Below, in pieces: positions 1-64,000 of a stretch of 64,000 nucleotides of DNA; positions within the stretch are counted from its first letter, which is position 1, and every line of letters begins with the position of its first letter. Both the position numbers and the translations under genes were made by a program. The stretch comes from a bacterium (GTDB lineage Bacteria; Vulcanimicrobiota; Vulcanimicrobiia; Vulcanimicrobiales; SCRA01). A model generated the notes under the pieces. It was not told the DNA's origin. It saw only the letters and a list, made by a program, of their open reading frames with translations, and did no database searches. The stretch is from the NCBI GenBank assembly GCA_004297985.1, contig SCRA01000044.1:14262-78261 (forward strand). Reading direction: 5' to 3'.

Positions 1-312
1 CACAGCCGGCGTATGCAGACCGTCGACCGTATCCGGAACGACCATCCCGTGCCAGGAGATCGTCTGCGGATCGCGCGTGCGGTTGCGCAGCTCCACGACC
101 ATGCGATGCCCCTCACGGACGCGCAGCGGCGCCGCCGGCACCGTTCCGCCATAGGAGCGCGTTCGCGTTACCAATCCCGGGCGCACCTCCCATGACGTCT
201 CCTGAGCCGTAAGAACGACGTCGGGGCGCCGGGCAGCGCGTGCGTATGGCAGATCCACGCTCGCGAGCGCGCCGGTCGCGGCCAGCGAAGCTATCATAGC
301 GATACGGTTCAT
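1..312 (-). CDS. Multicopper oxidase family protein, N-terminal fragment (runs off window edge)
   Basis: My translation of the reverse strand from the ATG at 310-312 gives MNRIAMIASLAATGALASVDLPYA (signal-like). It continues ...LRVREGHRMVVELRNRTRDPQTISWHGMVVPDTVDG, a cupredoxin domain-1 WHG-type copper motif. No stop before position 1. Confidence 0.55.
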   Translation of the reverse strand, partial: MNRIAMIASLAATGALASVDLPYARAARRPDVVLTAQETSWEVRPGLVTRTRSYGGTVPAAPLRVREGHRMVVELRNRTRDPQTISWHGMVVPDTVDGLHTPAV

Positions 313-482
313 CCGCGGCGGCTCTCCTCGTAACTGCAAAGCTCCCATCGTACGTCAGCCTAGCATCGCGCTGGGAACGGCGTGAGAAGCGAACGCCACC
401 AGACACCCGCGAGGCCATTCGAGGGCGCACCCCGAAGACCAAGCGACCGGCGGCGTATGGAGACGCCAGAACGCCGGGGGGA

Positions 483-2309
483 GTGCCCCGTATGCTCAAC
501 GACCTGACGATTCGCGCGGCAACGGTGAACGGCTCGGGGAGTCAATCCTCGAACCTCGTTCTCACCCACGCGCTCGTCCGCCTCGGCATCCCCGTGGCGC
601 CCAAGAACATCTTCCCGTCCAACATCGAGGGCCTGCCCACCTGGTTCGACGTGCGCCTCTCGCCGCGCGGCTACCAATGCCGCAGCCGCGACGTGGACGT
701 GCTCGTAGCGCTGAACCTCGTCACTTGGGAGAGCGACATCGCCAGCGTCAAGCCGGGCGGCGTGATCGTGCACGACGCATCGTACACGGTTCACGGTGCA
801 ACGGCGCGCGACGACGTCACGTACTATCCCGTTCCGTTCACTGAGCTCTCCAAAGAGCACTTCCCACAGGGTTCGCCGCGCAAGTACTTGATCAACATGA
901 TCTACGTCGGCGTGCTGGCACAGATCCTGGCCATCGATCTCGCCGCCGTCGAGGGGGCGCTGCGCGATCAGTTCAAGCGCAAGCCGGCCGCGGTGGAGCT
1001 GAACCTCTCCGCCGTACACCTCGGCTACGAGTACGCGCGCGATCATCTGCCCAAAGTCGATTCCTATCGCGTCGAGCCCATGCCCGGCGGCACCGACGGC
1101 TTGATGCTGATGGACGGCAATCGCGGCGCGGCGCTGGGCTGCGTGATGGGCGGCTGTACCGTGGCAGCCTGGTATCCCATCACCCCTTCGACCTCGCTGT
1201 GCGAGACCTTCATCGAGTACTGCGATCGTTTTCGCGTCGATCCCGCCACCAAGGAGCGCAGAGCGGCCATCATTCAGGCCGAGGACGAGCTCGCGGCTAT
1301 CGGCATGGTGATCGGAGCCGGCTGGGCGGGGGCGCGCGCGATGACCTCCACCTCCGGTCCCGGCATCTCGCTGATGGCGGAGACGGCGGGCTTCGCCTAC
1401 TACGCGGAGATCCCCGGCGTCGTCTTCGACGTCCAGCGCGCGGGGCCATCGACCGGCCTGCCCACGCGCACGATGCAAGGTGACGTCTCGTTCGCCGCAC
1501 AGCTCTCGCACGGCGACACCAAGCACATCGTCCTACTCCCGGCCACGGTAGAGGAATCGTACGAGTTCGCGATGAGTGCCTTCGATCTCGCGGACCGTTT
1601 CCAAACCCCCGTCTTCGTGCTGAGCGATCTCGATCTCGGCATGAACCTCTGGCTCACCACACCGCTCGCCTATCCCGAACATCCCTTCGATCGCGGTAAG
1701 GTGCTCTCGGCGGAGGACCTCGGAAGGCTCTCGACCTGGGGACGCTACCGCGACGTCGACGGCGACGGCATCCCGTATCGCACGATTCCCGGCACACCGC
1801 ACCCCAACGCGGGATACTTCACCCGCGGGTCGGGGCACGACGAGGAGTCGCGCTACTCCGAGAGCCCCGAGGTCTACCAGCGTAACCTCGATCGGCTTCT
1901 GCGCAAGTACGAGACGGCGCGCGGCGCCGTGCCGCAGCCATTGGTCGAGGAAACGGGACCCGATGTAGCCATCCTCGCTTACGGCACCACGCACCACGCC
2001 GTCGTCGAGGCGCGCGACATCCTGCGCCAGGACGGGCTCGCGGTCGACTACCTGCGCGTTCGCGCCCTGCCTTTCACTCCGGAGATCGCGGCGTTCATCG
2101 CGCGTCACCAGCGCGTCTACGTCGTCGAGCAGAACCGTGACGGCCAGCTCTTCGGTCTCTTGCGCGCCGAGCTTCCGGCGAATCTCGTCGAGCGCCTGCA
2201 CTCCATCCGCCACTACACGGGCGAGCCTATCGACGCCTCCGCCGTCACCGTACCCTTGCTCCACGCCGAGCGCACCGCCGATCAGGCGGTTGCCGCGGCC
2301 GTCTCCTGA
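483..2309 (+). CDS. korA: 2-oxoacid:ferredoxin oxidoreductase, alpha (fused gamma/alpha) subunit
   Basis: 608 aa. N-terminus IRAATVNGSGSQSSN and the overall KorA/PorA-like layout fit the family, and the beta subunit follows 12 nt downstream. The start may be the ATG at 492 rather than the GTG at 483. Confidence 0.88.
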   Translation: MPRMLNDLTIRAATVNGSGSQSSNLVLTHALVRLGIPVAPKNIFPSNIEGLPTWFDVRLSPRGYQCRSRDVDVLVALNLVTWESDIASVKPGGVIVHDASYTVHGATARDDVTYYPVPFTELSKEHFPQGSPRKYLINMIYVGVLAQILAIDLAAVEGALRDQFKRKPAAVELNLSAVHLGYEYARDHLPKVDSYRVEPMPGGTDGLMLMDGNRGAALGCVMGGCTVAAWYPITPSTSLCETFIEYCDRFRVDPATKERRAAIIQAEDELAAIGMVIGAGWAGARAMTSTSGPGISLMAETAGFAYYAEIPGVVFDVQRAGPSTGLPTRTMQGDVSFAAQLSHGDTKHIVLLPATVEESYEFAMSAFDLADRFQTPVFVLSDLDLGMNLWLTTPLAYPEHPFDRGKVLSAEDLGRLSTWGRYRDVDGDGIPYRTIPGTPHPNAGYFTRGSGHDEESRYSESPEVYQRNLDRLLRKYETARGAVPQPLVEETGPDVAILAYGTTHHAVVEARDILRQDGLAVDYLRVRALPFTPEIAAFIARHQRVYVVEQNRDGQLFGLLRAELPANLVERLHSIRHYTGEPIDASAVTVPLLHAERTADQAVAAAVS

Positions 2310-2320
2310 GGTCTCCACGC

Positions 2321-3361
2321 ATGGACACCATTCCCAAGAGCAGTGTCAACGTCAATGCCAGCGGCCTTACCCGCGACGTCTACAAGGGCTCACCCTCCAC
2401 GCTCTGCGCGGGCTGCGGCCACAACTCGATCACCAATCACCTGATCAAGGCGCTCTACGAGTACGGCATCGAGCCGCATCTGCTGGCGAAGATGAGCGGC
2501 ATCGGCTGCTCTTCGAAGACACCGGCCTACTTCGTCGAGCGCGCACACGGCTACAACGGTCTGCACGGGCGCATGCCATCGGCGGCAACAGGCGCCAAAC
2601 TCGCCAATCGCGAGCTGTTCTTGCTGGGCATCAGCGGTGACGGAGACACCGCCAGCATCGGCCTCGGGCAGTACTGCCACCTCATCCGCCGCAACCTCGA
2701 CTGCACCTACATCGTCGAGGACAACGGCTGCTACGGCCTGACCAAGGGCCAGTTCTCCGCCACGGCGGACTTGGGCTCGGTGCTCAAGCGCGGCCAAGTC
2801 AACGAGTTCGAGATGATCGATCTCTGCGGCCTCGCTATCGAGCTGGGGGCCACGTTCGTCGCGCGCTCCTTCTCGGGTGACGGCAAGCAGCTCGTGCCGC
2901 TTCTGCAGGCGGCGTTCTCTCATCGCGGCGCGGCCATCCTCGACGTGATCAGCCCCTGCGTCACCTTCAACGATCACGAAGGCTCGACCAAGAGCTACGC
3001 CTACGTCAAGGACCATGAGGTTCCGCTCCACGGTACGGACTACTTCGCGCCGCGCGCCGAGATCGTGGTCGACTACGAACCGGGAACGGTGCGCGAGATC
3101 ACGCTGGAGGACGGCGCGCACATCATGCTGCGCAAACTCCACGATGACTACGACCCCACCGACCGCATCCAGGCCCTGCGCACGCTCCACGACGCGCGAA
3201 CGCAGGGCGAGTTGGTCACGGGGCTGCTCTACGTCGATACCGGCGCGAGTGATCTCTGCGAGCGCGAGCGCATGCCACGCGCTCCGCTGGCTGCGTTCGG
3301 TGAAGACGACCTGCGCATCTCGCGCGACGACTGGTCCACGCTGATGGCGTCATTCGGGTAA
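2321..3361 (+). CDS. korB: 2-oxoacid:ferredoxin oxidoreductase, beta (TPP-binding) subunit
   Basis: 346 aa with CAGCGHNSI near the N-terminus and a GISGDGD TPP-binding motif. Adjacent to korA. Confidence 0.9.
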   Translation: MDTIPKSSVNVNASGLTRDVYKGSPSTLCAGCGHNSITNHLIKALYEYGIEPHLLAKMSGIGCSSKTPAYFVERAHGYNGLHGRMPSAATGAKLANRELFLLGISGDGDTASIGLGQYCHLIRRNLDCTYIVEDNGCYGLTKGQFSATADLGSVLKRGQVNEFEMIDLCGLAIELGATFVARSFSGDGKQLVPLLQAAFSHRGAAILDVISPCVTFNDHEGSTKSYAYVKDHEVPLHGTDYFAPRAEIVVDYEPGTVREITLEDGAHIMLRKLHDDYDPTDRIQALRTLHDARTQGELVTGLLYVDTGASDLCERERMPRAPLAAFGEDDLRISRDDWSTLMASFG

Positions 3362-3448
3362 CACTCTTCTGAACCTAGCGTGAGCCCGCCGTGAAGATAT
3401 GCTGTGGCGATGGGGATCGCGCCACCGGCCGTCTAACCTAGTGCCGCC

Positions 3449-4579
3449 ATGCTCTTCCGCAAGCCCCAAGTCCGCATCGCAGTTTGGATCGCCGCGGGCG
3501 TGCTCATCCTCGCCGTGGGCTACCGCCTCTTGGGCGGCGCCGTCCTCGACCGCCTCCAGCACCAAGCCGCCATGCAGTCCGCGCAGAGCGCGTTCGGCAG
3601 CCACAAGCTCAACGTCTTGATCCTGGGCTACCAGGATGACGAGGGTACTTCGGATACCGTCATCCTCGCGCACCTCGACGTCGACCGGCGTACGGGCACG
3701 CTGGTCTCGATCCCGCGCGACAGTTGGGTGGCGATCCCCGGCCACGGACATTGGAAGATCAACGCGGCGATGGGTTACGGCGGGCCCCAACTCGCCGCGA
3801 AGGTGATCGGTGTGCTCACCGGCGCGCCCATCGACGCGACGATCGCCATTCAACCCGAGGGGGCGGCGCAGATCGTCGACGCCATGGGCGGTCTCAACGT
3901 GGACGTCGACGAGACCATGAACTACGACGACAACTATGGCCGGCTGCACATCCATCTCAAGAAGGGCGAGCAGTACCTGACCGGGAGCCAAGTCGTAGGT
4001 TACATGCGCTTCCGCCACGATGCCGCCTCCGACTGGGGGCGCATGCACCGTCAGCAGCAGGTGCTTACGGCGATGATGAATCAGCTCAGCCAGCCGCAGA
4101 ACTGGGCAAAGCTCCCGCGCCTGCTCCAATTCGCGCGCAAAGACCTCAAGACCACGCTCTCCGGCGGCCAGCTTGCCGCCCTGCTCGAGATCTACCGCGG
4201 CGTCCCTCAGGACAACATCCGCACCTTCACTCTTCCCGCCAAAGCCGGCTGGGTCGGCGATGCCTCGGTGGTCTTCGTGGATCAGCGCTGGGCGAAGCTC
4301 ATCGGCCGATTCGTCTTCACCAAGAACGAGCCTCCGCAGGATCAGGTGCTGGTGGCCAACGCTACCGGCAACACCGAACTCGACAAGACGCTCATCGGTG
4401 CGATGCGCGGAGGCGGATGGAACGTGCAAACCTTCGTCGACGAGTCGGCGAAGCCGGCGAGTCTGGTCCTGGGTTCCTCACCGGCGGCCCGCGCGCTCGC
4501 GCAGGCGTTCGCCGTCAAGCAGACGCCGAGCGCGAGGACGACACTCGTCCTGGGCGAGGACCTGGCACCCGGCGTCTAG
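3449..4579 (+). CDS. LCP (LytR-CpsA-Psr) family cell-envelope protein with LytR_C tail
   Basis: N-terminal TM helix. LCP core LNVLILGYQDDEGTSDTVILAHLD...LVSIPRDSWV. C-terminal VLVANATGNTELDK...LVLG is LytR_C-like. Confidence 0.85.
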   Translation: MLFRKPQVRIAVWIAAGVLILAVGYRLLGGAVLDRLQHQAAMQSAQSAFGSHKLNVLILGYQDDEGTSDTVILAHLDVDRRTGTLVSIPRDSWVAIPGHGHWKINAAMGYGGPQLAAKVIGVLTGAPIDATIAIQPEGAAQIVDAMGGLNVDVDETMNYDDNYGRLHIHLKKGEQYLTGSQVVGYMRFRHDAASDWGRMHRQQQVLTAMMNQLSQPQNWAKLPRLLQFARKDLKTTLSGGQLAALLEIYRGVPQDNIRTFTLPAKAGWVGDASVVFVDQRWAKLIGRFVFTKNEPPQDQVLVANATGNTELDKTLIGAMRGGGWNVQTFVDESAKPASLVLGSSPAARALAQAFAVKQTPSARTTLVLGEDLAPGV

Positions 4580-4670
4580 CGGGGCGTTTCGCGAGGGACG
4601 CAACCAGGCGTTTAGCAATTCTGCGAACGGGGTACCGTCGGAACATAGCGCCCTGTGAAGGGAGTCCGGC

Positions 4671-5270
4671 ATGTTCGCTCGGGATCCGCTCTTTTGGCGC
4701 GCCGGCGCGGTCAGTTCCCTGATCGTGACGCTCGTCGTTCTGGCGATGCTCACCACCGACACGCTCCGCGTCATCACGGCCGGCGGGCAGAACGTGCCCA
4801 CCTACACCGTGATCAACCACCAGATCGGCTACGAGTACGTCACCGACCGCAACGAGTACATGCCCACCATCGGTGGGCAGGAGCCGCTCTTCGGAAAGAT
4901 CTATAGCCCCGCGCAAGCCGAGGCACTGGTGCGCCATGGCAAGCTCGTCATCCAGAGCCGCGCGTGTCTGGACTGCCATACCATGTTCGGCACCGGCGCC
5001 TACTATGCGCCGGACCTCACCAAGGCGTGGCTCGATCCCGCGTGGGAGCACCTATGGATGCCGATGACCGGCACCCATACGCGCGCCGACGCAATCGCTG
5101 CGTTCCTCCAGCACCCCGAGCAGTATCCCACGTGGACCCGTGAGATGCCCAACCTGCACCTCACGCTGGACGAGGCGCAAGCGGTGGTGGCCTACCTCAA
5201 GTGGGTCTCCGCGGTCAACACGAACGGCTTCCCGTACGGCTTCAAGACGGCCGCCGCGGGGGGCACCTAA
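4671..5270 (+). CDS. norC: Nitric oxide reductase cytochrome c subunit NorC
   Basis: One N-terminal TM helix and a single haem-c site CLDCH followed by TMFGTGAYYAPDL. The C-terminus MPNLHLTLDEAQAVVAYLKWVSAVNTNGFP closely parallels canonical NorC. Confidence 0.8.
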   Translation: MFARDPLFWRAGAVSSLIVTLVVLAMLTTDTLRVITAGGQNVPTYTVINHQIGYEYVTDRNEYMPTIGGQEPLFGKIYSPAQAEALVRHGKLVIQSRACLDCHTMFGTGAYYAPDLTKAWLDPAWEHLWMPMTGTHTRADAIAAFLQHPEQYPTWTREMPNLHLTLDEAQAVVAYLKWVSAVNTNGFPYGFKTAAAGGT

Positions 5271-5284
5271 AAGAGAGGCACGGC

Positions 5285-6709
5285 ATGCAAGAGCGCCTCA
5301 GTTTTCCCGAATCGCAGAGCCTGGCCCTCAAGTACTTCACCGTCTCCGTGGTGCTCTTCGGTATCGTGGTCGTGGCCGGCCTGTTGGCGGCGATCGACTA
5401 CGTGCATCCGCAGTTCCTCTATCCCGCGCTGCCCTTCAGCATCCTCAAGATCCTGCATATCGACGTGCTGATCATCTGGATCCTGATGGCCTTCATGGGG
5501 GCGCTCTTCTGGTTGCTTCCCGCGGAGTACGGGCGGGAGCTGGTGGGCCTCAAGCTCGCCAACATCATCTTCTGGATCTTCTGCGCCACGGTGCTCGTGG
5601 TCGCCGCCATCTTCGTCTTCGTGCAGGTCGGCCCGGGCACGGAGAAGACGCTCTGGCTCGTCAATCAAGGACGTAAGTACGTCGAGGAACCGCGCTGGGC
5701 GGCGATCATCGTGGCCATCGGCGTCGCCGTCTTCGTCTACAACATCGTGGGAACCGCTATCGCCAGCAAGCGCGTCACGGGCGTGGTCTGGGTGGTCATC
5801 CTCAACCTCGTGCCGCTCTTCTTCCTCTACCTCATCGCCTTCCCGGCACCGACCAACATCTCCGTCGATCAGTTCTGGTGGTGGTGGCTGGTGCACTTCT
5901 GGGTCGAGGCGACCTGGGAGGTGATGATCGGCTCGATCGTGGCGCTGGTGCTGATGCGCCTGATGGGCACCTCGCGCAGGATCGTGGAGACCTGGCTCTA
6001 CATCGAAGTGGCGCTGGTGTTGGCCACCGGCGTCTTGGGTATCGGCCACCACTACTTCTGGATGGGGGCGCCGGCCTACTGGCTGGGGATCGGCGGCTTC
6101 TTCTCCGCCCTCGAGCCGCTGCCGCTCTTGGGTATGGTGGTGCATGCCGTCTACGACGCCGGCGAGCACCACATGAAGATGACCAACGAGCCCGCCTTCT
6201 ACTGGATGATGGCGGAGGCATTCGGCAACTTCATCGGTGCCGGTATCTTCGGTTTCATGATCACCCTGCCGCAGATCAACCTCTTCGCGCACGGCACGCA
6301 GTGGACGGCATCCCACGGCCACTTCGCCATGTGGGGAGCCTACTGCGGCGTGATCTCGGTGATCTACCTCGCGCTGCAGGACCACCGCCGCGCTGCGCTC
6401 TTCGCCGGTGCGACGTGGAAGTGGGGTTTCGCCCTGCTCAACGGCGGGATGATCGGCATGGTCGGCTCGCTGATGATGGCGGGAATGGCGCAGGCCTTCT
6501 ACGAGCGCGCGATCGGCGGATCGACGTTCAACGCCTTCGTCTCGGCGTCGTCGTCTCCGTGGTTCATCGAGGGCTTGGGAATGCGGCTGGTCTTCGCCAT
6601 CGTCTTCACCGCGGGGTACGTCGTTCTCGCCTACGATCTGCTCACCATCGGGAAGCGCGTGCTCGAGACCTCGCGGGCCGGCGGCCCGGCGCGCGCACCG
6701 GCGGAATGA
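5285..6709 (+). CDS. norB: Nitric oxide reductase large subunit NorB (cNOR type)
   Basis: ATG at 5285 with an AGAGAGG RBS upstream. 12-TM haem-copper superfamily protein with WWWLVHFWVEATWEV and HGHFAMWGAYC motifs typical of NorB. Earlier in-frame residues of ORF 5201.. overlap norC and look non-coding. Confidence 0.85.
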   Translation: MQERLSFPESQSLALKYFTVSVVLFGIVVVAGLLAAIDYVHPQFLYPALPFSILKILHIDVLIIWILMAFMGALFWLLPAEYGRELVGLKLANIIFWIFCATVLVVAAIFVFVQVGPGTEKTLWLVNQGRKYVEEPRWAAIIVAIGVAVFVYNIVGTAIASKRVTGVVWVVILNLVPLFFLYLIAFPAPTNISVDQFWWWWLVHFWVEATWEVMIGSIVALVLMRLMGTSRRIVETWLYIEVALVLATGVLGIGHHYFWMGAPAYWLGIGGFFSALEPLPLLGMVVHAVYDAGEHHMKMTNEPAFYWMMAEAFGNFIGAGIFGFMITLPQINLFAHGTQWTASHGHFAMWGAYCGVISVIYLALQDHRRAALFAGATWKWGFALLNGGMIGMVGSLMMAGMAQAFYERAIGGSTFNAFVSASSSPWFIEGLGMRLVFAIVFTAGYVVLAYDLLTIGKRVLETSRAGGPARAPAE

Positions 6710-6719
6710 GGGGAGATCC

Positions 6720-7004
6720 ATGCTCCCGTGGCAAGTGCTCGCAACCTCGAGCCTGCTGGGGGCTTTCGCCTTCATGGGCGGCGGCTATGCCGTGCTCTTC
6801 GTCGCCGCCATGCTCTCCGAGCGCCGGCCCCTGACGCGCATCGCCTATGCCTGCTACGCCGCGCAGTGCGCGTGCCTGCTTACCGTACTCTGGATATCTC
6901 CGTTGGAGGTAATCTGGAAGATCTTTCTCATCGGCAGTTGTGCGGCGTACGCCGTCATCCCGCCCATCACGTGGCGATACCTGCGCCGGCTCCACGGCGC
7001 ATGA
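6720..7004 (+). CDS. Small 3-TM membrane protein downstream of norB (possible NorH-like accessory subunit)
   Basis: 94 aa and hydrophobic. GGGGAG RBS about 6 nt before the ATG, 10 nt after the norB stop. No family motif recognised. Confidence 0.45.
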   Translation: MLPWQVLATSSLLGAFAFMGGGYAVLFVAAMLSERRPLTRIAYACYAAQCACLLTVLWISPLEVIWKIFLIGSCAAYAVIPPITWRYLRRLHGA

Positions 7005-7018
7005 GAGGTTGACATACA

Positions 7019-7369
7019 ATGCTCTCCAACATCGCGAGCACGATTCTTGGCCTGCTGCTCGTCTACGCATCGGTACTCGACCAGCGCTTCGTCCTCTCGC
7101 CTGCTTGGACATGGCTGGGCAGCGTCGCGGGTATCGTGATCGTCGTCCTGGCGCTCTGGTCACGCGGTCTGGACTACCACCCGTGGCATGCTAATACGGC
7201 GCTGGCACTGGGAGTCTCTCTCGTGGGGTCGACATTGATCGAGCGCGCGATCGTCACACCGAGCGCCGCCGTCACCTGGATCGTCTTCTGGGTGGGTCTG
7301 CTGGTGGCGTTCTTCGCCCTCTGGGCTGCGCTCTATCACCCCTCCGCCGAAGCGATGGCCGAAGAGTAA
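7019..7369 (+). CDS. Small 4-TM membrane protein, SPW-repeat-like
   Basis: 116 aa, 4 predicted TM helices with LSPAWTW and YHPWHAN strings reminiscent of SPW-repeat proteins. GAGG RBS upstream. Confidence 0.45.
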   Translation: MLSNIASTILGLLLVYASVLDQRFVLSPAWTWLGSVAGIVIVVLALWSRGLDYHPWHANTALALGVSLVGSTLIERAIVTPSAAVTWIVFWVGLLVAFFALWAALYHPSAEAMAEE

Positions 7370-7438
7370 GTCCCAGGATGTTCTCCCAACGTTTTCCTGA
7401 CGATGCTGCGCGGCCGGGGCAGCAGGCTGGAGGTATCT

Positions 7439-8239
7439 ATGGACGAGCTTTCACGGAACGACTTTCTCAAACTCGCGGGCATCGCGGGGACGGCCACCGC
7501 CGTCGGCGAGGGCGCACCAGCGCTTCTGAGGCCTGATGCGGCCGACGCCGCCCCAGTCAAAGCCCTGCTGCTACAACCGCAGGCGTTCACGTACCTGACG
7601 CAGCCGGAGCAAGCCTTCGTGGAGGCGGCGATCGATCGCCTGATCCCGAAAGACGCCTCGAGCCCCAGCGCCAAAGATGCCGGTGTCGCCTACTACATCG
7701 ACCAGCAGCTTGCCGGGGCGTGGGGCACAGGCGCGCGGCAATACCGCCAAGGACCATGGCAGCAGGGAACCCCGGAGCAAGGCTACCAGCTCAACATGGT
7801 TCCGCAGCAGTTGTACCGTATCGGGATCGCGCAGACGAATGCCCACTGCCGGAAGACATACGGTAAAACGTTCGACGCTCTCTCATCCGTGCACCAAGAC
7901 GAGATATTACACGGATTGGAAGGCGGTAAGATCGCGCTCGCCGAGGTTCCCGCCAAAGCATTCTTCGACACATTGCTCGGAAATACGGTCGAGGGGTTCT
8001 TCGCGGATCCGCTCTACGGAGGCAATCGCAACAAGGCCGGCTGGAAGGCCATCGGGTTCCCGGGCGTCGCCGCAGCGTATACCGGCGTGATCGAGAGACA
8101 CAACATTCCCTATAGAGTGAAGCCCGTCGGTATCGCCGACGTGGAGCAGGGGATGGACCCTGATCCCGACCGTGCGGAGAACGACGAGCATCGACGGCGT
8201 GTGGCGATGATGCACGGCAACACGCGGCGGGAGGGATAG
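7439..8239 (+). CDS. Gluconate 2-dehydrogenase subunit 3 (gamma) family protein, Tat-signal
   Basis: ATG at 7439 with a GGAGG RBS. Tat-like SRNDFLKLAGIAGTATAVG signal. Sits directly upstream of a GMC flavoprotein, as in gluconate 2-DH clusters. Confidence 0.78.
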   Translation: MDELSRNDFLKLAGIAGTATAVGEGAPALLRPDAADAAPVKALLLQPQAFTYLTQPEQAFVEAAIDRLIPKDASSPSAKDAGVAYYIDQQLAGAWGTGARQYRQGPWQQGTPEQGYQLNMVPQQLYRIGIAQTNAHCRKTYGKTFDALSSVHQDEILHGLEGGKIALAEVPAKAFFDTLLGNTVEGFFADPLYGGNRNKAGWKAIGFPGVAAAYTGVIERHNIPYRVKPVGIADVEQGMDPDPDRAENDEHRRRVAMMHGNTRREG

Positions 8240-8243
8240 TGCC

Positions 8244-10001
8244 ATGACTACCAGGCTGAAATCCGTCGATGTGGTCACTATCGGGGTCGGCTGGACGGGC
8301 GGCATCGTGGCGGCGGAGCTCACCAAGGCCGGGTATCACGTGGTCGGGCTCGAGCGCGGCGAAAATCGCAATACCGACCCCGACTTCGAGATCCCGCAGA
8401 TACACGACGAGCTGGCGTATGCGGTTCGCCACAAGTTCATGCAAGACGCGGCGAAGGATACCTATACGTTCCGCAACGACGTCGAGCAGACGGCGCTCCC
8501 CATCCGCTACTTGAGCGGCTTTCTGCCGGGGACGGGCTTGGGGGGCGCGGGCGTCCACTGGAATGGTCAGACCTGGCGTTTCTTGCCCTGGGATTTCGAG
8601 ACGCGCAGCGCAACCGTCAAGCGCTACGGCGAGGAAAAACTCAACGGCGCGACGAGCCAGGACTGGGGGATCACCTACGAGGAGCTCGAGCCTTCGTTCG
8701 ACAAGTTCGATTATGCGGCCGGAATCGCCGGCAAAGCCGGCAACATCAAGGGCACGATCCAGCCGGGCGGCAACGCGTTCGAGGGGCCGCGCTCGCGCGA
8801 GTACCCCAATCCGCCGATGAAAACCAGCTATGCCGGTCTACTCTTCCGGGAAGCCGCAAAGAAGCTAGGATACCACCCCTTCCCGCAACCTTCGGCGAAC
8901 GTAACGCGTCCTTACACCAACCCCGATGGGGCGAAGTTCGGCGCCTGCGTGTACTGCGGCTACTGCGAACGATTCGGTTGTGAGATGTTCGCCAAATCCA
9001 GCCCTCAGCTCGCGGTTATCCCGGTTGCCATGAAGACCGGGAACTATGAACTGCGCACCGGCTGCAACGTCACCAAGATCAACCTCGACAGTACCGGGAA
9101 GCGCGCCGTCAGCGTGACCTACGTCGACGGGCTCGGCAGAGAGTTTGAACAGCCCGCCGAGATGATCTTTCTGACGTCGTTCATTCTCAACAACGTACGT
9201 CTGCTGCTCGTCTCCGGCGTCGGCAAACCGTACGATCCGGCGAGCGGCGAGGGCGTTATCGGGCGCAACTATACGTACCAGATGAACACCGGCGGCACGT
9301 ACTTCTTCAACAACAAGGCCTTCAACTCGTTCATGGGTGCCGGTGCTATGGGCGTCGCCGTCGACGATTTCAACGGCGACAACTTCGATCATAGAGACGT
9401 CGACTTCGTTGGCGGCGCGTACCTCCTCGTCGGCAGCACCGGTGCCCGGCCGATCCAATACCACCCGGTGCCGCCGGGGACACCAAGCTGGGGCGCCGAG
9501 TGGAAGAAACAGGTCGTGAAGTACTACGACCGCGCGATCGGGATCAATGCCAGCGGCGGCGTGCAGGCGTATCGCGGAAACTACCTCGATCTCGACCCAA
9601 CCTATCGCGACGCCTATGGCCTGCCGCTGCTCCGTATCACGTTCGATTGGGGCCCGAACGAGCTCAACCAATCGAAGTTCATGGCTGAGATTCTCAAGAA
9701 GATCGGGAAAGCCATCAACGCGGACATCGTAGCCGTCGCGCCCCGTACCGGCCACTACAACAGCACGATCTACCAGAGCACGCACAATATCGGCGGCGCG
9801 ATCATGGGCAGCGATCCCGAGAACAGCGCTGTCAATAAGTACCTCCAAAGCTGGGACGTCCACAACGTCTTCGTGCTCGGCGCCTCCGCGTTCCCGCAGA
9901 ACTCCGCCTACAACCCGACGGCAATGCTTTGCGCGTTGGCGTACTGGAATGTCGACAACGTCATCAAGAACTATGTGAAACACCCCGGCCCACTGGTCTA
10001 G
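8244..10001 (+). CDS. GMC family FAD oxidoreductase (gluconate 2-dehydrogenase alpha-like)
   Basis: 585 aa with N-terminal VDVVTIGVGWTGG Rossmann motif and a GMC C-terminal region. No cytochrome c third subunit follows. Confidence 0.88.
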   Translation: MTTRLKSVDVVTIGVGWTGGIVAAELTKAGYHVVGLERGENRNTDPDFEIPQIHDELAYAVRHKFMQDAAKDTYTFRNDVEQTALPIRYLSGFLPGTGLGGAGVHWNGQTWRFLPWDFETRSATVKRYGEEKLNGATSQDWGITYEELEPSFDKFDYAAGIAGKAGNIKGTIQPGGNAFEGPRSREYPNPPMKTSYAGLLFREAAKKLGYHPFPQPSANVTRPYTNPDGAKFGACVYCGYCERFGCEMFAKSSPQLAVIPVAMKTGNYELRTGCNVTKINLDSTGKRAVSVTYVDGLGREFEQPAEMIFLTSFILNNVRLLLVSGVGKPYDPASGEGVIGRNYTYQMNTGGTYFFNNKAFNSFMGAGAMGVAVDDFNGDNFDHRDVDFVGGAYLLVGSTGARPIQYHPVPPGTPSWGAEWKKQVVKYYDRAIGINASGGVQAYRGNYLDLDPTYRDAYGLPLLRITFDWGPNELNQSKFMAEILKKIGKAINADIVAVAPRTGHYNSTIYQSTHNIGGAIMGSDPENSAVNKYLQSWDVHNVFVLGASAFPQNSAYNPTAMLCALAYWNVDNVIKNYVKHPGPLV

Positions 10002-10008
10002 GACCGCG

Positions 10009-10791
10009 CTAGGATGCCCCGCCCGCGTGCAGCGTCGAGTGAACCCCTACCTGCGGACGGAAGCGTAGCGAGAGCTCGAAAGGCCCCTCCCCGCGCTCCT
10101 CGATCTGTCGCGAGAGCGCACCCTCGCCATCCGCCGCCAAGAGCTGAATGTCGGTATCGCCGACGACGAAGCGCCTGCCATAGGCTCGCAGCTCGGGGCG
10201 GGTCAGCGAGCCGGCGTCGGCCAGCGCGAGCGCCTGCCGGTAGATGGGCAGCACGGCCTCTAGGTCGCGCACGGCCACGGTTACCGAGGCGATCCCGCAG
10301 GCACCGTTATCATGGCGACCAGCGGGCTCTTGCTGGAGCCGCTCTGCATCGGGTGTCTCCCACTCGATCAAGAACGGCCACGGGCGTCGCCACTGCGCGT
10401 CGTCCGGGGCGATGATGCGCCACGAGAAACTCGAACCGTCGGGCCGCGCGCGCGACATCTCAACCAGCTCGCCCCGCAGCCCTAGCTTGTGCAGGTTCCC
10501 GCCCTGGGCGTTGATCTCGATGCCCGCCACTACGAAACCCGCCAACCCGCCGCCGCGGCGCAGATACTCCACGAGCACGCGTCCGCTCTCGCCGCTCTCC
10601 AGCGCCTCACGCTCGTCACGCACAGAGATCAGCTCCAGATACGTCAAGCCGAAGCGGATGATCGCGTTCTCCGTGCCGCATCGCGGGTGGCGCCCTCCCG
10701 GGCGCACATCGAAGCCGAAGCCGCGATAGGCGGCGACGGCCGCACCGAGGTCGGGTACCGCGATCACGGCGTGGTCGAAGCGGGTCAGCAT
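10009..10791 (-). CDS. VOC (glyoxalase/bleomycin-resistance/dioxygenase) family protein, two-domain
   Basis: 260 aa. FDHAVIAVPDL at the N-terminus and a second GIASVTVAVRDLE module. Confidence 0.7.
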   Translation of the reverse strand: MLTRFDHAVIAVPDLGAAVAAYRGFGFDVRPGGRHPRCGTENAIIRFGLTYLELISVRDEREALESGESGRVLVEYLRRGGGLAGFVVAGIEINAQGGNLHKLGLRGELVEMSRARPDGSSFSWRIIAPDDAQWRRPWPFLIEWETPDAERLQQEPAGRHDNGACGIASVTVAVRDLEAVLPIYRQALALADAGSLTRPELRAYGRRFVVGDTDIQLLAADGEGALSRQIEERGEGPFELSLRFRPQVGVHSTLHAGGAS

Positions 10792-10868
10792 GCGATCTCT
10801 TTAGGCTGCGACGCCTAGACTCCCCCGTGCTGCAAAGGGGCGCCACGGCGGCCTTAGAAGGCTCCCCC

Positions 10869-11741
10869 ATGTACGACGGGCGTGCCGAGGTCCGCAACCT
10901 GGGCGCGGTGCTCGCGGCGATGCTTGCCATCCTCGCCCTCGAGGTGGGGGGCGGCATCGTCTCCGGGAGCCTCGCCCTCCTTGCCGACGCCGCGCATATG
11001 GCAACCGATGCTGTCTCAGCCGGGTTGGCGCTGTGGGCGGCGTGGCTCGCCCAACGCCCCGCGGACCACCGTCTCACCTTCGGCTATGGCCGCTCCAAGG
11101 TGCTTGCCGCGCTCGCGAACGGGAGCGCTCTCTTCGCCATCGTCGCGCTGGTCTGGATCGAGGGCATCCGCCATCTGCGTGCGCCCGAGCCGGTTGACGA
11201 GCGCACGATGCTCGGCGTCGCCGCCGTGGCGTTGCTCTCCAATCTCGCGCTCTCGTGGTATCTCTCGCGCAGCCATGGGAGATCGCTCAACGTCCGCGCG
11301 GTGATCGTACACGCGTTGGGCGATGCGCTGGCCTCGTTCGGGGTCATCCTCGCCGGCATCACCATCATGCTCACGGGGTGGCTACGGGCCGATGCGGTGA
11401 TCTCGCTGATCATCGGCATCCTCGTCGCCCTCTCGGCGTGGAGCGTCATGCGTGACTCCGTCACCGTACTGATGGAGGGCGTGCCGCGCGAGTTCGATCT
11501 CGCAGATCTGCGCCAAACGCTCGACGCCCTGCCCTACGTCAGCGACGTTCACGATCTCCACGTCTGGTGCGTCAACGAAGGGGCCCTCGCGGCCAGCTTC
11601 CATGTTCGCGTTCCCGAAGCGGCACTGGCCACGAGTCCGGACACCGTGACGCTCCTGAAGTCCCTGCTGGCGGGGCGCTTCAAGGTGGAGCACGCAACGA
11701 TCGAAGTGGAGTGCCAGAACTGTGGAGATGGGTGCGACTAG
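10869..11741 (+). CDS. Cation diffusion facilitator (CzcD/ZitB-like) transporter
   Basis: SGSLALLADAAHMATD and HALGDALAS motifs, 6 TM helices plus a cytoplasmic tail ending CQNCGDGCD. Start taken at the ATG at 10869. Confidence 0.85.
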   Translation: MYDGRAEVRNLGAVLAAMLAILALEVGGGIVSGSLALLADAAHMATDAVSAGLALWAAWLAQRPADHRLTFGYGRSKVLAALANGSALFAIVALVWIEGIRHLRAPEPVDERTMLGVAAVALLSNLALSWYLSRSHGRSLNVRAVIVHALGDALASFGVILAGITIMLTGWLRADAVISLIIGILVALSAWSVMRDSVTVLMEGVPREFDLADLRQTLDALPYVSDVHDLHVWCVNEGALAASFHVRVPEAALATSPDTVTLLKSLLAGRFKVEHATIEVECQNCGDGCD

Positions 11742-11764
11742 GAGTCAACGCCGCGGACTCCTAG
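11738..11764. terminator. Bidirectional hairpin between convergent genes (9-bp stem, no U-tract)
   Basis: CTAGGAGTC (11738-11746) pairs with GACTCCTAG (11756-11764). Both convergent stop codons (TAG at 11739-11741, CTA at 11761-11763) lie inside the stem arms. Confidence 0.4.
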
Positions 11765-12081
11765 TGCCCCGGCGGGCGGTAGCTGACGCTTCGCTTCGTG
11801 GCCTCGTCGATCTCTTCCGGCGTGAGAAGGACCGTGACCTTCGTGCGGACCGCCCCACTGGCGCTAGCCACTAGGGAGACGGCCGCCGCGCCGATGTCGT
11901 CGCCGCCGTCGATGATGGTGAAGACATCATCGTCGCCAAACGCGAAGTAGAAGCCTTCCAATCTCGCCCCCATGCCCTTGGCCAGGTCTGTGACGGCCGC
12001 TCGCCGAGCCGAGCCGCCCTCCTTCAGCAGCCCCTTGAGCCCTTCGGTCGTATACGTCGCGCGGATGAGATACTTCGCCAT
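11761..12081 (-). CDS. GYD domain-containing protein
   Basis: From the ATG at 12079-12081: MAKYLIRATYTTEGLKGLLKEGG...GFYFAFGDDDVF, the typical GYD family pattern. Confidence 0.75.
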   Translation of the reverse strand: MAKYLIRATYTTEGLKGLLKEGGSARRAAVTDLAKGMGARLEGFYFAFGDDDVFTIIDGGDDIGAAAVSLVASASGAVRTKVTVLLTPEEIDEATKRSVSYRPPGH

Positions 12082-12296
12082 AGCTGCGCCCTCCAAGCAC
12101 GCACCCAAACCTGGCTTCACGGTAGCACCGCACGAGCTCACGCCCTACAACGGGGCACTCTCTCGATTGCTCACGTCGCTCGAGAACGCAGCCTGGCATC
12201 TCTTACAGCAAGCGGCGCACAGCCTGCTGCGCAACGTTCCGCAATGCTTCTTCACACGGCGTTCAAACGCACTGGGTACGATCGAGTCAGAGACGC

Positions 12297-12815
12297 ATGA
12301 GACCTATGTTTCGAGTGGAGGATACCATGGCTGCACCAACGTTACCGAGAGAGTCATCAATCGTCGCCACGCCGATCGACAGGCTCTTCGACATGTTCGA
12401 GGAGGGGCCGTTCAGCGGATTCAATCGGATGCGCCGTATGATGGACGCCATGTTGAACCCGGGCGCGCAGGGCGCCGTCGTCAGCGCAACGGGAGACGGC
12501 ATTCCCGTGAACATCTATGAGAAGGACAACGCCTATGTCGTCGAGGCCGCGGTCCCCGGCTACAAGCGAGAGGATCTGACGGTCGAGGTCATCGGCGATA
12601 CGCTGACCATAGCCGGCAAGTACGAGACGAAGACCGAGGAAGAGCAGAAAAACTACCATCGCCGCGAGATGCGCCATGGCAGCTTCTCACGCAGCTTCTC
12701 CTTCCCGGGCGCGCTCGATCCGAAGTCGGTAACGGCCGCGTTCGAGAACGGCATACTGCGTATCTCGGTGAGGCCCGAGCAACTCGTTCATAGTACCAAG
12801 GTGCCGATTAGCTGA
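12297..12815 (+). CDS. Hsp20/alpha-crystallin family small heat-shock protein
   Basis: Alpha-crystallin domain PVNIYEKDNAYVVEAAVPGYKREDLTVEV...FSRSFSFPGALD...AAFENGILRISV. Confidence 0.88.
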   Translation: MRPMFRVEDTMAAPTLPRESSIVATPIDRLFDMFEEGPFSGFNRMRRMMDAMLNPGAQGAVVSATGDGIPVNIYEKDNAYVVEAAVPGYKREDLTVEVIGDTLTIAGKYETKTEEEQKNYHRREMRHGSFSRSFSFPGALDPKSVTAAFENGILRISVRPEQLVHSTKVPIS

Positions 12816-12816
12816 G

Positions 12817-13422
12817 ATGGAAGTCGCGCCGCGAATCACGCTCCGCAACATGGAGCATTCGGAGGCCTTGGAGGGCCTCATAGGCGATGAGATAGCGGCT
12901 CTCGAGCGATTCTACGAGCGCATCATCACCGCTCGCATTGCCGTCGAATACCCGCATCGGCACCGCGAGCGCGGCAACATCGTCCACGTCCGCATCGATA
13001 TCGTCGTCCCCGGCGAGGAGCTGGTGATCACGCACGAACCTTCGCTCCATGGGACGATGCAGGGCCTCGAAGCCGAAGAGTGGGCGAAGTCCTTTGAAAC
13101 GGAGGCCAGGTACAAGGACGCGTACCTGGCCGTCCGTGAGGCCTTCCACAAGGCCCGCCGCGTCCTCGAAGACTACGTTCTGAGGATGCGCGACGAGGAG
13201 CGCCCTGGAGAACGCGCAACCGCACCCCAGGGGCGTGTGGTGAAGATCGACGCGGCGAAGGGCTTCGGTTTCCTCGAGGCCCCAGACGGACGCGAGATAT
13301 ACTTCCACCGAGACAGCGTACTCGACGGAGCTTTCAAGCGATTGAAGGTCGGGTCCACCGTGCGCTTCGCCGAAGAAGAGGGCGAGAAGGGCCCTCAGGC
13401 CAGCACGGTTCGACAAGCCTGA
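12817..13422 (+). CDS. HPF/RaiA-like domain fused to a cold-shock (CSD/OB) domain
   Basis: The N-terminal ~100 aa resemble the ribosome-associated inhibitor fold (ITLRNMEHSEALE...HVRIDIVVPG). The C-terminal GRVVKIDAAKGFGFLEAPDGREIYFHRDSV is a clear CSD with an RNP1-like KGFGF. Starts 1 nt after the Hsp20 stop. Confidence 0.72.
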   Translation: MEVAPRITLRNMEHSEALEGLIGDEIAALERFYERIITARIAVEYPHRHRERGNIVHVRIDIVVPGEELVITHEPSLHGTMQGLEAEEWAKSFETEARYKDAYLAVREAFHKARRVLEDYVLRMRDEERPGERATAPQGRVVKIDAAKGFGFLEAPDGREIYFHRDSVLDGAFKRLKVGSTVRFAEEEGEKGPQASTVRQA

Positions 13423-13431
13423 CACCCTGCA

Positions 13432-14445
13432 TCATCCGCCGATGTGCGACATCTCCACCTTGGGAGTGCCCGGAGTCACCGAAGTCCGCAACTCCGAGTA
13501 GCGGTCGTCGCGCACGCGCCAGACCGACGCAATGCGTTCCATGATCGCATCGTCATCGGCACCGCCGCGCAGTAATGCTTTCAGATCGTGGCCGTGCGAG
13601 GCGAAGAGGCACGTGTAGAGCTGCCCCTCCGCCGAGATGCGCGCCCTCGTGCAATCGCGGCAGAACGGATGGGTCACCGAGCCGATGATGCCGATCTCCC
13701 CCGCCCCATCGCGGTACCGGTAGCGCTGCGCTACCTCGCCGCGGTAGTTGGGATCGACCGGCTCGAGCGGAAACACGGCGTCAACCGCATGCACGATCTC
13801 GGCCGCCGGGACCACGTCGTCCATGCGCCAACCGTTGGTGTTCCCCACGTCCATATACTCGATGAAGCGGAGGATCATCCCGGTGCCTCGGAAGTGACGC
13901 GCCATCTCCACGATCGAGCCTTCGTTGAACCCTCGCTTCACCACCATGTTGATCTTGATGGGCGCGAGCCCCGCCTCGCGCGCCGTCTCGATTCCCTCCA
14001 GTACCTTACCGACGGGAAAGTCGACGTCGTTCATCGCGCGGAAGACGGCGTCATCCATGGAATCCAGACTCACGGTGATGCGCCGCAAGCCCGCCGCCGC
14101 CAGCGATGCCGCCTTCTTCGCCAGCAGCGAGCCGTTGGTCGTCAGCGTGAGATCTCGCACACCGTCGATCTGCGCCAACATCGCCACCAGCCGCTCCAAG
14201 TCACGGCGCACCAGCGGCTCGCCGCCGGTCAGGCGCAGCTTCTCCACGCCCAAGGCCACGAAGATCCGTGCCAAGCGCGCGATCTCTTCGAACGTCAGGA
14301 CTTCCCGGTGCGGCAGGAATTGGAAGTCCGATCCGAAGATCGCCTTGGGCATGCAGTAGACGCACCGGAAGTTACAGCGATCGGTGACGGATATCCGCAG
14401 ATCCCGCAGAGCGCGGTTGAACGTATCGGTTGTCTGCGTGGCGAT
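13432..14445 (-). CDS. moaA: GTP 3',8-cyclase MoaA (radical SAM); start codon uncertain
   Basis: The track ORF starts at MPKAIF. The frame stays open upstream and encodes [26 protein letters not shown], the CxxxCxxC radical-SAM cluster. No ATG, GTG or TTG lies upstream in frame. I place the 5' end at an ATC (14443-14445) 7 nt after the ppa stop. Confidence 0.8.
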
Positions 14446-14452
14446 CGCCCCT

Positions 14453-15016
14453 TCAGAGAGCCCCCGCGAGTGCCGCCTGGTGCTCGCGGAAGCGGTCGGC
14501 CGACTCCTGAATCGAGCGGCGCGCGGCGGCCGCGTCGGACCAGCCTTGCGTACTGGTCTCCTTTCCCTCCAAGAGCTTGTACGTTGCGAAGAAGTGCTGG
14601 ATGATCTTGATCGTGTGCGGAAAGATCGTCGTGTAGTTGTGGACGTTCTCGAAGGCGGGCTCCCCCACTGGAACGGCTAGGATCTTGTCGTCCTCCTTAC
14701 CGCCGTCGATCATCTTGAGCAGGCCGATCGGGCGGGTAACCACCAGACACCCCGTAAAGGTCGGCTGTGCCACGAGGATCAGCACGTCCATCGGATCGCC
14801 GTCGAGAGCCAGCGTCTGCGGCGCGAAGCCGTAGTCGCCGGGATAGTAGATGGGCGAGTGCAGGACACGATCGAGACGAAAGATGTCCAGCTCTTTATCG
14901 TACTCGTACTTGTTGCGCGAGCCCTCGGGAATCTCGACGACGACGTTGATCTCCTCGGGGGCGTTGGCCCCCAGCGGCAGGTTGAGATAGTTGCGGGCCG
15001 GGGCGATCTGCGGCAT
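14453..15016 (-). CDS. ppa: Inorganic pyrophosphatase (family I)
   Basis: [16 protein letters not shown]...[24 protein letters not shown] are signature family I PPase motifs. Start at the ATG at 15014-15016. Confidence 0.92.
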
Positions 15017-15066
15017 CACTCGGCGTTCGGTTCGCCACACCCGCGCCCCTTGGCGCAGGGCGCCTC

Positions 15067-16077
15067 TCAGGGCACCAACACGGCCGCTCCGTCGATGCGA
15101 TCGGCTTTGAGAAGCTGCAGCGCCGTATTGGCCTCACGCAGGGGCAGGGGCCGTACACGCGGCCGAATCGCGATCTTGGCCGCAAGCTCCAGGAAGTCGC
15201 GAGCATCCGCTCGCGTCATATTGGTCACGCTGCGCAACTGGCGCTCTCCCCACAACAGCGTGTCGTAGTCGAACGAAGGTATGCGGTCGAGGTGGATGGC
15301 GTTGATCGCTGCCACGCCGCCTTTGCGCAGGGAGCGCAGCGCCGCGATGACCACGTCGCCCGAAGGGGCGAACGTCACGGCGCGGTCCAGCGCCACCGGT
15401 GGCACCTCCTGCGCCTCGCCCGCCCACACGGCCCCCAGCTCGCGCGCCAGGGCCCGGTGCGAGGCTCCGCGCGTCGAGACGTAAACTCGGCAGCCCCATG
15501 CCTGGAGTACCGGGAGCGCCAGATGCGCCGAGGCACCAAAGCCGAAGAGACCCACGCGCTCGCCGCGCTCGACCCCCGCCACGCGCAACGCACGGAAGCC
15601 TATGATTCCCGCGCACAGCAGTGGTGCCGCCTGCTCGTCGTCCAGCGCCGTGGGGAGCGGCACGGTGAATGAGGCGCGCGCCGTGGCGTAAGCAGCGTAG
15701 CCGCCATCGCGGTCGTACCCGGTGAAGATCGGCGCGTCGCAGAGGTTCTCGCGCCCGGCCCGGCACTGCGGGCACGTGCCGTCGACGCCGCCCAGCCAAG
15801 AGACGCCGACGCGCGCGCCCACGCTCGCGAAGGCACCGCTGCCCAGCGCCGCCACCTCGGCGACGATCTGATGCCCCGGCACGATGCTCGGCCGATGGGG
15901 CGTGAGCTCCCCTTCGACGATGTGCAGATCGGTGCGGCAGACGCCGCAGGCGCGCACCTTCAGGAGCACCTCGCCGGGCCCCGGCTCCGGCACCTCCCGT
16001 TCCTCGATGTGCAGCGGCGACTCACCAACCGCGTGCGGCTCATGGAGTACCGCCGCCAAGCCGCGCGCCGTGTTCAT
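15067..16077 (-). CDS. Zinc-dependent alcohol dehydrogenase family protein
   Basis: GVCRTDLH, PGHQIVAEV, a CPQCRAGRENLC structural-Zn loop and a GFGASAH Rossmann motif. Confidence 0.85.
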   Translation of the reverse strand: MNTARGLAAVLHEPHAVGESPLHIEEREVPEPGPGEVLLKVRACGVCRTDLHIVEGELTPHRPSIVPGHQIVAEVAALGSGAFASVGARVGVSWLGGVDGTCPQCRAGRENLCDAPIFTGYDRDGGYAAYATARASFTVPLPTALDDEQAAPLLCAGIIGFRALRVAGVERGERVGLFGFGASAHLALPVLQAWGCRVYVSTRGASHRALARELGAVWAGEAQEVPPVALDRAVTFAPSGDVVIAALRSLRKGGVAAINAIHLDRIPSFDYDTLLWGERQLRSVTNMTRADARDFLELAAKIAIRPRVRPLPLREANTALQLLKADRIDGAAVLVP

Positions 16078-16081
16078 CCCC

Positions 16082-16852
16082 TCATCCGAACGTCGTGATC
16101 AGCGGCGCATGGTCGCTCGACTGCCGCCAAGCGCGCGCCTCGTGGTCCACGCTGCACGCCTCCAGGCGTGCGCCCAGGGGCGGCGTACAGAGCGCTATGT
16201 CGATCCGCCAACCCTCGTTCTTACGTAACGCCCCGGCCCGATAGTCCCAGTACGTGTACTCGATCTTCTCGCCGTAGAGCATACGAAAGGCATCGGCGAA
16301 GCCGAACTCCAGCAGCTCGGCGTAGGCCCGGCGCACGGCTACGCTGGTGTGGGTCGTCTCGCCGATCGTTGCCCCTGGGTACACATCGTGGTCGGTCTGC
16401 GCCACGTTGAGATCGCCGCACAGGACGATGGGACGGCTCTTCTTCTCGCGCGCATCGAGCCAGCGTCGAAGGACCGTGAACCACTCGAGCTTATAGGCGT
16501 ATTGCGTACTGCCGTACGTGCCGCCGTTGGGCGCGTAGCAGCTAAAGATGCGCTCACCGCTTTCCAGGCGCGCGCCGGCGAGGCGTCCGTGCTCGTCGCC
16601 GGGCAACCCCTCGATGTGATCGTCCAGCGGCTGCTTGGCAACGATCGCGACGCCCGCGTAACCCGCGTTGCCGACGGCCACCGCATGGGGATATCCCAAC
16701 ATAGCGAAATCGCCGAACGGAAAAAGCCCGTTACTGATCTTGGTCTCTTGCAGGCAGAGTACGTCCGGGGCGCGTTCGCGCAAGAGGCGCTCCACCAGCG
16801 CCATGCGCGCGCGAAGACCATTGACATTCCAGGTAGCGACGGTAAGCGCCAC
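16082..16852 (-). CDS. xthA: Exodeoxyribonuclease III
   Basis: TWNVNGLRAR, CLQETK, GDLNVAQ and SDHAPL motifs. GTG start. Confidence 0.9.
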   Translation of the reverse strand: MALTVATWNVNGLRARMALVERLLRERAPDVLCLQETKISNGLFPFGDFAMLGYPHAVAVGNAGYAGVAIVAKQPLDDHIEGLPGDEHGRLAGARLESGERIFSCYAPNGGTYGSTQYAYKLEWFTVLRRWLDAREKKSRPIVLCGDLNVAQTDHDVYPGATIGETTHTSVAVRRAYAELLEFGFADAFRMLYGEKIEYTYWDYRAGALRKNEGWRIDIALCTPPLGARLEACSVDHEARAWRQSSDHAPLITTFG

Positions 16853-16943
16853 GTAACGAAAGACCCCTCCGGGCGCATCTGCGATTTCCCGCAGATTACG
16901 TCGGAGGGGTCCAGCGCCCCCTCTTCGGGAGACCGGGGATTTC

Positions 16944-17546
16944 CTAGAGTCCGTAGACGGCCTTGAGGTCCTTCATCACCTGCAGCAGAATGATATGGTA
17001 CTCGGCATCGACCTTCGTGCCGTACTTGGCATCGATGTCATCCATCACTTGCACGTGAATCGGGTGGCTCACCAGATGGTCGAGCATGTACTCCACGTTG
17101 TACGAGCCATTGGCGTTCACGCCGGACTTGTAAAGCGCGGCGGCCAGCGCCTTCCCGTCGGTGGGCGCGGGCTCCGGCGTCTTCGGAAGCGCGATCTTCT
17201 TCTCGGTGACGATCTTCAGCGTATCGCCGACCACGAAGTCGTACGTCTTGAGAAACTGCCCAACATTGTCTTTGCCGAACTGCTTCTGCAGCTTTGCCAC
17301 TTCAGCGTCGGCTTTGTCGCCGGCAAGCACGCCGACCAGCGTCGTCGTCTTGTAGGCGGAGGGGCCGCCGCCCGCCACGACCATGGAGAGCGTGAGTGCC
17401 AGATTGGGAGCCCCTGGGTAGGCCGCGTCGCTGCTGAAACGATCTTTCGGAGCGGCCGCCAGAGCCGGCAGCGCCATCGAGAGCGCGAGGGTCCCGGCCA
17501 GCGCGGCCAACGACCACTTATGAATGTTGATCATACCTGTCCTCAT
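16944..17546 (-). CDS. Secreted hypothetical protein
   Basis: Signal peptide WSLAALAGTLALSMALPALAAAP. No recognisable family. Start may be the internal MINIHK. Confidence 0.5.
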   Translation of the reverse strand: MRTGMINIHKWSLAALAGTLALSMALPALAAAPKDRFSSDAAYPGAPNLALTLSMVVAGGGPSAYKTTTLVGVLAGDKADAEVAKLQKQFGKDNVGQFLKTYDFVVGDTLKIVTEKKIALPKTPEPAPTDGKALAAALYKSGVNANGSYNVEYMLDHLVSHPIHVQVMDDIDAKYGTKVDAEYHIILLQVMKDLKAVYGL

Positions 17547-17692
17547 GTTGCTGACGAAGTGCGAGTCTCGTGTACGCGTGGGGCGTTACGCTTTCCACGC
17601 TATCTATGTGCTGTACGAGCCAGACGGGCCGATGGATTGACAACGTGGCCGCCGCGGGAGTCGGCGAGCGTGCGGCGAATATACCGGTCATT

Positions 17693-18064
17693 GTGGAGAT
17701 CGTCATCAAGCGGGCCTACGTGGAACCCGCTCCGAGTGATGGGTTCCGTGTGCTGGTCGACCGGGTCTGGCCGCGCGGAAAGACGAAGGACGACCTAGCG
17801 CTCGATCTCTGGGCGCGCGATCTGGCGCCCAGCAGCACCCTGCGCGGATGGTTCAACCACGACCCCGTGCGCTGGCAGGGTTTTTGCGAGCGTTATCGCC
17901 GCGAGCTAGCGGCGCCGGAACAGTATGCGCGGCTGACTGAGATCCTCAAGGCAGCCCGCGGCCACAAGCGCCTCACGCTGGTCTTCGGCGCCAAAGACGA
18001 GGAGCACAATCAGGCCGTGGTCCTGCGCAACGCACTCGAGGATCTCGTCCCAAAGCGCGGATGA
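17693..18064 (+). CDS. DUF488 family protein
   Basis: IKRAYVEPAPSDGFRVLVDRVWPRG...LAPSSTLRGWFNHDP is the DUF488 pattern. The GTG at 17693 gives the family-typical ~120 aa; the longer upstream ORF portion looks non-coding. Confidence 0.7.
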   Translation: MEIVIKRAYVEPAPSDGFRVLVDRVWPRGKTKDDLALDLWARDLAPSSTLRGWFNHDPVRWQGFCERYRRELAAPEQYARLTEILKAARGHKRLTLVFGAKDEEHNQAVVLRNALEDLVPKRG

Positions 18065-18078
18065 GCGCGCAGCCGAGG

Positions 18079-18999
18079 CTAGAGAAACGAGGAGAGCTTC
18101 GCGCGATCGATGCGCGCGATGCGTCCGCCCTCGAGCTCGATGGCTCCGGCATTCTCTAACTCGAAGAGAGCACGCGCCGCTACTTCGCGGACGGTCCCCG
18201 CCGCGATTGCCAGTTGGCTCTGGCTCATACGCCGCGCCGACGAGAGCACCGGGGCCAGCCCTTGATCCGGGGGCGCGTAGGGGAGCAGCGCGCGCGCCAC
18301 GCGCTCCACCGTGGAGCGCCCCGCTAAGAACTCCAGGCGCTCGGCCAGCGCGCGACCTCGCTGTGCGCAGAGCAGCGCGATCGAGCGTACCAAGCCGATA
18401 TCGCTCTCCATCTGTTTGAGCACGACGTTGCGCGGCACGGCGACGATGCGCGCCGCGCCGAATGGCGGTGCCACGCGCCCCAACATCGTCCCGCCATCGA
18501 CCAGCGAGAGCTCTCCAAACGTCTCGAAAGGGAGGAACTCGAAGAGCAGGCGCTCGCGGCCGTTGGCCGAGCCGGCGATCATCCCTAGCGTTCCCTCGCG
18601 AACGAAGCCGAGGTAGGGCCACTGCGATCCCTGCTCGTTGAGAGCTTCACGGTGCGGGATAGAACGCTCGAGCGCGTTGGCGACGAAGGCCGCGCGCGTC
18701 TCGTCGCTGCAACCCTCCAGCGCGGCGCAGCGGCCTAAGAAATCTTCCAAGCTGCCGTCGCGCCCTTCTGAGTCGATGCGCCGGATCGTCACTACCCAGT
18801 CGTCATCGCTGTGCTGCCGCTGGAGCCAGACGAAGCGCCCTTCGCGCTGACGGTCGAACTCAAAGCGCAGTGGACGCGGCTCATGATCGGTGGAGAGCTG
18901 GAGCTCCTCCCCCGGGCGCAATGCATCGAACGCCGCGAAGATCTCCCGGTGCCGCAGCCAGGTGGGGATAGAACGAACGTCGATGAGGTGCGCGATCAC
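18079..18999 (-). CDS. Crp/Fnr-family transcriptional regulator with N-terminal DUF2249 domain
   Basis: The N-terminal ~75 aa (LIDVRSIPTWLRHREIFAAFDALRPGEELQLSTDHEPRPLRFEF) closely parallel the stand-alone DUF2249 protein at 21007-21255. A cNMP-binding-like barrel and a C-terminal HTH (SQSQLAIAAGTVREVAARAL) follow. Confidence 0.78.
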   Translation of the reverse strand: MIAHLIDVRSIPTWLRHREIFAAFDALRPGEELQLSTDHEPRPLRFEFDRQREGRFVWLQRQHSDDDWVVTIRRIDSEGRDGSLEDFLGRCAALEGCSDETRAAFVANALERSIPHREALNEQGSQWPYLGFVREGTLGMIAGSANGRERLLFEFLPFETFGELSLVDGGTMLGRVAPPFGAARIVAVPRNVVLKQMESDIGLVRSIALLCAQRGRALAERLEFLAGRSTVERVARALLPYAPPDQGLAPVLSSARRMSQSQLAIAAGTVREVAARALFELENAGAIELEGGRIARIDRAKLSSFL

Positions 19000-19048
19000 G
19001 TCCAGGTGCTTCCGCTGAGGGCGGCGCCATCCTTTTACCGCCCGCGGT

Positions 19049-19366
19049 TCAACGACCGAGCTGGCGATGGGCCTCCTCGCTCATCCGCTCAGGCGACCAA
19101 GGGGGCTCGAACGTTACCTTCACGTTAACGTCGCTGACCCACGGCACGGAGGTCACGGCACGCTCGACGTCCATCTTGATCGTATCGTGCATCGGGCAGC
19201 CCGGCACGGTCAGCGTCATCACGATGTCCACGTGGCCGTTGCTGTCTTCGACGCCGATCCCGTAGATCAAACCGAGGTTGACGATATCGATGCCAAGTTC
19301 AGGATCGATCACGGTCGTCAGTTGCTGCAGCACTTCCTCGTGCAGCGGCGTCATCTCAGCACTCAT
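19049..19366 (-). CDS. DUF59/MIP18-family metal-sulfur cluster assembly factor
   Basis: VIDPELGIDIVNLGLIY...TLTVPGCPMHD is the hallmark DUF59 motif. ATGA overlap with the upstream gene. Confidence 0.82.
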   Translation of the reverse strand: MSAEMTPLHEEVLQQLTTVIDPELGIDIVNLGLIYGIGVEDSNGHVDIVMTLTVPGCPMHDTIKMDVERAVTSVPWVSDVNVKVTFEPPWSPERMSEEAHRQLGR

Positions 19367-19581
19367 GCGTCACGCTCCACGGTCAACAGGTACCCATCTC
19401 CGTTAGGTTCACAGGTATAGCGCAGGCCGCGCGTCTCCAACTCCGGAAACAGAAAGCGCGGCTGACGCTCCATGATGGCCGTGAGCTTTCCGGGGCCCTG
19501 CATATTGTCCAGCGCCTCGAGAATGCGAATCATGGGCTCCGGCGGATGGAGCCCACGGTTGTCCAGATGGATGTCGCTCAT
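19363..19581 (-). CDS. DUF2249/TusA-like small protein (subtype B)
   Basis: 72 aa from the ATG at 19579-19581: MSDIHLDNRGLHPPEPMIRILEALDNM..., a TusA-like layout with His in place of the TusA Cys. Only the C-terminus of track ORF 19363..20700 is credible. ATGA overlaps at both ends. Confidence 0.68.
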   Translation of the reverse strand: MSDIHLDNRGLHPPEPMIRILEALDNMQGPGKLTAIMERQPRFLFPELETRGLRYTCEPNGDGYLLTVERDA

Positions 19582-20777
19582 GCCTTCAACCCCACGTATT
19601 GCCAGCCCAGTCGGGCGAGCACCGCCACCGCGCCGATGCCGCCTGCCGCGTAGACTACGGCCGCCATGCGCAACGCCTCCGGAGCGAACGCCGTCGAGAG
19701 CGCCGCACCCAGCGCACCGACTACCAGCAATGCCAGGCTCACATTCGATGCGCGCTCCGGCACGGCATTCCCTAGCGGCGGAAGTTTCGCGGTCGGATGC
19801 ATACGCCGAGCATACTCCCAGGCCAAGAAGCCTACCACCTTGTAGGAGTAGCCCAAGATCGAGAGCGAGAGCCAACCCAGGATCGCGAAGGCGACGGCGG
19901 CAGGCGCCTTGTCCGGATGCCAGGTGGCACCCAGAGTGCAGCCCGCTGCGAACAGTGCGAAGACCCAGGCTGCAGAGGCGTAGCGCAGGCTCACGTCGAT
20001 CTTCTTGCGCATGCGCTTTTTCAACGTGTGCAGGTGCACGACGACGGCGGCGATCACCGATACGATCGCTATGATCGACCCCGCACGCATGTACCAGATG
20101 CTGAGGAACACCAGTCCGCCTGCCACACCGGCGACGGCGATCGTCCACTGCGCGCTGCGCGTCCAACGTCCTTCGGTCGTATGCGCGAGCGAGAACATCG
20201 GCACGAAGCGATAGGAGACCGCGAAGACGAACGTGCTGGCGAAGGCGATGACCACGAGCGAGGCGTGCGTTGGCGCCAGGAGCAACGCGCCCACGGCGGC
20301 GCGTCCGTCCAAGGCTAGGGCCATCACTGCGCCGATGCCGGCCGCTGCGATGAAAGCCACGGTCGCCGCGATCACGGCGGCGCGCGTCTGTGCCTCGAGC
20401 GGGGCGGTACGGATGCGATTGATGGTCCAGATCCCCCACGCCGTCACGCCCACGAAGAGCAGCGGTCCCGCGATCGAGAAGAGGACATGGATACCGTGGA
20501 AGCCGCCCAGCAGGAGCACGAAGCCCAGCACCAACGGCGCCGAGAGGAGCATGACGGTGCGCGCCGGAGCCGCCTTGGCACCCGTGAGCACCGGAACGAG
20601 CTGGTTGGAGGCGCCCACGACCGCCATGACGATGAAAGCGGCGAACGCATGAAGCGTGAGCAGCGAGGCGCCGTTCACGATTAACGAGACACAGCCGCAA
20701 AGAAAAAACGCCAACGCAACGGCGAGGAGCGCCCCGCTCCCCGCCGGATCGCTGACGTTGTCACCCGACGAGATCAT
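19578..20777 (-). CDS. 12-TM integral membrane protein of unknown family (distant haem-copper-oxidase-like helix II string)
   Basis: 399 aa from the ATG at 20775-20777 (ATGA overlap with the upstream gene). About 12 hydrophobic helices. TM2 reads LHAFAAFIVMAVVGASNQLVPVLTGAKAAPAR. Confidence 0.7.
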   Translation of the reverse strand: MISSGDNVSDPAGSGALLAVALAFFLCGCVSLIVNGASLLTLHAFAAFIVMAVVGASNQLVPVLTGAKAAPARTVMLLSAPLVLGFVLLLGGFHGIHVLFSIAGPLLFVGVTAWGIWTINRIRTAPLEAQTRAAVIAATVAFIAAAGIGAVMALALDGRAAVGALLLAPTHASLVVIAFASTFVFAVSYRFVPMFSLAHTTEGRWTRSAQWTIAVAGVAGGLVFLSIWYMRAGSIIAIVSVIAAVVVHLHTLKKRMRKKIDVSLRYASAAWVFALFAAGCTLGATWHPDKAPAAVAFAILGWLSLSILGYSYKVVGFLAWEYARRMHPTAKLPPLGNAVPERASNVSLALLVVGALGAALSTAFAPEALRMAAVVYAAGGIGAVAVLARLGWQYVGLKA

Positions 20778-21001
20778 GACTTCGGCGCGAAGCGGATATG
20801 AAACTCTCCGTCTGTCACGCGCGTGCACTCGTGGCCAAAACCCTTACGATCCATCACGCGGTAGAGCGGGGTGGGTTCGAACGTATTGATGAGCAGGAAC
20901 GTCTGCCCCGGTTCGAGGGAATCGACCGCATCCATGATCGCCTGATACGGCTCCTCACCACGTTCGTGGTAGGGGCGTACATCGAGGACTCTCGGTTCCA
21001 C
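20774..21001 (-). CDS. DUF2249/TusA-like small protein (subtype B)
   Basis: 75 aa from the GTG at 20999-21001: VEPRVLDVRPYHERGEEPYQAIMDAVDSLEPGQTFLLINTFEPTPLY. Starts 5 nt after the previous stop. Confidence 0.62.
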   Translation of the reverse strand: MEPRVLDVRPYHERGEEPYQAIMDAVDSLEPGQTFLLINTFEPTPLYRVMDRKGFGHECTRVTDGEFHIRFAPKS

Positions 21002-21006
21002 GTCAG

Positions 21007-21255
21007 TTAGTCCGCAACGCGCTCGCCGAGTACAGCGGTCTTCTTGATGTCGACGAGCCAGATGTCGGGCCCCTTCTGCGCGTAATCCCACGAGAACGTG
21101 TTGGGGTAGTCGTGGTCGAGTTCGAAGCGCAGCGGGCGCGGGTCGTGGTCGTTGATGATGCGCAACGTGTCGCCCAGCGCGAGCGCCTCGTATTTCTCGA
21201 AGATGGTGGTGTGCTTGCGGCCCGGCGGAAGCGGGCGAACATCGAGTTCGATCAT
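21007..21255 (-). CDS. DUF2249 domain protein (subtype A)
   Basis: 82 aa from the ATG at 21253-21255: MIELDVRPLPPGRKHTTIFEKYEALALGDTLRIINDHDPRPLRFEL. The rest of track ORF 21007..21741 is Arg-rich shadow. Confidence 0.75.
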   Translation of the reverse strand: MIELDVRPLPPGRKHTTIFEKYEALALGDTLRIINDHDPRPLRFELDHDYPNTFSWDYAQKGPDIWLVDIKKTAVLGERVAD

Positions 21256-21302
21256 GCGGCCATCGTACGTCCGCCGGGGCGAGGGGGACAGCGACCCGAG
21301 TC

Positions 21303-22532
21303 TCACGCCGAATGAACGGGCAGTCTCTTCAGATCGACCGATTCGTCGGAAAGCAGCGCGCGATCGATCGCCGGGCGCGTTCGCAGCAGCCGTTTGGCCG
21401 CCGAGAGGTCCTTGAAGCGATTGACGGCGAGGCAAGCCTGCAGTCGTCCGCCCATGAGATAGAACGCGCTGAACGAGCCGCTCTCGGGGCTTGCGCGCAG
21501 CACCAGATCGCTCCAGCGCGGCGCGTGGCCTACGTATTGTATCGAGCGATCGTACTGGTCGGACCAGAAGAACGGCACCGGCGCGTACGGCTCGGTCGCA
21601 CCGAGCATGCACCTCGCGGCCCAGACGCCGTGATTTTGCGCATGATCGAAGTGTTCGACGCGCAACCGTCCGCCCCACGCTGGGTGGGGCCAGTTCGCCA
21701 CGTCGCCCGCGGCGTAGAGATCGGCGACGCTGGTGCGGCACTGTTCGTCCACCACGATGCCGTCCTGCACGTCGAGCGTTGCGCCCTCCACAACCGGCAC
21801 GTTCGGCGTAACGCCCACGCCGATCACAACCAGGTCGCAGGGTACCTCCTCACCATTGGTGAGGAGCGCCGCCTCGACGCGCTCCGCCCCACGCAACGAA
21901 ACCACACCCACGCCCACGCGCACGTCGACGCCGTGATCGCGGTGCATGGAGACGATCCACTGGCCCAAACGCTCACCGATGGCCGCGGCAAGCGGCGTGG
22001 CGACATCGATCATCGTGACGCGGCAACCCAGCGCGCGCGCCGAGGCCGCGACTTCGCAGCCGATGAAGCCCGCTCCAACCATCAGCACCTTCGGCCGTGA
22101 GGCAAGCTCCTTGGCGAGCGCGTCGGCGTCGCGCAGCGTCCGAAGGTAGTGGAGGCCGGGCAACTCCGCTCCCGGCACCCGCAGCCGACACACCGTGGAG
22201 CCCGTGGCGATCAGCAACCGATCGTACGAGAGGGCGCTGCCGTCGGAGAGCAGGGCACGGTGCACCGGCGCGTCGATGCGCTCGACGCGCGTGCCCAGAC
22301 GCAGCTCGATCCGCTGCTCCGCGTAGTACGACTCCGGACGCAGGTAGAGCTCGTTGCCGCCCTTCTCGCCGCGCAGCCGCTCCTTGGAGAGCGGCGGGCG
22401 TTCGTAGGGGCGTTCCGCCTCTTCGCCCACCAGCACGACGCGCCCGGAATATCCTTGCTGGCGCAGCGCCTCCGCGGCGCGTCCGCCGGCGAGGCCCGCC
22501 CCGACGATGACCACCGTGGCCGGCTCACTCAT
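21303..22532 (-). CDS. FAD/NAD(P)H-dependent ferredoxin/rubredoxin-reductase-type oxidoreductase
   Basis: From the ATG at 22530-22532: VVIVGAGLAGGRAAEAL (FAD GxGxxG), VLMVGAGFIGCEVA (NAD GxGxxG), YAAGDVA and a C-terminal reductase_C-like domain. Confidence 0.85.
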   Translation of the reverse strand: MSEPATVVIVGAGLAGGRAAEALRQQGYSGRVVLVGEEAERPYERPPLSKERLRGEKGGNELYLRPESYYAEQRIELRLGTRVERIDAPVHRALLSDGSALSYDRLLIATGSTVCRLRVPGAELPGLHYLRTLRDADALAKELASRPKVLMVGAGFIGCEVAASARALGCRVTMIDVATPLAAAIGERLGQWIVSMHRDHGVDVRVGVGVVSLRGAERVEAALLTNGEEVPCDLVVIGVGVTPNVPVVEGATLDVQDGIVVDEQCRTSVADLYAAGDVANWPHPAWGGRLRVEHFDHAQNHGVWAARCMLGATEPYAPVPFFWSDQYDRSIQYVGHAPRWSDLVLRASPESGSFSAFYLMGGRLQACLAVNRFKDLSAAKRLLRTRPAIDRALLSDESVDLKRLPVHSA

Positions 22533-22558
22533 GGGCAGGATGCACGGATACGGGAACG

Positions 22559-22589
22559 CACACGAACATGTGGCGGCTACGTTCGTGTG
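22559..22589. promoter_or_regulatory. Inverted repeat upstream of the reductase/DUF2249 operon
   Basis: CACACGAAC (22559-22567), a 13-nt spacer, then GTTCGTGTG (22581-22589), 27-57 nt upstream of the start at 22532. Could be an operator or a 5'-UTR hairpin. Confidence 0.3.
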
Positions 22590-22774
22590 GGCGCTGCCGA
22601 ATCTCCTGGCACGCTCCCACGACGTCGCGGCACCAGCAGGTCTCGCGTCGCCCTTGCCATCTCGATGTCTTCGCGAGCGTGGATCACCAAGGTCCGCGTC
22701 CGCGAGGCCCAACCTACTGTCTCGGACCTTCAAGCCAGCCTTGGCAAGCGTGCTCGCTGAGTAGTGGCCGAGGC

Positions 22775-23239
22775 TCATCCACCGCTTCGCACCCCATCCT
22801 CGAGCACCAGACGCAGCCGCTGGAGCAGACGGCGAACGGTAATCTCGGCCACGGCGTTCCCGCCGACTCTGTCGATCATCAGCCCCAAGGGGCCCAGCGG
22901 CGGGGTATAATCACCCAAAATTGCCAACTGGGTCCGCGTAGCCGAGAGCGGAACCACTTCGATCCAGCCGCGGAACTCCGGGAAGGCGCGGCTATCGGTG
23001 ACGCGCCATACAATCGGCATCACGGTGGCATAGGTACGCTGTTCGGGCTCGCCGAGGTTCATCAGCACCTTACGCGTGAAGCGCCCCAGCCGCGGCAGGT
23101 GCAGGTCCTCGAAGGGGACATCGAGCTCGTACCACATTCCCGGCTCACCGGAGTCTTCGGGAGCAAGGGCACGCCGAAGTCGATCCACGATCTGATCGGG
23201 CGCGCAGGCCACCTCGCTTTCGTAGAATACATGCGCCAT
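22775..23239 (-). CDS. Uncharacterised paralog family member X1 (~155 aa, SRPBCC-like by inference)
   Basis: Shares with X2-X4 the pattern FPxFxGxhxVxP...L.hxGxYxPPxGxxGxxxDxxxGxxIAxxTxRxxL (here FPEFRGWIEVVPLS...LGDYTPPLGPLGLMIDRVGGNAVAEITVRRLL). Confidence 0.6.
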   Translation of the reverse strand: MAHVFYESEVACAPDQIVDRLRRALAPEDSGEPGMWYELDVPFEDLHLPRLGRFTRKVLMNLGEPEQRTYATVMPIVWRVTDSRAFPEFRGWIEVVPLSATRTQLAILGDYTPPLGPLGLMIDRVGGNAVAEITVRRLLQRLRLVLEDGVRSGG

Positions 23240-23333
23240 TGTTTGAGCATCCCTCGCCTGCGAGAAATGTAGGGGAAGGACCGGTGAAGGGTCTGTTCAC
23301 GACGTCTTCTGACCCTGGAGCGATGATCTTCCC

Positions 23334-23819
23334 ATGAGCGAGATACGCGAGCGCGTCTTCGTCGCCTGCCCGCTGGGCCGTGCGCACCACTACTTGGCCC
23401 AGGTGCTGCCCACCGATACCTCCGCGAGCCGCCCTCTCGTTTTGCGCGTCTCCCTTCCGGGGGTGCGCGGCGACGCCAAGTTAGAGCAAGAAGTAACGGT
23501 GAACTGCTCGCCGCTGACGGACCCCCGTCACGAGAGCGAGGTCTGGCATCTCTCCTGGGCGCCGCGCCAGCCTGCAATCTACCCCTACTTCGACGGACGC
23601 ATCTCGATCAAAGGCGGCGAGGACTATAGCAGTTGCCGGCTGGTGCTCGAGGGGTCCTACGAGCCGCCTCTCGGCCTCCCGGGCCGTGCCTTCGACGCGG
23701 CGCTCGGGCGAAGGATCGCTGGAATCACCGCGCGCGAGTTGCTGCGCAGCATCGCGGAGCGCATGGAGGCATCGTTCCGCGCCGACGAGGCGCGCAAACA
23801 GGGCGAGCCCAGCCACTGA
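23334..23819 (+). CDS. Uncharacterised paralog family member X2
   Basis: YPYFDGRISIKGGEDYSSCRLVLEGSYEPPLGLPGRAFDAALGRRIAGITARELL. Same motif order as X1, X3 and X4; divergent from X1. Confidence 0.6.
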   Translation: MSEIRERVFVACPLGRAHHYLAQVLPTDTSASRPLVLRVSLPGVRGDAKLEQEVTVNCSPLTDPRHESEVWHLSWAPRQPAIYPYFDGRISIKGGEDYSSCRLVLEGSYEPPLGLPGRAFDAALGRRIAGITARELLRSIAERMEASFRADEARKQGEPSH

Positions 23820-23894
23820 ACGTGAACGTTCTCCAGCGCTTCCCAACCTCATCGCACCTATCGCGTACCATCGTCTGCGGGAGGTACGCTGACG

Positions 23895-24197
23895 ATGGGC
23901 TACCCGATCGTGATCTCGTTCCGCCTCTTGGATCGATCCGCATCCCTCGAGCGTCTCGTCCGCGATCAAGCCGGCCGGCTCGGTAAGCACTGTGGGTCGC
24001 TGGCGGCCTGTTGCGTCACCCTGGAGGCAGCGGGGCGGCGTCGGGCGAGCAGCGGCCTCTTCCACGTCCGAGTGGACGCGAGCATCGCGGACTCGGCGGA
24101 ACAGATCGAGGCCCACGCCCTGGATCGCGACCCCTATCTGGCGACCTTCGCGGCCTTCCGGATGGCCACGCATCGCCTGCGGATGCGCGCCGTCTGA
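23895..24197 (+). CDS. Small HPF/RaiA-like protein
   Basis: 100 aa. IVISFRLLDRSASLERLVRDQAGRLGKH...LFHVRVDASI resembles the N-terminal domain of the 12817-13422 protein. Confidence 0.5.
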   Translation: MGYPIVISFRLLDRSASLERLVRDQAGRLGKHCGSLAACCVTLEAAGRRRASSGLFHVRVDASIADSAEQIEAHALDRDPYLATFAAFRMATHRLRMRAV

Positions 24198-24204
24198 CGG
24201 CCTC

Positions 24205-25038
24205 TCAGAGCGTCGCCGCGGGGAGCTTGATGACGAAGGTCGTGCCGGACCCCTCGATCGACTCCACGCGCGCGTTACCGCCGATGCGCTTGAGCAGTTG
24301 ATCGACCACGGCTAACCCCAGGCCCGACCCCGGTGCTCGCCGCGTCGCCGCCTTTCCGCGGAAGCCCGCTTCGAAGACGTGCGGCAACTCCTCCGAACCG
24401 ATGCCCGGGCCCGAGTCGGAGATGACCACCGTCAACTCGCCGTCGGGGCGATCGCAGCGCATCTCCACCTTGCCCCCCGGCGGCGTGTAGCGTACGGCAT
24501 TGATCATCACGTTCCGAAGGATCTGCCCCACCCGAGTGGGATCGCCGCGGTACATCGTGCACGCGTCGTAGTGCATGCCGCAGGCGGTATAGGTAAGCTG
24601 GACGTCTTTCGAGGCCGCTAGCCCGTGCACCGAGGCCGCCTCGGCGGCGATCAGCGCACAGACGTTGAACGTGTCGATGCGTATGGGGAGCATTTCGGCC
24701 GACTCGCGCGGAGTGTGAGCCAAGTCGTGGGCCAACGCGCCGGCCGCTTCGATGGCCTCCTGGATGCCGCGCAGGCGCTCATCGCTTCGGTCGAGCACAC
24801 CGTCGAGCATGCCCTCCACATTGGCCTGCGCAATTGCCAGCGGATTGCCGATTTCGTGACGCAGTGTGGCGAGATGGCGCACGCGGGCCGCCTCCGTCCG
24901 TTGGAGCTGGTCGACCAACTGGAGCAGCCGCTGCACGACTTCCGCCTGCGTAGGATCCTCCAAACTCCGGAGCTCGCTCTCGGCATCGGCCCAGCGCCCC
25001 AGCATCGCACTGTCGATAGCGTGGAGGAGGCGTTCCAT
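24205..25038 (-). CDS. Soluble sensor histidine kinase (short helical N-terminus + HisKA + intact HATPase_c)
   Basis: H-box LRHEIGNPLAIAQ, N-box LRNVMINAVRYT, G1 DSGPGI, G2 GSGLGLAVV. No TM segment and no sensory domain. Confidence 0.85.
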   Translation of the reverse strand: MERLLHAIDSAMLGRWADAESELRSLEDPTQAEVVQRLLQLVDQLQRTEAARVRHLATLRHEIGNPLAIAQANVEGMLDGVLDRSDERLRGIQEAIEAAGALAHDLAHTPRESAEMLPIRIDTFNVCALIAAEAASVHGLAASKDVQLTYTACGMHYDACTMYRGDPTRVGQILRNVMINAVRYTPPGGKVEMRCDRPDGELTVVISDSGPGIGSEELPHVFEAGFRGKAATRRAPGSGLGLAVVDQLLKRIGGNARVESIEGSGTTFVIKLPAATL

Positions 25039-25042
25039 CGAT

Positions 25043-25735
25043 CTACTCTTTCCGCATCTTGTAGCCGACCCCGAAGACGGTGACCACGTAACTCGGGTTC
25101 TCTGGGTCGGGTTCGATCTTCTTCCTCAGGTTGTTGATGTGGCGATCGAGCGTTCGCTCGTAGATCGAGCCGTCATCGTGGAGTGCGTCGAGCAGCTGCG
25201 AGCGCGTCAGCACCTGCCCGGCGTTGGTGGCCAGAGCCACGACGATACGGAACTCTGAAGGCGTCAGGATAATGGTGCGATCGCCGATGCGCACTTCGTG
25301 CGCCTGCGCGTCGATGGTCAGATCGCGCACGCGCAGTGTCTTGATCGCGCGCTCCTCGCCGTGCTCGCCCGAGGAACGGCGCAGGACAGCGCGGACGCGC
25401 GCGACGACTTCGCGCGGCGAGAACGGCTTGGTGATGTAGTCGTCGGCACCCAACTCCAGGCCGACCACACGGTCGATCTCCTCGGAGCGCGCGGTGAGCA
25501 TGATCGTCGGAAGAGGCTCTTGCGCCGTCAGCGTGCGAAAGACGTCGAGCCCGCTGCCGTCGGGCAGGTTCAAGTCGAGGATGAGGAGATCGGGGCGCTG
25601 GCTCTCCGCCGTCGCCACGGCCTCCGCGGCCGTCGATGCCACCGTCGTGGCGTACCCCTCGCGCTCGAGATACTTGCTGAGAACCTCGCCGATCTGCGCT
25701 TCGTCGTCGACGAGAAGGATGCGTTGACCCGACAC
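25043..25735 (-). CDS. OmpR-family response regulator (module 1)
   Basis: GTG at 25733-25735 gives 230 aa: RILLVDDE...LLILDLNLPDGSG receiver plus a winged-helix end VFGVGYKMRKE. The upstream part of the track ORF overlaps the USP gene. Confidence 0.9.
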   Translation of the reverse strand: MSGQRILLVDDEAQIGEVLSKYLEREGYATTVASTAAEAVATAESQRPDLLILDLNLPDGSGLDVFRTLTAQEPLPTIMLTARSEEIDRVVGLELGADDYITKPFSPREVVARVRAVLRRSSGEHGEERAIKTLRVRDLTIDAQAHEVRIGDRTIILTPSEFRIVVALATNAGQVLTRSQLLDALHDDGSIYERTLDRHINNLRKKIEPDPENPSYVVTVFGVGYKMRKE

Positions 25736-25796
25736 GCCCCTTGCATTCGGCGCGGAATCACTCGCTTCCCCGCTGGTGTCGTTTCGCTGGTTGGCG

Positions 25797-26256
25797 CTAC
25801 GACGCGCGCGCGGCTGCGGCCGCAGTAGGGGCCACCAGCACGGGCACCGGCGCACGCCGCAGCACGCCCTCGGTCTTGCTGCCCAGGACGATCCGCGCGA
25901 TGCCGCCACGCCCATGGCTGCCCATGACGATGGCATCGGCCTCTTCGCGGCGCGCAAGGTCCAGGATGCTCTGTACGACCTCCCCCTTCGACAAGCTCGG
26001 TTCGCGAATCCAAGCCGGCGGCGCGGGCGCGCTCGGCGGCCGAGGCGAGGTACTGCTCGCCAAGCTCGCGTTGCGACTCTACGATGATCGTCGGATCCAT
26101 CGTCGTGGAGCCGCCGATGGCGATCAGCGGCACGATGTCGACGATGTGACAGAAGACGACGGTACCCCCCTGCGCGCGCGCGACATCCACGGCTAATCCC
26201 ACCGCGGCGCCGGAGGGCTCCGAGCCGTCGACCGGCACCAACAATTTCTTGAACAT
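25797..26256 (-). pseudogene. Universal stress protein gene interrupted by a +1 frameshift in a C5/G5 run
   Basis: The N-terminal USP half (MFKKLLVPVDGSEPS...TELVEG) is in one frame. The C-terminal half (EVVQSILDLARREEADAIVMGSHGRGGIARIVLGSKTEGVLRRAPVPVLV) is in another. The frames join if one C is removed from CCCCC at 25982-25986. Confidence 0.7.
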
Positions 26257-26283
26257 CGGCCTACCTCACCGTGTTCGGCAGCG

Positions 26284-27054
26284 TCAGATGGACGCGACGG
26301 GGAGCGGGATATGCAGCCGCAGCGACGAGCTCTCTACGGAGGCCACCCGCGCACGATCGTGGAGATGGCGCAGCAAGCGTGCCACGGCCGCTAGACTCAT
26401 CCGCCGCGTCGGGTGACCGGGGGAGCCTTCGTTGCGAACGGTGACAACGAGCATCCCGTCCGGCGGTTCGTGGCGCAGCTCGACCGTGCTTCCGGGCGGC
26501 GTCGAGCGCACGACGCCGGTAAGCACGTCGCGAAGCAGGCGGCGCGTGCGGGCCGGGTTGCCCCGATAGGCGGCGCAGACACCTGGCCCCATGCCGTCTC
26601 GCAGGAGGTGGATGTCCTTCGGGGCGGCGATGAGGGCGGCTGCCGCGAGCTCCTCGTCGATCATCGAGCAGAGCGTGAATGTCTCCAAGACGATGGTCGT
26701 GGGCGTTGCCGCGTCGCGATGTTCGCGTCCCGTCTCGGCTAAGATCGCACCCGCCACGCGCACAGCGTCATGCACCTTCTCCAGACTGACGTCGTCGCGC
26801 TCTACCACGCCGTCCAGCATCCCCTCGATCGTAGCCTGGGCGACCGCCAGCGTGTTACCGATCTCATGGCCGAGCCGCACGTGCTGTTCGCAGCGCGCCA
26901 GTTCCTCCTGCTCGAGCTGGCCGACCAGTTCCAGCAGGCGGGCCGCCAATGCCGCGGCTCGGGTATCGTCGACCGCCTTGAGCTGCACGACCGCCTCGCC
27001 CCAGGAGCCGAGCATGGTCTCGTCGATCGCATGAAGGATCTTCTCCACGCTCAC
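26284..27054 (-). CDS. Histidine-kinase paralog with degenerate ATP-binding domain (pseudokinase-like)
   Basis: H-box LGHEIGNTLAVAQ is retained. The N-box is LRDVLTGVVRST, G1 is NEGSPG and G2 is absent (RRMSLAAVA). GTG start overlaps the RR2 stop (GTGA). Confidence 0.72.
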   Translation of the reverse strand: MSVEKILHAIDETMLGSWGEAVVQLKAVDDTRAAALAARLLELVGQLEQEELARCEQHVRLGHEIGNTLAVAQATIEGMLDGVVERDDVSLEKVHDAVRVAGAILAETGREHRDAATPTTIVLETFTLCSMIDEELAAAALIAAPKDIHLLRDGMGPGVCAAYRGNPARTRRLLRDVLTGVVRSTPPGSTVELRHEPPDGMLVVTVRNEGSPGHPTRRMSLAAVARLLRHLHDRARVASVESSSLRLHIPLPVASI

Positions 27055-27740
27055 TCTCTCCGCAGCTTGTAGCCAACGCCGTATACGGTGAGGATGTACT
27101 GCGGACGCTCGACGTCGGTCTCGATCTTCCGTCGCAGATTGTTCACGTGCCGGTCCAGCGTGCGCTCGTAGATCGTGCCGGTGTCGTCGAGGATATCCAA
27201 CAGCTCCTCGCGCGTCAGCACCTGCCCGGCGTGGGCAAAGAACGCCTGCAGGATACGGAACTCGGCGGGGGTGACGGGGACGAGATCGCCGCCGACGCGT
27301 ACTTCGTGCGCCTGCGAATCGAGCATGAGATCTCCCACGTGCAGGGGCTCTTCGCGCCGCTCTTCCGGCTCCCGCGTGGTCCGGCGCAAGACGGCGCGCA
27401 CGCGTGCGGAGACTTCGCGCGGCGAGAACGGCTTGGTCACGTAGTCGTCGGCACCCATCTCCAACCCCACGATGCGGTCGATTTCGTCGGCACGCGCGGT
27501 GAGAATGATGGTGGGGATGCTTGCCTCGGCCTGCACGTCCCGGAAGACGTCCAGACCGCTGCCGTCCGGAAGCGTCAAGTCAAGGATCATCAAGTCGGGG
27601 CGCTCGCCTAGGGCAAGCTCCAGAGCGCGGGCCGCGGTCTCGGCCAGAGAGATCCTGAAGCCTTCCCGCTGGAGGTAAGCGGCTAGGACCTCGCCGATCC
27701 GCGGCTCGTCATCCGCGATCAGGATGTGCTTGCCGCTCAT
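27051..27740 (-). CDS. OmpR-family response regulator (module 2)
   Basis: ATG at 27738-27740: MSGKHILIADDE...LMILDLTLPDGSG...VYGVGYKLRRE. Confidence 0.9.
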   Translation of the reverse strand: MSGKHILIADDEPRIGEVLAAYLQREGFRISLAETAARALELALGERPDLMILDLTLPDGSGLDVFRDVQAEASIPTIILTARADEIDRIVGLEMGADDYVTKPFSPREVSARVRAVLRRTTREPEERREEPLHVGDLMLDSQAHEVRVGGDLVPVTPAEFRILQAFFAHAGQVLTREELLDILDDTGTIYERTLDRHVNNLRRKIETDVERPQYILTVYGVGYKLRRE

Positions 27741-28272
27741 GAGGCCGAGCATACGCGACGGGGCTTCCCGACTCGGGAAGAACTCGTGAGCGTTCGTACG
27801 CGAGGACTTCGGGGGTCTCGATCTCCCTGGCCACCTCGTCGGCCAGTCGTCCGAGGAAGGCACGCAGGCTCAAACGCGCCGCCGAACGCAGGAGCGTGGC
27901 ATCGGCGAGCGCCCCTAGCAGCCCTGCGGGAGGGGTGTAGCGCCCATCCAGCATCACATCGGCGCGATGCTCCGCCACCGGATGGACACGCAGTACCCCC
28001 GAGAACCTCGGGAAGAACCGCTCCGAGGCGCGCGCTTTGAGGCGCACGGGAATGCTTCGCTCGGTAGCGCGGATCGATGGCTCCCCCAACGTCAGCACGA
28101 TCGGAACACTGAGGTCGCCGACGCCGGGCAGATGAAGTGCCGCCAGGGGTACCGTCAGCCCCACGTCGCCGTGGCGAGAGGCCGGGGCGAGATGCTCCAG
28201 CACGCGCAGGAGCGCTACGGACACGACGTCCGGGTTGCTCAGCAGCGTCTCCGAAAGGATCACCTGAGGCAT
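27709..28272 (-). CDS. Uncharacterised paralog family member X3
   Basis: FPRFSGVLRVHPVAEHRADVMLDGRYTPPAGLLGALADATLLRSAARLSLRAFL. The 3' end overlaps the RR2 start by about 32 nt. Confidence 0.58.
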   Translation of the reverse strand: MPQVILSETLLSNPDVVSVALLRVLEHLAPASRHGDVGLTVPLAALHLPGVGDLSVPIVLTLGEPSIRATERSIPVRLKARASERFFPRFSGVLRVHPVAEHRADVMLDGRYTPPAGLLGALADATLLRSAARLSLRAFLGRLADEVAREIETPEVLAYERSRVLPESGSPVAYARPHERQAHPDRG

Positions 28273-28365
28273 ACGCCCATCCTAGTATCCTCGCCCAGCG
28301 AATCTAAGAAGAATTCGGGCCGTACCCTTCGCGAGGATTTCTCGCTCCGGCGTAATGATGCCGCC

Positions 28366-28797
28366 GTGAGACCGACCATCGTCGTTCCGCTCGCTACGCC
28401 GCTCGACCGCCGCATCGTCGAGGCCGTCATCGCGGACCTCATCGAGCGCCCGGTGCGTATCGTCTTACTTTGCGTACTGCGCCTACCGGAGCCCGCGGAG
28501 CTTCCCTACGACCAGCGCCTGCGCGGTCCATCGGCCGACGCACGCGAGTTGGAAGCCTTTCATCAGCTCCACACGCTGAGCATGCGTCTACGCGGTGCAG
28601 GGCGGTCGGTCACCACCGTGGTCTCGTGGGGACCGTTGCTCGAGACCGTGACGGCCGTCGCGCAGGGTTTCGACGCCGAGGTCCTGCTCGCCGAGCTCGC
28701 CGGCCCGCTGCCCTCCACCGATGCGCGCCATGTGCTGGCCGCAACCCCCAACTCGCGCCTGCTGCGCGTCATGGCGGCTACGTCGGCGGTCCCTTAA
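28366..28797 (+). CDS. Possible degenerate USP-like protein
   Basis: The GTG at 28366 gives 143 aa starting VRPTIVVPLATPLDRRIVEAVI (USP-like beta1), but the ATP-binding G-x2-G-x9-G-S/T motif was not recognised. The upstream part of the track ORF is antisense to X3. Confidence 0.35.
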   Translation: MRPTIVVPLATPLDRRIVEAVIADLIERPVRIVLLCVLRLPEPAELPYDQRLRGPSADARELEAFHQLHTLSMRLRGAGRSVTTVVSWGPLLETVTAVAQGFDAEVLLAELAGPLPSTDARHVLAATPNSRLLRVMAATSAVP

Positions 28798-29114
28798 CGC
28801 CACCCGTCTGCCTCTTTGAGCAGCGCCCCCATCGCCTGTACGGCCTCGAGCGTCTTGTGCAGGCTCTCTTCGTTGGCCGGTACGATCCCGTCGAGCATCC
28901 CTTCCAGCCCCGCCTGAGCCACTGAGAGCATATTACCGATCTCCGCGTGGATCATCCGATCGAAGCGCCGGTGAACCATCTCCCGCCGCTCCAGCTCATC
29001 GATCGCCGCACCGACGATATGCGGGATCTCCCCTTGGCTTCCGTCCAGGATCGAACGCGCATCATCGTAACGCCCCGTCGCCATGGCGTCGAGGATGCTC
29101 TCCAGATGATCCAT
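28794..29114 (-). CDS. Stand-alone HisKA/DHp-only protein (kinase lacking any ATPase domain)
   Basis: 106 aa from the ATG at 29112-29114, colinear with the N-terminal ~105 aa of the two kinases (IHAEIGNMLSVAQAGLEGMLDGIV). It stops where the ATPase domain would begin. Confidence 0.65.
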   Translation of the reverse strand: MDHLESILDAMATGRYDDARSILDGSQGEIPHIVGAAIDELERREMVHRRFDRMIHAEIGNMLSVAQAGLEGMLDGIVPANEESLHKTLEAVQAMGALLKEADGWR

Positions 29115-29121
29115 CTCTCGT

Positions 29122-29814
29122 CTAGACCTTTCGCATCTTGTAGCCAACGCCGAAGACGGTGACCACATACGTGGGATGAACGGGATCCGGCTCGATCTTT
29201 CGCCGCAGGTTACCGATGTGGCGATCGAGCGTGCGCTCGAAAATGGAGCCGTCATCCTGCAGGTGGTCGAGCAGTTGCACCCGCGTGAGAACCTGACCCA
29301 CATGCTCCGCCAGCGCCGTCAGGATACGGAACTCGGTTGGTGTGACGCCGACCACGCGGCCGTTGATGCGCACCTCGTGGGCGATGCGGTCGATAGCCAA
29401 GCCGCGCACGCGTAACGTCTCCATACCGCCGTCGACCGGCGGCGTGCGGGACGAGCGCCGAAGAATGGCGCGCGCCCGCGCAGTCACCTCGCGCGGGGAG
29501 AAGGGCTTGGTGACGTAGTCGTCGGCCCCCATCTCCAACCCCGCGATGCAGTCGATCTCCTCGGCCCGTGCCGTCAGCATGATGGTCGGGATACGCCGGC
29601 GCGCGGAAACGGCCCGGTAGACGTCGTAGCCGTTGCCGTCGGGAAGCGTGAGATCGAGGATCATCAGATCGGGCTCATCGCTCTCGGCGAGCGCGAGCGC
29701 TTCGGCCGCGGTGAGCGCGGTCTTCACCGCAAAACCCTCGCGTACCAGATACGCTTTGAGGAAGTCGACGATCCCAGGTTCGTCGTCCACCACGAGGATG
29801 GTCTCGCTCGCCAC
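29122..29814 (-). CDS. OmpR-family response regulator (module 3)
   Basis: 230 aa, GTG start: ILVVDDE...LMILDLTLPDGNG...VFGVGYKMRKV. High nucleotide similarity to RR1 at the 3' end. Confidence 0.9.
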   Translation of the reverse strand: MASETILVVDDEPGIVDFLKAYLVREGFAVKTALTAAEALALAESDEPDLMILDLTLPDGNGYDVYRAVSARRRIPTIMLTARAEEIDCIAGLEMGADDYVTKPFSPREVTARARAILRRSSRTPPVDGGMETLRVRGLAIDRIAHEVRINGRVVGVTPTEFRILTALAEHVGQVLTRVQLLDHLQDDGSIFERTLDRHIGNLRRKIEPDPVHPTYVVTVFGVGYKMRKV

Positions 29815-30181
29815 GGCGCGTGTCTTCTCCTACGCGGCGGCGATTTCATGCAATCGATGGGGCGAAGCCTCGCCTGCCATGCCATAGCCTGCTCCACGCT
29901 CCTTTGCGCCGCGTACCACGTCCTCATCCCGGGCCCCGGGATCGCGAAGCCGCGCAAGACGTCCGAGCTCGAATCTGCGAATGCATGGGGAACCCTGCGT
30001 CCGCTCAAGCGACCACAGTCACTCCGGGGCAACCTCTGCAAGACTATGATGGGCGCGTGTGCGTTTCCATCGACCTGCTGCGCGTGGAGGGGCCCCTAGC
30101 GCTTCGGCGCGCTCCCTCCACTCCGGCCCCCTCCCGGCGGCAGGCGCCGGTACCCCACGGCGGAAAACCACGCGTACAACC

Positions 30182-31186
30182 ATGAGCGAGAGAGCAACCA
30201 CCCCCAGCACCGCCGTCGAGGCCGGTACCATCCTCCTTGCCAACCCACGCGGCTTCTGTGCGGGCGTCGAGCGCGCCATCGATATCATCAATCGCCTGTT
30301 GGATATCCACGACGGGCCGATTTACGTTCGCAAGGAGATCGTCCACAACCGCGACGTCGTGCAACGCTTCCAGGCACGCGGCGTGGTCTTCGTGGAAGAC
30401 GTCGCCGAGGTGCCGCCGGACTCGCTGCTCGTCTTCAGCGCCCACGGCGTCTCTCCCGAAGTGCGCCGCAGCGCGCGCGAACGCGGCCTCCAAGTCATCG
30501 ATGCGACCTGTCCGCTGGTCTCCAAGGTTCACTTGGAAGCGATCAAGTTCGCCAACGAAGGCCTCTACGTGATCCTCGTCGGCCACAAGTACCATGACGA
30601 GGTGGCCGGGACGCTCGGCGAGATTCCCGGGCGAATCGGCCTGGTGGAGAACGTCGAACAGGCACGCGCCTGCGAGGTGCCCGACCCGCGGCGCGTCGCC
30701 GTCGTCACGCAGACGACGCTCAGCATCGACGACACGCGCGAGATCATCGAGACGCTCAAGGCACGATTCCCGGCGCTGGTTACCCCGGCTAGGGACGATA
30801 TCTGTTATGCCACGCAGAACCGCCAAGAGGCGGTCAAGGCTTTGGCTGACGAGACCGACCTCGTGCTGGTGGTCGGCTCGGAGAACAGCTCCAACTCCCA
30901 GCGTCTGTGCGAGAGCGCGAAGCAGACGGGCACTGCCGCCTACCTCATCGACCACCCTCATGCTATCGATCCTGCATGGGTCGTGGGGAAGCGCTCGATC
31001 GGCGTCACCGCCGGTGCCTCCTCCCCCGAGCACCTCGTGCAGAGTATCCTCGCACGCCTCCAAGAGCTCGGCACCTTCGAAGTGCGCGACTTCGGCAAAC
31101 GCGAGCCGGCGATCATCTTCACGCCGCCGCGCGAGCTGATGCGTCTGGAGGCGGAGGCCGCCGACGATTCGAGCCAGACGCGCTAG
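30182..31186 (+). CDS. ispH: 4-hydroxy-3-methylbut-2-enyl diphosphate reductase
   Basis: ATG at 30182: LANPRGFCAGVERAI, VHNRDVV, FSAHGVSP, DATCPLVSKVH, ICYATQNRQ and SSNSQRL motifs. Confidence 0.92.
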   Translation: MSERATTPSTAVEAGTILLANPRGFCAGVERAIDIINRLLDIHDGPIYVRKEIVHNRDVVQRFQARGVVFVEDVAEVPPDSLLVFSAHGVSPEVRRSARERGLQVIDATCPLVSKVHLEAIKFANEGLYVILVGHKYHDEVAGTLGEIPGRIGLVENVEQARACEVPDPRRVAVVTQTTLSIDDTREIIETLKARFPALVTPARDDICYATQNRQEAVKALADETDLVLVVGSENSSNSQRLCESAKQTGTAAYLIDHPHAIDPAWVVGKRSIGVTAGASSPEHLVQSILARLQELGTFEVRDFGKREPAIIFTPPRELMRLEAEAADDSSQTR

Positions 31187-31662
31187 GAGACGGCGCGCGC
31201 CTCGATCGCTCGCTTCAGCCCGCTAAGGAAGTGGCGGATCGTCGCCTCGGCGATACGGTGGCCGATAGCGGCGTCGAAGGCCGCCCCCACGGGACCCCCC
31301 GGCGGCCGATAGGCCCCGGCCACCGAGAGCTGGGAGCGCTGCTGCGCCAGAGGCGTCACTTCCAAGAATCCTTCGAAGGCGGGGAACCCGCCGTGTCCCG
31401 GAACCTCCCAACTAAGCGGGATGCGCAACTCGGTGAGCGAGCCGAACACTGGATGCGACTCGGGCTCTCCCAGCCTTACGTCGACTCGGCGAGAGAACTC
31501 TCCGACGTCGGGTAGCCCAAGCTCCTCGAACGGCACCTCCAGACGGTAGCGTCCCGAGCCCTCGCCGCCCGGCTGGGCCCCCAGCACCTCCGAAAGCAGC
31601 GCAGGCACGCGATCCGCCGCGCATCCCACTTCGTCCACGATCAAGACTTCTGTCATGTCCAT
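31183..31662 (-). CDS. Uncharacterised paralog family member X4
   Basis: FPAFEGFLEVTPLAQQRSQLSVAGAYRPPGGPVGAAFDAAIGHRIAEATIRHFL. The N-terminal half is also colinear with X1 (LEVPFEELGLPDVGEF versus LDVPFEDLHLPRLGRF). Confidence 0.6.
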   Translation of the reverse strand: MDMTEVLIVDEVGCAADRVPALLSEVLGAQPGGEGSGRYRLEVPFEELGLPDVGEFSRRVDVRLGEPESHPVFGSLTELRIPLSWEVPGHGGFPAFEGFLEVTPLAQQRSQLSVAGAYRPPGGPVGAAFDAAIGHRIAEATIRHFLSGLKRAIEARAVS

Positions 31663-31814
31663 CTCCCGTCAGGGCAGTGTCTCTCGCCCCCATCATGGCC
31701 GCTCGGTTGGCGGATCGCATGAGTCCGGTGGGAACCTGCGTTCACGGCTTCTTCACAACGGCATCGCCACGCATGTGTTATTCCCAGACTGCTCCCCCAT
31801 AGGGAACCGCAACG

Positions 31815-32312
31815 ATGAGCTTTCACACGATTCTCGTGCCGGTCGACGGCGAGTCGCCGTCGGATGCCGCTGTCTGGTATGCGCTCTCGATGGCCGAGGA
31901 GGAGCAGGCCTCGCTCATCTTCTGCCACGCGCAGGTTCCTGTTCCGGGATATCTACTCGACGAGCCGCTCCCCGCCGGCATGAAGATCGACTCGCAGGAA
32001 GCCGTGGCCTGGTGGTCGCGCCACGTCCTCGATCGCGCCCGTGGCCGCGCCGCCCAGCTCGGCTTCGATGCGCAAGTGCGCAGCTTGCGAGGCGATCCCG
32101 TCGCAGGCATCCTCGAGACGGCGCGCGCCGAGGGAGCCGATCTCATCGTGATGGGTACGCACGGCAGGCACGGGCCGGCCCGCGCTCTGCTCGGCAGCAC
32201 GACCGAGGGGGTTCTCCGCCGCAGCAACCTGCCCGTGCTGGTCCTGCCCTGCGCCACCCCCGAATGCCTCTCACGCCACGTCGATGCCCGTGACCCCGGG
32301 GCTCTGGCCTAG
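31815..32312 (+). CDS. Universal stress protein
   Basis: ILVPVDGESPSDAA...DLIVMGTHGRHGPARALLGSTTEGVLRRSNLPVLVLP. Confidence 0.87.
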   Translation: MSFHTILVPVDGESPSDAAVWYALSMAEEEQASLIFCHAQVPVPGYLLDEPLPAGMKIDSQEAVAWWSRHVLDRARGRAAQLGFDAQVRSLRGDPVAGILETARAEGADLIVMGTHGRHGPARALLGSTTEGVLRRSNLPVLVLPCATPECLSRHVDARDPGALA

Positions 32313-32936
32313 GGCGGCCAGCCGCTCCCAGAGGTCACCGTCACCGCGCACGCCGAGGTCGTAGGAGACCGAGCTCACGAGCCGCTCGCCGACGCGCTCA
32401 AAGGCGATGCACGAGACCAGACGCACCTTCGCGAAGTGACCAGCCAGCTGCTCGCGCACCGCCTCCGCGGTCGTCTCGCCCACGTCGAATCGCACGATCA
32501 CCTGAAGGCGATGCTCGGCGTGCACGAGCGCGGCCACGCGCCAGTCCGCGATGCCGAGCGCGATCACCGTCGACACCGTGACCACGACCGCCGTCAGCAG
32601 AGCCGCCGGCGTCCCAACCCCGGCGGAGACGCCCACCGCCGCCGCCACCCAGATGCTCGCGGCCGTCGTGAGTCCGGAGGCCGTCAGGCCCTGCCGAACG
32701 ATGGCCCCTGCGCCGAGAAATCCCACACCGGTGGCGACGCCGGCGATGATGCGATCGAATTGGAGGCCGTAGGCCGACTCGGCGAAGGCGCAAGCGGCCA
32801 GCGAGACCAGCATGTGGGTACGCAACCCCGCCGGCCGGTGGACCAGCTCGCGCTGCATGCCGATCGCCGCCCCGAGCACGGCGGCCACGAGGGTCCTCAG
32901 CACGATCGCCGCGAGCAGAGCTCCATCCATCGTCAT
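32271..32936 (-). CDS. mgtC: MgtC/SapB family membrane protein
   Basis: AAVLGAAIGMQRELVHRPAGLRTHMLVSLAACAF is the MgtC signature. ACT-like C-terminus. Start at the ATG at 32934-32936. Confidence 0.85.
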   Translation of the reverse strand: MTMDGALLAAIVLRTLVAAVLGAAIGMQRELVHRPAGLRTHMLVSLAACAFAESAYGLQFDRIIAGVATGVGFLGAGAIVRQGLTASGLTTAASIWVAAAVGVSAGVGTPAALLTAVVVTVSTVIALGIADWRVAALVHAEHRLQVIVRFDVGETTAEAVREQLAGHFAKVRLVSCIAFERVGERLVSSVSYDLGVRGDGDLWERLAALGQSPGVTGIDVA

Positions 32937-32949
32937 CTCTCCAGCGGGC

Positions 32950-35409
32950 TCACGGACGTTCGATGACACGGTGGAAGAACCAGCGCTTGGCCGCCTCCAC
33001 CACCAGCACGTAGACCACGATGAGCGCGGCGATCGCGATCATGGGGCCGGCCGTCAGCGCCGTAAAGCCGAGCCTGCTCGCGAGCGGAGAAAACGGCAGC
33101 GCCACACCGATCGCGAGGCACAGCAGCGTGGTGAGGGACAACGCCGCGCTCGGCCGGCTGCGCCACATGCTTCGCCTCGTACGCAGCGCGAAGATCACCA
33201 CGGTCTGCGTCGCGAAGGACTCCACGAAGAAGGCCGTTCTGAACGTGGGTGCGCCCACGTGCAGCACCAATGCCATGAAGGCGAAGATGCTGAAGTCCAT
33301 CAGCGCGTTGACGGGCCCGAAGGCGAGCATGAAGCGGCGGATCAGCGGCATGTCCCAGTGCGAGGGCCGCTGCACCAGTTCGTCGTCGACGCGATCCGTA
33401 GGGATCGTCATCTCGCTGGTGTCGTAGAGCAGATTGCCCAGCAGGAGCTGCGAGGGGAGCATCGGCAGGAACGGCAGCACGAGCGAGCCGATGGCCGTGC
33501 TGATCATGTTGCCGAAATTGGACGAAGTCGCCATCAGCACATACTTGATGGTGTTGGCGAAGACTCGCCGGCCCTCTTCCACACCGTCGGCCAGCACGCC
33601 GAGATCCTTGGTGACCAGTACGATGTCGGCGGCATTCTTGGCCACATCGGTCGCATCGTCGACCGATATGCCGACGTCGGCGTCGTGCAGCGCGACCGCA
33701 TCGTTGACCCCGTCGCCCATGAATCCCACGTCGCGCTCCCCAAGGCGCGCCAACGTGATGATGCGCGATTTCTGCAGCGGAGAGACGCGGGCGAAGACCG
33801 TCACCCGCGCGATGGCCGCGATCGCCTCTGCATCGCTCATGGCGTCGAGCTCGTACCCGGTGACGACACCTTTGCTGTCGATGCCGAGATCGCAGCAGAT
33901 CTTCCGGCTCACGCGCTCGTTGTCGCCGGTCAGGATCTTCACCTCGATGCCCAGGCGGCGCAGACGCTCCAGCGAGGCGCCGACCTCACGTTTGAGAGGA
34001 TCCCTGAACAGGAGCAATCCGACGAACGCCAAGTCGCGCTCGTCGTCGGGCGTGGCCACGCCGGCCGCGGGGGCGCCGCGCTGGGCCACGGCAACGGCAC
34101 GAATGCCTGCGTCGAAGAGCTCGTCGACGCGCCGGCGCAGCGGCTCGTCGACGTCCGCGCAGCGTGCGAGAATCGACTCGGGAGCCCCTTTGGCGATCAG
34201 CAGTCTCCCGTCGGGTCCGTCGACGAGCACCGACATCAGGCGCCGCTCGAAATCGAACGGTACCGCACCGATCCTGCGGTAAGCCCCCAGGCGTTCGGCG
34301 AGCGGCGAGGCGCACGCCCAGAGCGCGCGATCGAGGGAGTTGCCGCCCACGGCACCGTGGTCGGTGGGGAGCGCCTCATTGCAGAGGAGTCCATAGAGCT
34401 GTGCCCGCTCCGAGCGCGCGCCCGACGCGTCGATCGCCTCCTCGAAGGCGATCGTTCCCTCGGTGAGCGTACCCGTCTTGTCGGTGAAGAGCAGCTGAAC
34501 GTTCCCGAGGTCCTCGATAGCGATCAGGCGCTTGACGACGACGCCGCGGCCCGCCATCCGTCGCGCACCCAACGCCATGCTGATCGTCACGATGGCCGGC
34601 AGAAGCTGCGGGGCGAGGCTCACCGCGATGGCCAGCGCGAAGAGCAGTGACTCCCAGAGCGAGCGCCGCAGCAGCGTCACGCTGAGCAGGAAGACCGATC
34701 CGGTCACCCACGCCGTGATCACGAGTAGCAGCCGCGAGAAGCCCCGCAGGCCACGCTGGAACGCCGTCTCGGGAAGGGCATGCGCGGCGGCCCGCGCGAC
34801 CGCTCCGAACGCCGTGCGCATGCCCGTGGCGATGATCTCGGCCACGCCCGTCCCCGCTCTGACGATCGTCCCCATCGCGACCCGATCGCCTCGCTGGGCC
34901 GACTTCTCCACCGGCTCCGACTCTCCGGTGAGCATCGACTCGTCGCACTCCAGGGCGTTGCTCTCGATCAGCCGCCCGTCGGCCGGAACGATGTCGCCGA
35001 CTTCTAGATGCATCACGTCGCCGGGAACCAGCTCCAGGGCGTCGATCTCGCGGATGTGCCCATCGCGCTCGACGACGGCGCGGCGCCGGATGCGCAGGCG
35101 CAGGTCATCGAGGACCCGCGTCGCGCGATACTCGTTGAAGAAGCCCAGACCCGTGCTGAGCGCGGCAATGCTCAACACGATCGTCGCATCGGTGTGCTGC
35201 CCGAGCGCGATCGAAAGCACGGCGACGCCCGCCAGCAACACGAGCAGCGGATTCCGGAACTGACCGCCCAGGATAACCGCCCATCCGGCCCCGCGGCCCT
35301 CGACGCGATTGGGCCCACAGCGGCGCAGGCGCTCCAGCGCTTCGCCGCTGGAGAGCCCAACGCTTCGAGCCCCCGCCGGAGCGGGTGCTACGGCGATGCT
35401 CTCCTCCAC
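32950..35409 (-). CDS. mgtA: Magnesium-translocating P-type ATPase (MgtA/MgtB-like, P3B)
   Basis: TDKTGTLTEG, KILTGDN, MGDGVNDAVAL and the overall MgtA layout, directly upstream of mgtC. The start is uncertain; the GTG at 35407-35409 limits overlap with the upstream ATPase to 22 nt. Confidence 0.82.
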   Translation of the reverse strand: MEESIAVAPAPAGARSVGLSSGEALERLRRCGPNRVEGRGAGWAVILGGQFRNPLLVLLAGVAVLSIALGQHTDATIVLSIAALSTGLGFFNEYRATRVLDDLRLRIRRRAVVERDGHIREIDALELVPGDVMHLEVGDIVPADGRLIESNALECDESMLTGESEPVEKSAQRGDRVAMGTIVRAGTGVAEIIATGMRTAFGAVARAAAHALPETAFQRGLRGFSRLLLVITAWVTGSVFLLSVTLLRRSLWESLLFALAIAVSLAPQLLPAIVTISMALGARRMAGRGVVVKRLIAIEDLGNVQLLFTDKTGTLTEGTIAFEEAIDASGARSERAQLYGLLCNEALPTDHGAVGGNSLDRALWACASPLAERLGAYRRIGAVPFDFERRLMSVLVDGPDGRLLIAKGAPESILARCADVDEPLRRRVDELFDAGIRAVAVAQRGAPAAGVATPDDERDLAFVGLLLFRDPLKREVGASLERLRRLGIEVKILTGDNERVSRKICCDLGIDSKGVVTGYELDAMSDAEAIAAIARVTVFARVSPLQKSRIITLARLGERDVGFMGDGVNDAVALHDADVGISVDDATDVAKNAADIVLVTKDLGVLADGVEEGRRVFANTIKYVLMATSSNFGNMISTAIGSLVLPFLPMLPSQLLLGNLLYDTSEMTIPTDRVDDELVQRPSHWDMPLIRRFMLAFGPVNALMDFSIFAFMALVLHVGAPTFRTAFFVESFATQTVVIFALRTRRSMWRSRPSAALSLTTLLCLAIGVALPFSPLASRLGFTALTAGPMIAIAALIVVYVLVVEAAKRWFFHRVIERP

Positions 35410-37877
35410 GCTCGCGCTCCCCTCCAAGCTTTCACGGGCTCGTACCACAACGTGGCCGACACGGCGATGGCGATGCCCAGGCCCCACTCGCGCAGCGTCA
35501 GCGGACCGAACGCCACCGCCGCCGCCACGATGGGAACGTAGACCAGCACCAGCAGGCTGGCGGCCGCTGAGACCATCACCACGACCAAGGCGAGGTTGTT
35601 GCGCAACGGCACGCGCCAGAGTGGGCACTCCGGGTCGCGCTCCACCAGCACCAGCAGCAACTGGCCGATCACCATGACGGACAATGCCAGCGCGCGCGCC
35701 TCGTTGACGGGCATGGCGTGGGCTAACTCCCAGATGTAGAGCGCCAGTACGGCCAGGGCCAGCGTCGAGCCCACGACGAGCGGACGCACGAACTCACCCG
35801 CGCGTAGCAACCCAGCATCGTTACGCCGTGGAGGACGGCGCATGAGATCGGCGTCGGGCGGATCCGCTTCGAAGACCAGCGACGAGGTCGGGTGGACGAT
35901 CAGCTCCAGCCAGACCAGATGAATGGGGAGCAGCAGCAGCGGCGCCCCGGCGATCGGCAGAACCAGCGCCGAGATCAGCAGTGGAACGTGGAAGGCCAGC
36001 AGGTACGAGAAGGCGTGCTTGAGGTTGTCGAAGATGCGCCGTCCATCGCGCACGGCGCGCTCGATAGTGGTGAAGTCGTCGTCGAGCAACACCAGGTCTG
36101 CCGCCTCGCGCGCCACCTCGGTGCCGCGCATCCCCATCGCAATGCCGATGTCCGCCTCGCGCAGCGCCGGCGCGTCGTTCGTGCCATCTCCCGTCATCGC
36201 CACGACTTCACCGCGCGACTGCAACGCCTTCACCAGCCGGTACTTCTGCTCGGGGCGCGTGCGTGCGAAGACGGCGGTTCGCGCCGCGAGGTCCGCCAGC
36301 GCCTGGTCGTCGAGCGCGTCGATCTGATCGCCCAGCGCGACCGTACCGCCATGGTCCACCGCGAAGCCCAACGCAGCGCCGATGGCCGCCGCCGTCTCAG
36401 GATGATCGCCCGTCAGCATGATGACGCGCACCCCGGCGTGCCGGCACTCCTCCAGCGAGGATCGCACGTCGGGGCGAATCGGATCAGTAAAAGCCAAGAG
36501 GCCCACGAAAGTCAGCCCGCGCTCATCCGCGGCGCGGTCGGTACTCTCCGCGGCGGCCCCCTCGGCAACGGCGATCACGCGCATGCGCCGCGCCGCGAAC
36601 CGGCGATTGGCCTCCTCGATCTCTTGGCGCCGCTCTGCCGACGGAGCGGTGAGCGCAAGAATGCCCTCCACGGCGCCTTTCGCGAAGATACGCGGGCCCC
36701 CGGCGGTCTGCCGAACGTACGAGACGTACTTGGCCACGGGGTCGAAAGCATAGCGATGAACCAGCGGCGGCGTGCTCTGCACGTGGCCGGCGGCGCGCGC
36801 CGCGCGCTCGATGGCCTGCTCCAGCGGATCGAAGGGCGACTCCTCGGAGGCCAAGAGCGCGGCGTCCAGCACGCCGCTCCCGTCTGCTGGGTATACCGCC
36901 TCGACGTCGAGGCGCCCGAGGGTCAACGTTCCCGTCTTGTCCGTGCAGATGACCGTCGTCGCCCCCAGCGTCTCGGCGCTGGGGAGCTTGCGAATCAGCG
37001 CCTCATCGCGCGCCAGCCGCCACGCCCCGAGCGCGAGATAGAGCGTGTAGACCATGGGAAACTCTTCGGGGACGGCGGCCATCGCAAGGCTCACGCCGGC
37101 GATGATCGCCACGGGCCAGGGAGAGCCGTGCAGCAGATCGGCGACGACCACCGCTACGCAGCAGACGGCAGCACCGATCCCGAGTTGGCCGACGAAGCGC
37201 CGCACCATTCGTTGCAGCGGCGTCGGCGGCGCCTCGATGGTGCTCAGGAGCGTACCGATCGCACCATGACGCGTACGCGCGCCCGTCGCCGTAACGATCA
37301 TCGCGCCGCGCCCCGAGAGCAGCGTGGTGCCGGCCCAGAGCTCGCGCTCGGCGCCCTCCTCGACGGCATCTTTAGGCACGGGTTGCGACTCACCCGTGAG
37401 CAGCGACTCGTCGAGCATGAGCTGCAAACCACGCAGCAACACGCCGTCGGCGGGAACGACATCGCCTTCTTGAACGACGAGCAGATCGTCCGGCACGATC
37501 TCCGTGGAGGGGATCGTCGCCTCCCGCCCGTCACGCACCGCGATGGCCGTGGGAGCCGTCAATCGTTTGAGCCGGTCGAGCGCGTGCTCCGCGCGCCCTT
37601 CCAGCACCAGCGAGACCAACAGGATCGGCACCAACGCGATCCCCGTGACCGCGGCGTCGAACCGGTCGCCCAGCGCTACGTACGTGACGCTTGCCACGAC
37701 GAGCAGGATCGCCATCGGGTCGGCAAGCGCCTTGAGGAGCCGCAGCCAGCTAGGGGCTCGCCGCTGCGCAGGTAATTCATTGGGCCCGTAGATTGCCAGG
37801 CGTCGTGCCGCCTCGGCGGCTCCCAACCCATCTAGCGCCGCCCCGGCACCCGCAACGGCCGCCCCACTCCCTATCAT
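35388..37877 (-). CDS. Cation-transporting P-type ATPase, P2 (Ca2+-ATPase-like)
   Basis: CTDKTGTLT, MLTGDHPETA, MTGDGTNDAPALREADIGIAMG and a TM4 VPEEFP (PEGL-like) string. No CPC/CPH metal motif, so not a P1B copper pump. Confidence 0.85.
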   Translation of the reverse strand: MIGSGAAVAGAGAALDGLGAAEAARRLAIYGPNELPAQRRAPSWLRLLKALADPMAILLVVASVTYVALGDRFDAAVTGIALVPILLVSLVLEGRAEHALDRLKRLTAPTAIAVRDGREATIPSTEIVPDDLLVVQEGDVVPADGVLLRGLQLMLDESLLTGESQPVPKDAVEEGAERELWAGTTLLSGRGAMIVTATGARTRHGAIGTLLSTIEAPPTPLQRMVRRFVGQLGIGAAVCCVAVVVADLLHGSPWPVAIIAGVSLAMAAVPEEFPMVYTLYLALGAWRLARDEALIRKLPSAETLGATTVICTDKTGTLTLGRLDVEAVYPADGSGVLDAALLASEESPFDPLEQAIERAARAAGHVQSTPPLVHRYAFDPVAKYVSYVRQTAGGPRIFAKGAVEGILALTAPSAERRQEIEEANRRFAARRMRVIAVAEGAAAESTDRAADERGLTFVGLLAFTDPIRPDVRSSLEECRHAGVRVIMLTGDHPETAAAIGAALGFAVDHGGTVALGDQIDALDDQALADLAARTAVFARTRPEQKYRLVKALQSRGEVVAMTGDGTNDAPALREADIGIAMGMRGTEVAREAADLVLLDDDFTTIERAVRDGRRIFDNLKHAFSYLLAFHVPLLISALVLPIAGAPLLLLPIHLVWLELIVHPTSSLVFEADPPDADLMRRPPRRNDAGLLRAGEFVRPLVVGSTLALAVLALYIWELAHAMPVNEARALALSVMVIGQLLLVLVERDPECPLWRVPLRNNLALVVVMVSAAASLLVLVYVPIVAAAVAFGPLTLREWGLGIAIAVSATLWYEPVKAWRGARAWRRASP

Positions 37878-37947
37878 TGCGCCATGATGGACGAGGCCAG
37901 GGAAGTTCTCGTGAACGGCCGATGTGTCGGCTTTCCGCTTCTCTGCG

Positions 37948-38397
37948 CTAACGGCCCTGCGCGCTCACCGAGTAGTAGGTGGGCGTCTTCGCGAACTCCG
38001 GCGGCACGTTCCACATCTCGGCCGCGTACCACGCGGCCCAGGCCACGACGAAGACGCACATCACCCACGTCCAGACGGGAATCGGCGATGGCGACTCGGC
38101 GCGCTTGGGTTCGAACGGCTCGTCACCGCCGAACGCATTGAGCCGCAGGTCGAGCGTTCCATGCACCGTACTCCCCGCGCGCAAGCCGGAGATGGTGATG
38201 CCGGGACCGTTACGCACTTCGAACGGAATGCGCCGCATCCCCATGCGTCCCGTAGCATCGAAGGCCTCGATGCGCAACGCGTGCTCTCCGTCGCTCATCC
38301 GCGTCGTATCGAGAGAGAAGCTCGCCGGCGGTGCATAGTCGGCGATAGGGTCACCTCCGCCGTCGAGAAAGACGCGAATGCGCGCCGCCTCTTCCAT
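37948..38397 (-). CDS. Membrane-anchored protein with Ig-like N-terminal domain (cbb3-cluster associated)
   Basis: 149 aa from the ATG at 38395-38397, which shares its A with the upstream TGA. A beta-rich N-terminal domain and one C-terminal TM helix (IPVWTWVMCVFVVAWAAWYAA). No family recognised. Confidence 0.5.
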   Translation of the reverse strand: MEEAARIRVFLDGGGDPIADYAPPASFSLDTTRMSDGEHALRIEAFDATGRMGMRRIPFEVRNGPGITISGLRAGSTVHGTLDLRLNAFGGDEPFEPKRAESPSPIPVWTWVMCVFVVAWAAWYAAEMWNVPPEFAKTPTYYSVSAQGR

Positions 38398-38561
38398 CAA
38401 CGATCACCTCGCAGGACGCTGTACTTCGGGTGGTCGGGATCCGTCTCGCCGGGAGCAATCAGCATGCGGATTGCGGCGAAGACCACCCACAGGGTGATCG
38501 CCCCCCCGACGAGCGCGACGAACACGTTGCCCAGCGGCGGGCCGCTCATCACGTGCTCCAT
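38397..38561 (-). CDS. 54-aa single-TM protein, CcoQ-position small ORF (not in supplied ORF track)
   Basis: My translation: MEHVMSGPPLGNVFVALVGGAITLWVVFAAIRMLIAPGETDPDHPKYSVLRGDR. AAGGAGGG RBS upstream of the ATG at 38559-38561. Fills the gap between ccoO-fusion and the next gene, and its stop overlaps the next start. Confidence 0.5.
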   Translation of the reverse strand: MEHVMSGPPLGNVFVALVGGAITLWVVFAAIRMLIAPGETDPDHPKYSVLRGDR

Positions 38562-38563
38562 GC

Positions 38564-39568
38564 CTACTTCCCTCCTTTGCGAATTCGCGCCACATCGCTC
38601 GGCGTTACCGTCGGTGCGTGGTTACCCCACGAGGTCCGCTCATGATCGACGATAGCCGCGATCTGCTCGTCCGTGAGCTGTGTCGCGAAGGCAGGCATCT
38701 GCCCCCCGTATGCCGTGCCGCCGATGCTCTTGCCGTGCAGCCCGTCGAGCACGATCTTCACGTGATCGGTAGGATTGGCGGTGGTGACCACCGGATCGTC
38801 GGCCAGCGGTGGGAAGGCCCCCGCGACGCCCGTGCCCTGCGCTCCGTGGCAGGCAGCGCAGTTGGCCCCGTAGAGGTTCGGGCCCGTGGAAGCGTAGTCG
38901 AAGCCCTTGGCGGCGGTTCCGCCCGCGGCGGCTCCCTGGCCGGCTGCGGGCTTGGCGGGCGCCATCGCTTGCTCGGACTCCCGCGCGGCCTTCTCCATGT
39001 CCGGCGGCAGAGCCGGCTGCTTGAGCGAGAGCAGATAGGCCACCAGCGCCTTGGCCCGAGCCGTCGGGATCACCACGCCGCTCTTGGGGGCATAGGCGGG
39101 CGGGAGCGCGACGGGAGTCTCCCCTTGCGGCGTCGTCGGGACGACCTTGAAGAGCCAGTGATACGACGGCATGATCGACTGCGGCACGACCGCACGCGGA
39201 TCGTAGAGGTGGATGTACTGCCAGACCTCGGCGGGCTGGCGCACGCCGACATTGGTGAGATCGGGGCCGGTGCGCTCGGAGCCCAAGAGCTCCGGTGTCT
39301 GATACGCGTAGTCACCCGGCGCCGATGGGCGGCCGAAGACTTTGTCCATCGCTAGCGGGCGCACTTGCTGGGTGTGGCAGTAGGAGCAGCCCTCCGCGAC
39401 ATAGACCGCGCGCCCGGCCTGCTGCTCCGCCGTCAATGGGATGACGCCCGGCCCCGGTGCCGTCTTCGAGAGCGCCATGCCCGGAAGCACGCCCATCAGG
39501 ATCGCCAGCACGAGATAGACCAGCCCCGATCCTCCAGCGATGGCGACGAGACGTCCGTCGCGACTCAT
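38564..39568 (-). CDS. ccoO: cbb3-type oxidase CcoO fused to a C-terminal monohaem cytochrome c domain
   Basis: N-terminal CcoO: TM helix, CSYCHTQQVRP, GPDLTNVG, YIHLYDPR. After an Ala/Gly/Pro-rich linker comes a second haem site CAACHG with ...GGQMPAF. Two CxxCH sites in total. Confidence 0.85.
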   Translation of the reverse strand: MSRDGRLVAIAGGSGLVYLVLAILMGVLPGMALSKTAPGPGVIPLTAEQQAGRAVYVAEGCSYCHTQQVRPLAMDKVFGRPSAPGDYAYQTPELLGSERTGPDLTNVGVRQPAEVWQYIHLYDPRAVVPQSIMPSYHWLFKVVPTTPQGETPVALPPAYAPKSGVVIPTARAKALVAYLLSLKQPALPPDMEKAARESEQAMAPAKPAAGQGAAAGGTAAKGFDYASTGPNLYGANCAACHGAQGTGVAGAFPPLADDPVVTTANPTDHVKIVLDGLHGKSIGGTAYGGQMPAFATQLTDEQIAAIVDHERTSWGNHAPTVTPSDVARIRKGGK

Positions 39569-40962
39569 CAGGCCACCTCCGAGATCGGCTCGACTCTGCT
39601 GATCACGCGCTCACCGCCGCTCAGCATGAACCACACGTTCCACGCGAAGACCAAGTGGCTGATGAACATCAGCGATCCGCCGATCGAGCGCCACAGCCAA
39701 TCCGGCGCGATCGCCGTCACCGAGTCGATGAACGGCGCGCCGCTCATCCAGACCAGGCCCTGGATCGTGCCGCCGATCGAGAGCGCCAGAATGTAGATCG
39801 CCATGCCGACGGTGGCGAGCCAGAAGTGCAGACCGGCCAGCGTGAGTGAGGGAGCGCGCCCGGTGGCACGCGGCACCAAGGCGTAGATGCCGCCCCAGAT
39901 TCCGAACGTGATGAACGTGTACATTGTCAGGTGGGAGTGGCCCACCGTGAAGTTCGTGAGGTGCCAGACGGCCTGCAGCGAGCGGAACGCCTCGAAGGTT
40001 CCCTGCGTCGATCCCAGCAGGTAGCCCAGTACGCCGACGAAGACGAACGGCAGCGCATACGAGCGACGTACCTGCTCCCAGCGCCCGCGCATCGTGAGCA
40101 AGAAGTTCGCGCTGCCCGCCCAGACCGGCACCAGCATGGCCACGCTGAAGACGATAGCGAGCGTCTGCAGCCACCATGGTAGCGGACTGAAGATGAAATG
40201 GTGTGCGCCGATGATCGGGTAGAACACGAGGTTCGTCCAGAACGCGAGAACGCCCAAGGCGTACGAGTAGATCGGGCGGTTGAGCAACTTCGGCAGCACG
40301 TAGTAGAAGAGTCCCAACGTGAGCGGGGTGAACCACATGCCGACGGCGTTGTGCATGAAGAAGCCTTGCACCGCCACTTGTCCCAGACCATACTGATACA
40401 GCGGGATGAAGGCCACGGTCGAGAGGATGAGCGTCCAGATGATGCCGCCCATCGTGTACCAGTTGGAGAGATAGATGTCGTCATCTTTCCGCCTGGCGAC
40501 CGTCATGATGAGGTTATACGCGGCGGTGAGGATAGCGATCAGGAGGAGCGCCTCTATCCACCAGATCCACTCGCGATACTCTTGGTCTCCGTTGTTGAAG
40601 CCTAGGTCGAGCGCGACCGTCCCGAGCGCGGCGGCGACGTTGAAGAGCGCGAGCGTGACCCACCCCAGCTTGATGCTGTACAAGCGTGTGGCGCAGGTCT
40701 TGCAGGCGACGTAGAACACCAAACCCACGAGCGCGATGCTGGCCCATGCGTAGAACGTATCGTTGGTATGGATCGGCCGGAGTCGACCGAACGAGAAGTA
40801 GGGGCTGGTCAGGAACTCCGGGTAGGCAAACTTGAAGGCAACGATGAGGCCGACGGCCGTCGACAGCACGAGCCAGCCGGTAGCAAACGCGATATATGCC
40901 CCAAGGAGGCTCGTGATCTCGCGATCGTCCTCGTCCTGTAGGGCAACGCTTCTGGCAATCAC
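39568..40962 (-). CDS. ccoN: cbb3-type cytochrome c oxidase subunit I
   Basis: 464 aa, 12+ TM helices. IHTNDTFYAW, GAHHF and VGHSHLTMY histidine motifs. Its stop shares a base with the ccoO start. Confidence 0.9.
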   Translation of the reverse strand: MIARSVALQDEDDREITSLLGAYIAFATGWLVLSTAVGLIVAFKFAYPEFLTSPYFSFGRLRPIHTNDTFYAWASIALVGLVFYVACKTCATRLYSIKLGWVTLALFNVAAALGTVALDLGFNNGDQEYREWIWWIEALLLIAILTAAYNLIMTVARRKDDDIYLSNWYTMGGIIWTLILSTVAFIPLYQYGLGQVAVQGFFMHNAVGMWFTPLTLGLFYYVLPKLLNRPIYSYALGVLAFWTNLVFYPIIGAHHFIFSPLPWWLQTLAIVFSVAMLVPVWAGSANFLLTMRGRWEQVRRSYALPFVFVGVLGYLLGSTQGTFEAFRSLQAVWHLTNFTVGHSHLTMYTFITFGIWGGIYALVPRATGRAPSLTLAGLHFWLATVGMAIYILALSIGGTIQGLVWMSGAPFIDSVTAIAPDWLWRSIGGSLMFISHLVFAWNVWFMLSGGERVISRVEPISEVA

Positions 40963-40995
40963 CCGGATATAGTACGGGGCGCCCTTACCGCCACC

Positions 40996-41796
40996 CTACG
41001 ACTTCGGTAGCACGTTTTTGGCCGGCCCCAATTCGCTCGCGCGCCGTGCCGTCGCCAATAACGCATCGGCGAACCCCACGGCCGAGCGCGCGCGCTCCAA
41101 CTCCATGAGTCCAGCGATCGTGCAGCCTCCCGGCGTCGTGATGCGTTTGCGCAGGACGGCGGGATGCTCCGCGCTCTGCGCCAGCCAAGCGCCCGTCGAG
41201 CGGAAGACCTGCGCGGCCACGGCCAGAGCGCTGTCCGCGGGCAGTCCCAGCGTAAGCGCCGCATCGGTGAACCCCTCGATCAGCCGCAGCACGAGCGCTG
41301 GCGCAGAGGCCGTCAGTGCGGTGAAGGCGTCAAGGCTCCCCTCCGGCACGTCGAAAACGGTTCCCAGCGGCGCGAAGAGAGCCCGCACATGCGCAGAGGC
41401 ACCGTCGGCGACCGCCGTCACCCCTTCGTTGAACGAACAGAGTACGTTGGGCATCGCGCGCACGATGTCAACGCGGGCGGATATGCGGCGTCGCAGCGCA
41501 TCGCGGTCGACGCCGGCCATCACGCTCACCAGCGTGCCCCCGCCGTCCCCCCACGCCTCGAGGGCCCCCGCAACCTCCGGCCACTGGTGGGGCTTGACCG
41601 CCACGATGACCGTGCGTGTTCCAACCAGGGCTTCGTCGAGCGAGGTTCCCGCAGGGATGCGAAAGCACTCGCGCACCATACCGGCGCTGGCCTCGCTCTT
41701 GGTCACGGCGCGCCCCGGCAGGCGCCCCGCGCGTTGCCAGCCGCGCAGCAGCGCCGAGCCCAGCTTCCCGGCGCCGAGTAGCGTCACATCCTCCAT
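40996..41796 (-). CDS. proC: Pyrroline-5-carboxylate reductase
   Basis: LLGAGKLGSALLRG Rossmann motif and a C-terminal RKRITTPGGCTIAGL motif. GGGAG RBS. Confidence 0.8.
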   Translation of the reverse strand: MEDVTLLGAGKLGSALLRGWQRAGRLPGRAVTKSEASAGMVRECFRIPAGTSLDEALVGTRTVIVAVKPHQWPEVAGALEAWGDGGGTLVSVMAGVDRDALRRRISARVDIVRAMPNVLCSFNEGVTAVADGASAHVRALFAPLGTVFDVPEGSLDAFTALTASAPALVLRLIEGFTDAALTLGLPADSALAVAAQVFRSTGAWLAQSAEHPAVLRKRITTPGGCTIAGLMELERARSAVGFADALLATARRASELGPAKNVLPKS

Positions 41797-41810
41797 GGCT
41801 TACTCCCATA

Positions 41811-41853
41811 TCACAAAAGAAAAGAGGCGCGCCGCTCGATCGAGCGGCGCGCC
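41811..41853 (-). terminator. Intrinsic terminator (28-nt perfect palindrome + U-tract) downstream of aceA
   Basis: GGCGCGCCGCTCGA/TCGAGCGGCGCGCC at 41826-41853, followed on the minus strand by TCTTTTCTTTTGTGA (41811-41825). Confidence 0.65.
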
Positions 41854-42018
41854 CTAGGACCCTCTCCCTCCCGACGAGGGCTATCCGAGCATACGCAACC
41901 CGATCGACTTCGTGGTACGAAGCGGCGGGATCGACGGTCGGAAGCTGGTCGGGTGGAACATCGTGACCCAAGGATAGCACGGCATGCGTGCCCCCCGCAA
42001 CCAACGACGACGATATCC

Positions 42019-42049
42019 GGGAATCTCTGATCTGCGCTCAGAGATTCCC
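42019..42049 (-). other. 12-bp stem hairpin abutting the aceA stop codon
   Basis: GGGAATCTCTGA (42019-42030), loop TCTGCGC, then TCAGAGATTCCC (42038-42049). The aceA stop is at 42049-42051. Confidence 0.5.
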
Positions 42050-43344
42050 TACGCCATGATTGCGGCGCTGAACTGCTCCTCTTCCGTGGAGCCGAGCAGT
42101 GCGGTCGTCGACGCTTCGCCGCCGGTGATGACCTGTGCCACTTCGTCGAAGTACCCGGTCCCGACTTCGCGCTGGTGGCGCGTTGCCGTGTATCCGCGAG
42201 CCTCGCTTGCGAACTCCGCCTGCTGCAGCTCGGAGTAGGCGGCCATCCCACGCTCCCCATATTCGAGAGCCAGCTCGAACATGCTGTGATTGAGGGCGTG
42301 GAAGCCGGCTAGCGTCACGAACTGGAACTTGTAGCCCATCTCGCCGATCCGCCGCTGGAACGTGGCGATCGTCTCGTCGTCGAGCTTCTTCTTCCAATTG
42401 AACGACGGCGAACAGTTGTAAGCCAGCAGCTTACCAGGAAACTCGTCGTGGATCGCATCGGCGAAGCGCTGCGCCTCTTCCAGATTGGGCTCCGAGGTTT
42501 CGCACCAGATCAGGTCGGCGTACGGCGCGTAGGCCAAGCCGCGCGCGATTGCCGCCTCCAGGCCGCCGCGCATCCGGAAGAAGCCCTCGCGCGTCCGCTC
42601 ACCGGTGAGGAATCGGCTATCCGTAGGATCGACGTCACTGGTGATCAGGTGGGCGCCGTTGGCGTCGGTACGCGCCACGAGAATCGTCGGCACGCCCATC
42701 ACGTCGGCGGCAAGTCGCGCGGAGACCAGATGGCGGATGGCACTCGCCGTCGGGATGAGCACCTTGCCGCCCATGTGGCCGCACTTCTTCTCCGAGGCCA
42801 ACTGATCTTCGAAGTGCACGCCCGCGGCACCGGCTTCGATCATCGACTTCATGATCTCGAAGACGTTGAGCGGGCCGCCAAAGCCGGCCTCGGCATCGGC
42901 GACGATGGGCGCGAACCACTCGGCTCCGGCGCGTCCTTCCAAGTGATCGATCTGATCGGCGCGCTGGAGCGCGCGATTGATGCGTTGGACCACACTGGGA
43001 ACGCTGTTCGCGGGATAGAGGCTCTGGTCGGGATACATCTGCCCGGCCAGGTTTGCGTCGGCTGCGACCTGCCAACCGCTCAGATAGATCGCCTTCAACC
43101 CGGCTTTGACTTGCTGAACTGCCTGGTTTCCCGTAAGCGCACCCAGCGCGGCTACATAGGGTTCCCCGTGCAGCAGCCCATAGAGGCGTTCCGCGCCCCG
43201 GCGAGCTAGGGTGTATTCAATCTGCAGGGAGCCGCGCAGCTTGAGCACATCCTCCCCACGATAGGGCCGCTGGATGCCTCCCCAGCGCGCCTCGGAAGCC
43301 CACTGGGCCTCCAGCAACCGGGCATCCACGCCGTACGCCGACAT
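42049..43344 (-). CDS. aceA: Isocitrate lyase
   Basis: 431 aa with the KKCGHMGGK catalytic signature and full-length ICL layout. Confidence 0.93.
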
Positions 43345-43430
43345 CGTCCTCTCCTCTCGTCACGTTGTGCAACGGTGATGTGACGACGATTCTATCGGTT
43401 CGCGCCTTCGAGCGAATCCCCCGAGCGAGG

Positions 43431-43476
43431 TATTTTCCACCATTATCACAAAATCAAGAAATTAACTTTCCTGATC
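43431..43476 (-). promoter_or_regulatory. AT-rich island upstream of aceA with extended -10-like TGTGATAAT
   Basis: The only markedly AT-rich stretch I saw: TATTTTCCACCATTATCACAAAATCAAGAAATTAACTTTCCTGATC. On the minus strand it reads ...TTGATTTTGTGATAATGG, about 98 nt upstream of the aceA ATG. Confidence 0.3.
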
Positions 43477-43896
43477 TCAGGGCGTGGAGAAGCTACCGAT
43501 CAGGGACGGCCTGGGAGGTAGACAGCCTTCAGGAGTCGGCTCGGCGTAGGCCACCGAGACATCGTAATGTGCTCCCAGGCGCAGAGGCGGGAGCGCCGTA
43601 CCACGCCGCTCCTCGTCGCCGCTGACCGCCCGCAGGGATCCCGCTGCGGGAGCCGGCTCCAACACACCGCTCTCCCAGCGGAGACCCGCCCCCCCGACGA
43701 CTACGCGAATCGGCGGGGTCAACAGCGGAACTGTCACGGAGAGGACCGCGTGTTGCGGATCGACCGCCGTAACGCCCGGCGTGCCGATGGTGAGGCTCTG
43801 GGCGGCGATCGCCGGGAGCGGATCGCAACTATCACCGTGGTCGATCATGGGGCTGCCGCCGGCAGCGAGGATGGCCGCCATCGCGAGTTCGAGCAT
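43477..43896 (-). CDS. Hypothetical protein
   Basis: 139-aa ORF in an otherwise unassigned gap. No recognisable motif, and coding status is unproven. Confidence 0.25.
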   Translation of the reverse strand: MLELAMAAILAAGGSPMIDHGDSCDPLPAIAAQSLTIGTPGVTAVDPQHAVLSVTVPLLTPPIRVVVGGAGLRWESGVLEPAPAAGSLRAVSGDEERRGTALPPLRLGAHYDVSVAYAEPTPEGCLPPRPSLIGSFSTP

Positions 43897-43990
43897 GGCG
43901 CAACGTTCGACACGGCTTGGACGGCTCCGGGCGAGACGAGCGAGGGCGCGATGCCGAAGGACCGCCGCGCAAGCACACGAAGCTCGCCCG

Positions 43991-44620
43991 ATGCCCTCGC
44001 CAGCGTCATTTGCGCTTTTCCTCGCCGCCGCCGTGCCCCTGATCCTCGCGCCCGGGCCCGATACCCTCTACGTTCTTTCGCGCGCCGTCGGCCAGGGCCG
44101 CCGCTACGGCGTGCTCTCCGCTTTCGGCGTCGGAACGGGGCTATGGGTGCACATCACCGCGGCGGCCGTGGGGCTCTCCGCGCTCCTGCGGGCCTCGGCG
44201 CTGGCCTTCACGGTGGTTCGCTACGCCGGGGCGGCCTATCTGGTCTACCTTGGCATCCAGGCACTGCGCTCGCGCGATGCGCTGCACGCGCAAGGCGCGC
44301 GCAGCGCGGCACCGCCGCTGCGCATCTTCGCGCAGGCCATGGCGACCAACGTGCTCAACCCGAAGGTAGCGCTCTTCTTCTTGGCCTTTCTCCCGCAGTT
44401 CGTCGATCCCGCGCGCGGCTCCGTGCCGCTGCAGATCGTCCAATTCGGAGCGACCTACGACGTGTTCGGCATCGCGTGGCTACTAGCCGTGGCGGCCGCC
44501 TCGGGGACACTGGGCACGCTCATGCTTCGTAAGCCGCGCGTGGCGCGCGCGCAGCGCTGGGTCACCGGCGGCGTGATGCTCGCCCTCGGCTTGCGGCTGG
44601 CCGTTCCCGACCAGCGGTAA
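43991..44620 (+). CDS. LysE family amino-acid exporter
   Basis: From the ATG at 43991: FALFLAAAVPLILAPGPDTLYVLSRAV...NVLNPKVALFFLAFLPQF. Confidence 0.85.
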   Translation: MPSPASFALFLAAAVPLILAPGPDTLYVLSRAVGQGRRYGVLSAFGVGTGLWVHITAAAVGLSALLRASALAFTVVRYAGAAYLVYLGIQALRSRDALHAQGARSAAPPLRIFAQAMATNVLNPKVALFFLAFLPQFVDPARGSVPLQIVQFGATYDVFGIAWLLAVAAASGTLGTLMLRKPRVARAQRWVTGGVMLALGLRLAVPDQR

Positions 44621-44627
44621 GACTTCT

Positions 44628-45647
44628 CTAGTCGGGGAGCTCCGCGGGTACCACGGTGGTCGCGAGGCGCCCGCCGGCGCGCAGCAGCTCCAGCTCGAGG
44701 CCGGCTTCGGGCACGAACACGCCGAGTACGCGCTGGAGATCGTCGGGCGTCCGGATGCGCTGCTCGTCGAGGCGCACGATCACGTCGCCGGGGCGCAATC
44801 CGGCACGCTGCGCCGGCGTGTCGGCGTGCACCTCCGTGATCTGCACGCCTCGGGTATCGTCCAAGGAGTGGCGCGAGGCCAACACCGGAGCAATATGCAC
44901 GCTCTGCGCCGAAACGCCGAGGTACGCGCGCCGCACGCGCCCCTCGCGCATCAAGTACCCAGCCACCCACGTCACCGTGTTGATGGGAATGGCGAAACAG
45001 ATGCCCTGCGAGCCCGCGATGATCGCCGTGTTGATGCCCACCACGCGCCCGCGCCCGTCTAGTAACGGTCCGCCGGAGTTGCCGGGGTTGAGCGCGGCAT
45101 CGGTCTGGATAACATTTTCGATGAGCCGTCCCGTCTGCGCGCGCAGCGTACGCCCAAGCGCGCTCACCACGCCTGCCGTCACCGAAGCTTGAAAACCGAG
45201 CGGGTTGCCGATGGCGACCACCAACTCGCCCACGCGCAACTCCGACGAGTCCCCGAGCGTGGCGCTGGCCAGCGCATCTCCAGCGACACGGATCACCGCG
45301 GTATCGCTGTGCGCATCCTCTCCGACGCGCTGCGCGGGCAGGGTTCTCCCGTCGTTGAGCACGACTTCCAGCTCGCCGCCGTGGCGGACAACGTGGCTGT
45401 TCGTCAGGACGAAGCCGTCGGGCGCGAAGACGACGCCGCTGCCGGCGCCGCCGCGCCGCGTGTGAACGCCGACCACCGCGGGGCCCAGCCGCTCGACGAC
45501 GTTGACGACGGTTCGCGAGTAGGCGTCGAGCGGGTCGGGCTCGCGGTGGTCGATGAGGTTCACAGGGGCATCCATCCGTGCATCATGGAACACGTGCGGG
45601 GAGGCACCGGTTGCCATGGGCACTGGTCTCGAGCAGAGCGCAAGCAC
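44628..45647 (-). CDS. HtrA/DegP-family trypsin-like serine protease with PDZ domain
   Basis: LTNSHVV (His), DTAVIRV (Asp) and GNSGGPLLD (Ser) triad motifs, with a C-terminal PDZ (GLRPGDVIVRLD). The exact start is uncertain. Confidence 0.85.
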   Translation of the reverse strand: MLALCSRPVPMATGASPHVFHDARMDAPVNLIDHREPDPLDAYSRTVVNVVERLGPAVVGVHTRRGGAGSGVVFAPDGFVLTNSHVVRHGGELEVVLNDGRTLPAQRVGEDAHSDTAVIRVAGDALASATLGDSSELRVGELVVAIGNPLGFQASVTAGVVSALGRTLRAQTGRLIENVIQTDAALNPGNSGGPLLDGRGRVVGINTAIIAGSQGICFAIPINTVTWVAGYLMREGRVRRAYLGVSAQSVHIAPVLASRHSLDDTRGVQITEVHADTPAQRAGLRPGDVIVRLDEQRIRTPDDLQRVLGVFVPEAGLELELLRAGGRLATTVVPAELPD

Positions 45648-45686
45648 GGGCTTGATCGATCCGCCGCTGGATGAGGAGTATCATTG

Positions 45687-46910
45687 ATGGATCACGTGGC
45701 CGTCTCGGGCATGGGGGTGGTCTCTCCTGTCGGCCATGATGTCGAGACGTTCTGGAGAGGCGTGATCGGCGGCGTATGCGCCGTCGCCCCCATCCCCGAT
45801 GGCGAGGGGCTCAGCGGAAACCGCCTCTGGGCCGCCGTTCCCGACGCATTTCTCGAGCACAGCCCTCTGCCGCCCACCGCCCTGCGCAATGCCGACCGCT
45901 TCACGCACTATGCGCTGGTCGCCGCCGACGAAGCCGTCCGGCAGTCGTCGGCCGAGCCACTCGACAAGTTGCGCACGGCTGTCGTGCTCGGCAACACGAT
46001 GGGCGGCTTCCCGTTCGTGGCGGCAGCCCAGACGACGTATCTCGCCGAAGGGCAGAAGAGCGTTCCCCCCAAGCTGATGGCTCTGGTCATCCCCAACATG
46101 CCGGCGGCGCGTGTCTCCCTCCACTACCACCTCCATGGCCCGCAGCTCGCCGTGAGCAACGCGTGCGCATCATCACTCGACGCCGTCGGCATCGCCGCGC
46201 GGATGATCGAGCACGGCGAAGTCGATCTCGCCATCGCGGGCGGTACGGAGGACTTGCTCTGCGACCTCGTCTACGAAAGCCTGGCGCGCGCCGGCGCCCT
46301 CTCGCACAACTCCGACCCATCTCTCGCTTCGCGGCCCTTCGACGCCGAGAGAGACGGTTTCGTCATGGGCAACGGCGCCGCCGTGCTCGTGCTCGAGCGC
46401 GTTGAGCACGCCCTGGCACGCGGCGCGCGCGTGCTGGCCCGCGTTCGCGGCTACGGCCAGGTCGCGGATGCCCACCACATCACCTCGCCTGAGCCAAGCG
46501 GTGAGTGGGAGGCGCTGGCGATGCGCCGCGCGCTCGACGACGCGGCACTGGCGCCAAGCGAAGCGCCCGCGGCCGTCTTCGCCCACGGCACCGCCACCGT
46601 CGTGGGCGATGCCGCGGAGCTGAGGGCGATCAACCGCATCTACGGCCGGGCCGCGAACGTGCCGCCAGTCACGTCGCTCAAAGGCCACATGGGGCACAGC
46701 ATGGCCGCTTCGGGCGCCATGTCGCTCATCGCGGGTATCGTGGGGATGGAGCGCGGCCTCCTCAGCCAGACCCTCGGTACGCGGCACGTCGACCCCGCCG
46801 CCGAGTTCGAAGTCGTCACGCAGCGTCCGCGCCCGCTGATCTTCTCCTCGTTCCAAGTCAATGCGTTCGGTTTTGGCGGGCAAAACTCGTCGCTCGTCGT
46901 TACGCGTTGA
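45687..46910 (+). CDS. Beta-ketoacyl-ACP synthase II-like condensing enzyme
   Basis: VAVSGMGVVSPVG, active-site NACASS, HGTATVVGD and KGHMGHSMAASG motifs (Cys-His-His triad). Confidence 0.85.
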   Translation: MDHVAVSGMGVVSPVGHDVETFWRGVIGGVCAVAPIPDGEGLSGNRLWAAVPDAFLEHSPLPPTALRNADRFTHYALVAADEAVRQSSAEPLDKLRTAVVLGNTMGGFPFVAAAQTTYLAEGQKSVPPKLMALVIPNMPAARVSLHYHLHGPQLAVSNACASSLDAVGIAARMIEHGEVDLAIAGGTEDLLCDLVYESLARAGALSHNSDPSLASRPFDAERDGFVMGNGAAVLVLERVEHALARGARVLARVRGYGQVADAHHITSPEPSGEWEALAMRRALDDAALAPSEAPAAVFAHGTATVVGDAAELRAINRIYGRAANVPPVTSLKGHMGHSMAASGAMSLIAGIVGMERGLLSQTLGTRHVDPAAEFEVVTQRPRPLIFSSFQVNAFGFGGQNSSLVVTR

Positions 46911-47990
46911 ATGTCCGCGCCGTTTGAGGCCGTCCTTCGCCCAGGGCGCATCGGAACGCTGGCCGTTCCCAACCGGATCGTGATGGGCTCGATGCACCTG
47001 GGCATCGAGTCGCGTGACGACGGCGGCGAGGCTCTAGCCGCCTTCTACGCCGAGCGCGTGCGCGCCGGCGCGGGGTTGATCGTCACCGGCGGCTCGGCTG
47101 TCAATCGCGTCGGCGCCGCGGGGCGCAACTGCAGTTTCATCAACGACGAGAGCGATGCGCCCCGGCTGCGTCGCGTGGTCGAAGCGGTGCACGTGGCCGG
47201 CGGGCGCATCGCTCTCCAACTCTTCCACGCCGGGCGCTATGCGCTGCGCGAGGCCTTCGGCCTTCAGCCGCTGGCGCCGTCGGCAGTGGCGAGCACGCTC
47301 ACGCGCGATCAGCCGCGCGCGATGACCGAGGCGGATATCTGGGAGACGATCGCCCTGTTCGCCCGCGGTGCCTTTCGCGCGCTGCAGTTCGGCTTCGACG
47401 GCATCGAGGTGATGGCGTCCGAAGGCTACCTCGTCAATCAGTTCCTCTCGCCGCTGACCAATCTCCGCGACGACGACTGGGGCGGGGACGCGCTGCGGCG
47501 CAGGCGCTTCGGCCTTGAGATTCTGCGCGCCGTCCGGCGCATGCTCGGACCGGACCTCCCGGTGATCTTCCGCATCCCAGGCGCCGATCTCATGGAGGGC
47601 GGGACTCCGCACGACGATGTGCTCGCGTTCGCGCGCGCCCTCGCCCACGAAAGCGTCGACGCGATCAACGTGGGCATCGGCTGGCACGAATCGAACATTC
47701 CCACCGTGCAGGCGCTGGTACCGGCGGGCGTCTGGGTACGTTATGCCGCCGACGTGAAGAGAGCCGTCGGCACGCTTCCCGTCATCGCAAGCCACCGCAT
47801 CAATACACTGGCCATGGCCGACGAAGTCTTGGCCGAGGGAAGCGTCGACTTCATATCGATGTAGCAATCATCGGCGCGGGGGGCATCGGCGTCGACGTCG
47901 CCCATCTGCTCAGTCACGGCGACTCACCCGTCGATCCCACCACGCGCTTCCTGCGCGAACAGGGGACGGCCGGGGCCGTCCTCCTTGTCG
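46911..47990 (+). pseudogene. Decayed 2,4-dienoyl-CoA reductase (FadH)-like gene: OYE-type TIM-barrel part plus out-of-frame Rossmann remnant
   Basis: 46911-47864 encodes an OYE/NADH:flavin oxidoreductase barrel that stops at ...SVDFISM*. In another frame from 47858 the DNA reads DVAIIGAGGIGVDVAHLLS, a GxGxxG fragment, before running antisense into acnA. Confidence 0.6.
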
Positions 47991-48015
47991 CTTCAGCGAG
48001 CCTCGAGTTCGCGCT

Positions 48016-50748
<2,733 letters not shown>

Positions 50749-50930
50749 GGGCTCCTCCCCTTCGTCACGAGGACCCTTCGCCACGCGCCGCGCGCCTCCC
50801 GGGGCTATCGCCGCCAGCGAAATCGGTATCCGCTCCCATCGCTACGGCGGCCTCCCCGGATCGAGGTTACAGAGGCGCCTTACCGCGGGTATAACTAGGC
50901 TCCGCGCGTTGCGACGCAAAGGAGGCGCCC

Positions 50931-52184
50931 GTGAGCATCACCATCCTTCCCACCTACGGACGCGAGGCCTTTCTCGATTGGTACGCGGAGAACAGGCGAC
51001 GCAGCGAGAGTATCTTCGATCTCGTGGCACCGGAGGCGCATCTCTCACAGCCGATCCCGTTGCGCCATCCCATCGTCTTCTACGAAGGCCACCTGCCGGC
51101 GTTCAGTTACATCACACTGGCGCGTAAGGCGCTTGGCGGCCCGCCGGCCGATGCCGATCTCGAGCGCCTCTTCCAGCGCGGCATCGATCCCGTCGATAGC
51201 ACGGGGGCACAGCGCTCCCAGCCGCCGGTGTGGCCCTCGCGCGAGCGCATTCGCACCCTGGCCGCGCGCTGGGATGCCGCCGTCATCGATGCTCTAGCGA
51301 CCGCTCCTCTGGAGGCGATCGCCCAGGCGGCGCACACGATCCTAGAACACGAGCAGATGCACCACGAGACGCTGCTGTACATCCTCCATCGCCTACCGGT
51401 CGACCAACTGCGCCGTCCCGCAGAATACGAGCCGCGCCTCGAAGGCCCGCGCCCCAAGCAGCATCGCGTCAAGATCCCCGCGGGCCGCGCAACGTTAGGC
51501 GCCGAGCGCGATGGGGTCGAGTTCGGCTGGGACAACGAGTTCGAAGCCTGCCGCGTCAAGGTTCCCGCCTTCGCGGTCGACGCCCACAGCGTGACCAACG
51601 GCGACTACATCCGCGCGGTGGAAGCGGGAGCGCAGACCCCGCCGTTCTGGGTGCGCCGCGGCGACGAGTGGATGCTGCGTACACTCTTCGAGGAGATTCC
51701 GCTTCCGCTCTCGTGGCCGGTCTACGTGACGCGTGATCAAGCGATCTCCTATGCAGCGCGCAGCGGCGGCCGCCTGTTGCGCGAGGCCGAGTACCATCGC
51801 GCCGCATACGGCACCGCCGACGGTACGGAGCGCCTCTTCCCGTGGGGTGCGCAGACCCCCGACGCAACGCACGGCACCTTCGACTTCGAGCGCTACGATC
51901 CGGCGCCCGCGGGCGCGCACCCGGCCGGGGAGAGCGCCTTCGTCATCCACGACTTGGTCGGCAACGGCTGGGAGTGGACTGCCACGGCCTTCGAACCGCT
52001 GCCCGGCTTCTCGCCGCTGCCGACCTATCCGCAATACTCCGCCGACTTCTTCGACGGAGCGCACTACGTGGTGAAGGGAGCCTCGCCGGTGACGGCGCGT
52101 AGCCTCATCCGCCGCAGCTTCCGTAACTGGTACCGCACCAACTATCCGTACGTCTACGCGAAGTTTCGCTGCGCCTACGACTGA
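50931..52184 (+). CDS. EgtB-like DinB_2 + FGE-sulfatase (SUMF1) domain non-haem iron enzyme
   Basis: GTG start with an AAAGGAGG RBS. N-terminal DinB-like PLRHPIVFYEGHLPAF...HEQMHHETL. C-terminal FGE-like GNGWEWT...RSFRNWYRTNYPYVYAKFRCA. Confidence 0.78.
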   Translation: MSITILPTYGREAFLDWYAENRRRSESIFDLVAPEAHLSQPIPLRHPIVFYEGHLPAFSYITLARKALGGPPADADLERLFQRGIDPVDSTGAQRSQPPVWPSRERIRTLAARWDAAVIDALATAPLEAIAQAAHTILEHEQMHHETLLYILHRLPVDQLRRPAEYEPRLEGPRPKQHRVKIPAGRATLGAERDGVEFGWDNEFEACRVKVPAFAVDAHSVTNGDYIRAVEAGAQTPPFWVRRGDEWMLRTLFEEIPLPLSWPVYVTRDQAISYAARSGGRLLREAEYHRAAYGTADGTERLFPWGAQTPDATHGTFDFERYDPAPAGAHPAGESAFVIHDLVGNGWEWTATAFEPLPGFSPLPTYPQYSADFFDGAHYVVKGASPVTARSLIRRSFRNWYRTNYPYVYAKFRCAYD

Positions 52185-52199
52185 GCGGCCGGCGCCGAG

Positions 52200-52637
52200 C
52201 TAGAGGGAGAAGCGAAGTCCCAGAAAGGCGGACGAGCCGACATCGCTGCCGCCGCCGTAGACGCGCAGCTCGAGCGAGGTCAACGGTGCGACCCGCGTTC
52301 CGAGGATGCCCACGAGCACGGTCCCGGAGCGTCCATCCCGCTCGAGCTGGCCGACGCCGAGTCCGCCGCCGAGGTAGCCGGCGCTCCCGTGGCCCACGAG
52401 CTCCGCCGTGGCGGCGAAGCGGCCGCCGCTATTCGAAAGCGGCGCGCCGAGCGAGAGTTGGAGCTGCGCAGGGAGCGCCGGCGCCGAGAGCGAGTCGCTC
52501 AAGATCCCGCCGATATCCGTCGAGTCACCGGTGAAGACACCTCCCGCGATCGACGGACCCGCGAATGCCGGAGCCGTAAGGGCACATGCCCCCGCTAGAG
52601 CGAGCGCAGGAATGAGTCTGCGAATGTTCATGTTCAT
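52200..52637 (-). CDS. Small secreted Gly-rich protein, possible outer-membrane beta-barrel
   Basis: From MNMNIRRLIPALALAGACALTAPAFA (signal peptide). Alternating Gly/hydrophobic strands ending LGLRFSL. Confidence 0.45.
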   Translation of the reverse strand: MNMNIRRLIPALALAGACALTAPAFAGPSIAGGVFTGDSTDIGGILSDSLSAPALPAQLQLSLGAPLSNSGGRFAATAELVGHGSAGYLGGGLGVGQLERDGRSGTVLVGILGTRVAPLTSLELRVYGGGSDVGSSAFLGLRFSL

Positions 52638-52715
52638 CGTTCTGCCCTTGCGCGCGGCTCCCCACAACCCCTCGCTCCAGGGAGTGTGCGTGCTCACGCG
52701 CAACCTAAGGATTCC

Positions 52716-53690
52716 ATGAAGGTCTCCCTTACCGGCATCAAACCGAGCGGTACCGTCCACATCGGAAACTACTTGGGTGCCATCGTCCCGGCCATCGAGA
52801 TGACACAACGCTACGAGCGCTCACTCTATTTCATCGCCGACGAGCACGCACTGACCACCGTCGAGGACCCCGCCAAGCTGCACGCGCAGATCTTCGATCT
52901 CGCGGCGACGTGGCTGGCCTGCGGCCTCGACCCGCGGCGCACCCTCTTCTATCGCCAATCCTCGATCCCCGAAGTCTTCGAGCTCGCCTGGATCCTAGGC
53001 TGCATCGCACCAAAGGGTTTACTGGACCGCGCCCATGCCTACAAGGCCGCCGTCGCCGCGGGGGAGCCGATCAACGTCGGCATCTACACGTACCCGGTAC
53101 TGATGGCCGCCGACATCATCCTCTTCGATACGACCGTCGTTCCGGTGGGAAGAGATCAGAAACAACACGTAGAGATCGCGCGCGACCTCGCAGAGAAGTT
53201 CAATCGCCTCTACGGCCGGGTGCTCGTTCCGCCCGAGCCGGAAATCAATGAGGAGGTGATGACGATTCCTGGACTCGATGGCAGGAAGATGTCGAAATCC
53301 TATGACAACGTCATCCCGCTCTGGGCGCAGCCCGCGGAGCGCCGCAAACTGGTCATGCGCATCAAGACCAACTCTCAGCCTCCCGAAGAACCAAAGGATC
53401 CGGAGGGCAGTGAGATCTTTCAGCTCTACCGCCTCTTCGCATCACCCGAACAAGCGGCAGCGATGAGCTGCCGCTATGCCGCCGGCATCGGATGGGCCGA
53501 CGCCAAGGTCGCGCTGGCCGAAGTCATGGAGGAACGCCTTGCCCCCCTGCGCGCCCGATACGAAGCGCTGCGCGCCGACGAAACGGCGCTCGAACGGACT
53601 CTAGCGGAGGGCGCGGGCCGCGCGCGCACGATCGCGTGCGCAACGATGGCGCGCGTGCGGGCGGCCGTCGGCATCGCCTCGCCGGCCTAG
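52716..53690 (+). CDS. trpS: Tryptophan--tRNA ligase
   Basis: [16 protein letters not shown] (HIGH) and KMSKS present. Start at the ATG at 52716. Confidence 0.92.
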
Positions 53691-53739
53691 CCACGTAGCA
53701 GGCGGGTCCTTTTCCGGCCTCGTGGTATACTACCGGTCG

Positions 53740-55542
53740 ATGTCCACCACCACCGCGCGCATCCGCAACTTCTGCATCATCGCCCATATCGACCATGGGA
53801 AGACGACGCTCAGCGACCGTCTGATGGAGCTCACCCAAACGCTTTCCAAGCGCGAGATGACCGAGCAGACTCTGGACGCGATGGACTTGGAGCGCGAGCG
53901 CGGCATCACGATCAAAGCTCATCCGGTCACGCTGACCTACACGGCGCGCGACGGAAAGACCTACGAGCTCAACCTGATCGACACCCCGGGTCACGTCGAT
54001 TTCTCCGACGAGGTAAGCAGGAGCCTGGCCGCCTGCGAAGGCGCCTTGCTCGTCATCGATGCCAGCCAAGGCGTGGAGGCTCAGACCCTCGCCAACTATC
54101 ATCTGGCGACGGACCACAATCTCCAGATCATTCCCGTCATCAACAAGATCGATCTTCCAAGCGCCGATCCGGAACGCGTCAAGGAGCAGATCGAGGAGCT
54201 GCTGGTCATCGAGCGCGACGAGGCCATCCTCTGCAGCGCCAAGGAAGGGATTGGAATCGAGGATATCCTCGAGGCGATCGTTCAGCGCATCCCTGCCCCC
54301 AAGGGGGCGCGCGATCATCTGCGGGGCCTGGTTTTCGACGCGCAGTTCGACACCTATCGCGGCGTCATCTGCTACGCTCGCATCGTCGACGGCACGCTCA
54401 AGCCCGGGATGAAGTTCATGTCGATGGCCCACCAACGGCACTACGACTGCACCGAAGTGGGCGTCTTCAAGCCGCACATGGTCAAGGCGGAGCAGCTCTC
54501 CGTCGGCGAAGTGGGTTACGTCATCGGCAACATCAAGACGCTCGGCGACATCGACGTCGGTGACACGATCACATCGGTCGAGAATCCGGCGGGCCACCCG
54601 CTGCGGGGTTACCGCCCCGTCACACCGATGGTCTACTGCGGCCTCTATCCCAACGAGGGCGCGGAGTACAGCGAGCTTCGCGACGCGCTCGAGAAGCTCA
54701 AACTGAACGACGCCTCGCTGGTCTACGAGCCGGAGACGTCGGTCGCCTTGGGCTTCGGCTTCCGCTGCGGCTTCCTCGGCCTCTTGCACATGGAGATCGT
54801 GCAAGAGCGTCTCGAGCGCAACTACGACCTCGAGCTGATCGCCACCAGCCCTTCGGTGGTCTATCGCGTCACCAAGACCGACGACAGCGTCGAGATGGTG
54901 GACAATCCGGCGAAGCTTCCTCCCAAGACGCTGATCCGCGAGATCGAGGAGCCGTACGTCAAGGCGACGATCATCACGCCGAACGAGTACGTGGGCACGA
55001 TCATGGAGTTGGCGCTCAACCGCCGCGGTACGATGGTGGGTATGGAGTATCTGCCGGACACGCGCGTGATCCTCACCTACGACGTCCCGCTGGCCGAAGT
55101 CATCGTCGACTTCTTCGACCAATTGAAGAGCCGCACCAAGGGCTACGCCAGCCTCGACTACGAGGTGACGGGCTACAAGCCCGGCAAGCTCGAGAAACTC
55201 GAGATCCTGCTCAACGGCGAGCCCGTAGATGCGCTGAGCTTCATCGTGGCCCAAGAGAAAGCCGCCACTTGGGGGCGCGCACTCGCCGGAAAACTCAAGG
55301 AAGTCATCCCGCGGCAGATGTTCGACGTCCCCATCCAGGCGGCCATCGGCGGAAAGATCGTCGCACGCGAAACGGTCAGCGCGATGCGCAAGAACGTGCT
55401 GGCGAAGTGTTACGGCGGCGACATCACCCGCAAGCGAAAGCTGTTGGAGAAACAGAAGGCCGGCAAGCAGCGCATGAAGCGCGTGGGACGCGTGGAGCTT
55501 CCGCAGGAAGCCTTCATGGCCGTGCTCCGCCTGGAGGAGTAG
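53740..55542 (+). CDS. lepA: Translation elongation factor 4
   Basis: [24 protein letters not shown] and NKIDL GTPase motifs, plus the LepA-specific C-terminus ...[25 protein letters not shown]. Confidence 0.93.
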
Positions 55543-55623
55543 TTCGCGGGACCCCCGTGGGATCTGCCCGCATGAATGGCGGCGTATCTCGCTCGGATGA
55601 CCACCGAGAGAGGAGACGTAACC

Positions 55624-55842
55624 ATGTTGACCAGTCGCAACACACTCGCGGGAATCGGATATCTGTTGGCCCTTGCCTTCGGCATGCTCGCCAGCGGGCC
55701 CGCGCTCGCGCAACCGTACCACCAGCAAGCCAACGGCCCGTGCGCCGCCAAGGCGACGCACGCGATGAGCACCCAGGAGCCCGCTCCGGCGGCGACGGAT
55801 CCCGCGCCGATCCCCTGGGATCTGTTCAGGGGCGGACCGTAA
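55624..55842 (+). CDS. Small secreted hypothetical protein
   Basis: MLTSRNTLAGIGYLLALAFGMLASGPALAQP is signal-like. Otherwise featureless. Confidence 0.3.
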   Translation: MLTSRNTLAGIGYLLALAFGMLASGPALAQPYHQQANGPCAAKATHAMSTQEPAPAATDPAPIPWDLFRGGP

Positions 55843-55889
55843 CGGCCGTACGCGGGAGGGGGCCGCGCGGGCGGCAAAGTGCTGTGGCT

Positions 55890-56195
55890 ATGGCTGAGCA
55901 CGATGCGCTCGAAAAGGCCCTCGGCGCGATACTCGAGGGCATCGATCCCCTCCCGCGGCCCATCCGGCCCATGTTGCCCAAGCCCGCGAAACACACGAAG
56001 CGCAAGAAGGGAGCGCCCGACCTCCATGCCGATCCCGAGGCGTGGGATCGTTACCGCACCTGCGAGCGCAAAAAGGCCTACCCCACGGAGACGGCGGCAC
56101 GCCTCGACGCGCTGCGCCAGCGGCGCCAACTCTACGTCTACCGTTGCCGCTTCTGTGAAAAGTTCCACTTGACCAGCCAAGGCGGCAGCCGCTAG
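55890..56195 (+). CDS. Small basic hypothetical protein with C-terminal CxxC...H zinc-ribbon-like end
   Basis: 101 aa from the ATG at 55890. The C-terminus reads TCERKKAYPTE...YVYRCRFCEKFHLTS. Confidence 0.4.
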   Translation: MAEHDALEKALGAILEGIDPLPRPIRPMLPKPAKHTKRKKGAPDLHADPEAWDRYRTCERKKAYPTETAARLDALRQRRQLYVYRCRFCEKFHLTSQGGSR

Positions 56196-57352
56196 CCGAA
56201 GGCGCGCCGCACCCGCTCTCCTAACAGCACCAGCCGTTCCACTGGCTCGTTGCTGAAGACCAGGCGTACGTAGCGATCGCCGTTGACCACGCCCCAGCCG
56301 GTCATCGGCGAGACAGCGACCTTACCGCGCTCGAGTAGTTGGCGCGCCATCGTGGCCGCGTCCATGCCCAGCGGCGCGGCATCGATCAACAGCGACCACC
56401 CGCCGGCGGGGCGGATGGCGGTATAGCCCTCCAGTTGTGCGAGCACGACGTTGCGGCGCCGCTCCCACTCACCCAGCGCCTCAGCGTACTCGTCCGGCGG
56501 CGCATCCAAGGCGGCGAGGGCGGCGCTCTGCGAGATGCCCACGGGAGTCACCACGTTGGCCATGCGCACCGCCTCTATCGCGCGCACCAGCGAGGGCGGC
56601 GAGGCGATCCAGCCGACGCGCCAGCCGATCATGCGCTGCTCCTTGGAGACCGAGCCCACGACGATGGTGCGCTCGGCCATGCCCGGCAGCGAAGCGGGGT
56701 GCACGAGCGAACGCCCATCGAAGAGAATGCGCTCCATCGCGGCATCGTCGATGAGCCACAGGTTGTGCTCGCGGCAGAGCGCGGCGATCGCCTCCCACTC
56801 GCCTTCGTCGAAGACCGCCCCCGTGGGCATCGACGGGCTCATCATCAAGCAGGCTCTCGTCTTCAGGCCCACCGCGCCGCGCAGTGCCGCGCGGTCCAGA
56901 CGCCACTCGCCGTCACGCACGAGCAGCGGAACCTGCACGGGCAGCGCTCCAGCCAATCGTATGCGGTTGAGCAGGCCGATGTAGGTGGGATCGGTGACGA
57001 TCACTTCGTCACCGGGATCGACGGTGGCCAGCAGCGCATCGAAGACGCCCTCCAGCCCGCCTGCCGTGACGAGCACCTGATCGGCGCCATAGGCGTGGCC
57101 CGTCTGCCGGCTCAAGCGCGCCGCGACGGCGCGGCGCAGCTCGGCGCTTCCGGTGAACGGCAGGTAGCTGTTGGCGGCGTCGCTCAGCAGCGCCGTGCGC
57201 GTCGCTGCGAGCGCCCACGTCCACGGGCGCAGATCGGTATCGAGGTTCTCCAGCCGCAGGATCTCCACGTCGTCGGGGATTGCGGAGGCGACGCGGTGGA
57301 TCGTCAGCTCCTCGATGGCGCGCACGCGTTGTGCCGGAACGAGCTCTCCCAT
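56192..57352 (-). CDS. PLP-dependent aminotransferase (class I/II)
   Basis: From MGELVPAQ (ATG at 57350-57352). SVSKEQRMIGWRVGW is a PLP-lysine motif. Aminotransferase-length protein of 386 aa. Confidence 0.83.
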   Translation of the reverse strand: MGELVPAQRVRAIEELTIHRVASAIPDDVEILRLENLDTDLRPWTWALAATRTALLSDAANSYLPFTGSAELRRAVAARLSRQTGHAYGADQVLVTAGGLEGVFDALLATVDPGDEVIVTDPTYIGLLNRIRLAGALPVQVPLLVRDGEWRLDRAALRGAVGLKTRACLMMSPSMPTGAVFDEGEWEAIAALCREHNLWLIDDAAMERILFDGRSLVHPASLPGMAERTIVVGSVSKEQRMIGWRVGWIASPPSLVRAIEAVRMANVVTPVGISQSAALAALDAPPDEYAEALGEWERRRNVVLAQLEGYTAIRPAGGWSLLIDAAPLGMDAATMARQLLERGKVAVSPMTGWGVVNGDRYVRLVFSNEPVERLVLLGERVRRAFG

Positions 57353-57386
57353 GGCGCTCCCTTTGCAGGGGGAGCACGAATCCCTG

Positions 57387-59621
57387 TCAGGGGGCGAAGG
57401 CGTAGAGCGTGCCGATATTGCCGGCACCGATGCCGAAGGAGACCACGTAGAGGCGGCCGTTGACCACCATGGGCGCCGTGAAGAGATCACCGCTCAACTT
57501 CGCCGTCCAGAGTTGCCCCCCGCCCACCGCGTTGAAGGCGAAGATGTCGTTGTTGGGGCCGTCGGCATAGTAGACGACGTCGTTGGCCACCGCCGGAGGC
57601 GCCGGAGGGCTGTCGTAGATCGCGTTGGGACCCACGGTCTTCTGCCAGAGCAGCGAGAGCGTACAGTCGGAGTTCAGCCCAAAGGCGAGCAATCCGTGCA
57701 GGATCCCCGTCGACGTAAGTGACGAGTCCGAGCCGTTCTCGACGTAGATCATGTGGGTCTGCGGCGAGTAGGCGGGGACACCGATGTTGTAGCCCGAGAT
57801 GCTCGACGTGCCGATCTGGATCGTCGGGTCGACCGGCCCACCGTTGATGGCATCGGCGTTCCAGACGAACATCTGACCGTTCTTGGCTTTGCCGACCGCC
57901 AGCGTCTGCGTGCATCCGTTGGCGGGTTGGATCATCAGCGGCGTGGCGCCGAAGTCCAGATCACCCGAAACGTAGTTCGGCGCATTGGCGCCTACCACGC
58001 TCATCGCGGCATTCATGCGCACCAAACTCTCGGGAAACGCCGTCGTGCTCGGCGGAATCGAGGCGTTCCCCGTCAGTGCGTAGATATCGCTGTACGCCGA
58101 CGGGCTGCCGGCGTTGCGCGGATCGAGCGAAACCCCACCGGGCCCCCAGATGCCGCCACCATTTGCGGTCGGCGTCCCCAGCGTAAAGAAGAACGAGGCG
58201 CCGCCGGGGCTGGCCGTGCCGACTTCGGCGATGCCGCCGCGCCAAGGCGTGATGTCGCAGTGGCTGCCGAAGCCGGCGTAGATGCGGTGATTGGCGGCGT
58301 CGAGCGTGAGGGCGCCGTAGATGTGCTCTTGTTGATCGGGAAGCATCTCCACACCGCCTCCCGGCCATCCCGGCGCAATGTTCCCGCTGCTCATATCGAA
58401 CGCGTAGAGCAGTCCCGTGCCGTCGGTAACGTAGACGCGATTCGTGGAGCGCTCGATCACCGGAGAGCCGCTGATGCCGAAGATGCCGTTGGGGAGGTCG
58501 TGACATGCGGGGACGCTCTGCGTCAGCAGTTGCTTCTTCCACAGTAATGCTCCCGTGACCGCGTTGATCGCGTAGAACGCGGCGTTCTCGTCGCCGATGA
58601 AGAGCACATCCACGGTGCCCTGCGCCGTATTCTGCACGTTCCCGGCGACCACGGGCTGATCGTCGGCGGCACCGCTGAGCGTGAACGCCCAGACCTGGTG
58701 AAGCTTGGGGACTGTGGCGGGGCTCAACAGGATCTCGCTGGGATTGTCGCCGCCGCGCGCGCTGTCGTACCCGAACGTGGGCCAGTCGTCGTGCGGCGGC
58801 GTGGGCGCGAAGACGGCGCTGGTCACCGCGCTCGTCGGCACGCTGGCGGCAGAGGCACCGACGGTGGCGGCGGCACCAGCCGTGGTCAGCGGCAGCCCGT
58901 TGTACGCCAGCGTCACGGCCGCGCCGGGCGCGTTCACGCTCGCCGCCGACAGCGTGGTCGCGCCCTGCGAGTCGGTATCCGTCAGCGTAATCGGGTTGTC
59001 GTAGCTGCCGGGGCCCACGATCGCGTTGCCGTCGGCATCCTTCGCCGTCACGAGCACCGGCACTGATGTCGCGACGCCTTCGGGCGGGCCGGGGCTGGGC
59101 AGCGTCACGACGATCTGCGCCACCACGCCGTCGAGCGTCAATGGGATCGTGTTGGCCTGTCCCGCGGTGATCGTGGCAGGAACCACGGCCCGCGAGAGCG
59201 TGTTGGAACTCTGATCCATGGCGGCAACGGCGAACGTATCCAGCCCAACCGGCGCGTCGACACCGACCGTGCAGCTCAAACCCTGGGCGCTCGAGACGCA
59301 CCCGGGAGAACTGGGCGTCAAGAGCGCGATGATCGCCGTGGCGCCGTTGACCGAGATCGAGAGGGAGCTCGTCGCGGACGAGACGTACGCGGGGCGGCGC
59401 GGGTGGCGGACATCTCGCGGAACGAGGATACGCACGGTGGCATGCGCGCTCTTCGCCGGGGCGTGGGCAGCGGAAGGCGCAACGGGCAGCACGCCGGAGC
59501 CCGAGTTGCGATGGGCGCAGCCGGCGACGAGGAGCACGACAAGCCATGAAACGACGACAGCGCGCCGCGCCGCTGGCGACCCCCGGACAACGCTGCTGGC
59601 GACCGCCGTCGATACGTTCAC
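57387..59621 (-). CDS. Secreted protein: Ig-like N-terminal modules + PQQ-like (BamB-like) beta-propeller
   Basis: Signal-like N-terminus. N-terminal modules are homologous to the 59788-60888 lipoprotein. The C-terminal ~450 aa carry repeated ...YA.DA.TG...W motifs typical of PQQ-like propellers. Confidence 0.72.
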   Translation of the reverse strand: MNVSTAVASSVVRGSPAARRAVVVSWLVVLLVAGCAHRNSGSGVLPVAPSAAHAPAKSAHATVRILVPRDVRHPRRPAYVSSATSSLSISVNGATAIIALLTPSSPGCVSSAQGLSCTVGVDAPVGLDTFAVAAMDQSSNTLSRAVVPATITAGQANTIPLTLDGVVAQIVVTLPSPGPPEGVATSVPVLVTAKDADGNAIVGPGSYDNPITLTDTDSQGATTLSAASVNAPGAAVTLAYNGLPLTTAGAAATVGASAASVPTSAVTSAVFAPTPPHDDWPTFGYDSARGGDNPSEILLSPATVPKLHQVWAFTLSGAADDQPVVAGNVQNTAQGTVDVLFIGDENAAFYAINAVTGALLWKKQLLTQSVPACHDLPNGIFGISGSPVIERSTNRVYVTDGTGLLYAFDMSSGNIAPGWPGGGVEMLPDQQEHIYGALTLDAANHRIYAGFGSHCDITPWRGGIAEVGTASPGGASFFFTLGTPTANGGGIWGPGGVSLDPRNAGSPSAYSDIYALTGNASIPPSTTAFPESLVRMNAAMSVVGANAPNYVSGDLDFGATPLMIQPANGCTQTLAVGKAKNGQMFVWNADAINGGPVDPTIQIGTSSISGYNIGVPAYSPQTHMIYVENGSDSSLTSTGILHGLLAFGLNSDCTLSLLWQKTVGPNAIYDSPPAPPAVANDVVYYADGPNNDIFAFNAVGGGQLWTAKLSGDLFTAPMVVNGRLYVVSFGIGAGNIGTLYAFAP

Positions 59622-59787
59622 GCGTACTCCTGAACGCGAGTCTACAACGGCGCGCGTGCCAGGAGATGGGCCGAAGCGGGCGCTACGCTGGGCTATCGGA
59701 GTGCCGTGGTCCTAAGGCTTTCTGCCCACCGTTCGGCACGTGCGGGCCCTTGCGCGCACCCCCTGGACGCGTACACTCGTACTACCG

Positions 59788-60888
59788 ATGGCGACGCGAC
59801 GCGAGGCCACACGTTGTCTGCTCGCCCTCACACTGGGGGCGGCACTGCTCGCCGGTTGTGGCGGGGGCGGAGGAGGCGGTTCCACTCCGTCTCCCGGTGG
59901 GCCCGTTGCGACCCCCGCACCGCCGCAACCCGTGGCGCTTACCATACTCTTTCCGGCGCTCAAAGCAAACTCATCGGCGATCCGGCCAGCCTATGCCCCG
60001 TCCATGAGCAGCTCGCTGACGATCTCCGTCAACGGCACGCCGAACGGCACGTACGACGTCTCCTCGACCTCCACGTCATGCACGAGCGTAAGCGGCGGGC
60101 GCACCTGCACGTTCACCGTCAATGCGCCGGCCGGCAGCGACACCTTCGCGCTGATCATCTGGGATAAGCCGAGCGGCACCGGCAATCAGCTCGCCGCCGG
60201 CAGCGCGACTCAGACGATCACCGTCGGCACGAGCAATACGCTGACGATCCCGTTGAACGGCGTCGTCTCGAAGATCGCGCTCTCGCTTGCCAACCCTACC
60301 CCGCCCCAGGGCACGCCGACCAGCATCCCGATGACCATCACGGCGCTGGACGCTGACAACAACACGATTTCGACGTGCAGTTCGTGCCCGCCGGCGGATA
60401 ATCAGTTCGCCAATCCCATCACGCTCAGCGACTCCGATACATCGCACACGAAGATCAACGTGAACGGCGGCGCTGCGAATGTGCTGAGCGCCACCACCGA
60501 CGTTGTGACCGTCGCGTACGACGGCGGACCCATGAGTACCGCGGCACAGTTCTCCGCCAGCGCCGCGGGCGTGCTCGCGACGAACGTGACCGGCGCGACG
60601 CTCTCACCCTACGGCTCGGTCCTGCTCTCGCCGTCCTCCGTCGCCTTCACCAGCCCCTCGGGCTCGCAGAGCGTCCAAGCCTCACAGGCAGGATACGCCG
60701 GCACGCTCTCGGTCAGCGCAGCCGCTTGCGCCAACATCGCTTCCGTGAGCCCAAGCGGCACCAATCCGATCACCATTACCGTGACGGCCGTGGGCGCTGG
60801 AATCTGCAGCGCCGGTATCAGCGGCGGTTTCTCGCAGAGCGCCGCGCTCTCGATCACCGTCACCAGCACCTCTATCACCATCCAATAG
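59788..60888 (+). CDS. Lipoprotein with tandem Ig-like modules
   Basis: Lipobox LLAGC followed by a Gly run. Modules are colinear with the N-terminus of the divergent neighbour (SLTISVNG..., DTFALII..., LNGVVSKIALSL..., ITALDADNN..., ANPITLSDSD...). Confidence 0.65.
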   Translation: MATRREATRCLLALTLGAALLAGCGGGGGGGSTPSPGGPVATPAPPQPVALTILFPALKANSSAIRPAYAPSMSSSLTISVNGTPNGTYDVSSTSTSCTSVSGGRTCTFTVNAPAGSDTFALIIWDKPSGTGNQLAAGSATQTITVGTSNTLTIPLNGVVSKIALSLANPTPPQGTPTSIPMTITALDADNNTISTCSSCPPADNQFANPITLSDSDTSHTKINVNGGAANVLSATTDVVTVAYDGGPMSTAAQFSASAAGVLATNVTGATLSPYGSVLLSPSSVAFTSPSGSQSVQASQAGYAGTLSVSAAACANIASVSPSGTNPITITVTAVGAGICSAGISGGFSQSAALSITVTSTSITIQ

Positions 60889-60939
60889 CGCCGGCTGCGC
60901 CGTTGTTCCCGGCGCCGCCGGCGTGGTATCGTTGGCCTC

Positions 60940-61836
60940 GTGAGCACTGCAACGCGCGCAGCCGCCGCCGGTCATGCACAGCGCCTCGGCCTCGCTCTCG
61001 CCCTGCTCTACGTCTTTCTCTGGGCGTCGGCATTCGTGCCCAGTAAGGTGCTCTCCACGGAGGGCCAGCCGCTCTGGATGCTGGTCATCCGTTTCCTGTT
61101 GGCGGGCGCAGTGCTCATCGCGCTGGCGCGCGCCGCGCACCGTCACTTCCCCACGGACGCACGCGGCTGGCTCGAGCTGCTGCTGCTGGGCGTCCTCACC
61201 AACGCCCTCAACCTCGGCCTCACCTACATCTCGCTTGGACACCTCTCGTCGGGGATGGGCGCCATCCTCGCCAGCACCAATCCACTGATCCTGGCCCTGC
61301 TCGCCCCGCGGCTGCTCAGCGAGCCGCTGACCAAGCGCAAAGGTCTGGGCCTCCTGCTGGGTTTCGGCGGCGTCGTAGCGATCATGATCGTACGCGCCGG
61401 AACAGGCACGGCCCGCCCGCAGGACGTGGCTATCAACGTGCTAGGCGTGCTCGCCGCCGTCTCCTCGACCATCCTCTACAAGCGCATCCAGAGCCGCCAC
61501 GACGTGGTAGCGGCCACGGCTGCCCAGCTCACCTGCGCCGGCCTCGTGCTGATTCCCGCGGCATTCCTGCTGGAAGGCTCATTCCGCCTCGTCGCAACCC
61601 CCGAGCTCATGGGCTCGATGGCGTATCTCGTGCTGATCGTCAGCGTAGGAGCCTCGCTGCTGTGGTTCTGGCTGCTTACCCACGGTGAAGCTAGCCGCGT
61701 CAGCGCCTTCTACTTCCTCACGCCGGCCTTCGGCCTGGCTCTCGGTGCGCTCTTGCTCGGCGAGCACGTCACCGCCCACGACCTGCTGGGCCTCGCCGCG
61801 ATCGCCCTGGGCATCTCGCTGGTCCAAAGCGGCTGA
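60940..61836 (+). CDS. DMT superfamily (EamA-type) transporter
   Basis: 10 TM helices in two EamA repeats (LLYVFLWASAFVPSKV...; ...LWFWLLTHGEASRVSAFYFLTPAFG). Confidence 0.85.
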   Translation: MSTATRAAAAGHAQRLGLALALLYVFLWASAFVPSKVLSTEGQPLWMLVIRFLLAGAVLIALARAAHRHFPTDARGWLELLLLGVLTNALNLGLTYISLGHLSSGMGAILASTNPLILALLAPRLLSEPLTKRKGLGLLLGFGGVVAIMIVRAGTGTARPQDVAINVLGVLAAVSSTILYKRIQSRHDVVAATAAQLTCAGLVLIPAAFLLEGSFRLVATPELMGSMAYLVLIVSVGASLLWFWLLTHGEASRVSAFYFLTPAFGLALGALLLGEHVTAHDLLGLAAIALGISLVQSG

Positions 61837-61847
61837 CGCGCGGAGCG

Positions 61848-62420
61848 CTATCTCCCCAGCGTATAGAACTCCGCGTTCGGGCGCATGTCCATCGTGCTGG
61901 CCATGCGATTGCTGAAGCCGAAGAAACCGGCGATCGCGGCGATGTCCCAGATGTCGTCGTCGCTGAAGCCTGCGTCGCGCAAGCGCACCAACCGGCTCTC
62001 GTCGACCGTGGATCCCTGACGGTTGAGCGCCGCGGCAAAGGAGAGCATCTCACGCTCGCGCGCGCTGAGATCGGCAGTCTGCCAATTGGTAGCCACCTGG
62101 TCGGCCAACAGCGGGCGTTTGGAGAGGATACGCAGTGCCGCACCGTGCGCCACCACGCAGTAGAGACAATCGTTCTCGCCGGAGACGGCAACCACGATCA
62201 TCTCGCGCTCGGCGCGCGAGAGGCCGCTCTCGCCGCGCATCAGCACGTCGTGGTAGTGCATAAACGCGCGGAAATGCTCCGGGCGCTTGGCGTACGCGAG
62301 AAAGACGTTGGGGACGAAACCCAGCTTAGCTGCATTCTTCTCGATCGTCGCCCGCACGTCGTCGGGCAACGCGGCGAGGTCCGCTGGGGTCCCGAAACGC
62401 GACACCTGTTCTTCGTGCAT
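61848..62420 (-). CDS. Carboxymuconolactone decarboxylase/AhpD-like 'peroxidase-related' protein
   Basis: 190 aa from MHEEQV (ATG at 62418-62420). SGENDCLYCVVAHG is a CxxC-containing AhpD-core motif. The upstream Arg-rich extension was rejected. Confidence 0.8.
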   Translation of the reverse strand: MHEEQVSRFGTPADLAALPDDVRATIEKNAAKLGFVPNVFLAYAKRPEHFRAFMHYHDVLMRGESGLSRAEREMIVVAVSGENDCLYCVVAHGAALRILSKRPLLADQVATNWQTADLSAREREMLSFAAALNRQGSTVDESRLVRLRDAGFSDDDIWDIAAIAGFFGFSNRMASTMDMRPNAEFYTLGR

Positions 62421-62434
62421 GCGCCGGAGGTTCG

Positions 62435-63316
62435 TTACCCGCCTCGCGGGACCTCGCTCCCCTGGGCGCGTTCCTGCTGATCGAAGAAGCGCAGCAGGTC
62501 GGCCGCGAAATCCTGGTCGCACTCGGCGTGCGGAACGTGTCCGGCTCGGGCGTACCTCACCAGACGCGCGTGCGGCAGCGCCCGTGCGAGGCGCTCCGCC
62601 TGCGACGACGGCACGTTGGGATCGGACTCCCCGGTGATCAGCAGCGCCGGCGCGTCGATCGACGCGTAGCGCTCCTCCAGCGGGTGCTCGCGGTGCAGCG
62701 CGATGCCGCGTGCCAGATGCATCCAGCCCGTCACGACGGCGCGCGGATCGTCGTCGTAGATCGGCAAGCGCTGGCGGCGCTCCTCCGACCACGTGCGGCT
62801 CTGCGGATGCACCATGCGCAGAAAGGCGCGCCTGGTGGCCATGCGCGTGGTCCAAGGCGTGGCACAGGCGGCGATGAGCTCACCCAGCAGCGGCGCAGTC
62901 AGCAAGCGCAGCTCCCACGGCAGTTCCATGGCGAAGGCCGGCGGTGCCTCCAGCACCAGCGAGCGCACGCGCTCGGGTGCGAGCGCCGCCGCCGCCAAGG
63001 CAACTTTCGCGCCGAGGCTGTGGCCCACCACGTGCGCGCGCTCGACCCCCAGCGCGTCGAGCACGCCCACGGCCTGGTCGCCGAGAGCGGCCACCTCATA
63101 GGCGCCGGGACCCTTCTCCGAAGCACCGCAGCCGTGGAGATCGTAGGCGATGCAGCGATAGCGCCGCGCGAGCACGGGCAAAGCGCGCCACCACGTTCCC
63201 AGCGTATCGGCGAAGCCGTGAATCAGCAGTACGGCCTGACCCCGTCCAGCCTCGCGCACCCGCGTGCGCACGCCCCCGGCGACGATCACGCGGTCCAGCG
63301 CGTGAGAGACCGTCAC
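62435..63316 (-). CDS. Alpha/beta-fold hydrolase
   Basis: The GTG at 63314-63316 overlaps the DoxX stop (GTGA). VLLIHGF, nucleophile elbow GHSLGA and a C-terminal AGHVPH. Confidence 0.8.
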   Translation of the reverse strand: MTVSHALDRVIVAGGVRTRVREAGRGQAVLLIHGFADTLGTWWRALPVLARRYRCIAYDLHGCGASEKGPGAYEVAALGDQAVGVLDALGVERAHVVGHSLGAKVALAAAALAPERVRSLVLEAPPAFAMELPWELRLLTAPLLGELIAACATPWTTRMATRRAFLRMVHPQSRTWSEERRQRLPIYDDDPRAVVTGWMHLARGIALHREHPLEERYASIDAPALLITGESDPNVPSSQAERLARALPHARLVRYARAGHVPHAECDQDFAADLLRFFDQQERAQGSEVPRGG

Positions 63317-63828
63317 TCGCTGCGCATTCCCAACCCGGTGGAGAGCAGTGAGCCCACCGTCAGGGCGAGCACCGTTGCTACCAAGACCACGATCGCCGCC
63401 AAGATTCCCACCTCCGGCTCCGGAAGTGCGACATTCCACGCTGCGTCGATGGAGCTTCCGCCCGGTCCCGCGGAGATCAGCGCCACGCAGACGGCGATCA
63501 GGACGACGTTGTACTCGAAGCCCCCGCGGGCGATCCACAGGCCCCTTTTGAGATGCACGGCGGCGATGGCGGTGATCATGACGCCGATGAGGATGATGGG
63601 GCCGATCGGCGACAAGAGGCCAAAGAAGACGAGGCCCCCTCCAAGCAGCTCGGCAAGACCGGCGAGAACGGCGAAGGGACGGCCCGGCCGGATGCCCGCC
63701 GACTCGAAGAACGCCGCTGTTCCCGGAATCCCTGCCCCACTCTCGAAACTGCCGAAAAGCTTCTGCAGGCCGTGGAGCATGAAAAGGCCTCCGACGACGA
63801 TGCGGACCACGAGCAGCGCGAAATCCAT
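63313..63828 (-). CDS. DoxX family membrane protein
   Basis: LLVVRIVVGGLFMLHGLQKLFG and 4 TM helices. Confidence 0.8.
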   Translation of the reverse strand: MDFALLVVRIVVGGLFMLHGLQKLFGSFESGAGIPGTAAFFESAGIRPGRPFAVLAGLAELLGGGLVFFGLLSPIGPIILIGVMITAIAAVHLKRGLWIARGGFEYNVVLIAVCVALISAGPGGSSIDAAWNVALPEPEVGILAAIVVLVATVLALTVGSLLSTGLGMRSE

Positions 63829-63918
63829 GCCATACCTCCTGCACTCTTTCTACCGCAATTGTCCCGCTTTCCCGCACCCCGGAGGATGCCCCGCGTTCAC
63901 TACCGTATGGAGGCGGCG

Positions 63919-64000
63919 ATGATCACAGAGCAGGAGATCGCCGAGCTCATTCGGCAGCAGATGCCCGATGCCGTCGTCGAAGCCCGGGAGTGGGGCAGCG
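63919..64000 (+). CDS. BolA-like protein, N-terminal fragment (runs off window)
   Basis: GGAGG RBS, then the ATG at 63919: MITEQEIAELIRQQMPDAVVEAREWGS, the BolA-family N-terminal pattern. Only 27 aa are visible. Confidence 0.35.
   Translation, partial: MITEQEIAELIRQQMPDAVVEAREWGS

Follow-up and report, generated by a model that had tools for sequence, protein, structure and literature searches.

Among the parts of the module described here, only DrpA and DrpB of Thermus thermophilus have been studied experimentally. The drpAB operon lies downstream of narCGHJIKT; its expression needs the CRP-like protein DnrT and anoxia plus nitrate, and in drp mutants dnrST and nar are derepressed and nitrate reductase activity is low at normal subunit levels (Chahlafi et al. 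2018; PMC6282519). DrpB is membrane-associated without a TM segment, and DrpA was reported to be periplasmic (PMC6282519); Thermus DrpA has no signal peptide. That study treated drpAB as bicistronic and left the downstream genes out (PMC6282519). In Haloferax, DUF2249 genes are up 3 to 8 log2 units under denitrification, and an Fe-S carrier P-loop NTPase there bears a fused DUF2249 domain (PMC11218638). According to PMC11218638, Pei, Li, Kinch & Grishin 2014 (Protein Sci 23:1220) associates DUF2249 with the heme-copper oxidase (HCO) superfamily.

Layout and conservation of the locus

The locus lies in a 64,000-nucleotide stretch of Vulcanimicrobiota DNA, which is referred to as the window. It comprises the following features:

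18079–18999, minus strand: regulator, 306 aa, with a DrpA-type DUF2249 domain, a Crp/Fnr effector domain and a helix-turn-helix (Pfam)
19049–19366, minus strand: DUF59/SufT-like "metal-sulfur cluster assembly factor", 105 aa, with a PGCP motif (Pfam FeS_assembly_P, 81 bits)
19363–19581, minus strand: D3, a DUF2249 protein, 72 aa (Pfam DUF2249, 47 bits), with an ATGA overlap on each side
19578–20777, minus strand: membrane protein, 399 aa, 12 TM helices, predicted HCO subunit I fold (AlphaFold2 and Foldseek)
20774–21001, minus strand: D2, a DUF2249 protein, 75 aa, with a GTG start, its translation coupled via ATGA to that of the membrane protein (Pfam, 68 bits)
21007–21255, minus strand: D1, a DrpA-type DUF2249 protein, 82 aa (Pfam DUF2249, 87 bits)
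21262–21267, minus strand: putative -10 element TACGAT, 6 nt before the D1 ATG
21291–21304, minus strand: putative Crp/Fnr-type operator box GAGAC-TCGG-GTCGC, centred about 42.5 nt upstream of the D1 ATG
21303–22532, minus strand: ferredoxin-NAD(P)+ reductase-type flavoprotein, 409 aa (Pfam Pyr_redox_2 and Reductase_C)
22533–22690, minus strand: 3'-end remnant of ackA (acetate kinase) and spacer, upstream of the reductase gene (aligned with locus L006)

All seven minus-strand ORFs of the preliminary description are present, and its domain calls agree with Pfam: the DUF59 protein matches FeS_assembly_P, the FAD/NAD reductase matches Pyr_redox_2 and Reductase_C, the DUF2249::Crp/Fnr fusion matches DUF2249 and HTH_Crp_2, and all four small domains score above the DUF2249 gathering score of 29.5 bits. 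The tight packing is seen in the DNA as described, with ATGA overlaps at all three junctions (20777–20774, 19581–19578 and 19366–19363), a 5-nt gap at 21006–21002 and a 49-nt gap before the regulator gene at 19048–19000.

In 27 non-redundant Vulcanimicrobiota loci, the order D2 – 12-TM protein – D3 – DUF59 with a nearby D1 recurs 23 to 25 times; D1, D2 and D3 are present in 25 each, DUF59 in 23 and the fusion regulator in 13. This order is kept across proteins that are only 40 to 50% identical and recurs in other phyla, and the distant family members L031 to L035 retain the same gene set. Judged by these comparisons, the operon is far beyond chance. D1, D2, the HCO-fold membrane protein, D3 and DUF59, in this order, form the core unit together with the DUF2249::Fnr-type regulator, and the proposal of a self-contained, conserved and co-regulated system finds support. 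Genes of nar type are missing from the window; among N-oxide genes, a NorCB-like pair at a distance of about 11 kb comes closest. Genes for a cbb3 oxidase are also present.

The reductase has a different history. It had been taken for a built-in electron donor, at the start of a redox chain in which the DUF2249 proteins are carriers and the 12-TM protein reduces or detoxifies NO or O2. Its gene is on the same strand as D1, 47 nt upstream of the D1 ATG, the membrane protein has a predicted oxidase/NOR fold, and NorCB-like and cbb3 oxidase genes occur in the window. However, 25 of the 27 loci have no reductase homologue, and only L006 has one in the adjacent position; nor does one occur in the 84%-identical L007, in the clusters of Thermus and Ensifer or in L031 to L035. 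The gene sits upstream of the conserved operon promoter, and its stop codon falls inside the operator box. On its other side, the remnant can be aligned with L006, where it matches the end (3') of an intact ackA and the spacer between ackA and the reductase gene. Moreover, the DUF2249 proteins have no redox cofactor motif, and the membrane protein lacks key oxidase ligands (see below). AndAa/HcaD-type NCBIfam models match the reductase under their cut-offs. The ackA remnant is a rearrangement scar, and the reductase is an indel, a recent neighbour rather than a member of the operon. A redox chain starting at the reductase is thus highly improbable.

Counterparts of DrpA and DrpB

By several lines of evidence, the operon corresponds to drpA/drpB, the nitrate-respiration genes of Thermus, which had gone unnoticed. 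First, D1 is 44% identical to the protein in the DrpA position of T. thermophilus JL-18 (E 2e-24), Thermus DrpA matches D1 at 7e-23, and D1 is accordingly a DrpA homologue. Second, D2 matches the middle of Thermus DrpB (1e-17), i.e., its first DUF2249 domain, and D3 matches the DrpB C-terminus (2e-8), i.e., its second; in the Ensifer D2D3 fusion, they match residues 3–77 and 98–166, respectively. Where D2 is present (25 loci), its gene mostly sits directly before the 12-TM gene; the D3 gene follows directly downstream of the 12-TM gene in 25 of 27. D2 and D3 are thus the DUF2249 domains of DrpB as two separate genes, one on each side of the membrane-protein gene and overlapping it. Third, HCO-like and DUF59 genes lie just downstream of drpAB: the JL-18 plasmid carries narGHJI – MFS – DUF2249 (72 aa) – DUF2249 (273 aa) – 4-TM protein – protoglobin – hyp383 – DUF59, in which hyp383 matches the HMM of the membrane-protein family at 4e-88 and DUF59 gives a match at 2e-32. 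The Ensifer plasmid has norB-norQ-norD-hemN next to D1 – HCO-like – D2D3 fusion – DUF59, followed further on by nnrS and nirK. The two systems also differ. In Thermus, DrpB is a single protein with an extra N-terminal DUF1858, which is missing here, and a 4-TM protein and a protoglobin separate drpB from the HCO-like gene; in the window, the regulator itself includes a fused DrpA-type domain and no nar operon adjoins the operon.

The small proteins had been divided into two subtypes. Subtype A stands, as D1 and the regulator N-terminus find one another in phmmer (1e-13 to 1e-16) and have (K/R)H and DH(D/E)PRPLR in common; in D1, the conserved residues are K14-H15 and D36-H37-D38-P-R-P-L. By contrast, subtype B falls apart into two separate orthologous groups, D2 and D3, which barely match each other (E about 1e-4). 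Its description as Cys-less is correct for the TusA active-site position, but not for D3 as a whole, in which Cys57, within Y-x-C-x-P, is conserved besides LDNRGLxPPEPM. D3 is the most TusA-like of the small proteins, although its Pfam TusA score of 23 bits is under threshold. The AlphaFold2 model of D1 (pLDDT 90, order beta-alpha-beta-alpha-beta-beta) is a two-layer alpha/beta sandwich as in TusA, SirA and YeeD, and its best PDB matches include HP1264, the SirA-like 3hz7, TusA and YeeD. However, the CPxP motif lacks its catalytic Cys, with K-H at this place in D1 and P-P-E-P in D3. Because the conserved DUF2249 residues are His, Asp and Glu, persulfide chemistry is unlikely.

The membrane protein and its predicted oxidase fold

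The 12-TM protein matches no Pfam or NCBIfam model and has no PDB sequence match, while its family comprises 1266 clusters at 50% identity (E<=1e-3). The 12 helices described before are reproduced by AlphaFold2 (pLDDT 85, pTM 0.89). What had been missed is that the predicted fold is that of a heme-copper oxidase without the catalytic histidines. Foldseek matches the model to CcoN (3mk7; E 3e-5, TM 0.68) and also to NorB, qNOR and COX1, with TM 0.6–0.7 for CcoN, NorB and COX1, and some family members have sub-threshold Pfam COX1 matches, partly offset by one 4-helix unit. In contrast to CcoN, NorB, qNOR and CoxA, the protein has only about 400 aa. Aligned in register with the NorB-like protein of the window, in an hhalign match of only 63% probability that together with the predicted fold is the basis of the histidine mapping, its TM2 and TM6 His fall on the heme-b and FeB/CuB ligands. 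By the same mapping, the TM7 HH and TM10 HxH ligands are absent. The protein would therefore keep at most two of the six canonical histidines, those of TM2 and TM6, and is not a canonical oxidase or NO reductase. H43 (TM2), H171 (TM6), Q59, K313 and Y310 are invariant, and so are Y189/Y312, which like Q59 and K313 are polar residues inside the membrane; across the wider family, however, residue 310 may be Met, Gln, Tyr or His.

NnrS is a 12-TM protein that contains heme and copper and belongs to NO-stress regulons. The membrane protein resembles it in size (about 400 aa), in its 12 TM helices and in its occurrence in denitrification islands; however, it does not match the Pfam NnrS model, and Ensifer encodes NnrS separately, besides its HCO-like protein, with nnrS about 1.3 kb from the module.

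Pairing of a TusA-fold protein with a membrane protein has a precedent in YeeE-YeeD (8j4c). By analogy with YeeE/YeeD (TsuA/TsuB) thiosulfate uptake, the membrane protein could be a transporter with TusA-fold partners that capture its substrate, possibly nitrite, another N-oxide or a metal. The D1 model matches YeeD in the YeeE-YeeD complexes 8j4c and 8k1r (TM 0.63–0.65), the small genes flank the membrane-protein gene with overlapping codons, and the polar residues inside the membrane (Q59, K313 and Y189/Y312) would suit such a role. Nevertheless, we regard it as improbable: the Foldseek E-values of D1 are weak (0.02–0.2), two invariant histidines occupy HCO heme and CuB/FeB ligand positions, and the DUF59 linkage and the regulator fusion are left unexplained. 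To our knowledge, no transporter function is known for the HCO fold.

Regulation and proposed role of the module

The regulator has DUF2249 at residues 6–74 (71 bits), a weak cNMP_binding match and HTH_Crp_2 in Pfam, and about 77 of 83 scored homologues have the same fusion, one being 100% identical. The idea that it reuses one of the operon's own DUF2249 types as N-terminal domain is supported. It resembles FNR/Dnr/NnrR-type regulators in its cNMP-like effector domain and HTH_Crp_2, in the FNR E--SR recognition motif of its relatives, and in a box of 5-4-5 geometry with a GTCAA half-site in class II position. By contrast, the clade of the window has E--AR (recognition helix TVREVAAR) and the GAGAC/GTCGC box, and where FNR has a Cys cluster and Dnr a heme pocket, the N-terminal sensor here would be the DUF2249 domain.

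The same box at the same distance before D1 is found in L001, L006, L007 and L008, and more distant loci have the variant ATAAC-N4-GTCAAT before the first operon gene. The box co-varies with the recognition helix, EVVSR occurring with GTCAAT and EVAAR with GTCGC. Transcription of drp needs a CRP-like activator in Thermus (PMC6282519), where the Pdrp box upstream of drpA is TTGAC-CCAG-GTCAT; GAC-N4-GTC precedes both operons. By sequence alone, the box is not enriched in the GC-rich window (146 matches versus 170 expected at <=2 mismatches), and the evidence for it is its positional conservation; the composite motif occurs 3 times versus 0.46 expected. In about 25 loci, TACGAT or TAGAAT precedes the start codon by 6–8 nt, and the 6-nt distance to the D1 ATG implies a leaderless mRNA. 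A generic sigma-70 scan gave no -35/-10 pair at the D1 promoter, as expected of an activator-dependent promoter.

The DUF59 protein matches the NCBIfam SufT/SUF_assoc models under their cut-offs. Its gene adjoins the HCO-like gene in Thermus, Ensifer, L031, L032 and L035, and in L033 lies about 2.2 kb from it on the opposite strand. This linkage, found in 23 of 27 loci besides Thermus and Ensifer, is also what a machine for metal-centre assembly or repair would show, in which the membrane protein and DUF2249 carriers deliver or salvage iron (or Fe-S or a heme precursor), DUF59 inserts iron into NO- or O2-damaged respiratory enzymes, like NnrS with RIC/YtfE, and the regulator merely switches the machine on. 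Such a role would fit the hemerythrin, ApbC/Mrp and YwiC genes that neighbour the module in distant loci, the gene for IspH ([4Fe-4S]) inside the L003 cluster and behind a similar box in the window, the Cys-rich tail of the Ensifer D1 orthologue and the Haloferax fusion (PMC11218638), as well as the Thermus drpAB mutants, which make nitrate reductase subunits with little activity (PMC6282519). However, D1 and D2 have no conserved Cys, and a purely repairing machine explains neither why an FNR-type regulator has a DrpA-type domain instead of its sensor module nor why dnrST and nar transcription changes in Thermus drp mutants (PMC6282519). We consider it rather unlikely; it overlaps our preferred explanation rather than opposing it.

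That explanation, which we hold to be somewhat probable, is that the operon is a Drp-type accessory module for sensing and maturation in low-oxygen or N-oxide respiration. The NO, low-O2 or metal-centre context proposed before is plausible, with the module lying inside the nar island in Thermus and the nor-nir island in Ensifer and with the induction in Haloferax. Under low-oxygen or N-oxide conditions, the regulator would bind the box as a class II activator, sensing through its DrpA-type DUF2249 domain (with conserved His/Asp) in place of the FNR Cys cluster. The membrane protein would be a membrane platform or sensor rather than a reductase and, in the model, may hold one cofactor or at most two, close to the outer face, via H43, H171 and Tyr310. 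Cytoplasmic, TusA-fold D2 and D3 may dock on its conserved, positively charged inner loops, as suggested by gene order and the YeeE/YeeD analogy; docking of this type would account for the membrane association of DrpB without a TM helix. D1 and the D1-like domain of the regulator would receive the same ligand or signal, and DUF59 would load or repair an iron or iron-sulfur centre. The reductase, as a recent neighbour, stands outside this machine. The report of a periplasmic DrpA (PMC6282519) conflicts with a cytoplasmic role. The output would be tuned expression and maturation of respiratory metalloenzymes. Altogether, the core unit is the Vulcanimicrobiota (Eremiobacterota) version of a module present in several phyla.

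The operon and the reductase beside it

Seven minus-strand genes make up the locus, at the coordinates set out in the preliminary description and as borne out by the ORF list and by Pfam and NCBIfam scans.

Genes of the operon region (D1, D2 and D3, the three small DUF2249 proteins)
21303-22532 (-), reductase: ferredoxin-NAD(P)+ reductase type, Pyr_redox_2 and Reductase_C
21007-21255 (-), D1: DUF2249, 87 bits
20774-21001 (-), D2: DUF2249, 68 bits
19578-20777 (-), 12-TM membrane protein, 399 aa: no Pfam or NCBIfam match
19363-19581 (-), D3: DUF2249, 47 bits; TusA, 23 bits, below threshold
19049-19366 (-), DUF59: FeS_assembly_P, 81 bits
18079-18999 (-), regulator: DUF2249, 71 bits, with a weak cNMP_binding match and HTH_Crp_2

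The ATGA overlaps at 20777-20774, 19581-19578 and 19366-19363 are present in the DNA, as are the 5-nt gap between D1 and D2 and the 49-nt gap between the DUF59 and regulator genes. The latter spacer (19000-19048, minus strand) contains a GGGCGG...CCGCCC hairpin and a purine-rich GAGAGGA-like element, which is kept in the related loci L001 and L006-L008; it may act as an attenuator, an internal promoter or a processing site. The G+C content of the window is 64-69%, and the close relatives are all Vulcanimicrobiota/Eremiobacterota MAGs labelled Baltobacteraceae or Vulcanimicrobiaceae, with the exception of one labelled Dormibacterota.

The seven window proteins served as queries against ORFs called in 30 related loci, and the counts refer to 27 non-redundant loci. 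D1, D2 and D3 are present in 25/27 loci each and DUF59 in 23/27; the DUF2249::Crp fusion regulator is present in 13/27 and another Crp-family gene in 6/27. D2 lies immediately upstream and D3 immediately downstream of the 12-TM gene in most loci having them, DUF59 usually comes next after D3, and D1 is near the 12-TM gene in a variable position. Five distant members of the 12-TM family (L031-L035) also have one or more DUF2249 genes beside the membrane-protein gene. A DUF59 gene follows immediately downstream in L031, L032 and L035, lies ~2.2 kb away on the opposite strand in L033, and is represented in L034 by DUF59-type genes ~5-6 kb away. Neighbours in these distant loci include DUF1858-DUF2249x2 proteins resembling DrpB, a Thermus thermophilus DUF2249 protein of nitrate respiration, as well as hemerythrin(-DUF2249), YwiC, Crp regulators, ApbC/Mrp and a NirK-like gene. 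The window DUF59 protein scores 109 against a cut-off of 203 for TIGR03406 and 105 against 143 for TIGR02945, the SufT-type models of NCBIfam; its sequence places it in the DUF59 family, an assignment that stops at family level, short of SufT.

The reductase had been counted as an operon member and proposed as the electron donor, a view that the neighbourhoods do not sustain. A homologue occurs in 2/27 loci and is adjacent only in L006, and the reductase is absent from the Thermus, Ensifer and L031-L035 clusters. In L007 (84% identical proteins), the homologue of window gene 22775-23239 abuts the D1 promoter directly, with no reductase; in L006 (93%), the order is xfp – ackA – reductase – D1, with the phosphoketolase-ackA pair intact. 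The window retains a remnant of ackA between the 22775-23239 gene and the reductase:

22533-22690 (-), ackA 3'-end remnant, ~160 nt

This remnant marks a recent rearrangement, and the reductase stop codon is a TGA within the operator. Comparison of these sequences indicates that the reductase is a recent insertion beside the operon and not a conserved partner, and a redox chain fed by the reductase is disfavoured.

DUF2249 proteins and a membrane protein of predicted oxidase fold

Profile HMMs place D1, D2, D3 and the regulator N-terminus in DUF2249 (Pfam PF10006), all above the gathering score of 29.5 bits. Of the two subtypes described earlier, the grouping of D1 with the regulator N-terminus holds, whereas D2 and D3 barely match each other and, with D1, form three distinct orthologous groups. 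The term "Cys-less" for the second subtype is not literally correct, because D3 has a conserved Cys57. The conserved residues of the DUF2249 proteins are His, Asp and Glu. A word-indexed homologue search with D1 found only 11 close relatives.

An AlphaFold2 model of D1, built from an alignment of D1 orthologues and regulator N-termini, has a pLDDT of 90 and the order β-α-β-α-β-β. In the PDB it resembles most closely HP1264, a SirA-like protein, TusA and the YeeD chains of YeeE-YeeD complexes, with Foldseek TMq values of 0.72 for 2lxr, 0.69 (rmsd 2.0) for 3hz7, 0.52-0.59 for TusA (3lvj_C/3lvk_B) and 0.63-0.65 for YeeD, at weak E-values of 0.02-0.4. The model points to a TusA-like fold for D1, i.e., a small two-layer alpha/beta sandwich. 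A phmmer search of PDB sequences with D1 found no DUF2249 structure. D3 scores 23 bits against the 28.6-bit cut-off of the TusA sulfurtransferase family (PF01206), and the catalytic Cys of the TusA CPxP motif is absent, the positions reading PPEP in D3, K-H in D1 and GEEP in D2. One possible alternative casts the membrane protein as a transporter, with the TusA-fold proteins as its capture partners.

The close 12-TM subfamily is small (84 matches in a word-indexed search, all unnamed). A profile of 27 sequences, used in an exhaustive HMM search, matched 1266 clusters (50% identity) at E<=1e-3, of which 474 reached E<=1e-10; most of the proteins are 400-450 aa long. The window protein matches no Pfam COX1, NCBIfam oxidase or NOR model above threshold, and members of the wider family also lack Pfam matches except for sub-threshold COX1 (18-32 bits in distant members versus a cut-off of 34.8). 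PDB-sequence matches of the close-subfamily profile were spurious, consisting of TAL-effector repeats only. The AlphaFold2 model of the window protein has 12 helices (pLDDT 85, pTM 0.89), and its top Foldseek matches in the PDB are exclusively catalytic subunits of heme-copper oxidases (HCO) and NOR, with a probability of 1.00 and TM 0.58-0.69 to CcoN (3mk7, E 3e-5, TM 0.68), NorB (4xyd and 3o0r), qNOR and COX1. Thus, the protein is predicted to have the 12-TM fold of HCO subunit I.

Across 128 close and distant members, H43 (TM2) and H171 (TM6) are invariant; Q59, P62, G149, P193-M-F, R255, K313 and W320 are nearly invariant; and position 310 (TM10) is Tyr in the window subfamily and Met, Gln, Tyr or His more widely. 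Of the six canonical HCO His ligands (TM2, TM6, two in TM7, two in TM10), those of TM7 and TM10 are absent, neither helix of the window protein containing any His. In hhalign, the broad 128-sequence profile aligns full-length and in register with the NorB-like protein of the window (5201-6709; probability 63%, E 7e-5), such that H43 aligns with the TM2 heme-b histidine and H171 with the His of the WWxVH FeB/CuB motif. Alignment of the broad profile with CcoN is shifted by one 4-helix unit, that with an A-type COX1 is not significant, and the close subfamily (A1) gives no significant alignment with the window CcoN and NorB-like proteins. Because the TM7 HH and TM10 HxH of the NorB-like protein have no counterpart, the 12-TM protein is an oxidase-fold protein in which the canonical binuclear centre cannot form. 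The positive-inside rule and the helix boundaries of the model would place the basic TM4-5 and TM8-9 loops (KKRMRKK) in the cytoplasm, together with H199 and H248, which are characteristic of the window subfamily.

We considered two other identities for the membrane protein. A canonical or novel NO/O2 reductase was rejected because the ligands are missing, and NnrS was rejected because the Pfam NnrS HMM matches neither the window protein (E<=0.1) nor 10 family members (E<=1). Elsewhere in the window (4671-6709, plus strand), a cytochrome c gene overlaps a 502-aa COX1-family gene with the motifs WWWLVHFWVE, HHYFW and HGHF; this pair resembles NorCB and matches no NCBIfam model at E<=1e-10.

Counterparts in Thermus and Ensifer

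A tblastn search of plasmids with a broad-family 12-TM member gave matches on megaplasmids of Thermus as well as in Ensifer and haloarchaea. Strain JL-18 of T. thermophilus has the gene order narGHJI – MFS – DUF2249 (72 aa) – DUF2249 (273 aa) – 144-aa 4-TM protein – protoglobin – hypothetical protein of 383 aa – "metal-sulfur cluster assembly factor". The two DUF2249 genes fit DrpA and DrpB in size, overlap and position (PMC6282519).

Matches of Thermus proteins
383-aa hypothetical protein: 12-TM family HMM, E 4e-88
144-aa 4-TM protein: 12-TM family HMM, E 3e-12
DrpA (72 aa): D1, 44% identity, E 7e-23 and 2e-24 in two comparisons
DrpB (273 aa): D2-type domain, E 1e-17
DrpB (273 aa): D3-type domain, E 2e-8
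DUF59: window DUF59, E 2e-32

H15 and H37 are conserved between D1 and DrpA. The Ensifer canadensis genes are arranged as norB-norQ-norD-hemN / D1 – HCO-like (E 4e-76) – fused D2D3 – DUF59 … nnrS – nirK. The homology to the drp cluster and the gene order therefore argue that the window operon is the counterpart of an extended drp cluster. The two arrangements differ in several respects. First, Thermus DrpB unites DUF1858 and two DUF2249 domains in one unsplit protein, while D2 and D3 are separate genes split around the membrane-protein gene, and a Pfam scan found no DUF1858 in the window. Second, in the window a DrpA-type domain is also fused to the regulator, unlike in the Thermus drp cluster. 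Third, Thermus drp lies downstream of the nar operon, whereas no nar genes are among the ~45 ORFs scanned, which cover part of the window.

Other features of these plasmids are as follows. Between drpB and the HCO-like gene of JL-18 (L036, 7482-8758) lie the 144-aa 4-TM protein, which resembles a single 4-helix unit of the 12-TM family, and the protoglobin-domain protein. On Ensifer canadensis pT173d (L037, 4803-5319), the D1 orthologue has a terminal tail rich in Cys, SGCDCCCGSSSGH, and two TTG-N8-CAA (FixK/NnrR-like) boxes lie between hemN and D1.

In Thermus, Pdrp is induced by anoxia and nitrate and requires the CRP-like DnrT; drp mutants have altered dnrST and nar expression and lowered nitrate reductase activity with normal subunit levels; and DrpB is membrane-bound without a TM segment (PMC6282519). 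Haloarchaeal DUF2249 genes are induced in denitrification, one being fused to an Fe-S carrier NTPase (PMC11218638), and the association of DUF2249 with HCO homologues was noted in 2014 by Pei et al., as cited in PMC11218638.

Promoter, regulator and a proposed checkpoint

The 47-nt spacer between reductase and D1 is conserved in relatives without the reductase and contains two elements:

21304-21291 (-), box GAGAC-N4-GTCGC, candidate Crp/Fnr-type operator
21267-21262 (-), TACGAT (-10), 23 nt downstream of the box

The D1 ATG at 21255 lies 6 nt past TACGAT, so that the mRNA would be leaderless and the box centred near −42.5. More distant loci have ATAAC-N4-GTCAAT, TAGAAT and ATG before the first operon gene, and TTGAC-CCAG-GTCAT lies upstream of Thermus drpA. 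A relaxed composite pattern has 33 matches in 485 kb, most of them before the first operon gene, and 3 in the window versus 0.46 expected. By itself, the box shows no enrichment in the window, and therefore we claim no regulon from box matches. A sigma-70/terminator scan found no canonical promoter, and terminator-like sites at chance level only. The operon promoter is conserved and, judged by its layout, of the activator type.

An NCBI MAG protein entered as "DUF2249 domain-containing protein" has the same sequence as the regulator (100% identity). HTH_Crp_2 (35.6 bits) is above its cut-off and cNMP_binding (25.7 bits), recorded in most homologues, is just under its 27.5-bit cut-off, consistent with a Crp/Fnr-type protein with a cNMP-type effector domain and a C-terminal Crp helix-turn-helix. 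FNR proper has an N-terminal Cys cluster for [4Fe-4S], whereas the window regulator has the DUF2249 N-terminus with no conserved Cys; and the window helix reads REVAAR, lacking the E--SR motif of FNR, while that of relatives is KEVVSR. KEVVSR, an FNR-type recognition motif, occurs in the regulators of GTCAAT loci, and REVAAR with GTCGC in the window clade. The recognition-helix change is matched by base changes in the outer half-site, with the GAC/GTC core kept.

Similar sites occur before other genes. The box and -10 element stand upstream of a YwiC-like membrane protein gene in L008 (3778-4602, minus strand), and in L032 (6189-6920) YwiC directly follows DUF59; YwiC may be a further regulon member. 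In L009 (6705-7004) and L028 (5692-5994), the usual D2 slot, again preceded by the promoter motif, holds a Cys-containing ORF of 99-100 aa that matches no Pfam family. In the window, a box-like GCGAC-N4-GTCAC and TATGAT precede an ORF for IspH/LytB, a [4Fe-4S] enzyme (30009-31186, plus strand; NCBIfam 425 bits); its domain begins at residue 57, so that the start codon and promoter link are uncertain. A LytB gene lies inside the L003 cluster (4471-5451), between the regulator gene and the D1D2 gene. A weak box-like site with TACTAT, which may be due to chance, precedes ccoN at ~41008 in the cbb3 oxidase genes of the window (38564-41060, minus strand; ccoN, 39568-40962; ccoO fused to a c-type cytochrome domain, 38564-39568).

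How might these parts work together? In the reading that we favour, with moderate confidence, the 12-TM protein would be a platform or sensor on which D2 and D3 dock, D1 and the DUF2249 domain of the regulator would receive the same signal, and DUF59 would service a metal centre; the output, when O2 is low or N-oxides are present, would couple the expression of respiratory metalloenzymes with their maturation. A machine for maturation or repair alone is a plausible alternative that overlaps with this reading. We further propose, while considering the proposal doubtful as it stands, that DUF2249 is a ligand-sensing TusA-fold domain for an iron-, NO- or redox-related signal, which serves both as free DrpA/DrpB-type proteins docking on a cofactor-poor, oxidase-derived membrane protein and as the built-in sensor of a previously unrecognised class of FNR-type activators. 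With DUF59, the module would form a membrane-coupled checkpoint through which transcription of genes for anaerobic respiration follows how far respiratory metal centres have matured.

The components are annotated families, and DrpA and DrpB have been studied genetically. In the literature searched, we found no earlier description of the split DrpB, the DrpA::FNR fusion, the co-variation of operator and helix, or the linkage, seen in four phyla, of drpAB with genes of the HCO-like and DUF59 types; these are architectural variants and links.

Denitrification islands commonly encode DUF2249 proteins and non-catalytic membrane proteins of the oxidase fold, and the sole genetic study, on Thermus DrpA/DrpB, left the mechanism open. 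The locus gives three natural "Rosetta-stone" clues. First, the fusion of a DrpA-type domain with a DNA-binding protein of the FNR type argues that such domains act in the cytoplasm and directly on the regulator, which conflicts with the model of DrpA as a periplasmic nitrate sensor. Second, the membrane-protein gene sits between the two separated DrpB domains and is coupled to both through codon overlaps, suggesting a membrane partner missing from the Thermus model. Third, the DUF59 linkage connects the module with the maturation of metal centres. A defined candidate operator and promoter come from the locus as well, and the reductase, a misleading component, drops out of the system. If the proposal is true, the checkpoint would be widespread, with more than 1000 sequence clusters in Vulcanimicrobiota, Deinococcota, Pseudomonadota and Halobacteria; the periplasmic model would need revision; and an HCO-fold protein that lost catalysis would have its first function.

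Follow-up and report, generated by a model that had tools for sequence, protein, structure and literature searches.

P0001, a 399-residue membrane protein encoded on the minus strand of the 64,000-nucleotide stretch analysed here (the window), is predicted to fold, like the catalytic subunits of haem-copper oxidases (HCO) and NO reductases (NOR), into 12 helices with three-fold pseudo-symmetry. There are strong indications against a catalytic oxidase or NOR and in favour of an "HCO-homology" (HCOH) pseudo-oxidase: of the six canonical HCO histidines, it retains just H43 in TM2 and H171 in TM6. It belongs to a large superfamily without a name, in which it represents a divergent branch from Eremiobacterota and Dormibacterota. 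Our overall proposal, to which we assign a probability of roughly 0.6, is that of an HCOH pseudo-oxidase that would hold a haem in pore A, dock DUF2249 and DUF59 proteins, and serve in the response to NO or low oxygen.

Gene and membrane topology

The gene and its product are as follows.

19578..20777, minus strand: 12-TM membrane protein P0001 with a predicted HCO fold (HCOH type), from the translation, the AlphaFold2 (AF2) model and Foldseek

The translation is free of stops and contains both strings that the preliminary description had quoted, LHAFAAFIVMAVVGASNQLVPVLTGAKAAPARTVMLLS for TM2 at residues 42-79 and APTHASLVVIAF for TM6 at residues 168-179. The AF2 model (pLDDT 89.4, pTM 0.91) has 12 long helices, in agreement with the 12 TM segments claimed there. 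The predicted cytoplasmic loops carry 20 Lys and Arg residues versus 2 on the outer loops, so that both termini are placed in the cytoplasm and H43 and H171 in the outer third of the membrane. Comparison of P0001 with Pfam and NCBIfam gives no match at E≤1, and PDB sequence and profile searches return nothing meaningful.

Relationship to haem-copper oxidases

Foldseek searches of the PDB match the P0001 model to CcoN (3mk7; E 4.5e-5, TM 0.69, probability 1.00) and to NorB, qNOR, bo3 and bovine COX1 (TM 0.54-0.66). The matches are confined to HCO/NOR catalytic subunits, and the best unrelated fold reaches a TM of about 0.28. The preliminary description had proposed either a pared-down version of the oxidase scaffold or simply a novel family, and had recommended a structure search; with HCO/NOR subunits at TM 0.54-0.69 and no transporters among the matches, the search supports that proposal.

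At the sequence level, the COX1 family (Pfam ID PF00115) is matched below threshold by the relatives P0085 (4.5e-7) and P0110 (1.7e-6); distant relatives score only 18 to 29.5 bits (threshold, 34.8 bits), and one of 35 close relatives gives a match with an E value of 0.006. The profile of the P0001 family picks up the window's own NorB (E 7.5e-4). The likeness of P0001 to the oxidases thus exceeds chance, given the Foldseek match to CcoN, the sub-threshold COX1 matches of its relatives and the NorB profile match. In hhalign comparisons, small NOR and NnrS alignments outperformed single HCO sequences as targets, the latter giving weak, register-ambiguous matches; the alignment of the P0001 family to NOR is full-length and in register, with an E value of 6e-3 and a probability of only 6%.

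P0001 is an internal triplication of a 4-helix unit. The three units (EU1 to EU3) align with each other with hhalign probabilities of 96-97% and E values of 1.5e-11 (EU1-EU2), 1.1e-9 (EU1-EU3) and 1.5e-9 (EU2-EU3). The repeat alignment pairs H43 with H171 and equates Q59, R190 and K313, as well as P62, P193 and G316, which makes the K313 motif in TM10 the third copy of a (Q/R/K)-x-x-P motif.

Conserved residues

The conserved positions cluster in five segments.

20583..20663, minus strand: TM2, residues 39-65, with the invariant H43 (codon 20649-20651), from homologue conservation
20205..20294, minus strand: TM6, residues 162-191, with the invariant H171 (codon 20265-20267) and R190, from homologue conservation
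20181..20201, minus strand: cytoplasmic TM6-TM7 loop motif P193-M194-F195 ... H199, from conservation in 207 homologues
19995..20015, minus strand: motif R255-x-R257-x3-D261 in the cytoplasmic loop between TM8 and TM9, with superfamily-wide conservation of 98%, 90% and 87%
19818..19841, minus strand: cytoplasmic half of TM10, K313-V-V-G316-F317-L318-x-W320, from the repeat alignment and conservation

Conservation of the TM2 and TM6 histidines was the other check recommended beforehand. Among about 207 homologues, down to ~20% identity, both are invariant (H43, 99%; H171, 100%). The observation that P0001 lacks the HH pair of TM7 and the HxH of TM10 is correct for the family as well, with no conserved His in either helix in 207 sequences. 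In the close family, the sole conserved His columns are 43, 171, 199 (80%, versus 53% in the far family) and 248 (94%). H248 is part of an H248-L-H250 string at the cytoplasmic end of TM8; H250 is not conserved, and H248 is so in the close family only. The in-register alignment with the NorB profile puts H43 opposite the TM2 haem-b histidine and H171 opposite the TM6 FeB/CuB histidine (the GHPEVY position); the parallels drawn earlier between these two helices and those of the oxidases therefore hold at the level of the alignment.

Further invariant residues in the outer half of the membrane are G85 (TM3), G149 (TM5) and G301 (TM10). Outer-half conservation peaks in TM2, TM5 and TM3 and is lowest in TM6 (H171 excepted), TM7-9 and TM11-12. 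The remaining invariant residues lie mostly on the cytoplasmic face. They include the PMF motif (residues 193-195), which is at least 98% conserved across the 207 homologues and falls in a loop segment (residues 193-201) with a pLDDT below 50 in the AF2 model; Q59 and P62-V63 are close to the cytoplasmic end of TM2. The P0001 branch differs from the main family in its branch-specific R121, E128, H248 and Y310.

Operon structure

P0001 is encoded in a one-strand gene cluster, listed here in the order of transcription together with its leader.

22559..22589, no strand assigned: 9-bp inverted repeat CACACGAAC-N13-GTTCGTGTG in the operon leader, from the sequence
21303..22532, minus strand: flavoprotein of the FAD/NAD(P)H ferredoxin-reductase type, encoded by the gene that opens the operon (Pyr_redox_2, E 5.5e-64; Reductase_C)
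21007..21255, minus strand: DUF2249 protein A, 82 aa, of the RKHxxIF...DHDP type (Pfam ID PF10006, E 7.7e-25)
20774..21001, minus strand: DUF2249 protein B, 75 aa (PF10006, E 5.5e-19)
19363..19581, minus strand: DUF2249 protein C, 72 aa, of the TusA-like GLHPPEP type (PF10006, E 2.8e-12; TusA, E 7.8e-5)
19049..19366, minus strand: DUF59/FeS_assembly_P (SufT-like) protein, 105 aa, with a PGCP cysteine (Pfam ID PF01883, E 8.8e-23)
18079..18999, minus strand: DUF2249::Crp/Fnr-family transcription regulator, 306 aa (Pfam domains DUF2249, residues 6-74; cNMP_binding; HTH_Crp_2)

The membrane gene stands between DUF2249-A and -B on one side and DUF2249-C and DUF59 on the other. Overlapping ATGA stops and starts link DUF2249-B to P0001, P0001 to DUF2249-C, and DUF2249-C to the DUF59 gene, and DUF2249-A ends 5 nt ahead of the DUF2249-B start. 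The placement of P0001 between DUF2249 genes with overlapping stops and starts, noted in the preliminary description, is thus confirmed by Pfam on both sides; as to the stoichiometric co-production read from it, the ATGA coupling is there, and co-production would follow from that coupling only. The DUF59 protein matches the NCBIfam SUF_assoc/SufT models below their cut-offs. The flavoprotein probably starts at the ATG at 22532 (the Pfam domain begins at residue 88 of the open reading frame), shows NorW-like similarity, and is not conserved, being absent from the loci of the relatives L009 and L010. The N-terminal DUF2249 domain of the regulator is 41% identical to the free DUF2249-A.

The inverted repeat in the leader is a candidate operator or RNA hairpin, judging from its sequence. 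Its core, ACGAAC-N13-GTTCGT, recurs without mismatch just once more in the genome (C27:17783-17807). The operon leader contains no canonical Fnr/Dnr box (TTGAT-N4-ATCAA, with up to 2 mismatches). No NO-related gene adjoins the operon in the window; the norC-like and norB-like genes are separated from it by unrelated genes and a distance of 13 kb. The genome has NOR-like and several oxidase genes, as well as two P0001 paralogues with neither DUF2249 nor DUF59 nearby.

Superfamily and gene neighbourhoods

The superfamily comprises 1,423 clusters at 50% identity from at least 8 phyla, and its carriers include cultivable Bacillaceae, Ignavibacteria and Campylobacterales. The P0001 branch is only about 20-25% identical to its bulk. 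The survey of related loci and of taxonomy used the distant-family alignment (A3), so that its results refer to the wider superfamily and not to the close branch of P0001.

In this survey, DUF2249 is encoded on the same strand within 2.5 kb of the membrane gene at 78 of 84 loci, and DUF59 is found nearby at 71 to 78 of them (71 by the same distance and strand limits); 65 of the 84 have both within those limits. The order with DUF2249 upstream and DUF59 downstream recurs at the relatives' loci. Natural fusions join DUF2249 to the membrane protein (P0196) and the membrane protein to DUF59 (P0137), and both fused ends are cytoplasmic by topology. These fusions argue for a physical association of the membrane protein with DUF2249 and DUF59 with more force than the ATGA coupling does.

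Among 30 loci, the neighbours include Crp/Fnr regulators (15 loci), true HCOs (9 loci, 5 of them with qNOR), molybdopterin oxidoreductases (3 loci) and a NirK-like gene; the qNOR gene adjoins the membrane gene in Bacillaceae. Downstream of the relative P0085 come DUF59, a DrpB-like protein with DUF1858 and DUF2249, and a DrpA-like DUF2249 protein. In the 60%-identical relative L010, a DUF2249::Crp fusion likewise stands behind the operon, from which DUF59 is absent.

A proposed haem site in pore A

The TM2 and TM6 histidines sit in a helix-X-like motif, H...G..G...P, that is reused in both helices of the P0001 family. Their distances to the conserved Pro can be compared with those in helix X of this genome's A-type and cbb3 oxidases. 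The TM6 spacing of 22 equals that of the first (own-pore) His of the helix X HxH, and the TM2 spacing of 20 in the wider family (19 in the P0001 branch) equals that of the second (next-pore) His. The resulting 22-23/20 pattern is that of low-spin haem ligation in real HCOs, here rotated by one unit. Of the two HSH histidines in P0085, the spacing analysis makes the first the counterpart of H171, and not the second, with which it had initially been equated.

On these grounds, we have moderate confidence in a single b-type haem that would be held jointly by H171 and H43 in pore A (TM3-TM6 and TM2), a placement that rests on helix registers with a noise of about one residue. Rotation by one unit would bring pore A into correspondence with the low-spin haem site. 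In true oxidases, aromatic residues fill pore A, and to our knowledge no characterised haem-copper oxidase or NOR has a cofactor there. Against pore A stands the NorB alignment, in which H43 falls on the haem ligand of TM2 and H171 on the CuB/FeB ligand of TM6, two residues that face different pores in real HCOs. In TM2 of this genome's own HCOs, His and Pro are 21 residues apart in the NOR and 23 in the A-type oxidase. A search of the P0001 family for conserved outer-side Arg or Trp residues that could serve haem propionates identified none.

Proposed function and alternatives

P0001 is likely to act as a non-catalytic haem-binding hub for DUF2249 and DUF59 proteins, with a part in NO or low-oxygen sensing and in the care of iron centres. 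Its conserved cytoplasmic face may well dock the two kinds of partner, a suggestion that we make with moderate confidence. The assignment of the complex to NO or low-oxygen respiration is the weakest step of the proposal. The haem would report NO or the redox state, and the DUF2249 proteins would relay its state to the DUF2249-bearing regulator by partner switching or membrane sequestration; DUF59 would tie the complex to the care of iron centres. A more detailed version, with the pore-A haem as a membrane NO/redox sensor, DUF2249 as its readout, and the Crp-type regulator captured or released through its own DUF2249 domain, is put forward tentatively, with the odds against it. If true, this would add a third type of cofactor site to the HCO fold, along with a mode of signalling that is new.

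The same genes could instead form a platform for metal or haem trafficking and maturation, which we consider rather unlikely. P0001 would then be a channel or insertase that moves iron, copper or haem between cytoplasmic carriers, namely DUF2249 (TusA-like fold) and DUF59 (reactive cysteine), and NOR, nitrite reductase or other enzymes of respiration; the two histidines would bind metal transiently instead of forming a fixed haem site, and repair of NO-damaged iron centres would be a further possibility. This would account for the presence of DUF59/FeS_assembly_P next to the membrane gene in most loci and its fusion in P0137, for the qNOR adjoining in Bacillaceae, and for the polar Q59, R190 and K313 at equivalent sites of the three units near the cytoplasmic face. 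It would also suit the DUF1858+DUF2249 protein behind P0085, since the N-terminal domain of RIC/ScdA, a group of iron-repair proteins, is a relative of DUF1858. The low nitrate reductase activity of the Thermus drpAB mutant hints at maturation, too (PMC6282519). However, the P0001 model matches no transporter-like fold, some close relatives have no DUF59, and the DUF2249::Crp fusion points to signalling; histidines that are invariant at ~20% identity, together with invariant glycines at the same depth, resemble a fixed cofactor pocket.

A cryptic enzyme (a new NO reductase, NO scavenger or oxidase) appears improbable. Its single haem would be five-coordinate, with H171 proximal and H43 distal, and would convert NO or O2 by means of electrons supplied by the NAD(P)H flavoprotein of the operon. 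The HCO/NOR fold, the NorW-like FAD ferredoxin-reductase gene at the operon head, and a TM6 HxH in about 28% of the distant members, like helix X of true enzymes, fit this scheme, but a second metal site is missing (no TM7 HH, TM10 HxH or conserved outer-half glutamates), the reductase is not conserved among relatives, the haem would sit near the outer face, distant from cytoplasmic electron donors, and the genome already has its NOR-like and oxidase genes. Very improbable is a cofactor-less scaffold or a decaying oxidase relic, with histidines kept for folding or helix packing and an incidental neighbourhood. Although no Pfam or NCBIfam model covers P0001, the 1,423 clusters share the same invariant residues and gene neighbours over at least 8 phyla, fusions included; 20 invariant positions are kept at 20% identity, and the genes of the P0001 operon are translationally coupled. 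The pseudogene or relic reading was rejected on the clusters, invariant residues and conserved neighbours. Twelve helices and about 400 residues would also suit an unrelated secondary transporter (MFS, MATE or similar) with a chance likeness to oxidase helix II. That reading is already refuted: transporter and GPCR folds reach a TM of 0.12-0.29 and a probability of at most 0.35 in Foldseek, versus 0.54-0.69 and about 1.0 for the HCOs, and P0001 repeats a 4-helix unit three times, whereas MFS transporters have a 6+6 duplication.

Few membrane enzymes have been studied as thoroughly as haem-copper oxidases and NO reductases. Here, a large sister group of the HCOs keeps the fold, loses the catalytic centre, and is mostly accompanied by DUF2249 and DUF59 proteins. 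Learning what the two histidines bind and how DUF2249 and DUF59 act would give a function to two widespread domains, would possibly explain the nitrate-respiration phenotype of Thermus DrpA/DrpB, and would show how the oxidase scaffold was reused, or how it evolved, via its third pore. The Eremiobacterota version offers a handle in the form of a transcription factor fused to the partner domain DUF2249.

Comparison with known systems

Pei, Li, Kinch and Grishin (2014, Protein Sci 23:1220) reportedly described HCOH proteins built of three units, with two conserved histidines that are said to have been proposed to bind a single haem. The P0001 family fits this description. By that account, both have 12 TM helices in three homologous 4-helix evolutionary units, a homology to HCO/NOR that is remote only, two conserved histidines, and neighbourhoods tied to denitrification or NO genes and to DUF2249. 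Of the preliminary description, the relative of the oxidase scaffold thus stands, whereas the superfamily is not new to the literature. Within it, the P0001 branch is set apart from the bulk by its one-residue shorter TM2 His-to-Pro spacing and the four residues of its own named above. Pei et al. (2014) are cited as tying DUF2249 to homologues of the HCO superfamily, and DUF2249 genes are induced during haloarchaeal denitrification (PMC11218638). A search of the literature on HCOH or NnrS homologues found nothing relevant.

NnrS (Pfam ID PF05940) is a haem- and copper-containing membrane protein of denitrifiers that is linked to NO stress. It is the best named profile match of the P0001 family, with a full-length, in-register hhalign alignment (probability 85%, E 6.4e-6), and resembles it as a 12-TM, HCO-derived protein with few histidines and an NO-related context. 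The second His of its WHxHE motif aligns with H43. However, NnrS has two histidines in TM2, one in TM10 and none at position 171, whereas the P0001 family has one each in TM2 and TM6 and none in TM10. PF05940 (cut-off, 28 bits) matches neither P0001 nor its 35 close and 10 distant relatives, and a six-frame search of the whole genome with this model found nothing. An identity of P0001 with NnrS is ruled out by the missing PF05940 match and the different set of histidines; the NnrS strings had rightly been reported as absent, WHxHE among them. We know of no characteristic flanking of NnrS by DUF2249 and DUF59.

With CcoN and NorB/qNOR (COX1, PF00115), P0001 shares the predicted fold (TM 0.6-0.69), the topology, the three-fold pseudo-symmetry, and alignable TM2 and TM6 histidines. 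It is about 70-150 residues shorter and has no TM7 HH, TM10 HxH, cross-linked Tyr or catalytic Glu, and therefore no binuclear centre. In place of subunit II/III or NorC partners, it has the cytoplasmic DUF2249 and DUF59 proteins.

The closest parallel on the side of the partners is the Drp system of Thermus thermophilus, whose drpA-drpB genes lie downstream of the nar operon and encode, respectively, a DUF2249 protein and a protein with DUF1858 plus two DUF2249 domains (PMC6282519). The two proteins modulate regulators of nitrate respiration, and DrpB associates with the membrane although it has no TM segment; in the drpAB mutant, nitrate reductase protein is produced but shows little activity (PMC6282519). 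For Drp, no HCO-like membrane partner has been described, whereas the P0001 operon has no DUF1858 and carries DUF2249 fused directly to a Crp-type regulator. The two systems have in common the same partner domains, as seen at the P0085 locus, and a regulatory link to regulators of the Crp/Dnr type.

Gene and operon organization

The 399-residue membrane protein P0001 is encoded by an open frame of 399 codons at window positions 19578-20777 (minus strand); its translation contains both peptide strings quoted in the preliminary description (residues 42-79 and 168-179). As stated there, the gene overlaps its neighbors at both ends, by ATGA in each case: the upstream TGA runs into its ATG, and its own stop runs into the downstream ATG. 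The downstream gene overlaps its own successor in the same way. Pfam assigns the neighbors as follows.

21303-22532 (minus): ferredoxin-reductase-type flavoprotein, operon head
21007-21255: DUF2249 protein, upstream (DUF2249-A)
20774-21001: DUF2249 protein, upstream (DUF2249-B)
19363-19581: DUF2249 protein, downstream (DUF2249-C)
19049-19366: DUF59/FeS_assembly_P protein
18079-18999 (minus): regulator, N-terminal DUF2249 domain fused to a Crp/Fnr core

For the flavoprotein reductase, the longest ORF (21303-22778, minus strand) opens 82 codons before the Rossmann fold. Translation probably begins at the ATG at 22532, which would give a 242-nt leader. The leader contains a perfect 9-bp inverted repeat at 22559-22589, CACACGAAC-N13-GTTCGTGTG, and no canonical Fnr/Dnr box. 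The repeat core, ACGAAC-N13-GTTCGT, occurs without mismatch at just one further site in the 3.2-Mb genome (G000:C27:17783-17807). This repeat could be the operator of the DUF2249-Crp regulator. The DUF2249 domain of that regulator is 41% identical to DUF2249-A (E = 1.7e-19) and far less similar to the two other free DUF2249 proteins, and the three free proteins share just 27 to 33% pairwise identity, over parts of their length. Thus, the operon encodes three distinct DUF2249 types, one of which is copied by the regulator.

Fold and topology

P0001 has no match in Pfam or NCBIfam at E ≤ 1 and none in a PDB sequence search. The AlphaFold2 model, for which 35 homologues were aligned, consists of twelve long helices (mean pLDDT 89.4, pTM 0.91). 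In Foldseek searches of the PDB, its top matches are exclusively catalytic subunits of the haem-copper oxidase (HCO) superfamily: cbb3 CcoN (3mk7; E = 4.5e-5, TM score 0.69), bovine COX1 (TM score 0.66), cNOR NorB, qNOR, and cytochrome bo3. The first unrelated folds (TMEM175, GPCRs, and transporters) score only 0.12 to 0.29, a range that rules against an unrelated transporter. Lys and Arg residues number 20 on one side of the membrane and 2 on the other, indicating the oxidase topology, with both termini inside and even-numbered helices running from outside to inside. This topology places H43 (TM2) and H171 (TM6) in the outer third of the membrane, where the metal centers of oxidases also reside.

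Homology to oxidases and internal triplication

Several distant relatives of P0001 show subthreshold matches to the Pfam COX1 and CcoN models, including P0085 (COX1, 4.5e-7, 29.5 bits, under the 34.8 cutoff) and P0110 (COX1, 1.7e-6). Assignment of P0001 itself to COX1 was rejected, as the protein falls short of the profile threshold and lacks the full set of histidines. When run against the whole genome, the family profile retrieves the P0001 gene, two paralogues, and, weakly and in register, the N terminus of the NorB encoded in the window (E = 7.5e-4). Alignment of the family with a small nitric-oxide reductase (NOR) alignment by hhalign is full length and in register (E = 6e-3), with H43 opposite the haem-b histidine of TM2 and H171 opposite the FeB/CuB histidine of TM6, in agreement with the oxidase parallels initially drawn for TM2 and TM6.

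The family alignment was split into residues 8-126, 127-258, and 259-399, and the pieces were compared by hhalign. The resulting probabilities (97.4%, 96.4%, and 96.3%; E = 1.5e-11 to 1.5e-9) identify P0001 as a triplicated 4-helix unit, the known architecture of HCO subunit I. In the unit alignments, H43 corresponds to H171 and to Ala296 of the third unit; Q59, R190, and K313 are equivalent, as are P62, P193, and G316.

Family size and conserved residues

A profile search of 1.84 billion representatives yielded 1,423 clusters at E ≤ 1e-3 and just 23 at E ≤ 1e-30, which places P0001 in a small divergent branch of a large superfamily of 400- to 450-residue proteins. By name, the sources of this branch are Eremiobacterota and Dormibacterota metagenome-assembled genomes. 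In an alignment of 207 sequences, H171 is 100% and H43 99% conserved. Other invariant or nearly invariant positions are A56, Q59, P62, and V63 (TM2), G85, G149, P193-M194-F195, R255, R257, D261, G301, G309, K313, F317, L318, W320, and P333; R121, E128, H248, W114, W271, and Y310 are conserved specifically within the P0001 branch. The same alignment has no conserved histidine in TM7 or TM10, consistent with the reported absence of a TM7 HH pair and a TM10 HxH. The binuclear center of oxidases and NORs is formed by the TM7 HH and the first histidine of the TM10 HxH. P0001 therefore lacks this center as well as the canonical TM10 low-spin haem ligand. The initial observation is confirmed, and with the HCO fold present, the binuclear ligands gone, and two histidines kept, the original reading of a stripped-down oxidase-scaffold relative or novel family is supported.

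About 28% of distant members (e.g., P0085, P0120, and P0137) have an HxH in TM6 (positions 171 and 173) that copies the helix-X motif of true oxidases; these proteins may bind a second cofactor.

A predicted haem site in pore A

Spacings were counted from the Pro that is conserved in the second helix of every unit, at its cytoplasmic end. Every member has the TM6 histidine 22 residues before this Pro. For the TM2 histidine, the distance is 20 residues in 111 of 112 distant members and 19 residues in 83 of 84 from the P0001 branch. Helix X of the genome's own A-type and cbb3 oxidases reads H(0)-x-H(2)...G(7/8)...G(15)...P(22). In HCO structures, the first helix-X histidine ligates the haem of that helix's own pore, and the second ligates the low-spin haem of the next pore, together with the TM2 histidine of that pore's arc. 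Under three-fold rotation, the "22-type" TM6 histidine would point into pore A (the TM3-TM6 arc), and so would the "20-type" TM2 histidine, with TM2 closing the pore. H171 and H43 would then reproduce, in rotated form, the bis-His site of the low-spin haem, in a pore that real oxidases block with aromatic residues. The helix registers are noisy by ~1 residue (the TM2 histidine of HCOs precedes the Pro by 21 or 23 residues). Besides the two histidines, the invariant positions of the outer half are all glycines: G85 in TM3, G149 in TM5, and G301 in TM10. Within that half, TM2, TM5, and TM3 are the most conserved helices; the least conserved are TM6 (H171 excepted), TM7-9, and TM11-12. The glycines and this TM2/TM5/TM3 pattern fit a haem in pore A, and we infer from these sequence features that P0001 may bind one there.

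Partners and gene neighborhoods in relatives

A pattern scan across species-representative genomes shows relatives at no fewer than 553 loci, in taxa that include Ignavibacteria, Bacteroidota, Ktedonobacterales, Campylobacterales, NC10, Nitrospiraceae, Verrucomicrobiota, Myxococcota, and Bacillaceae (Anoxybacillus, Mesobacillus, Heyndrickxia, and Lentibacillus). Partners were surveyed at 84 loci with HMMs derived from the DUF2249 and DUF59 proteins of the window. Within 2.5 kb of the membrane gene, DUF2249 is encoded on the same strand at 78 loci and DUF59 at 71 (78 on either strand); both are present at 65. Typically, one or two DUF2249 genes precede the membrane gene and DUF59 comes after it. 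Natural fusions also occur: P0196 (532 residues) has DUF2249 before the membrane domain and P0137 (469 residues) has DUF59 after it, both fusion points being cytoplasmic. P0096 (862 residues) is twice the usual length, with two matched stretches.

Among 132 other neighboring ORFs from 30 loci, Pfam identifies Crp/Fnr regulators at 15 loci, true HCOs at 9 (5 of them qNOR), molybdopterin oxidoreductases at 3, and a NirK-like protein.

Other HCO-related genes in the genome

Neither the norC/norB-like pair nor the ccoN gene of the window adjoins the P0001 operon.

4671-5270 (plus): NorC-like membrane-anchored cytochrome c (CLDCH)
5285-6709 (plus): NorB-like HCO (HFWVE, GHHYFW, and SHGH motifs), directly after the NorC-like gene
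~39673-40902 (minus): cbb3-type oxidase subunit CcoN (COX1, E = 2.8e-81; GAHHFIF and VGHSHLT motifs)
G000:C82:109801-110895 (locus L096, 5780-7144): paralogue 1, family profile match
G000:C22:81993-83180 (locus L097): paralogue 2, family profile match

The cNOR-type pair lies 13 kb from the operon, and a second, nearly identical norB-like gene is found on contig C54. COX1-family genes number seven in the genome, two of them inside the window. The two paralogues match the family profile with E = 8.5e-39 and 1.3e-29 and, unlike the window copy, have no DUF2249 or DUF59 genes within ~5 kb. Directly upstream of the C22 paralogue is a 150-residue ORF (L097, 6021-6473; G000:C22, ~81520-81972) with an HGH motif and a match to the family's middle unit (E = 6e-9). 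It resembles a free-standing HCO-homology protein of one 4-TM unit; such proteins have been proposed to assemble as trimers.

Functional interpretation

We favor, with a probability of roughly 60%, a non-catalytic pseudo-oxidase. In this reading, H171 and H43 of P0001 would together ligate one haem, and the protein would be a membrane hub on whose cytoplasmic face the DUF2249 and DUF59 proteins dock. The complex would act in NO or low-oxygen respiration, through sensing, relay to Crp-type regulators, and a link to the care of iron centers. A platform for metal or haem trafficking and maturation is a weaker candidate, with the DUF59/FeS_assembly_P partner on its side and the DUF2249-Crp fusion, which points to signaling, on the other.

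Cryptic turnover of NO or O2 appears improbable: the oxidase fold and the TM6 HxH of some distant members are in its favor, and the missing binuclear center is against it. Less likely still is a cofactor-less scaffold or relic, a reading at odds with the many invariant positions of the superfamily. Should the pseudo-oxidase reading hold, with a pore-A haem and a DUF2249 relay, P0001 would matter considerably more.

Comparison with known families

Among named families, NnrS comes closest by profile comparison (hhalign 85%, E = 6.4e-6, full length). However, its model PF05940 matches neither P0001, its relatives, nor anything in the whole genome, and NnrS has a TM2 HxH and a TM10 histidine whereas the P0001 family has histidines in TM2 and TM6. 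NnrS membership was therefore rejected, in keeping with the earlier remark that NnrS strings are lacking. The "HCO homology" (HCOH) group of Pei et al. 2014 reportedly comprises three-unit proteins with two conserved histidines, a single proposed haem, and denitrification or NO contexts; this description fits P0001. P0001 represents a new and divergent protein of this computationally predicted kind. A later paper cites Pei et al. 2014 for a link between DUF2249 and HCO-superfamily homologues (PMC11218638).

The partner proteins tie the module to Thermus DrpA/DrpB. P0085, which BLASTP aligns with P0001 over the C-terminal third only (34% identity), is followed by four genes, encoding DUF59, a DrpB-like DUF1858+DUF2249 protein, a DrpA-like DUF2249 protein, and a further DUF2249 protein. 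In Thermus, the Dnr regulators that govern nitrate respiration are modulated by DrpA and DrpB, the latter being membrane associated without a TM segment (PMC6282519).

Follow-up and report, generated by a model that had tools for sequence, protein, structure and literature searches.

A regulator-coupled series of complete kinase, lid-less paralog and DHp-only protein in an uncultured soil bacterium

Three neighbouring two-component gene pairs, carried by an uncultured member of the Eremiobacterota from soil, each consist of an OmpR/PhoB-type response regulator (RR1, RR2, RR3) followed by a paralogous soluble DHp protein (HK1, HK2, HK3). All six open reading frames lie on the minus strand (Table 1). 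Open reading frames, Pfam matches and alignments agree with the original prediction of a series that runs from a kinase through a catalytically degenerate paralog to a DHp-only protein, each beside an intact paralogous regulator. Very probably, the locus goes back to an ancient triplication of one module of regulator and soluble kinase, in which the regulators stayed intact and their partners diverged. As to function, we favour, with an even chance of being correct, a reading of the sequences in which HK1 would be the sole kinase, and HK2 and HK3, both kinase-dead, would act on their cognate regulators as phosphatases or as modulators by binding. The conserved series of full kinase, kinase-dead copy and His-less stub provides natural material for asking what role a histidine kinase has once it is no longer a kinase.

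Table 1. Features of the locus; positions refer to the window, i.e. the whole 64-kb stretch of DNA that was analysed.
Feature	Description	Length (aa)	Position	Strand	Basis
S154	START/SRPBCC-like paralog, divergent from S161		22775..23239	-	blastp: S159 4e-36, S187 3e-17
S161	START/SRPBCC-fold protein		23334..23819	+	AlphaFold2 model pLDDT 79; Foldseek
HK1	complete soluble HisKA-type histidine kinase	277	24205..25038	-	H, N, G1, F, G2 boxes
RR1	OmpR/PhoB-family response regulator	230	25043..25735	-	Pfam Response_reg + Trans_reg_C; D54 at 25574-25576
USP gene	universal stress protein gene separating module 2 from module 1		25797..26256	-	two ORFs with two Usp halves
HK2	DHp with His + lid-less pseudo-catalytic domain	254-256	26284..27054	-	alignments, Pfam
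RR2	OmpR/PhoB-family response regulator	229	27051..27740	-	Pfam + alignment; D54 at 27579-27581
S187	START/SRPBCC-like; paralog of S154, S159, S161	187	27709..28272	-	weak Polyketide_cyc2 match
USP-like gene	convergent gene	143	28366..28797	+	weak Pfam Usp match 0.0023
HK3	N-terminal helices + DHp, no catalytic domain	106	28794..29114	-	alignments; HAEIGN at 28932-28949
RR3	OmpR/PhoB-family response regulator	230	29122..29814	-	Response_reg 1.4e-26, Trans_reg_C 4.3e-21; D54 at 29653-29655
S159	START/SRPBCC-like paralog (the fourth), past ispH on the upstream side of module 3		31183..31662	-	blastp

Intact regulators and a single complete kinase

The three regulators are mutually 63-66% identical, and residues D10, D11, D54, T81 and K103 are invariant among them in the alignment, which includes the predicted DD...D receiver residues. 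In comparisons with orthologs, dN/dS was 0.01-0.035 for RR1, 0.07-0.10 for RR2 and 0.06-0.10 for RR3. Since all catalytic residues are invariant and dN/dS does not exceed 0.10, RR1-3 are still phosphorylatable and run by phosphorylation. The closest NCBIfam likenesses of RR1 are MtrA, CreB, PhoB and BaeR, all of them below their own cut-offs.

HK1 matches the Pfam families HisKA (27.6 bits) and HATPase_c (97.7 bits, 7e-28). Its H-box RHEIGN (24844-24861), N-box LRNVMINAVRYT (24484-24519), G1 box DSGPGI (24400-24417) and G2 box GSGLGL (24313-24330) confirm the complete soluble kinase that had been proposed, and an F-box, FEAGFRG (24355-24375), can be added. Besides HK1-3 and RR1-3, no further kinase or receiver was matched in the window, which holds neither a stand-alone receiver nor a hybrid kinase. 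Judged by its motifs, HK1 is thus the sole predicted ATP-competent kinase found in these 64 kb. A kinase in cis is not required, as L009 carries an RR1 ortholog without HK1 after it. Consistent with the original prediction, no membrane segment was detected in HK1, HK2 or HK3 (Kyte-Doolittle, 19-residue windows, maximum mean <=1.42).

Graded degeneration of HK2 and HK3

HK2 keeps the histidine (GHEIGN, 26854-26871), and its N-box region reads LRDVLTGVVRST, with the Mg-binding Asn replaced by Gly. G1, F and G2 boxes are replaced by NEGSPGHPTRRMSL (26392-26433), so that NEGSPG-HPTRR-MSL stands where they are expected; the G1 Asp is lost and a deletion of about 22 residues removes the ATP lid. The alignments therefore uphold the earlier description of a protein with an H-box, a degenerate N-box and G1, and no G2. 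The Pfam HATPase_c match stays below threshold (15 bits versus a cut-off of 26.4), and a structure model predicts with high confidence a folded class-I kinase architecture without the lid. A GTG at 27048 is the more likely start codon, giving 254 residues as in the orthologs. One of these, P0008 of L060, has Gln in place of His, yet is full-length and retains ExxN.

HK3, which has no Pfam match, ends 4-5 residues past DHp helix 2. It had been recognised as a DHp-only protein of 106 residues, and this stands; the earlier description missed, however, that the phospho-acceptor histidine is also absent, which makes HK3 more degenerate than noted. Its sequence reads I-H-A-E-I-G-N, with Ala at the canonical His position and the ExxN residues kept. 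The orthologs read GAEIVN, RAEIVN or RSEIGN, i.e. Ala or Ser for His and no conserved histidine, and those in clusters P0002-P0004 are 104-106 residues long and 75-82% identical. Because the phospho-acceptor is missing, HK3 is predicted to be unable to serve as a phosphotransfer protein. Searches downstream of HK3 with HK1 and HK2 as queries (tblastn) found no remnant of a catalytic domain in any frame. The space that such a domain would take is filled by the convergent USP-like gene, which overlaps the HK3 stop codon by 4 nt; in L001-L003 it is likewise a 143-aa gene with this overlap, and it is also present in L060.

Conservation, age and probable direction of loss

Module order and gene lengths recur in at least four other Eremiobacterota assemblies: they are the same in L001/L002, L003 and L006, except that HK3 of L006 has shrunk to 62 aa and no longer has the ExxN residues, and L060 and L009 share them in part. 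This recurrence bears on whether the HK3 truncation and the HK2 lid deletion are assembly or sequencing artefacts of the contig, an explanation that the original prediction had raised against itself. One homopolymer frameshift does occur close by: the USP gene that separates module 2 from module 1 is split by a +1 shift at a C-run (25982-25986, plus strand), with one extra G on the coding strand relative to intact 151-aa orthologs. Independent NCBI, ENA and Logan assemblies nevertheless encode an HK3 of 104-106 and an HK2 of 254-256 residues, out-of-frame catalytic-domain sequence is absent, and a conserved convergent gene abuts HK3. Together with purifying selection on HK2 and HK3, the orthologs lead us to reject an artefact, whose probability we regard as negligible.

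All three DHp proteins are maintained by purifying selection. In an ortholog sample that is small (three to five lineages), dN/dS is about 0.1 for HK1 and 0.2-0.4 for HK2 and HK3. For HK2 it is about 0.22, and neutrality is rejected for the pseudo-catalytic domain (P=2e-6). For HK3 it is 0.23-0.41, with neutrality rejected at P=1e-5 to 3e-2 (against L001 and L003, 1e-5 to 8e-5); constraint is stronger in its DHp part (dN/dS 0.18) than in the N-terminus. HK3, and perhaps HK2, might still be functionless remnants in slow decay, kept owing to their short length and to co-transcription with an essential regulator. Such decay would fit the stepwise relaxation of constraint from HK1 through HK2 to HK3, the most relaxed of the three, as well as the frameshifted USP gene within the window itself. 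It would also fit the dispensability of HK3 in some lineages, which follows from the 62-aa ORF of L006 and from L060, where no module 3 is found at the corresponding position. We consider decay improbable, however: several lineages that differ by dS 0.3-0.5 share open frames of equal length, neutrality is rejected both for HK3 and for the HK2 pseudo-catalytic domain, which is confidently predicted to fold, and the DHp core of HK3 is almost invariant.

With dS of about 1 between them and orthologous groups already separate in L009 and L060, HK1-3 are old paralogs and not successive stages of one recent local duplication. A local duplication had been suggested from the similar 3' ends of RR1 and RR3, but this similarity amounts to one 60-nt window at 85%. 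Given an overall nucleotide identity of 68% and a dS of 1.3, it reflects protein conservation rather than a recent event. A comparative search for relatives with intact versions, as had been proposed, found a single complete regulator-kinase module in the more distant L007 and L008. In the DHp tree, HK2 and HK3 moreover cluster with complete kinases. On both counts, the likely direction of change is loss, starting from a complete ancestor.

Pairing of DHp proteins and regulators

Each DHp gene starts 4-7 nt after its regulator or overlaps it. DHp positions H+7, H+8, H+12 and H+13 are paralog-specific and constant within each ortholog group (A-I-N-V, A-V-T-I and S-V-G-L). Of the four helix-1 positions mutated in the HK853-RR468 rewiring structures, three are identical between RR1 and RR2 (Q/R, I, V, Y) and two differ in RR3 (G, I, F, Y), a pattern that fits cross-talk from HK1 to RR2.

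These features also bear on whether HK2 and HK3 target the kinase and not the regulators, by forming DHp heterodimers with HK1 or with each other. The HK1 catalytic domain would then phosphorylate the HK2 histidine in trans, or HK1 dimers would be poisoned in a RetS-GacS-like manner. The DHp core EIGNxLAxAQAxxEGMLDG is near-identical in the three paralogs, HK1 and HK2 lie in one apparent operon (S187-RR2-HK2-USP-RR1-HK1), and RetS is among the Foldseek matches to the HK2 model, all of which would suit heterodimers. We regard them as unlikely, since it is to its own regulator, not to HK1, that every DHp gene is tightly coupled, the paralog-specific differences fall on regulator-facing positions, and L009 and L058 encode lid-less proteins without a complete kinase nearby.

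A wider family of small DHp proteins

The wider family to which HK1-3 belong consists of small DHp proteins that are soluble (cytoplasmic), and its lid-less and DHp-only members outnumber complete kinases. These forms appear to have arisen repeatedly, the catalytic domain having eroded many times, and the HK1-3 series is one local case of this family-wide trend. Almost all lid-less and DHp-only members keep the histidine (about 27 and about 17 clusters, respectively). Every His-less member of more than 100 residues, namely HK3, its three ortholog clusters (Ala/Ser) and the independent His-to-Gln protein P0008, keeps the Glu and Asn of ExxN. A DHp-only gene with the histidine has receiver genes as neighbours in L050, L051 and L057, and an OmpR-type regulator comes after it; in L050 and L051, its neighbours also include a PAS kinase.

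Such relay-like neighbourhoods, together with the widely kept histidine, would suit an HK2 that works as a dimeric histidine phosphotransferase of the ChpT/Spo0B type, with HK3 a separate case. The HK2 histidine would take phosphate from RR1~P or an unlinked relay and give it to RR2, and the lid-less domain would be a docking surface only. HK2 is indeed ChpT-like in combining a His-containing DHp with a Bergerat-like domain that has no ATP lid (PMC3433190). A precedent is PhyT, whose predicted phosphatase role was not confirmed in vitro and which was reassigned to the phosphotransferases (PMC5898713). On the other hand, the window has no stand-alone receiver or hybrid kinase, P0008 is full-length with ExxN despite its Gln, no Pfam ChpT or Spo0B family matches HK2 at E<=0.1, and HK3 is left unexplained. 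We therefore treat a phosphotransferase role of HK2, the chief rival of the reading that we favour, as possible, if doubtful.

START-fold neighbours as candidate sensors

The 3' end of S187 overlaps the start of RR2 by 32 nt, an overlap kept in L001-L003, and S187 adjoins RR2 in L060 too; for module 2, it is a candidate partner in ligand sensing. For S161, the best Foldseek matches are all START/SRPBCC proteins (ZhuI, TTHA0849 and CoxG; TM about 0.55), and it is 42% identical to the C-terminal half of P0059, a DHp-START fusion protein of a relative (blastp 1e-36; L057). As these paralogs adjoin or overlap the modules and one is fused to a DHp in a relative, they may supply in trans the sensor function that HK1-3 lack.

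Proposed mechanism

In the mechanism that we favour, HK1 would be the only ATP-driven phosphoryl source in the locus. HK2 and HK3 would be unable to autophosphorylate and would still dock their own, translationally coupled regulators via the conserved DHp helix 1. They would act as kinase-dead negative modulators, either dephosphorylating RR~P via the Asn of H-E-x-x-N or keeping the regulator bound in a complex. A precedent is PhyT, which has a degenerate ATPase domain and, besides transferring phosphate, restrains PhyR through complex formation (PMC5898713). Phosphate would reach RR2 and RR3 through HK1 cross-talk, from a kinase encoded at another genomic site or from acetyl phosphate, and the adjacent START-fold proteins could serve as ligand sensors.

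The motif H-E/D-x-x-T/N of HisKA kinases ends in a Thr/Asn, four residues after the His, whose requirement is confined to phosphatase activity (PMC3510030), and His mutants lose phosphotransfer and keep phosphatase activity (PMC7005713). All His-less members of more than 100 residues listed above keep this Asn, and the Glu, which supports the phosphatase reading. In EnvZ and HK853, phosphatase activity is stimulated by the catalytic domain in its nucleotide-bound state (PMC7005713), so that a DHp alone may be a poor phosphatase. For His-containing forms such as HK2, the retention of His in nearly all lid-less and DHp-only members indicates phospho-His transfer chemistry rather than a pure phosphatase.

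Comparison with known systems

Like HK2 and most of its family, ChpT of Caulobacter and Spo0B of Bacillus consist of a DHp hairpin with His followed by a Bergerat-like alpha/beta domain, which has no working ATP lid and cannot support autophosphorylation (PMC3433190). Unlike them, HK2 falls outside both Pfam families, is encoded 3' of an OmpR-type regulator like a classical kinase, has no upstream receiver or hybrid kinase in the window and has one His-less ortholog, whereas HK3 lacks both the His and the pseudo-catalytic domain.

PhyT (earlier called PhyP), from the general stress response of alphaproteobacteria, is a phosphotransferase that also restrains PhyR by complex formation (PMC5898713). 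It is likewise kinase-like, its DHp motif being intact and its ATPase domain degenerate, but is membrane-anchored, of the HWE/HisKA_2 type (HRxxN) and directed at PhyR, whereas HK1-3 are soluble, HisKA-like (HExxN) and paired with OmpR-type regulators.

Incomplete histidine kinases have been catalogued (PMC9321153; bioRxiv 10.64898/2026.02.27.708494). In the split-kinase system HK1/HK2-TcrA of Mycobacterium tuberculosis, H-box and ATP-binding functions likewise reside on separate or incomplete polypeptides. Our locus shows no such complementary split: its HK1 is complete and has its own His, the catalytic domain of its HK2 is dead, and HK3 is His-less.

The histidine pseudokinases DivL (PMC4211667) and RetS, both among the Foldseek matches to the HK2 model, are kinase-fold proteins whose output is by protein-protein interaction instead of autophosphorylation. 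They differ in their size and make-up, being large membrane or hybrid proteins with several domains, among which a catalytic-like domain is kept, and they are not encoded as a graded paralog set beside paralogous regulators.

The isolated DHp of EnvZ (domain A) is reportedly a phosphatase, as described in a study entitled 'Phosphatase activity of histidine kinase EnvZ without kinase catalytic domain'. HK3 resembles a natural DHp-only, His-less, Asn-containing version of it, although EnvZ phosphatase activity is stimulated by a nucleotide-bound catalytic domain, which HK3 does not have. Moreover, EnvZ domain A and its like are engineered fragments or point mutants of bifunctional kinases, whereas HK3 is a conserved natural gene.

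Three regulator modules whose DHp partners retain different parts of a kinase

All six minus-strand open reading frames of the original prediction were located, comprising three OmpR/PhoB-type regulators (RR1-RR3) and their paralogous soluble DHp partners (HK1-HK3; see table). HK1 had been described as a complete kinase with H, N, G1, and G2 boxes, and it matches both HisKA (27.6 bits) and HATPase_c (97.7 bits) in Pfam. All kinase boxes are present (RHEIGN, LRNVMINAVRYT, DSGPGI, FEAGFRG, and GSGLGL), and by its sequence HK1 appears to have everything required of a kinase.

Coordinates of the features in the window, with pairwise dN/dS against orthologs
Feature	Position	Strand	Description	dN/dS
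DUF2249 genes	20774-21300		two adjoining genes	
S154	22775-23239	minus	START-like paralog	
GTTCAC-N5-xTTC	23296-23311		direct repeat	
S161	23334-23819	plus	START/SRPBCC fold by AlphaFold2 model	
HPF/S30AE-like gene	23895-24197		100 aa, convergent with HK1	
HK1	24205-25038	minus	complete kinase, all boxes	about 0.1
RR1	25043-25735	minus	Pfam Response_reg + Trans_reg_C	0.01-0.035
USP gene	25797-26256		universal stress protein, between HK2 and RR1	
HK2	26284-27054	minus	DHp with His + lid-less catalytic-like domain	about 0.22
RR2	27051-27740	minus	Pfam Response_reg + Trans_reg_C	0.06-0.10
S187	27709-28272	minus	START-like paralog, overlaps RR2 start by 32 nt	
HK3	28794-29114	minus	DHp-only, His-less	0.23-0.41
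RR3	29122-29814	minus	Pfam Response_reg + Trans_reg_C	0.06-0.10
S159	31183-31662	minus	START-like paralog	
GTTCAC-N5-xTTC	31741-31756		direct repeat	

The alignment also agrees with the proposal that HK2 keeps its H-box while its ATP-binding boxes have degenerated. The GHEIGN motif, and with it the H-box histidine, is retained; the N-box asparagine is replaced by glycine and the G1 aspartate by asparagine, and approximately 22 residues across G1, F, and G2 are deleted, which removes the ATP lid of the catalytic domain. The Pfam HATPase_c match is correspondingly sub-threshold (15 bits vs a cut-off of 26.4). In an AlphaFold2 model of HK2 (mean pLDDT 89.4), two short helices at the N-terminus precede a DHp hairpin (residues 29-78 and 86-113) and a compact alpha/beta domain; Foldseek matches the model to class-I kinase cores in the PDB with E between 1e-11 and 1e-8, including HK853, CusS, KinB, and CpxA as well as the pseudokinases DivL and RetS. 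Based on the model and these matches, HK2 is predicted to fold like a kinase but to have no ATP lid.

HK3 has no Pfam match and ends a few residues past DHp helix 2, in line with its description as N-terminal helices plus DHp, but the original prediction had overlooked the loss of its histidine. The canonical position is alanine (IHAEIGN), and HK3 orthologs carry GAEIVN, RAEIVN, or RSEIGN at this site (Ala, Ala, and Ser, with a variable preceding residue); alignments revealed no conserved histidine anywhere near the H-box site in HK3 and its orthologs. The asparagine at His+4 does not vary among HK1, HK2, HK3, and their orthologs, including P0008, a relative's HK2 ortholog in which glutamine replaces the histidine, and its loss is confined to a 62-aa HK3 remnant in one relative (locus L006). 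The three proteins share 38-43% mutual identity. As judged from their sequences, HK2 lacks the ATP lid, the Mg-binding asparagine, and the G1 aspartate, and HK3 the catalytic domain and the histidine. None of the three contains a hydrophobic stretch long enough for a membrane segment, as had been noted.

In RR1, RR2, and RR3, both domains score above the Pfam cut-offs. Residues D10, D11, D54, T81, and K103 are invariant across the three, consistent with the predicted retention of the receiver residues, and mutual identity is 63-66%; by these residues the regulators are still phosphorylatable, and they are strongly constrained. Since none reached an NCBIfam equivalog cut-off, they are not assignable to a specific named regulator.

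Truncated partners are conserved and under selection

Orthologs in independent NCBI, ENA, and Logan assemblies rule out an assembly artefact: HK3 orthologs measure 104-106 aa (75-82% identity) and HK2 orthologs 254-256 aa (76-86% identity). A tblastn search with HK1 and HK2 across all frames downstream of HK3 found no remnant of a catalytic domain. Two relatives' arrangements (L001/L002 and L003) repeat that of the window gene for gene, in the common order RR230, DHp106, a convergent 143-aa gene, a 187-aa gene, RR229, the 254/256-aa protein, USP151, RR230, and HK277. All three modules are also found in L006. A word-indexed homolog search returned only four proteins each for HK2 and HK3, and an exhaustive profile search went deeper. 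No further HK3 orthologs turned up in JGI metagenomes; a second scan, using the whole-family alignment as query, yielded one useful locus, L060.

Pairwise dN/dS against the window's orthologs climbs stepwise from RR1 to HK3 (see table), and the pseudo-catalytic part of HK2 is at 0.24-0.29 vs 0.06-0.10 for the true catalytic domain of HK1. Neutrality was rejected by a binomial test of synonymous against non-synonymous differences, both for HK3 (P=8e-5 vs L001 and 1e-5 vs L003; P=0.03 for the closest pair, L001/L003) and for the pseudo-catalytic domain of HK2 (P=2e-6). In HK3, the DHp half is constrained more tightly (0.18) than the N-terminal half (0.23-0.50).

HK1, HK2, and HK3 are old paralogs

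The genes of the three regulators share 65-69% nucleotide identity with dS of 0.9-1.3, which dates their duplication as old and rules out a recent duplication or gene conversion. Similarity between the 3' ends of RR1 and RR3, previously read as a sign of local duplication, comes down to a single 60-nt window at 85% within the conserved DNA-binding region. In a regulator tree, the ortholog groups of RR1, RR2, and RR3 are supported at 100%, 89%, and 100%, respectively, with the deeper branching order not settled, and the RR1 and RR2 orthologs of the distant locus L009 are already separate.

Relatives carry several other states of these modules. An intact version, the comparative check proposed with the original prediction, is found in L007 and L008 (HK1 identity about 52%), where a single regulator is followed by an HK1-like gene that aligns across the full length of HK1. 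L009 (687-3735), cut on its upstream side by the contig end, carries a regulator with a lid-less partner, together with a USP gene and an RR1 ortholog. The partner, P0007, occupies the HK2 position and retains the N-box asparagine; no kinase follows the RR1 ortholog, and an HPF-like gene abuts it. The metagenome relative L060 (494-7375) has modules 2 and 1 only, with an HK1 that is 73% identical; its HK2 ortholog is P0008, lid-less with EIGN kept, and cytochrome oxidase subunit genes lie at the position of module 3. In L006, the HK3 ortholog P0048 (4567-4755) has shrunk to a 62-aa ORF consisting of the second half of DHp helix 1 and helix 2, having lost the N-terminal helices and ExxN (the Glu and Asn residues after the H-box histidine position); the adjoining RR3 is intact and 90% identical.

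Because L009, L060, and L006 show such intermediate or alternative states, HK1, HK2, and HK3 are old paralogs that eroded independently. Of the proposed graded series, the three forms are real and conserved, but they are not successive stages of one recent duplication. Beside the rejection of neutrality stands the much less likely reading that HK2 and HK3 are in slow decay without function, which for HK3 finds real support in the L006 remnant and in the absence of module 3 from its position in L060.

A family of small soluble DHp proteins

A profile of the N-terminal helices and DHp domain, searched against 1.84 billion representative proteins, gave 584 hits at E<=1e-3, 55 of them at E<=1e-10. 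In the close hits, which are soluble proteins of small size, the same N-terminal helices begin at residue 1-10 and the DHp motif reads RHEIGNALSIAQANxEGMxDGV. Among close representatives, the lid is complete in five clusters, about 27 are lid-less with the histidine (many keeping the N-box asparagine), and about 17 are DHp-only with the histidine (93-120 aa), although some short hits are possibly fragments; stop codons and downstream neighbours confirmed complete DHp-only genes in L050 and L051, two loci of Tyrphobacter-like genomes. The histidine is missing only from P0008, from the L006 remnant, and from the members of the HK3 group. The best PDB sequence match of the family is the DHp domain of AdeS (E=0.0099), and it is otherwise remote from solved structures.

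Complete, lid-less, and DHp-only forms are interspersed in a neighbor-joining tree of the DHp region, with modest bootstrap support, and for this reason loss of the catalytic domain looks recurrent in the family. HK1 clusters with the HK2-type clade in this tree (modest bootstrap), and HK3 forms a long branch beside complete kinases, away from the histidine-containing DHp-only clades (weak bootstrap). The data did not favour an origin of HK3 from the histidine-containing DHp-only clade of Tyrphobacter-like genomes; its highest identity (38%) is with HK1 and P0007, and its branch lies near the complete and HK2-type clade.

In L050 (7996-10318) and L051 (9321-11944), a histidine-containing DHp-only gene lies back to back with genes for a PAS kinase and a double-receiver protein, with a single receiver in addition in L051; downstream are a START-like gene, cox genes, and an OmpR-type regulator. 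This layout looks like a multi-step phosphorelay.

START-fold proteins and genomic setting

Four paralogs of 154-187 aa (S154, S159, S161, and S187) flank the modules. The S161 model (pLDDT 79) shows a helix-grip fold, an antiparallel sheet round a long C-terminal helix, and its best Foldseek matches belong to START/SRPBCC proteins or to related lipid-binding proteins with a helix-grip fold (TM about 0.45-0.55, E 3e-4 to 1e-2). NCBIfam and PDB sequence searches named no family for these proteins, and Pfam matches were weak or absent; they are therefore placed only by predicted fold. In L050 and L051, the START-like gene begins 2 nt after the DHp-only gene, and in L057 (8001-8798 on a 2.96-Mb contig) a START-like and a histidine-containing DHp-only protein are fused (P0059, 265 aa). 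These putative ligand binders are the foremost candidates to provide the sensory input that is missing from the DHp proteins.

RR1 and HK1 are separated by 4 nt and RR3 and HK3 by 7 nt; RR2 and HK2 overlap. Since S187, RR2, HK2, USP, RR1, and HK1 follow one another on the same strand with short gaps, their arrangement suggests one operon. Consensus scans for sigma-70 promoters and intrinsic terminators in 23200-32400 gave nothing above chance. The USP gene of this stretch is split by one extra base in a C-run (25982-25986, plus strand) and intact at 151 aa in L001 and L003, so the window carries either a true frameshift or a sequencing error.

Comparison of shared k-mers among intergenic regions revealed no convincing common box, save for two GTTCAC-N5-xTTC direct repeats in divergent promoters beside START-like genes, the only two in the window vs 0.2 expected by chance. 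We take them to resemble PHO-box-type sites of PhoB/OmpR-family regulators, as candidate sites. The repeat at 23296-23311 is conserved in L001-L003 (at about 15874-15895), and more distant kinase loci in Armatimonadota and other phyla have 11-bp tandem TTCAC arrays ahead of the kinase match.

The window contains no other kinase or receiver. Its neighbourhood includes USP genes, a ferredoxin-reductase-like gene, ispH, mgtC, a P-type ATPase, and cbb3 oxidase genes. The DUF2249 genes (67 and 86 bits) and the HPF-like gene (22.7 bits vs a Pfam cut-off of 23.7) add a stress/dormancy flavour to the module island. In L001-L003, the S154 gene and the ferredoxin-reductase-like gene enclose phosphoketolase and acetate kinase genes (L001 16410-19869); the window, compared at its 22775-22778 junction, lacks these. 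Genes for phosphoketolase, acetate kinase, and phosphotransacetylase also flank the regulator/DHp loci of L050, L051, and L057, and cytochrome oxidase genes occur at those of L050-L052 and L057. Taken with the neighbours in the window, these genes make up a setting of stress, respiration, and fermentation.

Possible roles of the truncated partners

We infer that HK2 and HK3, while not kinases, would each act on their own regulator. The favoured reading is that they are phosphatases or binding modulators of RR2 and RR3, because in HisKA proteins an Asn/Thr at His+4 is the one residue required only for phosphatase activity (PMC3510030), because substitutions of the histidine abolish transfer and spare phosphatase activity (PMC7005713), and because the asparagine and its neighbouring glutamate are retained in all five histidine-less cluster representatives longer than 100 residues. 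Such forms arose at least twice, in the HK3 group and in P0008.

The main rival explanation is that HK2 may be a ChpT-like phosphotransferase. The histidine is near-universally retained in lid-less and DHp-only relatives, and the context of Tyrphobacter-type loci is relay-like; PhyT, predicted to be a phosphatase, proved to act by phosphotransfer and to sequester its regulator as well (PMC5898713), and serves as a warning. However, an upstream receiver domain or hybrid kinase was not found in the 64-kb window, whereas receiver or kinase genes do flank the histidine-containing DHp-only relatives in L050, L051, and L057.

Regulator-facing DHp positions are paralog-specific, yet conserved inside each ortholog group in the alignment, which fits a maintained, insulated docking between DHp protein and regulator. 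We further compared the regulators at the helix-1 positions that correspond to those altered in the HK853-RR468 rewiring structures, as named in PDB titles, using a presumed residue-by-residue correspondence of RR1-RR3 to the RR468 sequence. At the four positions so mapped, RR1 and RR2 share three and RR3 differs at two, and because of this sharing HK1 could plausibly also phosphorylate RR2. Less probably, HK2 and HK3 would form heterodimers with HK1.

A broader and rather improbable scheme is a two-component design largely without a sensor kinase, in which regulators would be charged by acetyl phosphate, DHp proteins would carry out the regulated step, and START-fold proteins would gate it. 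Acetyl phosphate may derive from phosphoketolase, phosphotransacetylase, and acetate kinase, whose genes recur beside the loci; the regulated step may be dephosphorylation or histidine-mediated phosphate shuffling by lid-less and DHp-only proteins; and gating may come from START-fold small-molecule sensors that adjoin DHp genes and are once fused to them. If so, complete kinases of the HK1 type would not be the rule in the family but its ancestral exception.

Relation to known systems

Bifunctional histidine kinases are hard to dissect, as kinase, phosphotransfer, and phosphatase activities share one surface. Here, three paralogous partners in one operon region offer a natural experiment, differing in exactly these parts: one is a full kinase, one has no ATP binding, and one has neither catalytic domain nor histidine. 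Selection still acts on each of them, and each still has an intact regulator as its partner. They are natural substrates for asking whether a DHp hairpin with ExxN is enough for specific dephosphorylation or sequestration, and whether a single kinase feeds several paralogous regulators whose partners only drain them. The locus is a well-founded natural series, with putative functions that merit biochemical study.

A scan of GTDB species genomes assigned the lineage to Candidatus Eremiobacterota. Eremiobacterota (WPS-2) is a phylum known almost entirely from metagenomes. The small soluble DHp proteins define within it a family that consists mostly of kinase-dead members and has ties to START-fold proteins as well as to genes of stress, respiration, and acetyl-phosphate metabolism, and the family allows one to ask how frequently the catalytic domain is discarded in evolution.

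Incomplete kinases, split kinases, ChpT, Spo0B, PhyT, DivL, and RetS are already known. A limited search of the open-access literature found no conserved, selected, histidine-less DHp-only cognate partner of an intact OmpR-type regulator, no locus uniting such a protein with lid-less and complete paralogs, and no Eremiobacterota family of small soluble, mostly kinase-dead, START-linked DHp proteins. HK1, HK2, and HK3 gave no match to Pfam HPTransfase or SPOB_a/SPOB_ab at E<=0.1 and by sequence stand outside these families. The architecture of ChpT and Spo0B, a DHp domain with histidine plus a lid-less catalytic-like domain, is shared by HK2, whereas HK3 has neither the histidine nor the catalytic-like domain. 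In ChpT the lid is replaced and ATP is not bound (PMC3433190), and HK2 is likewise lid-less.
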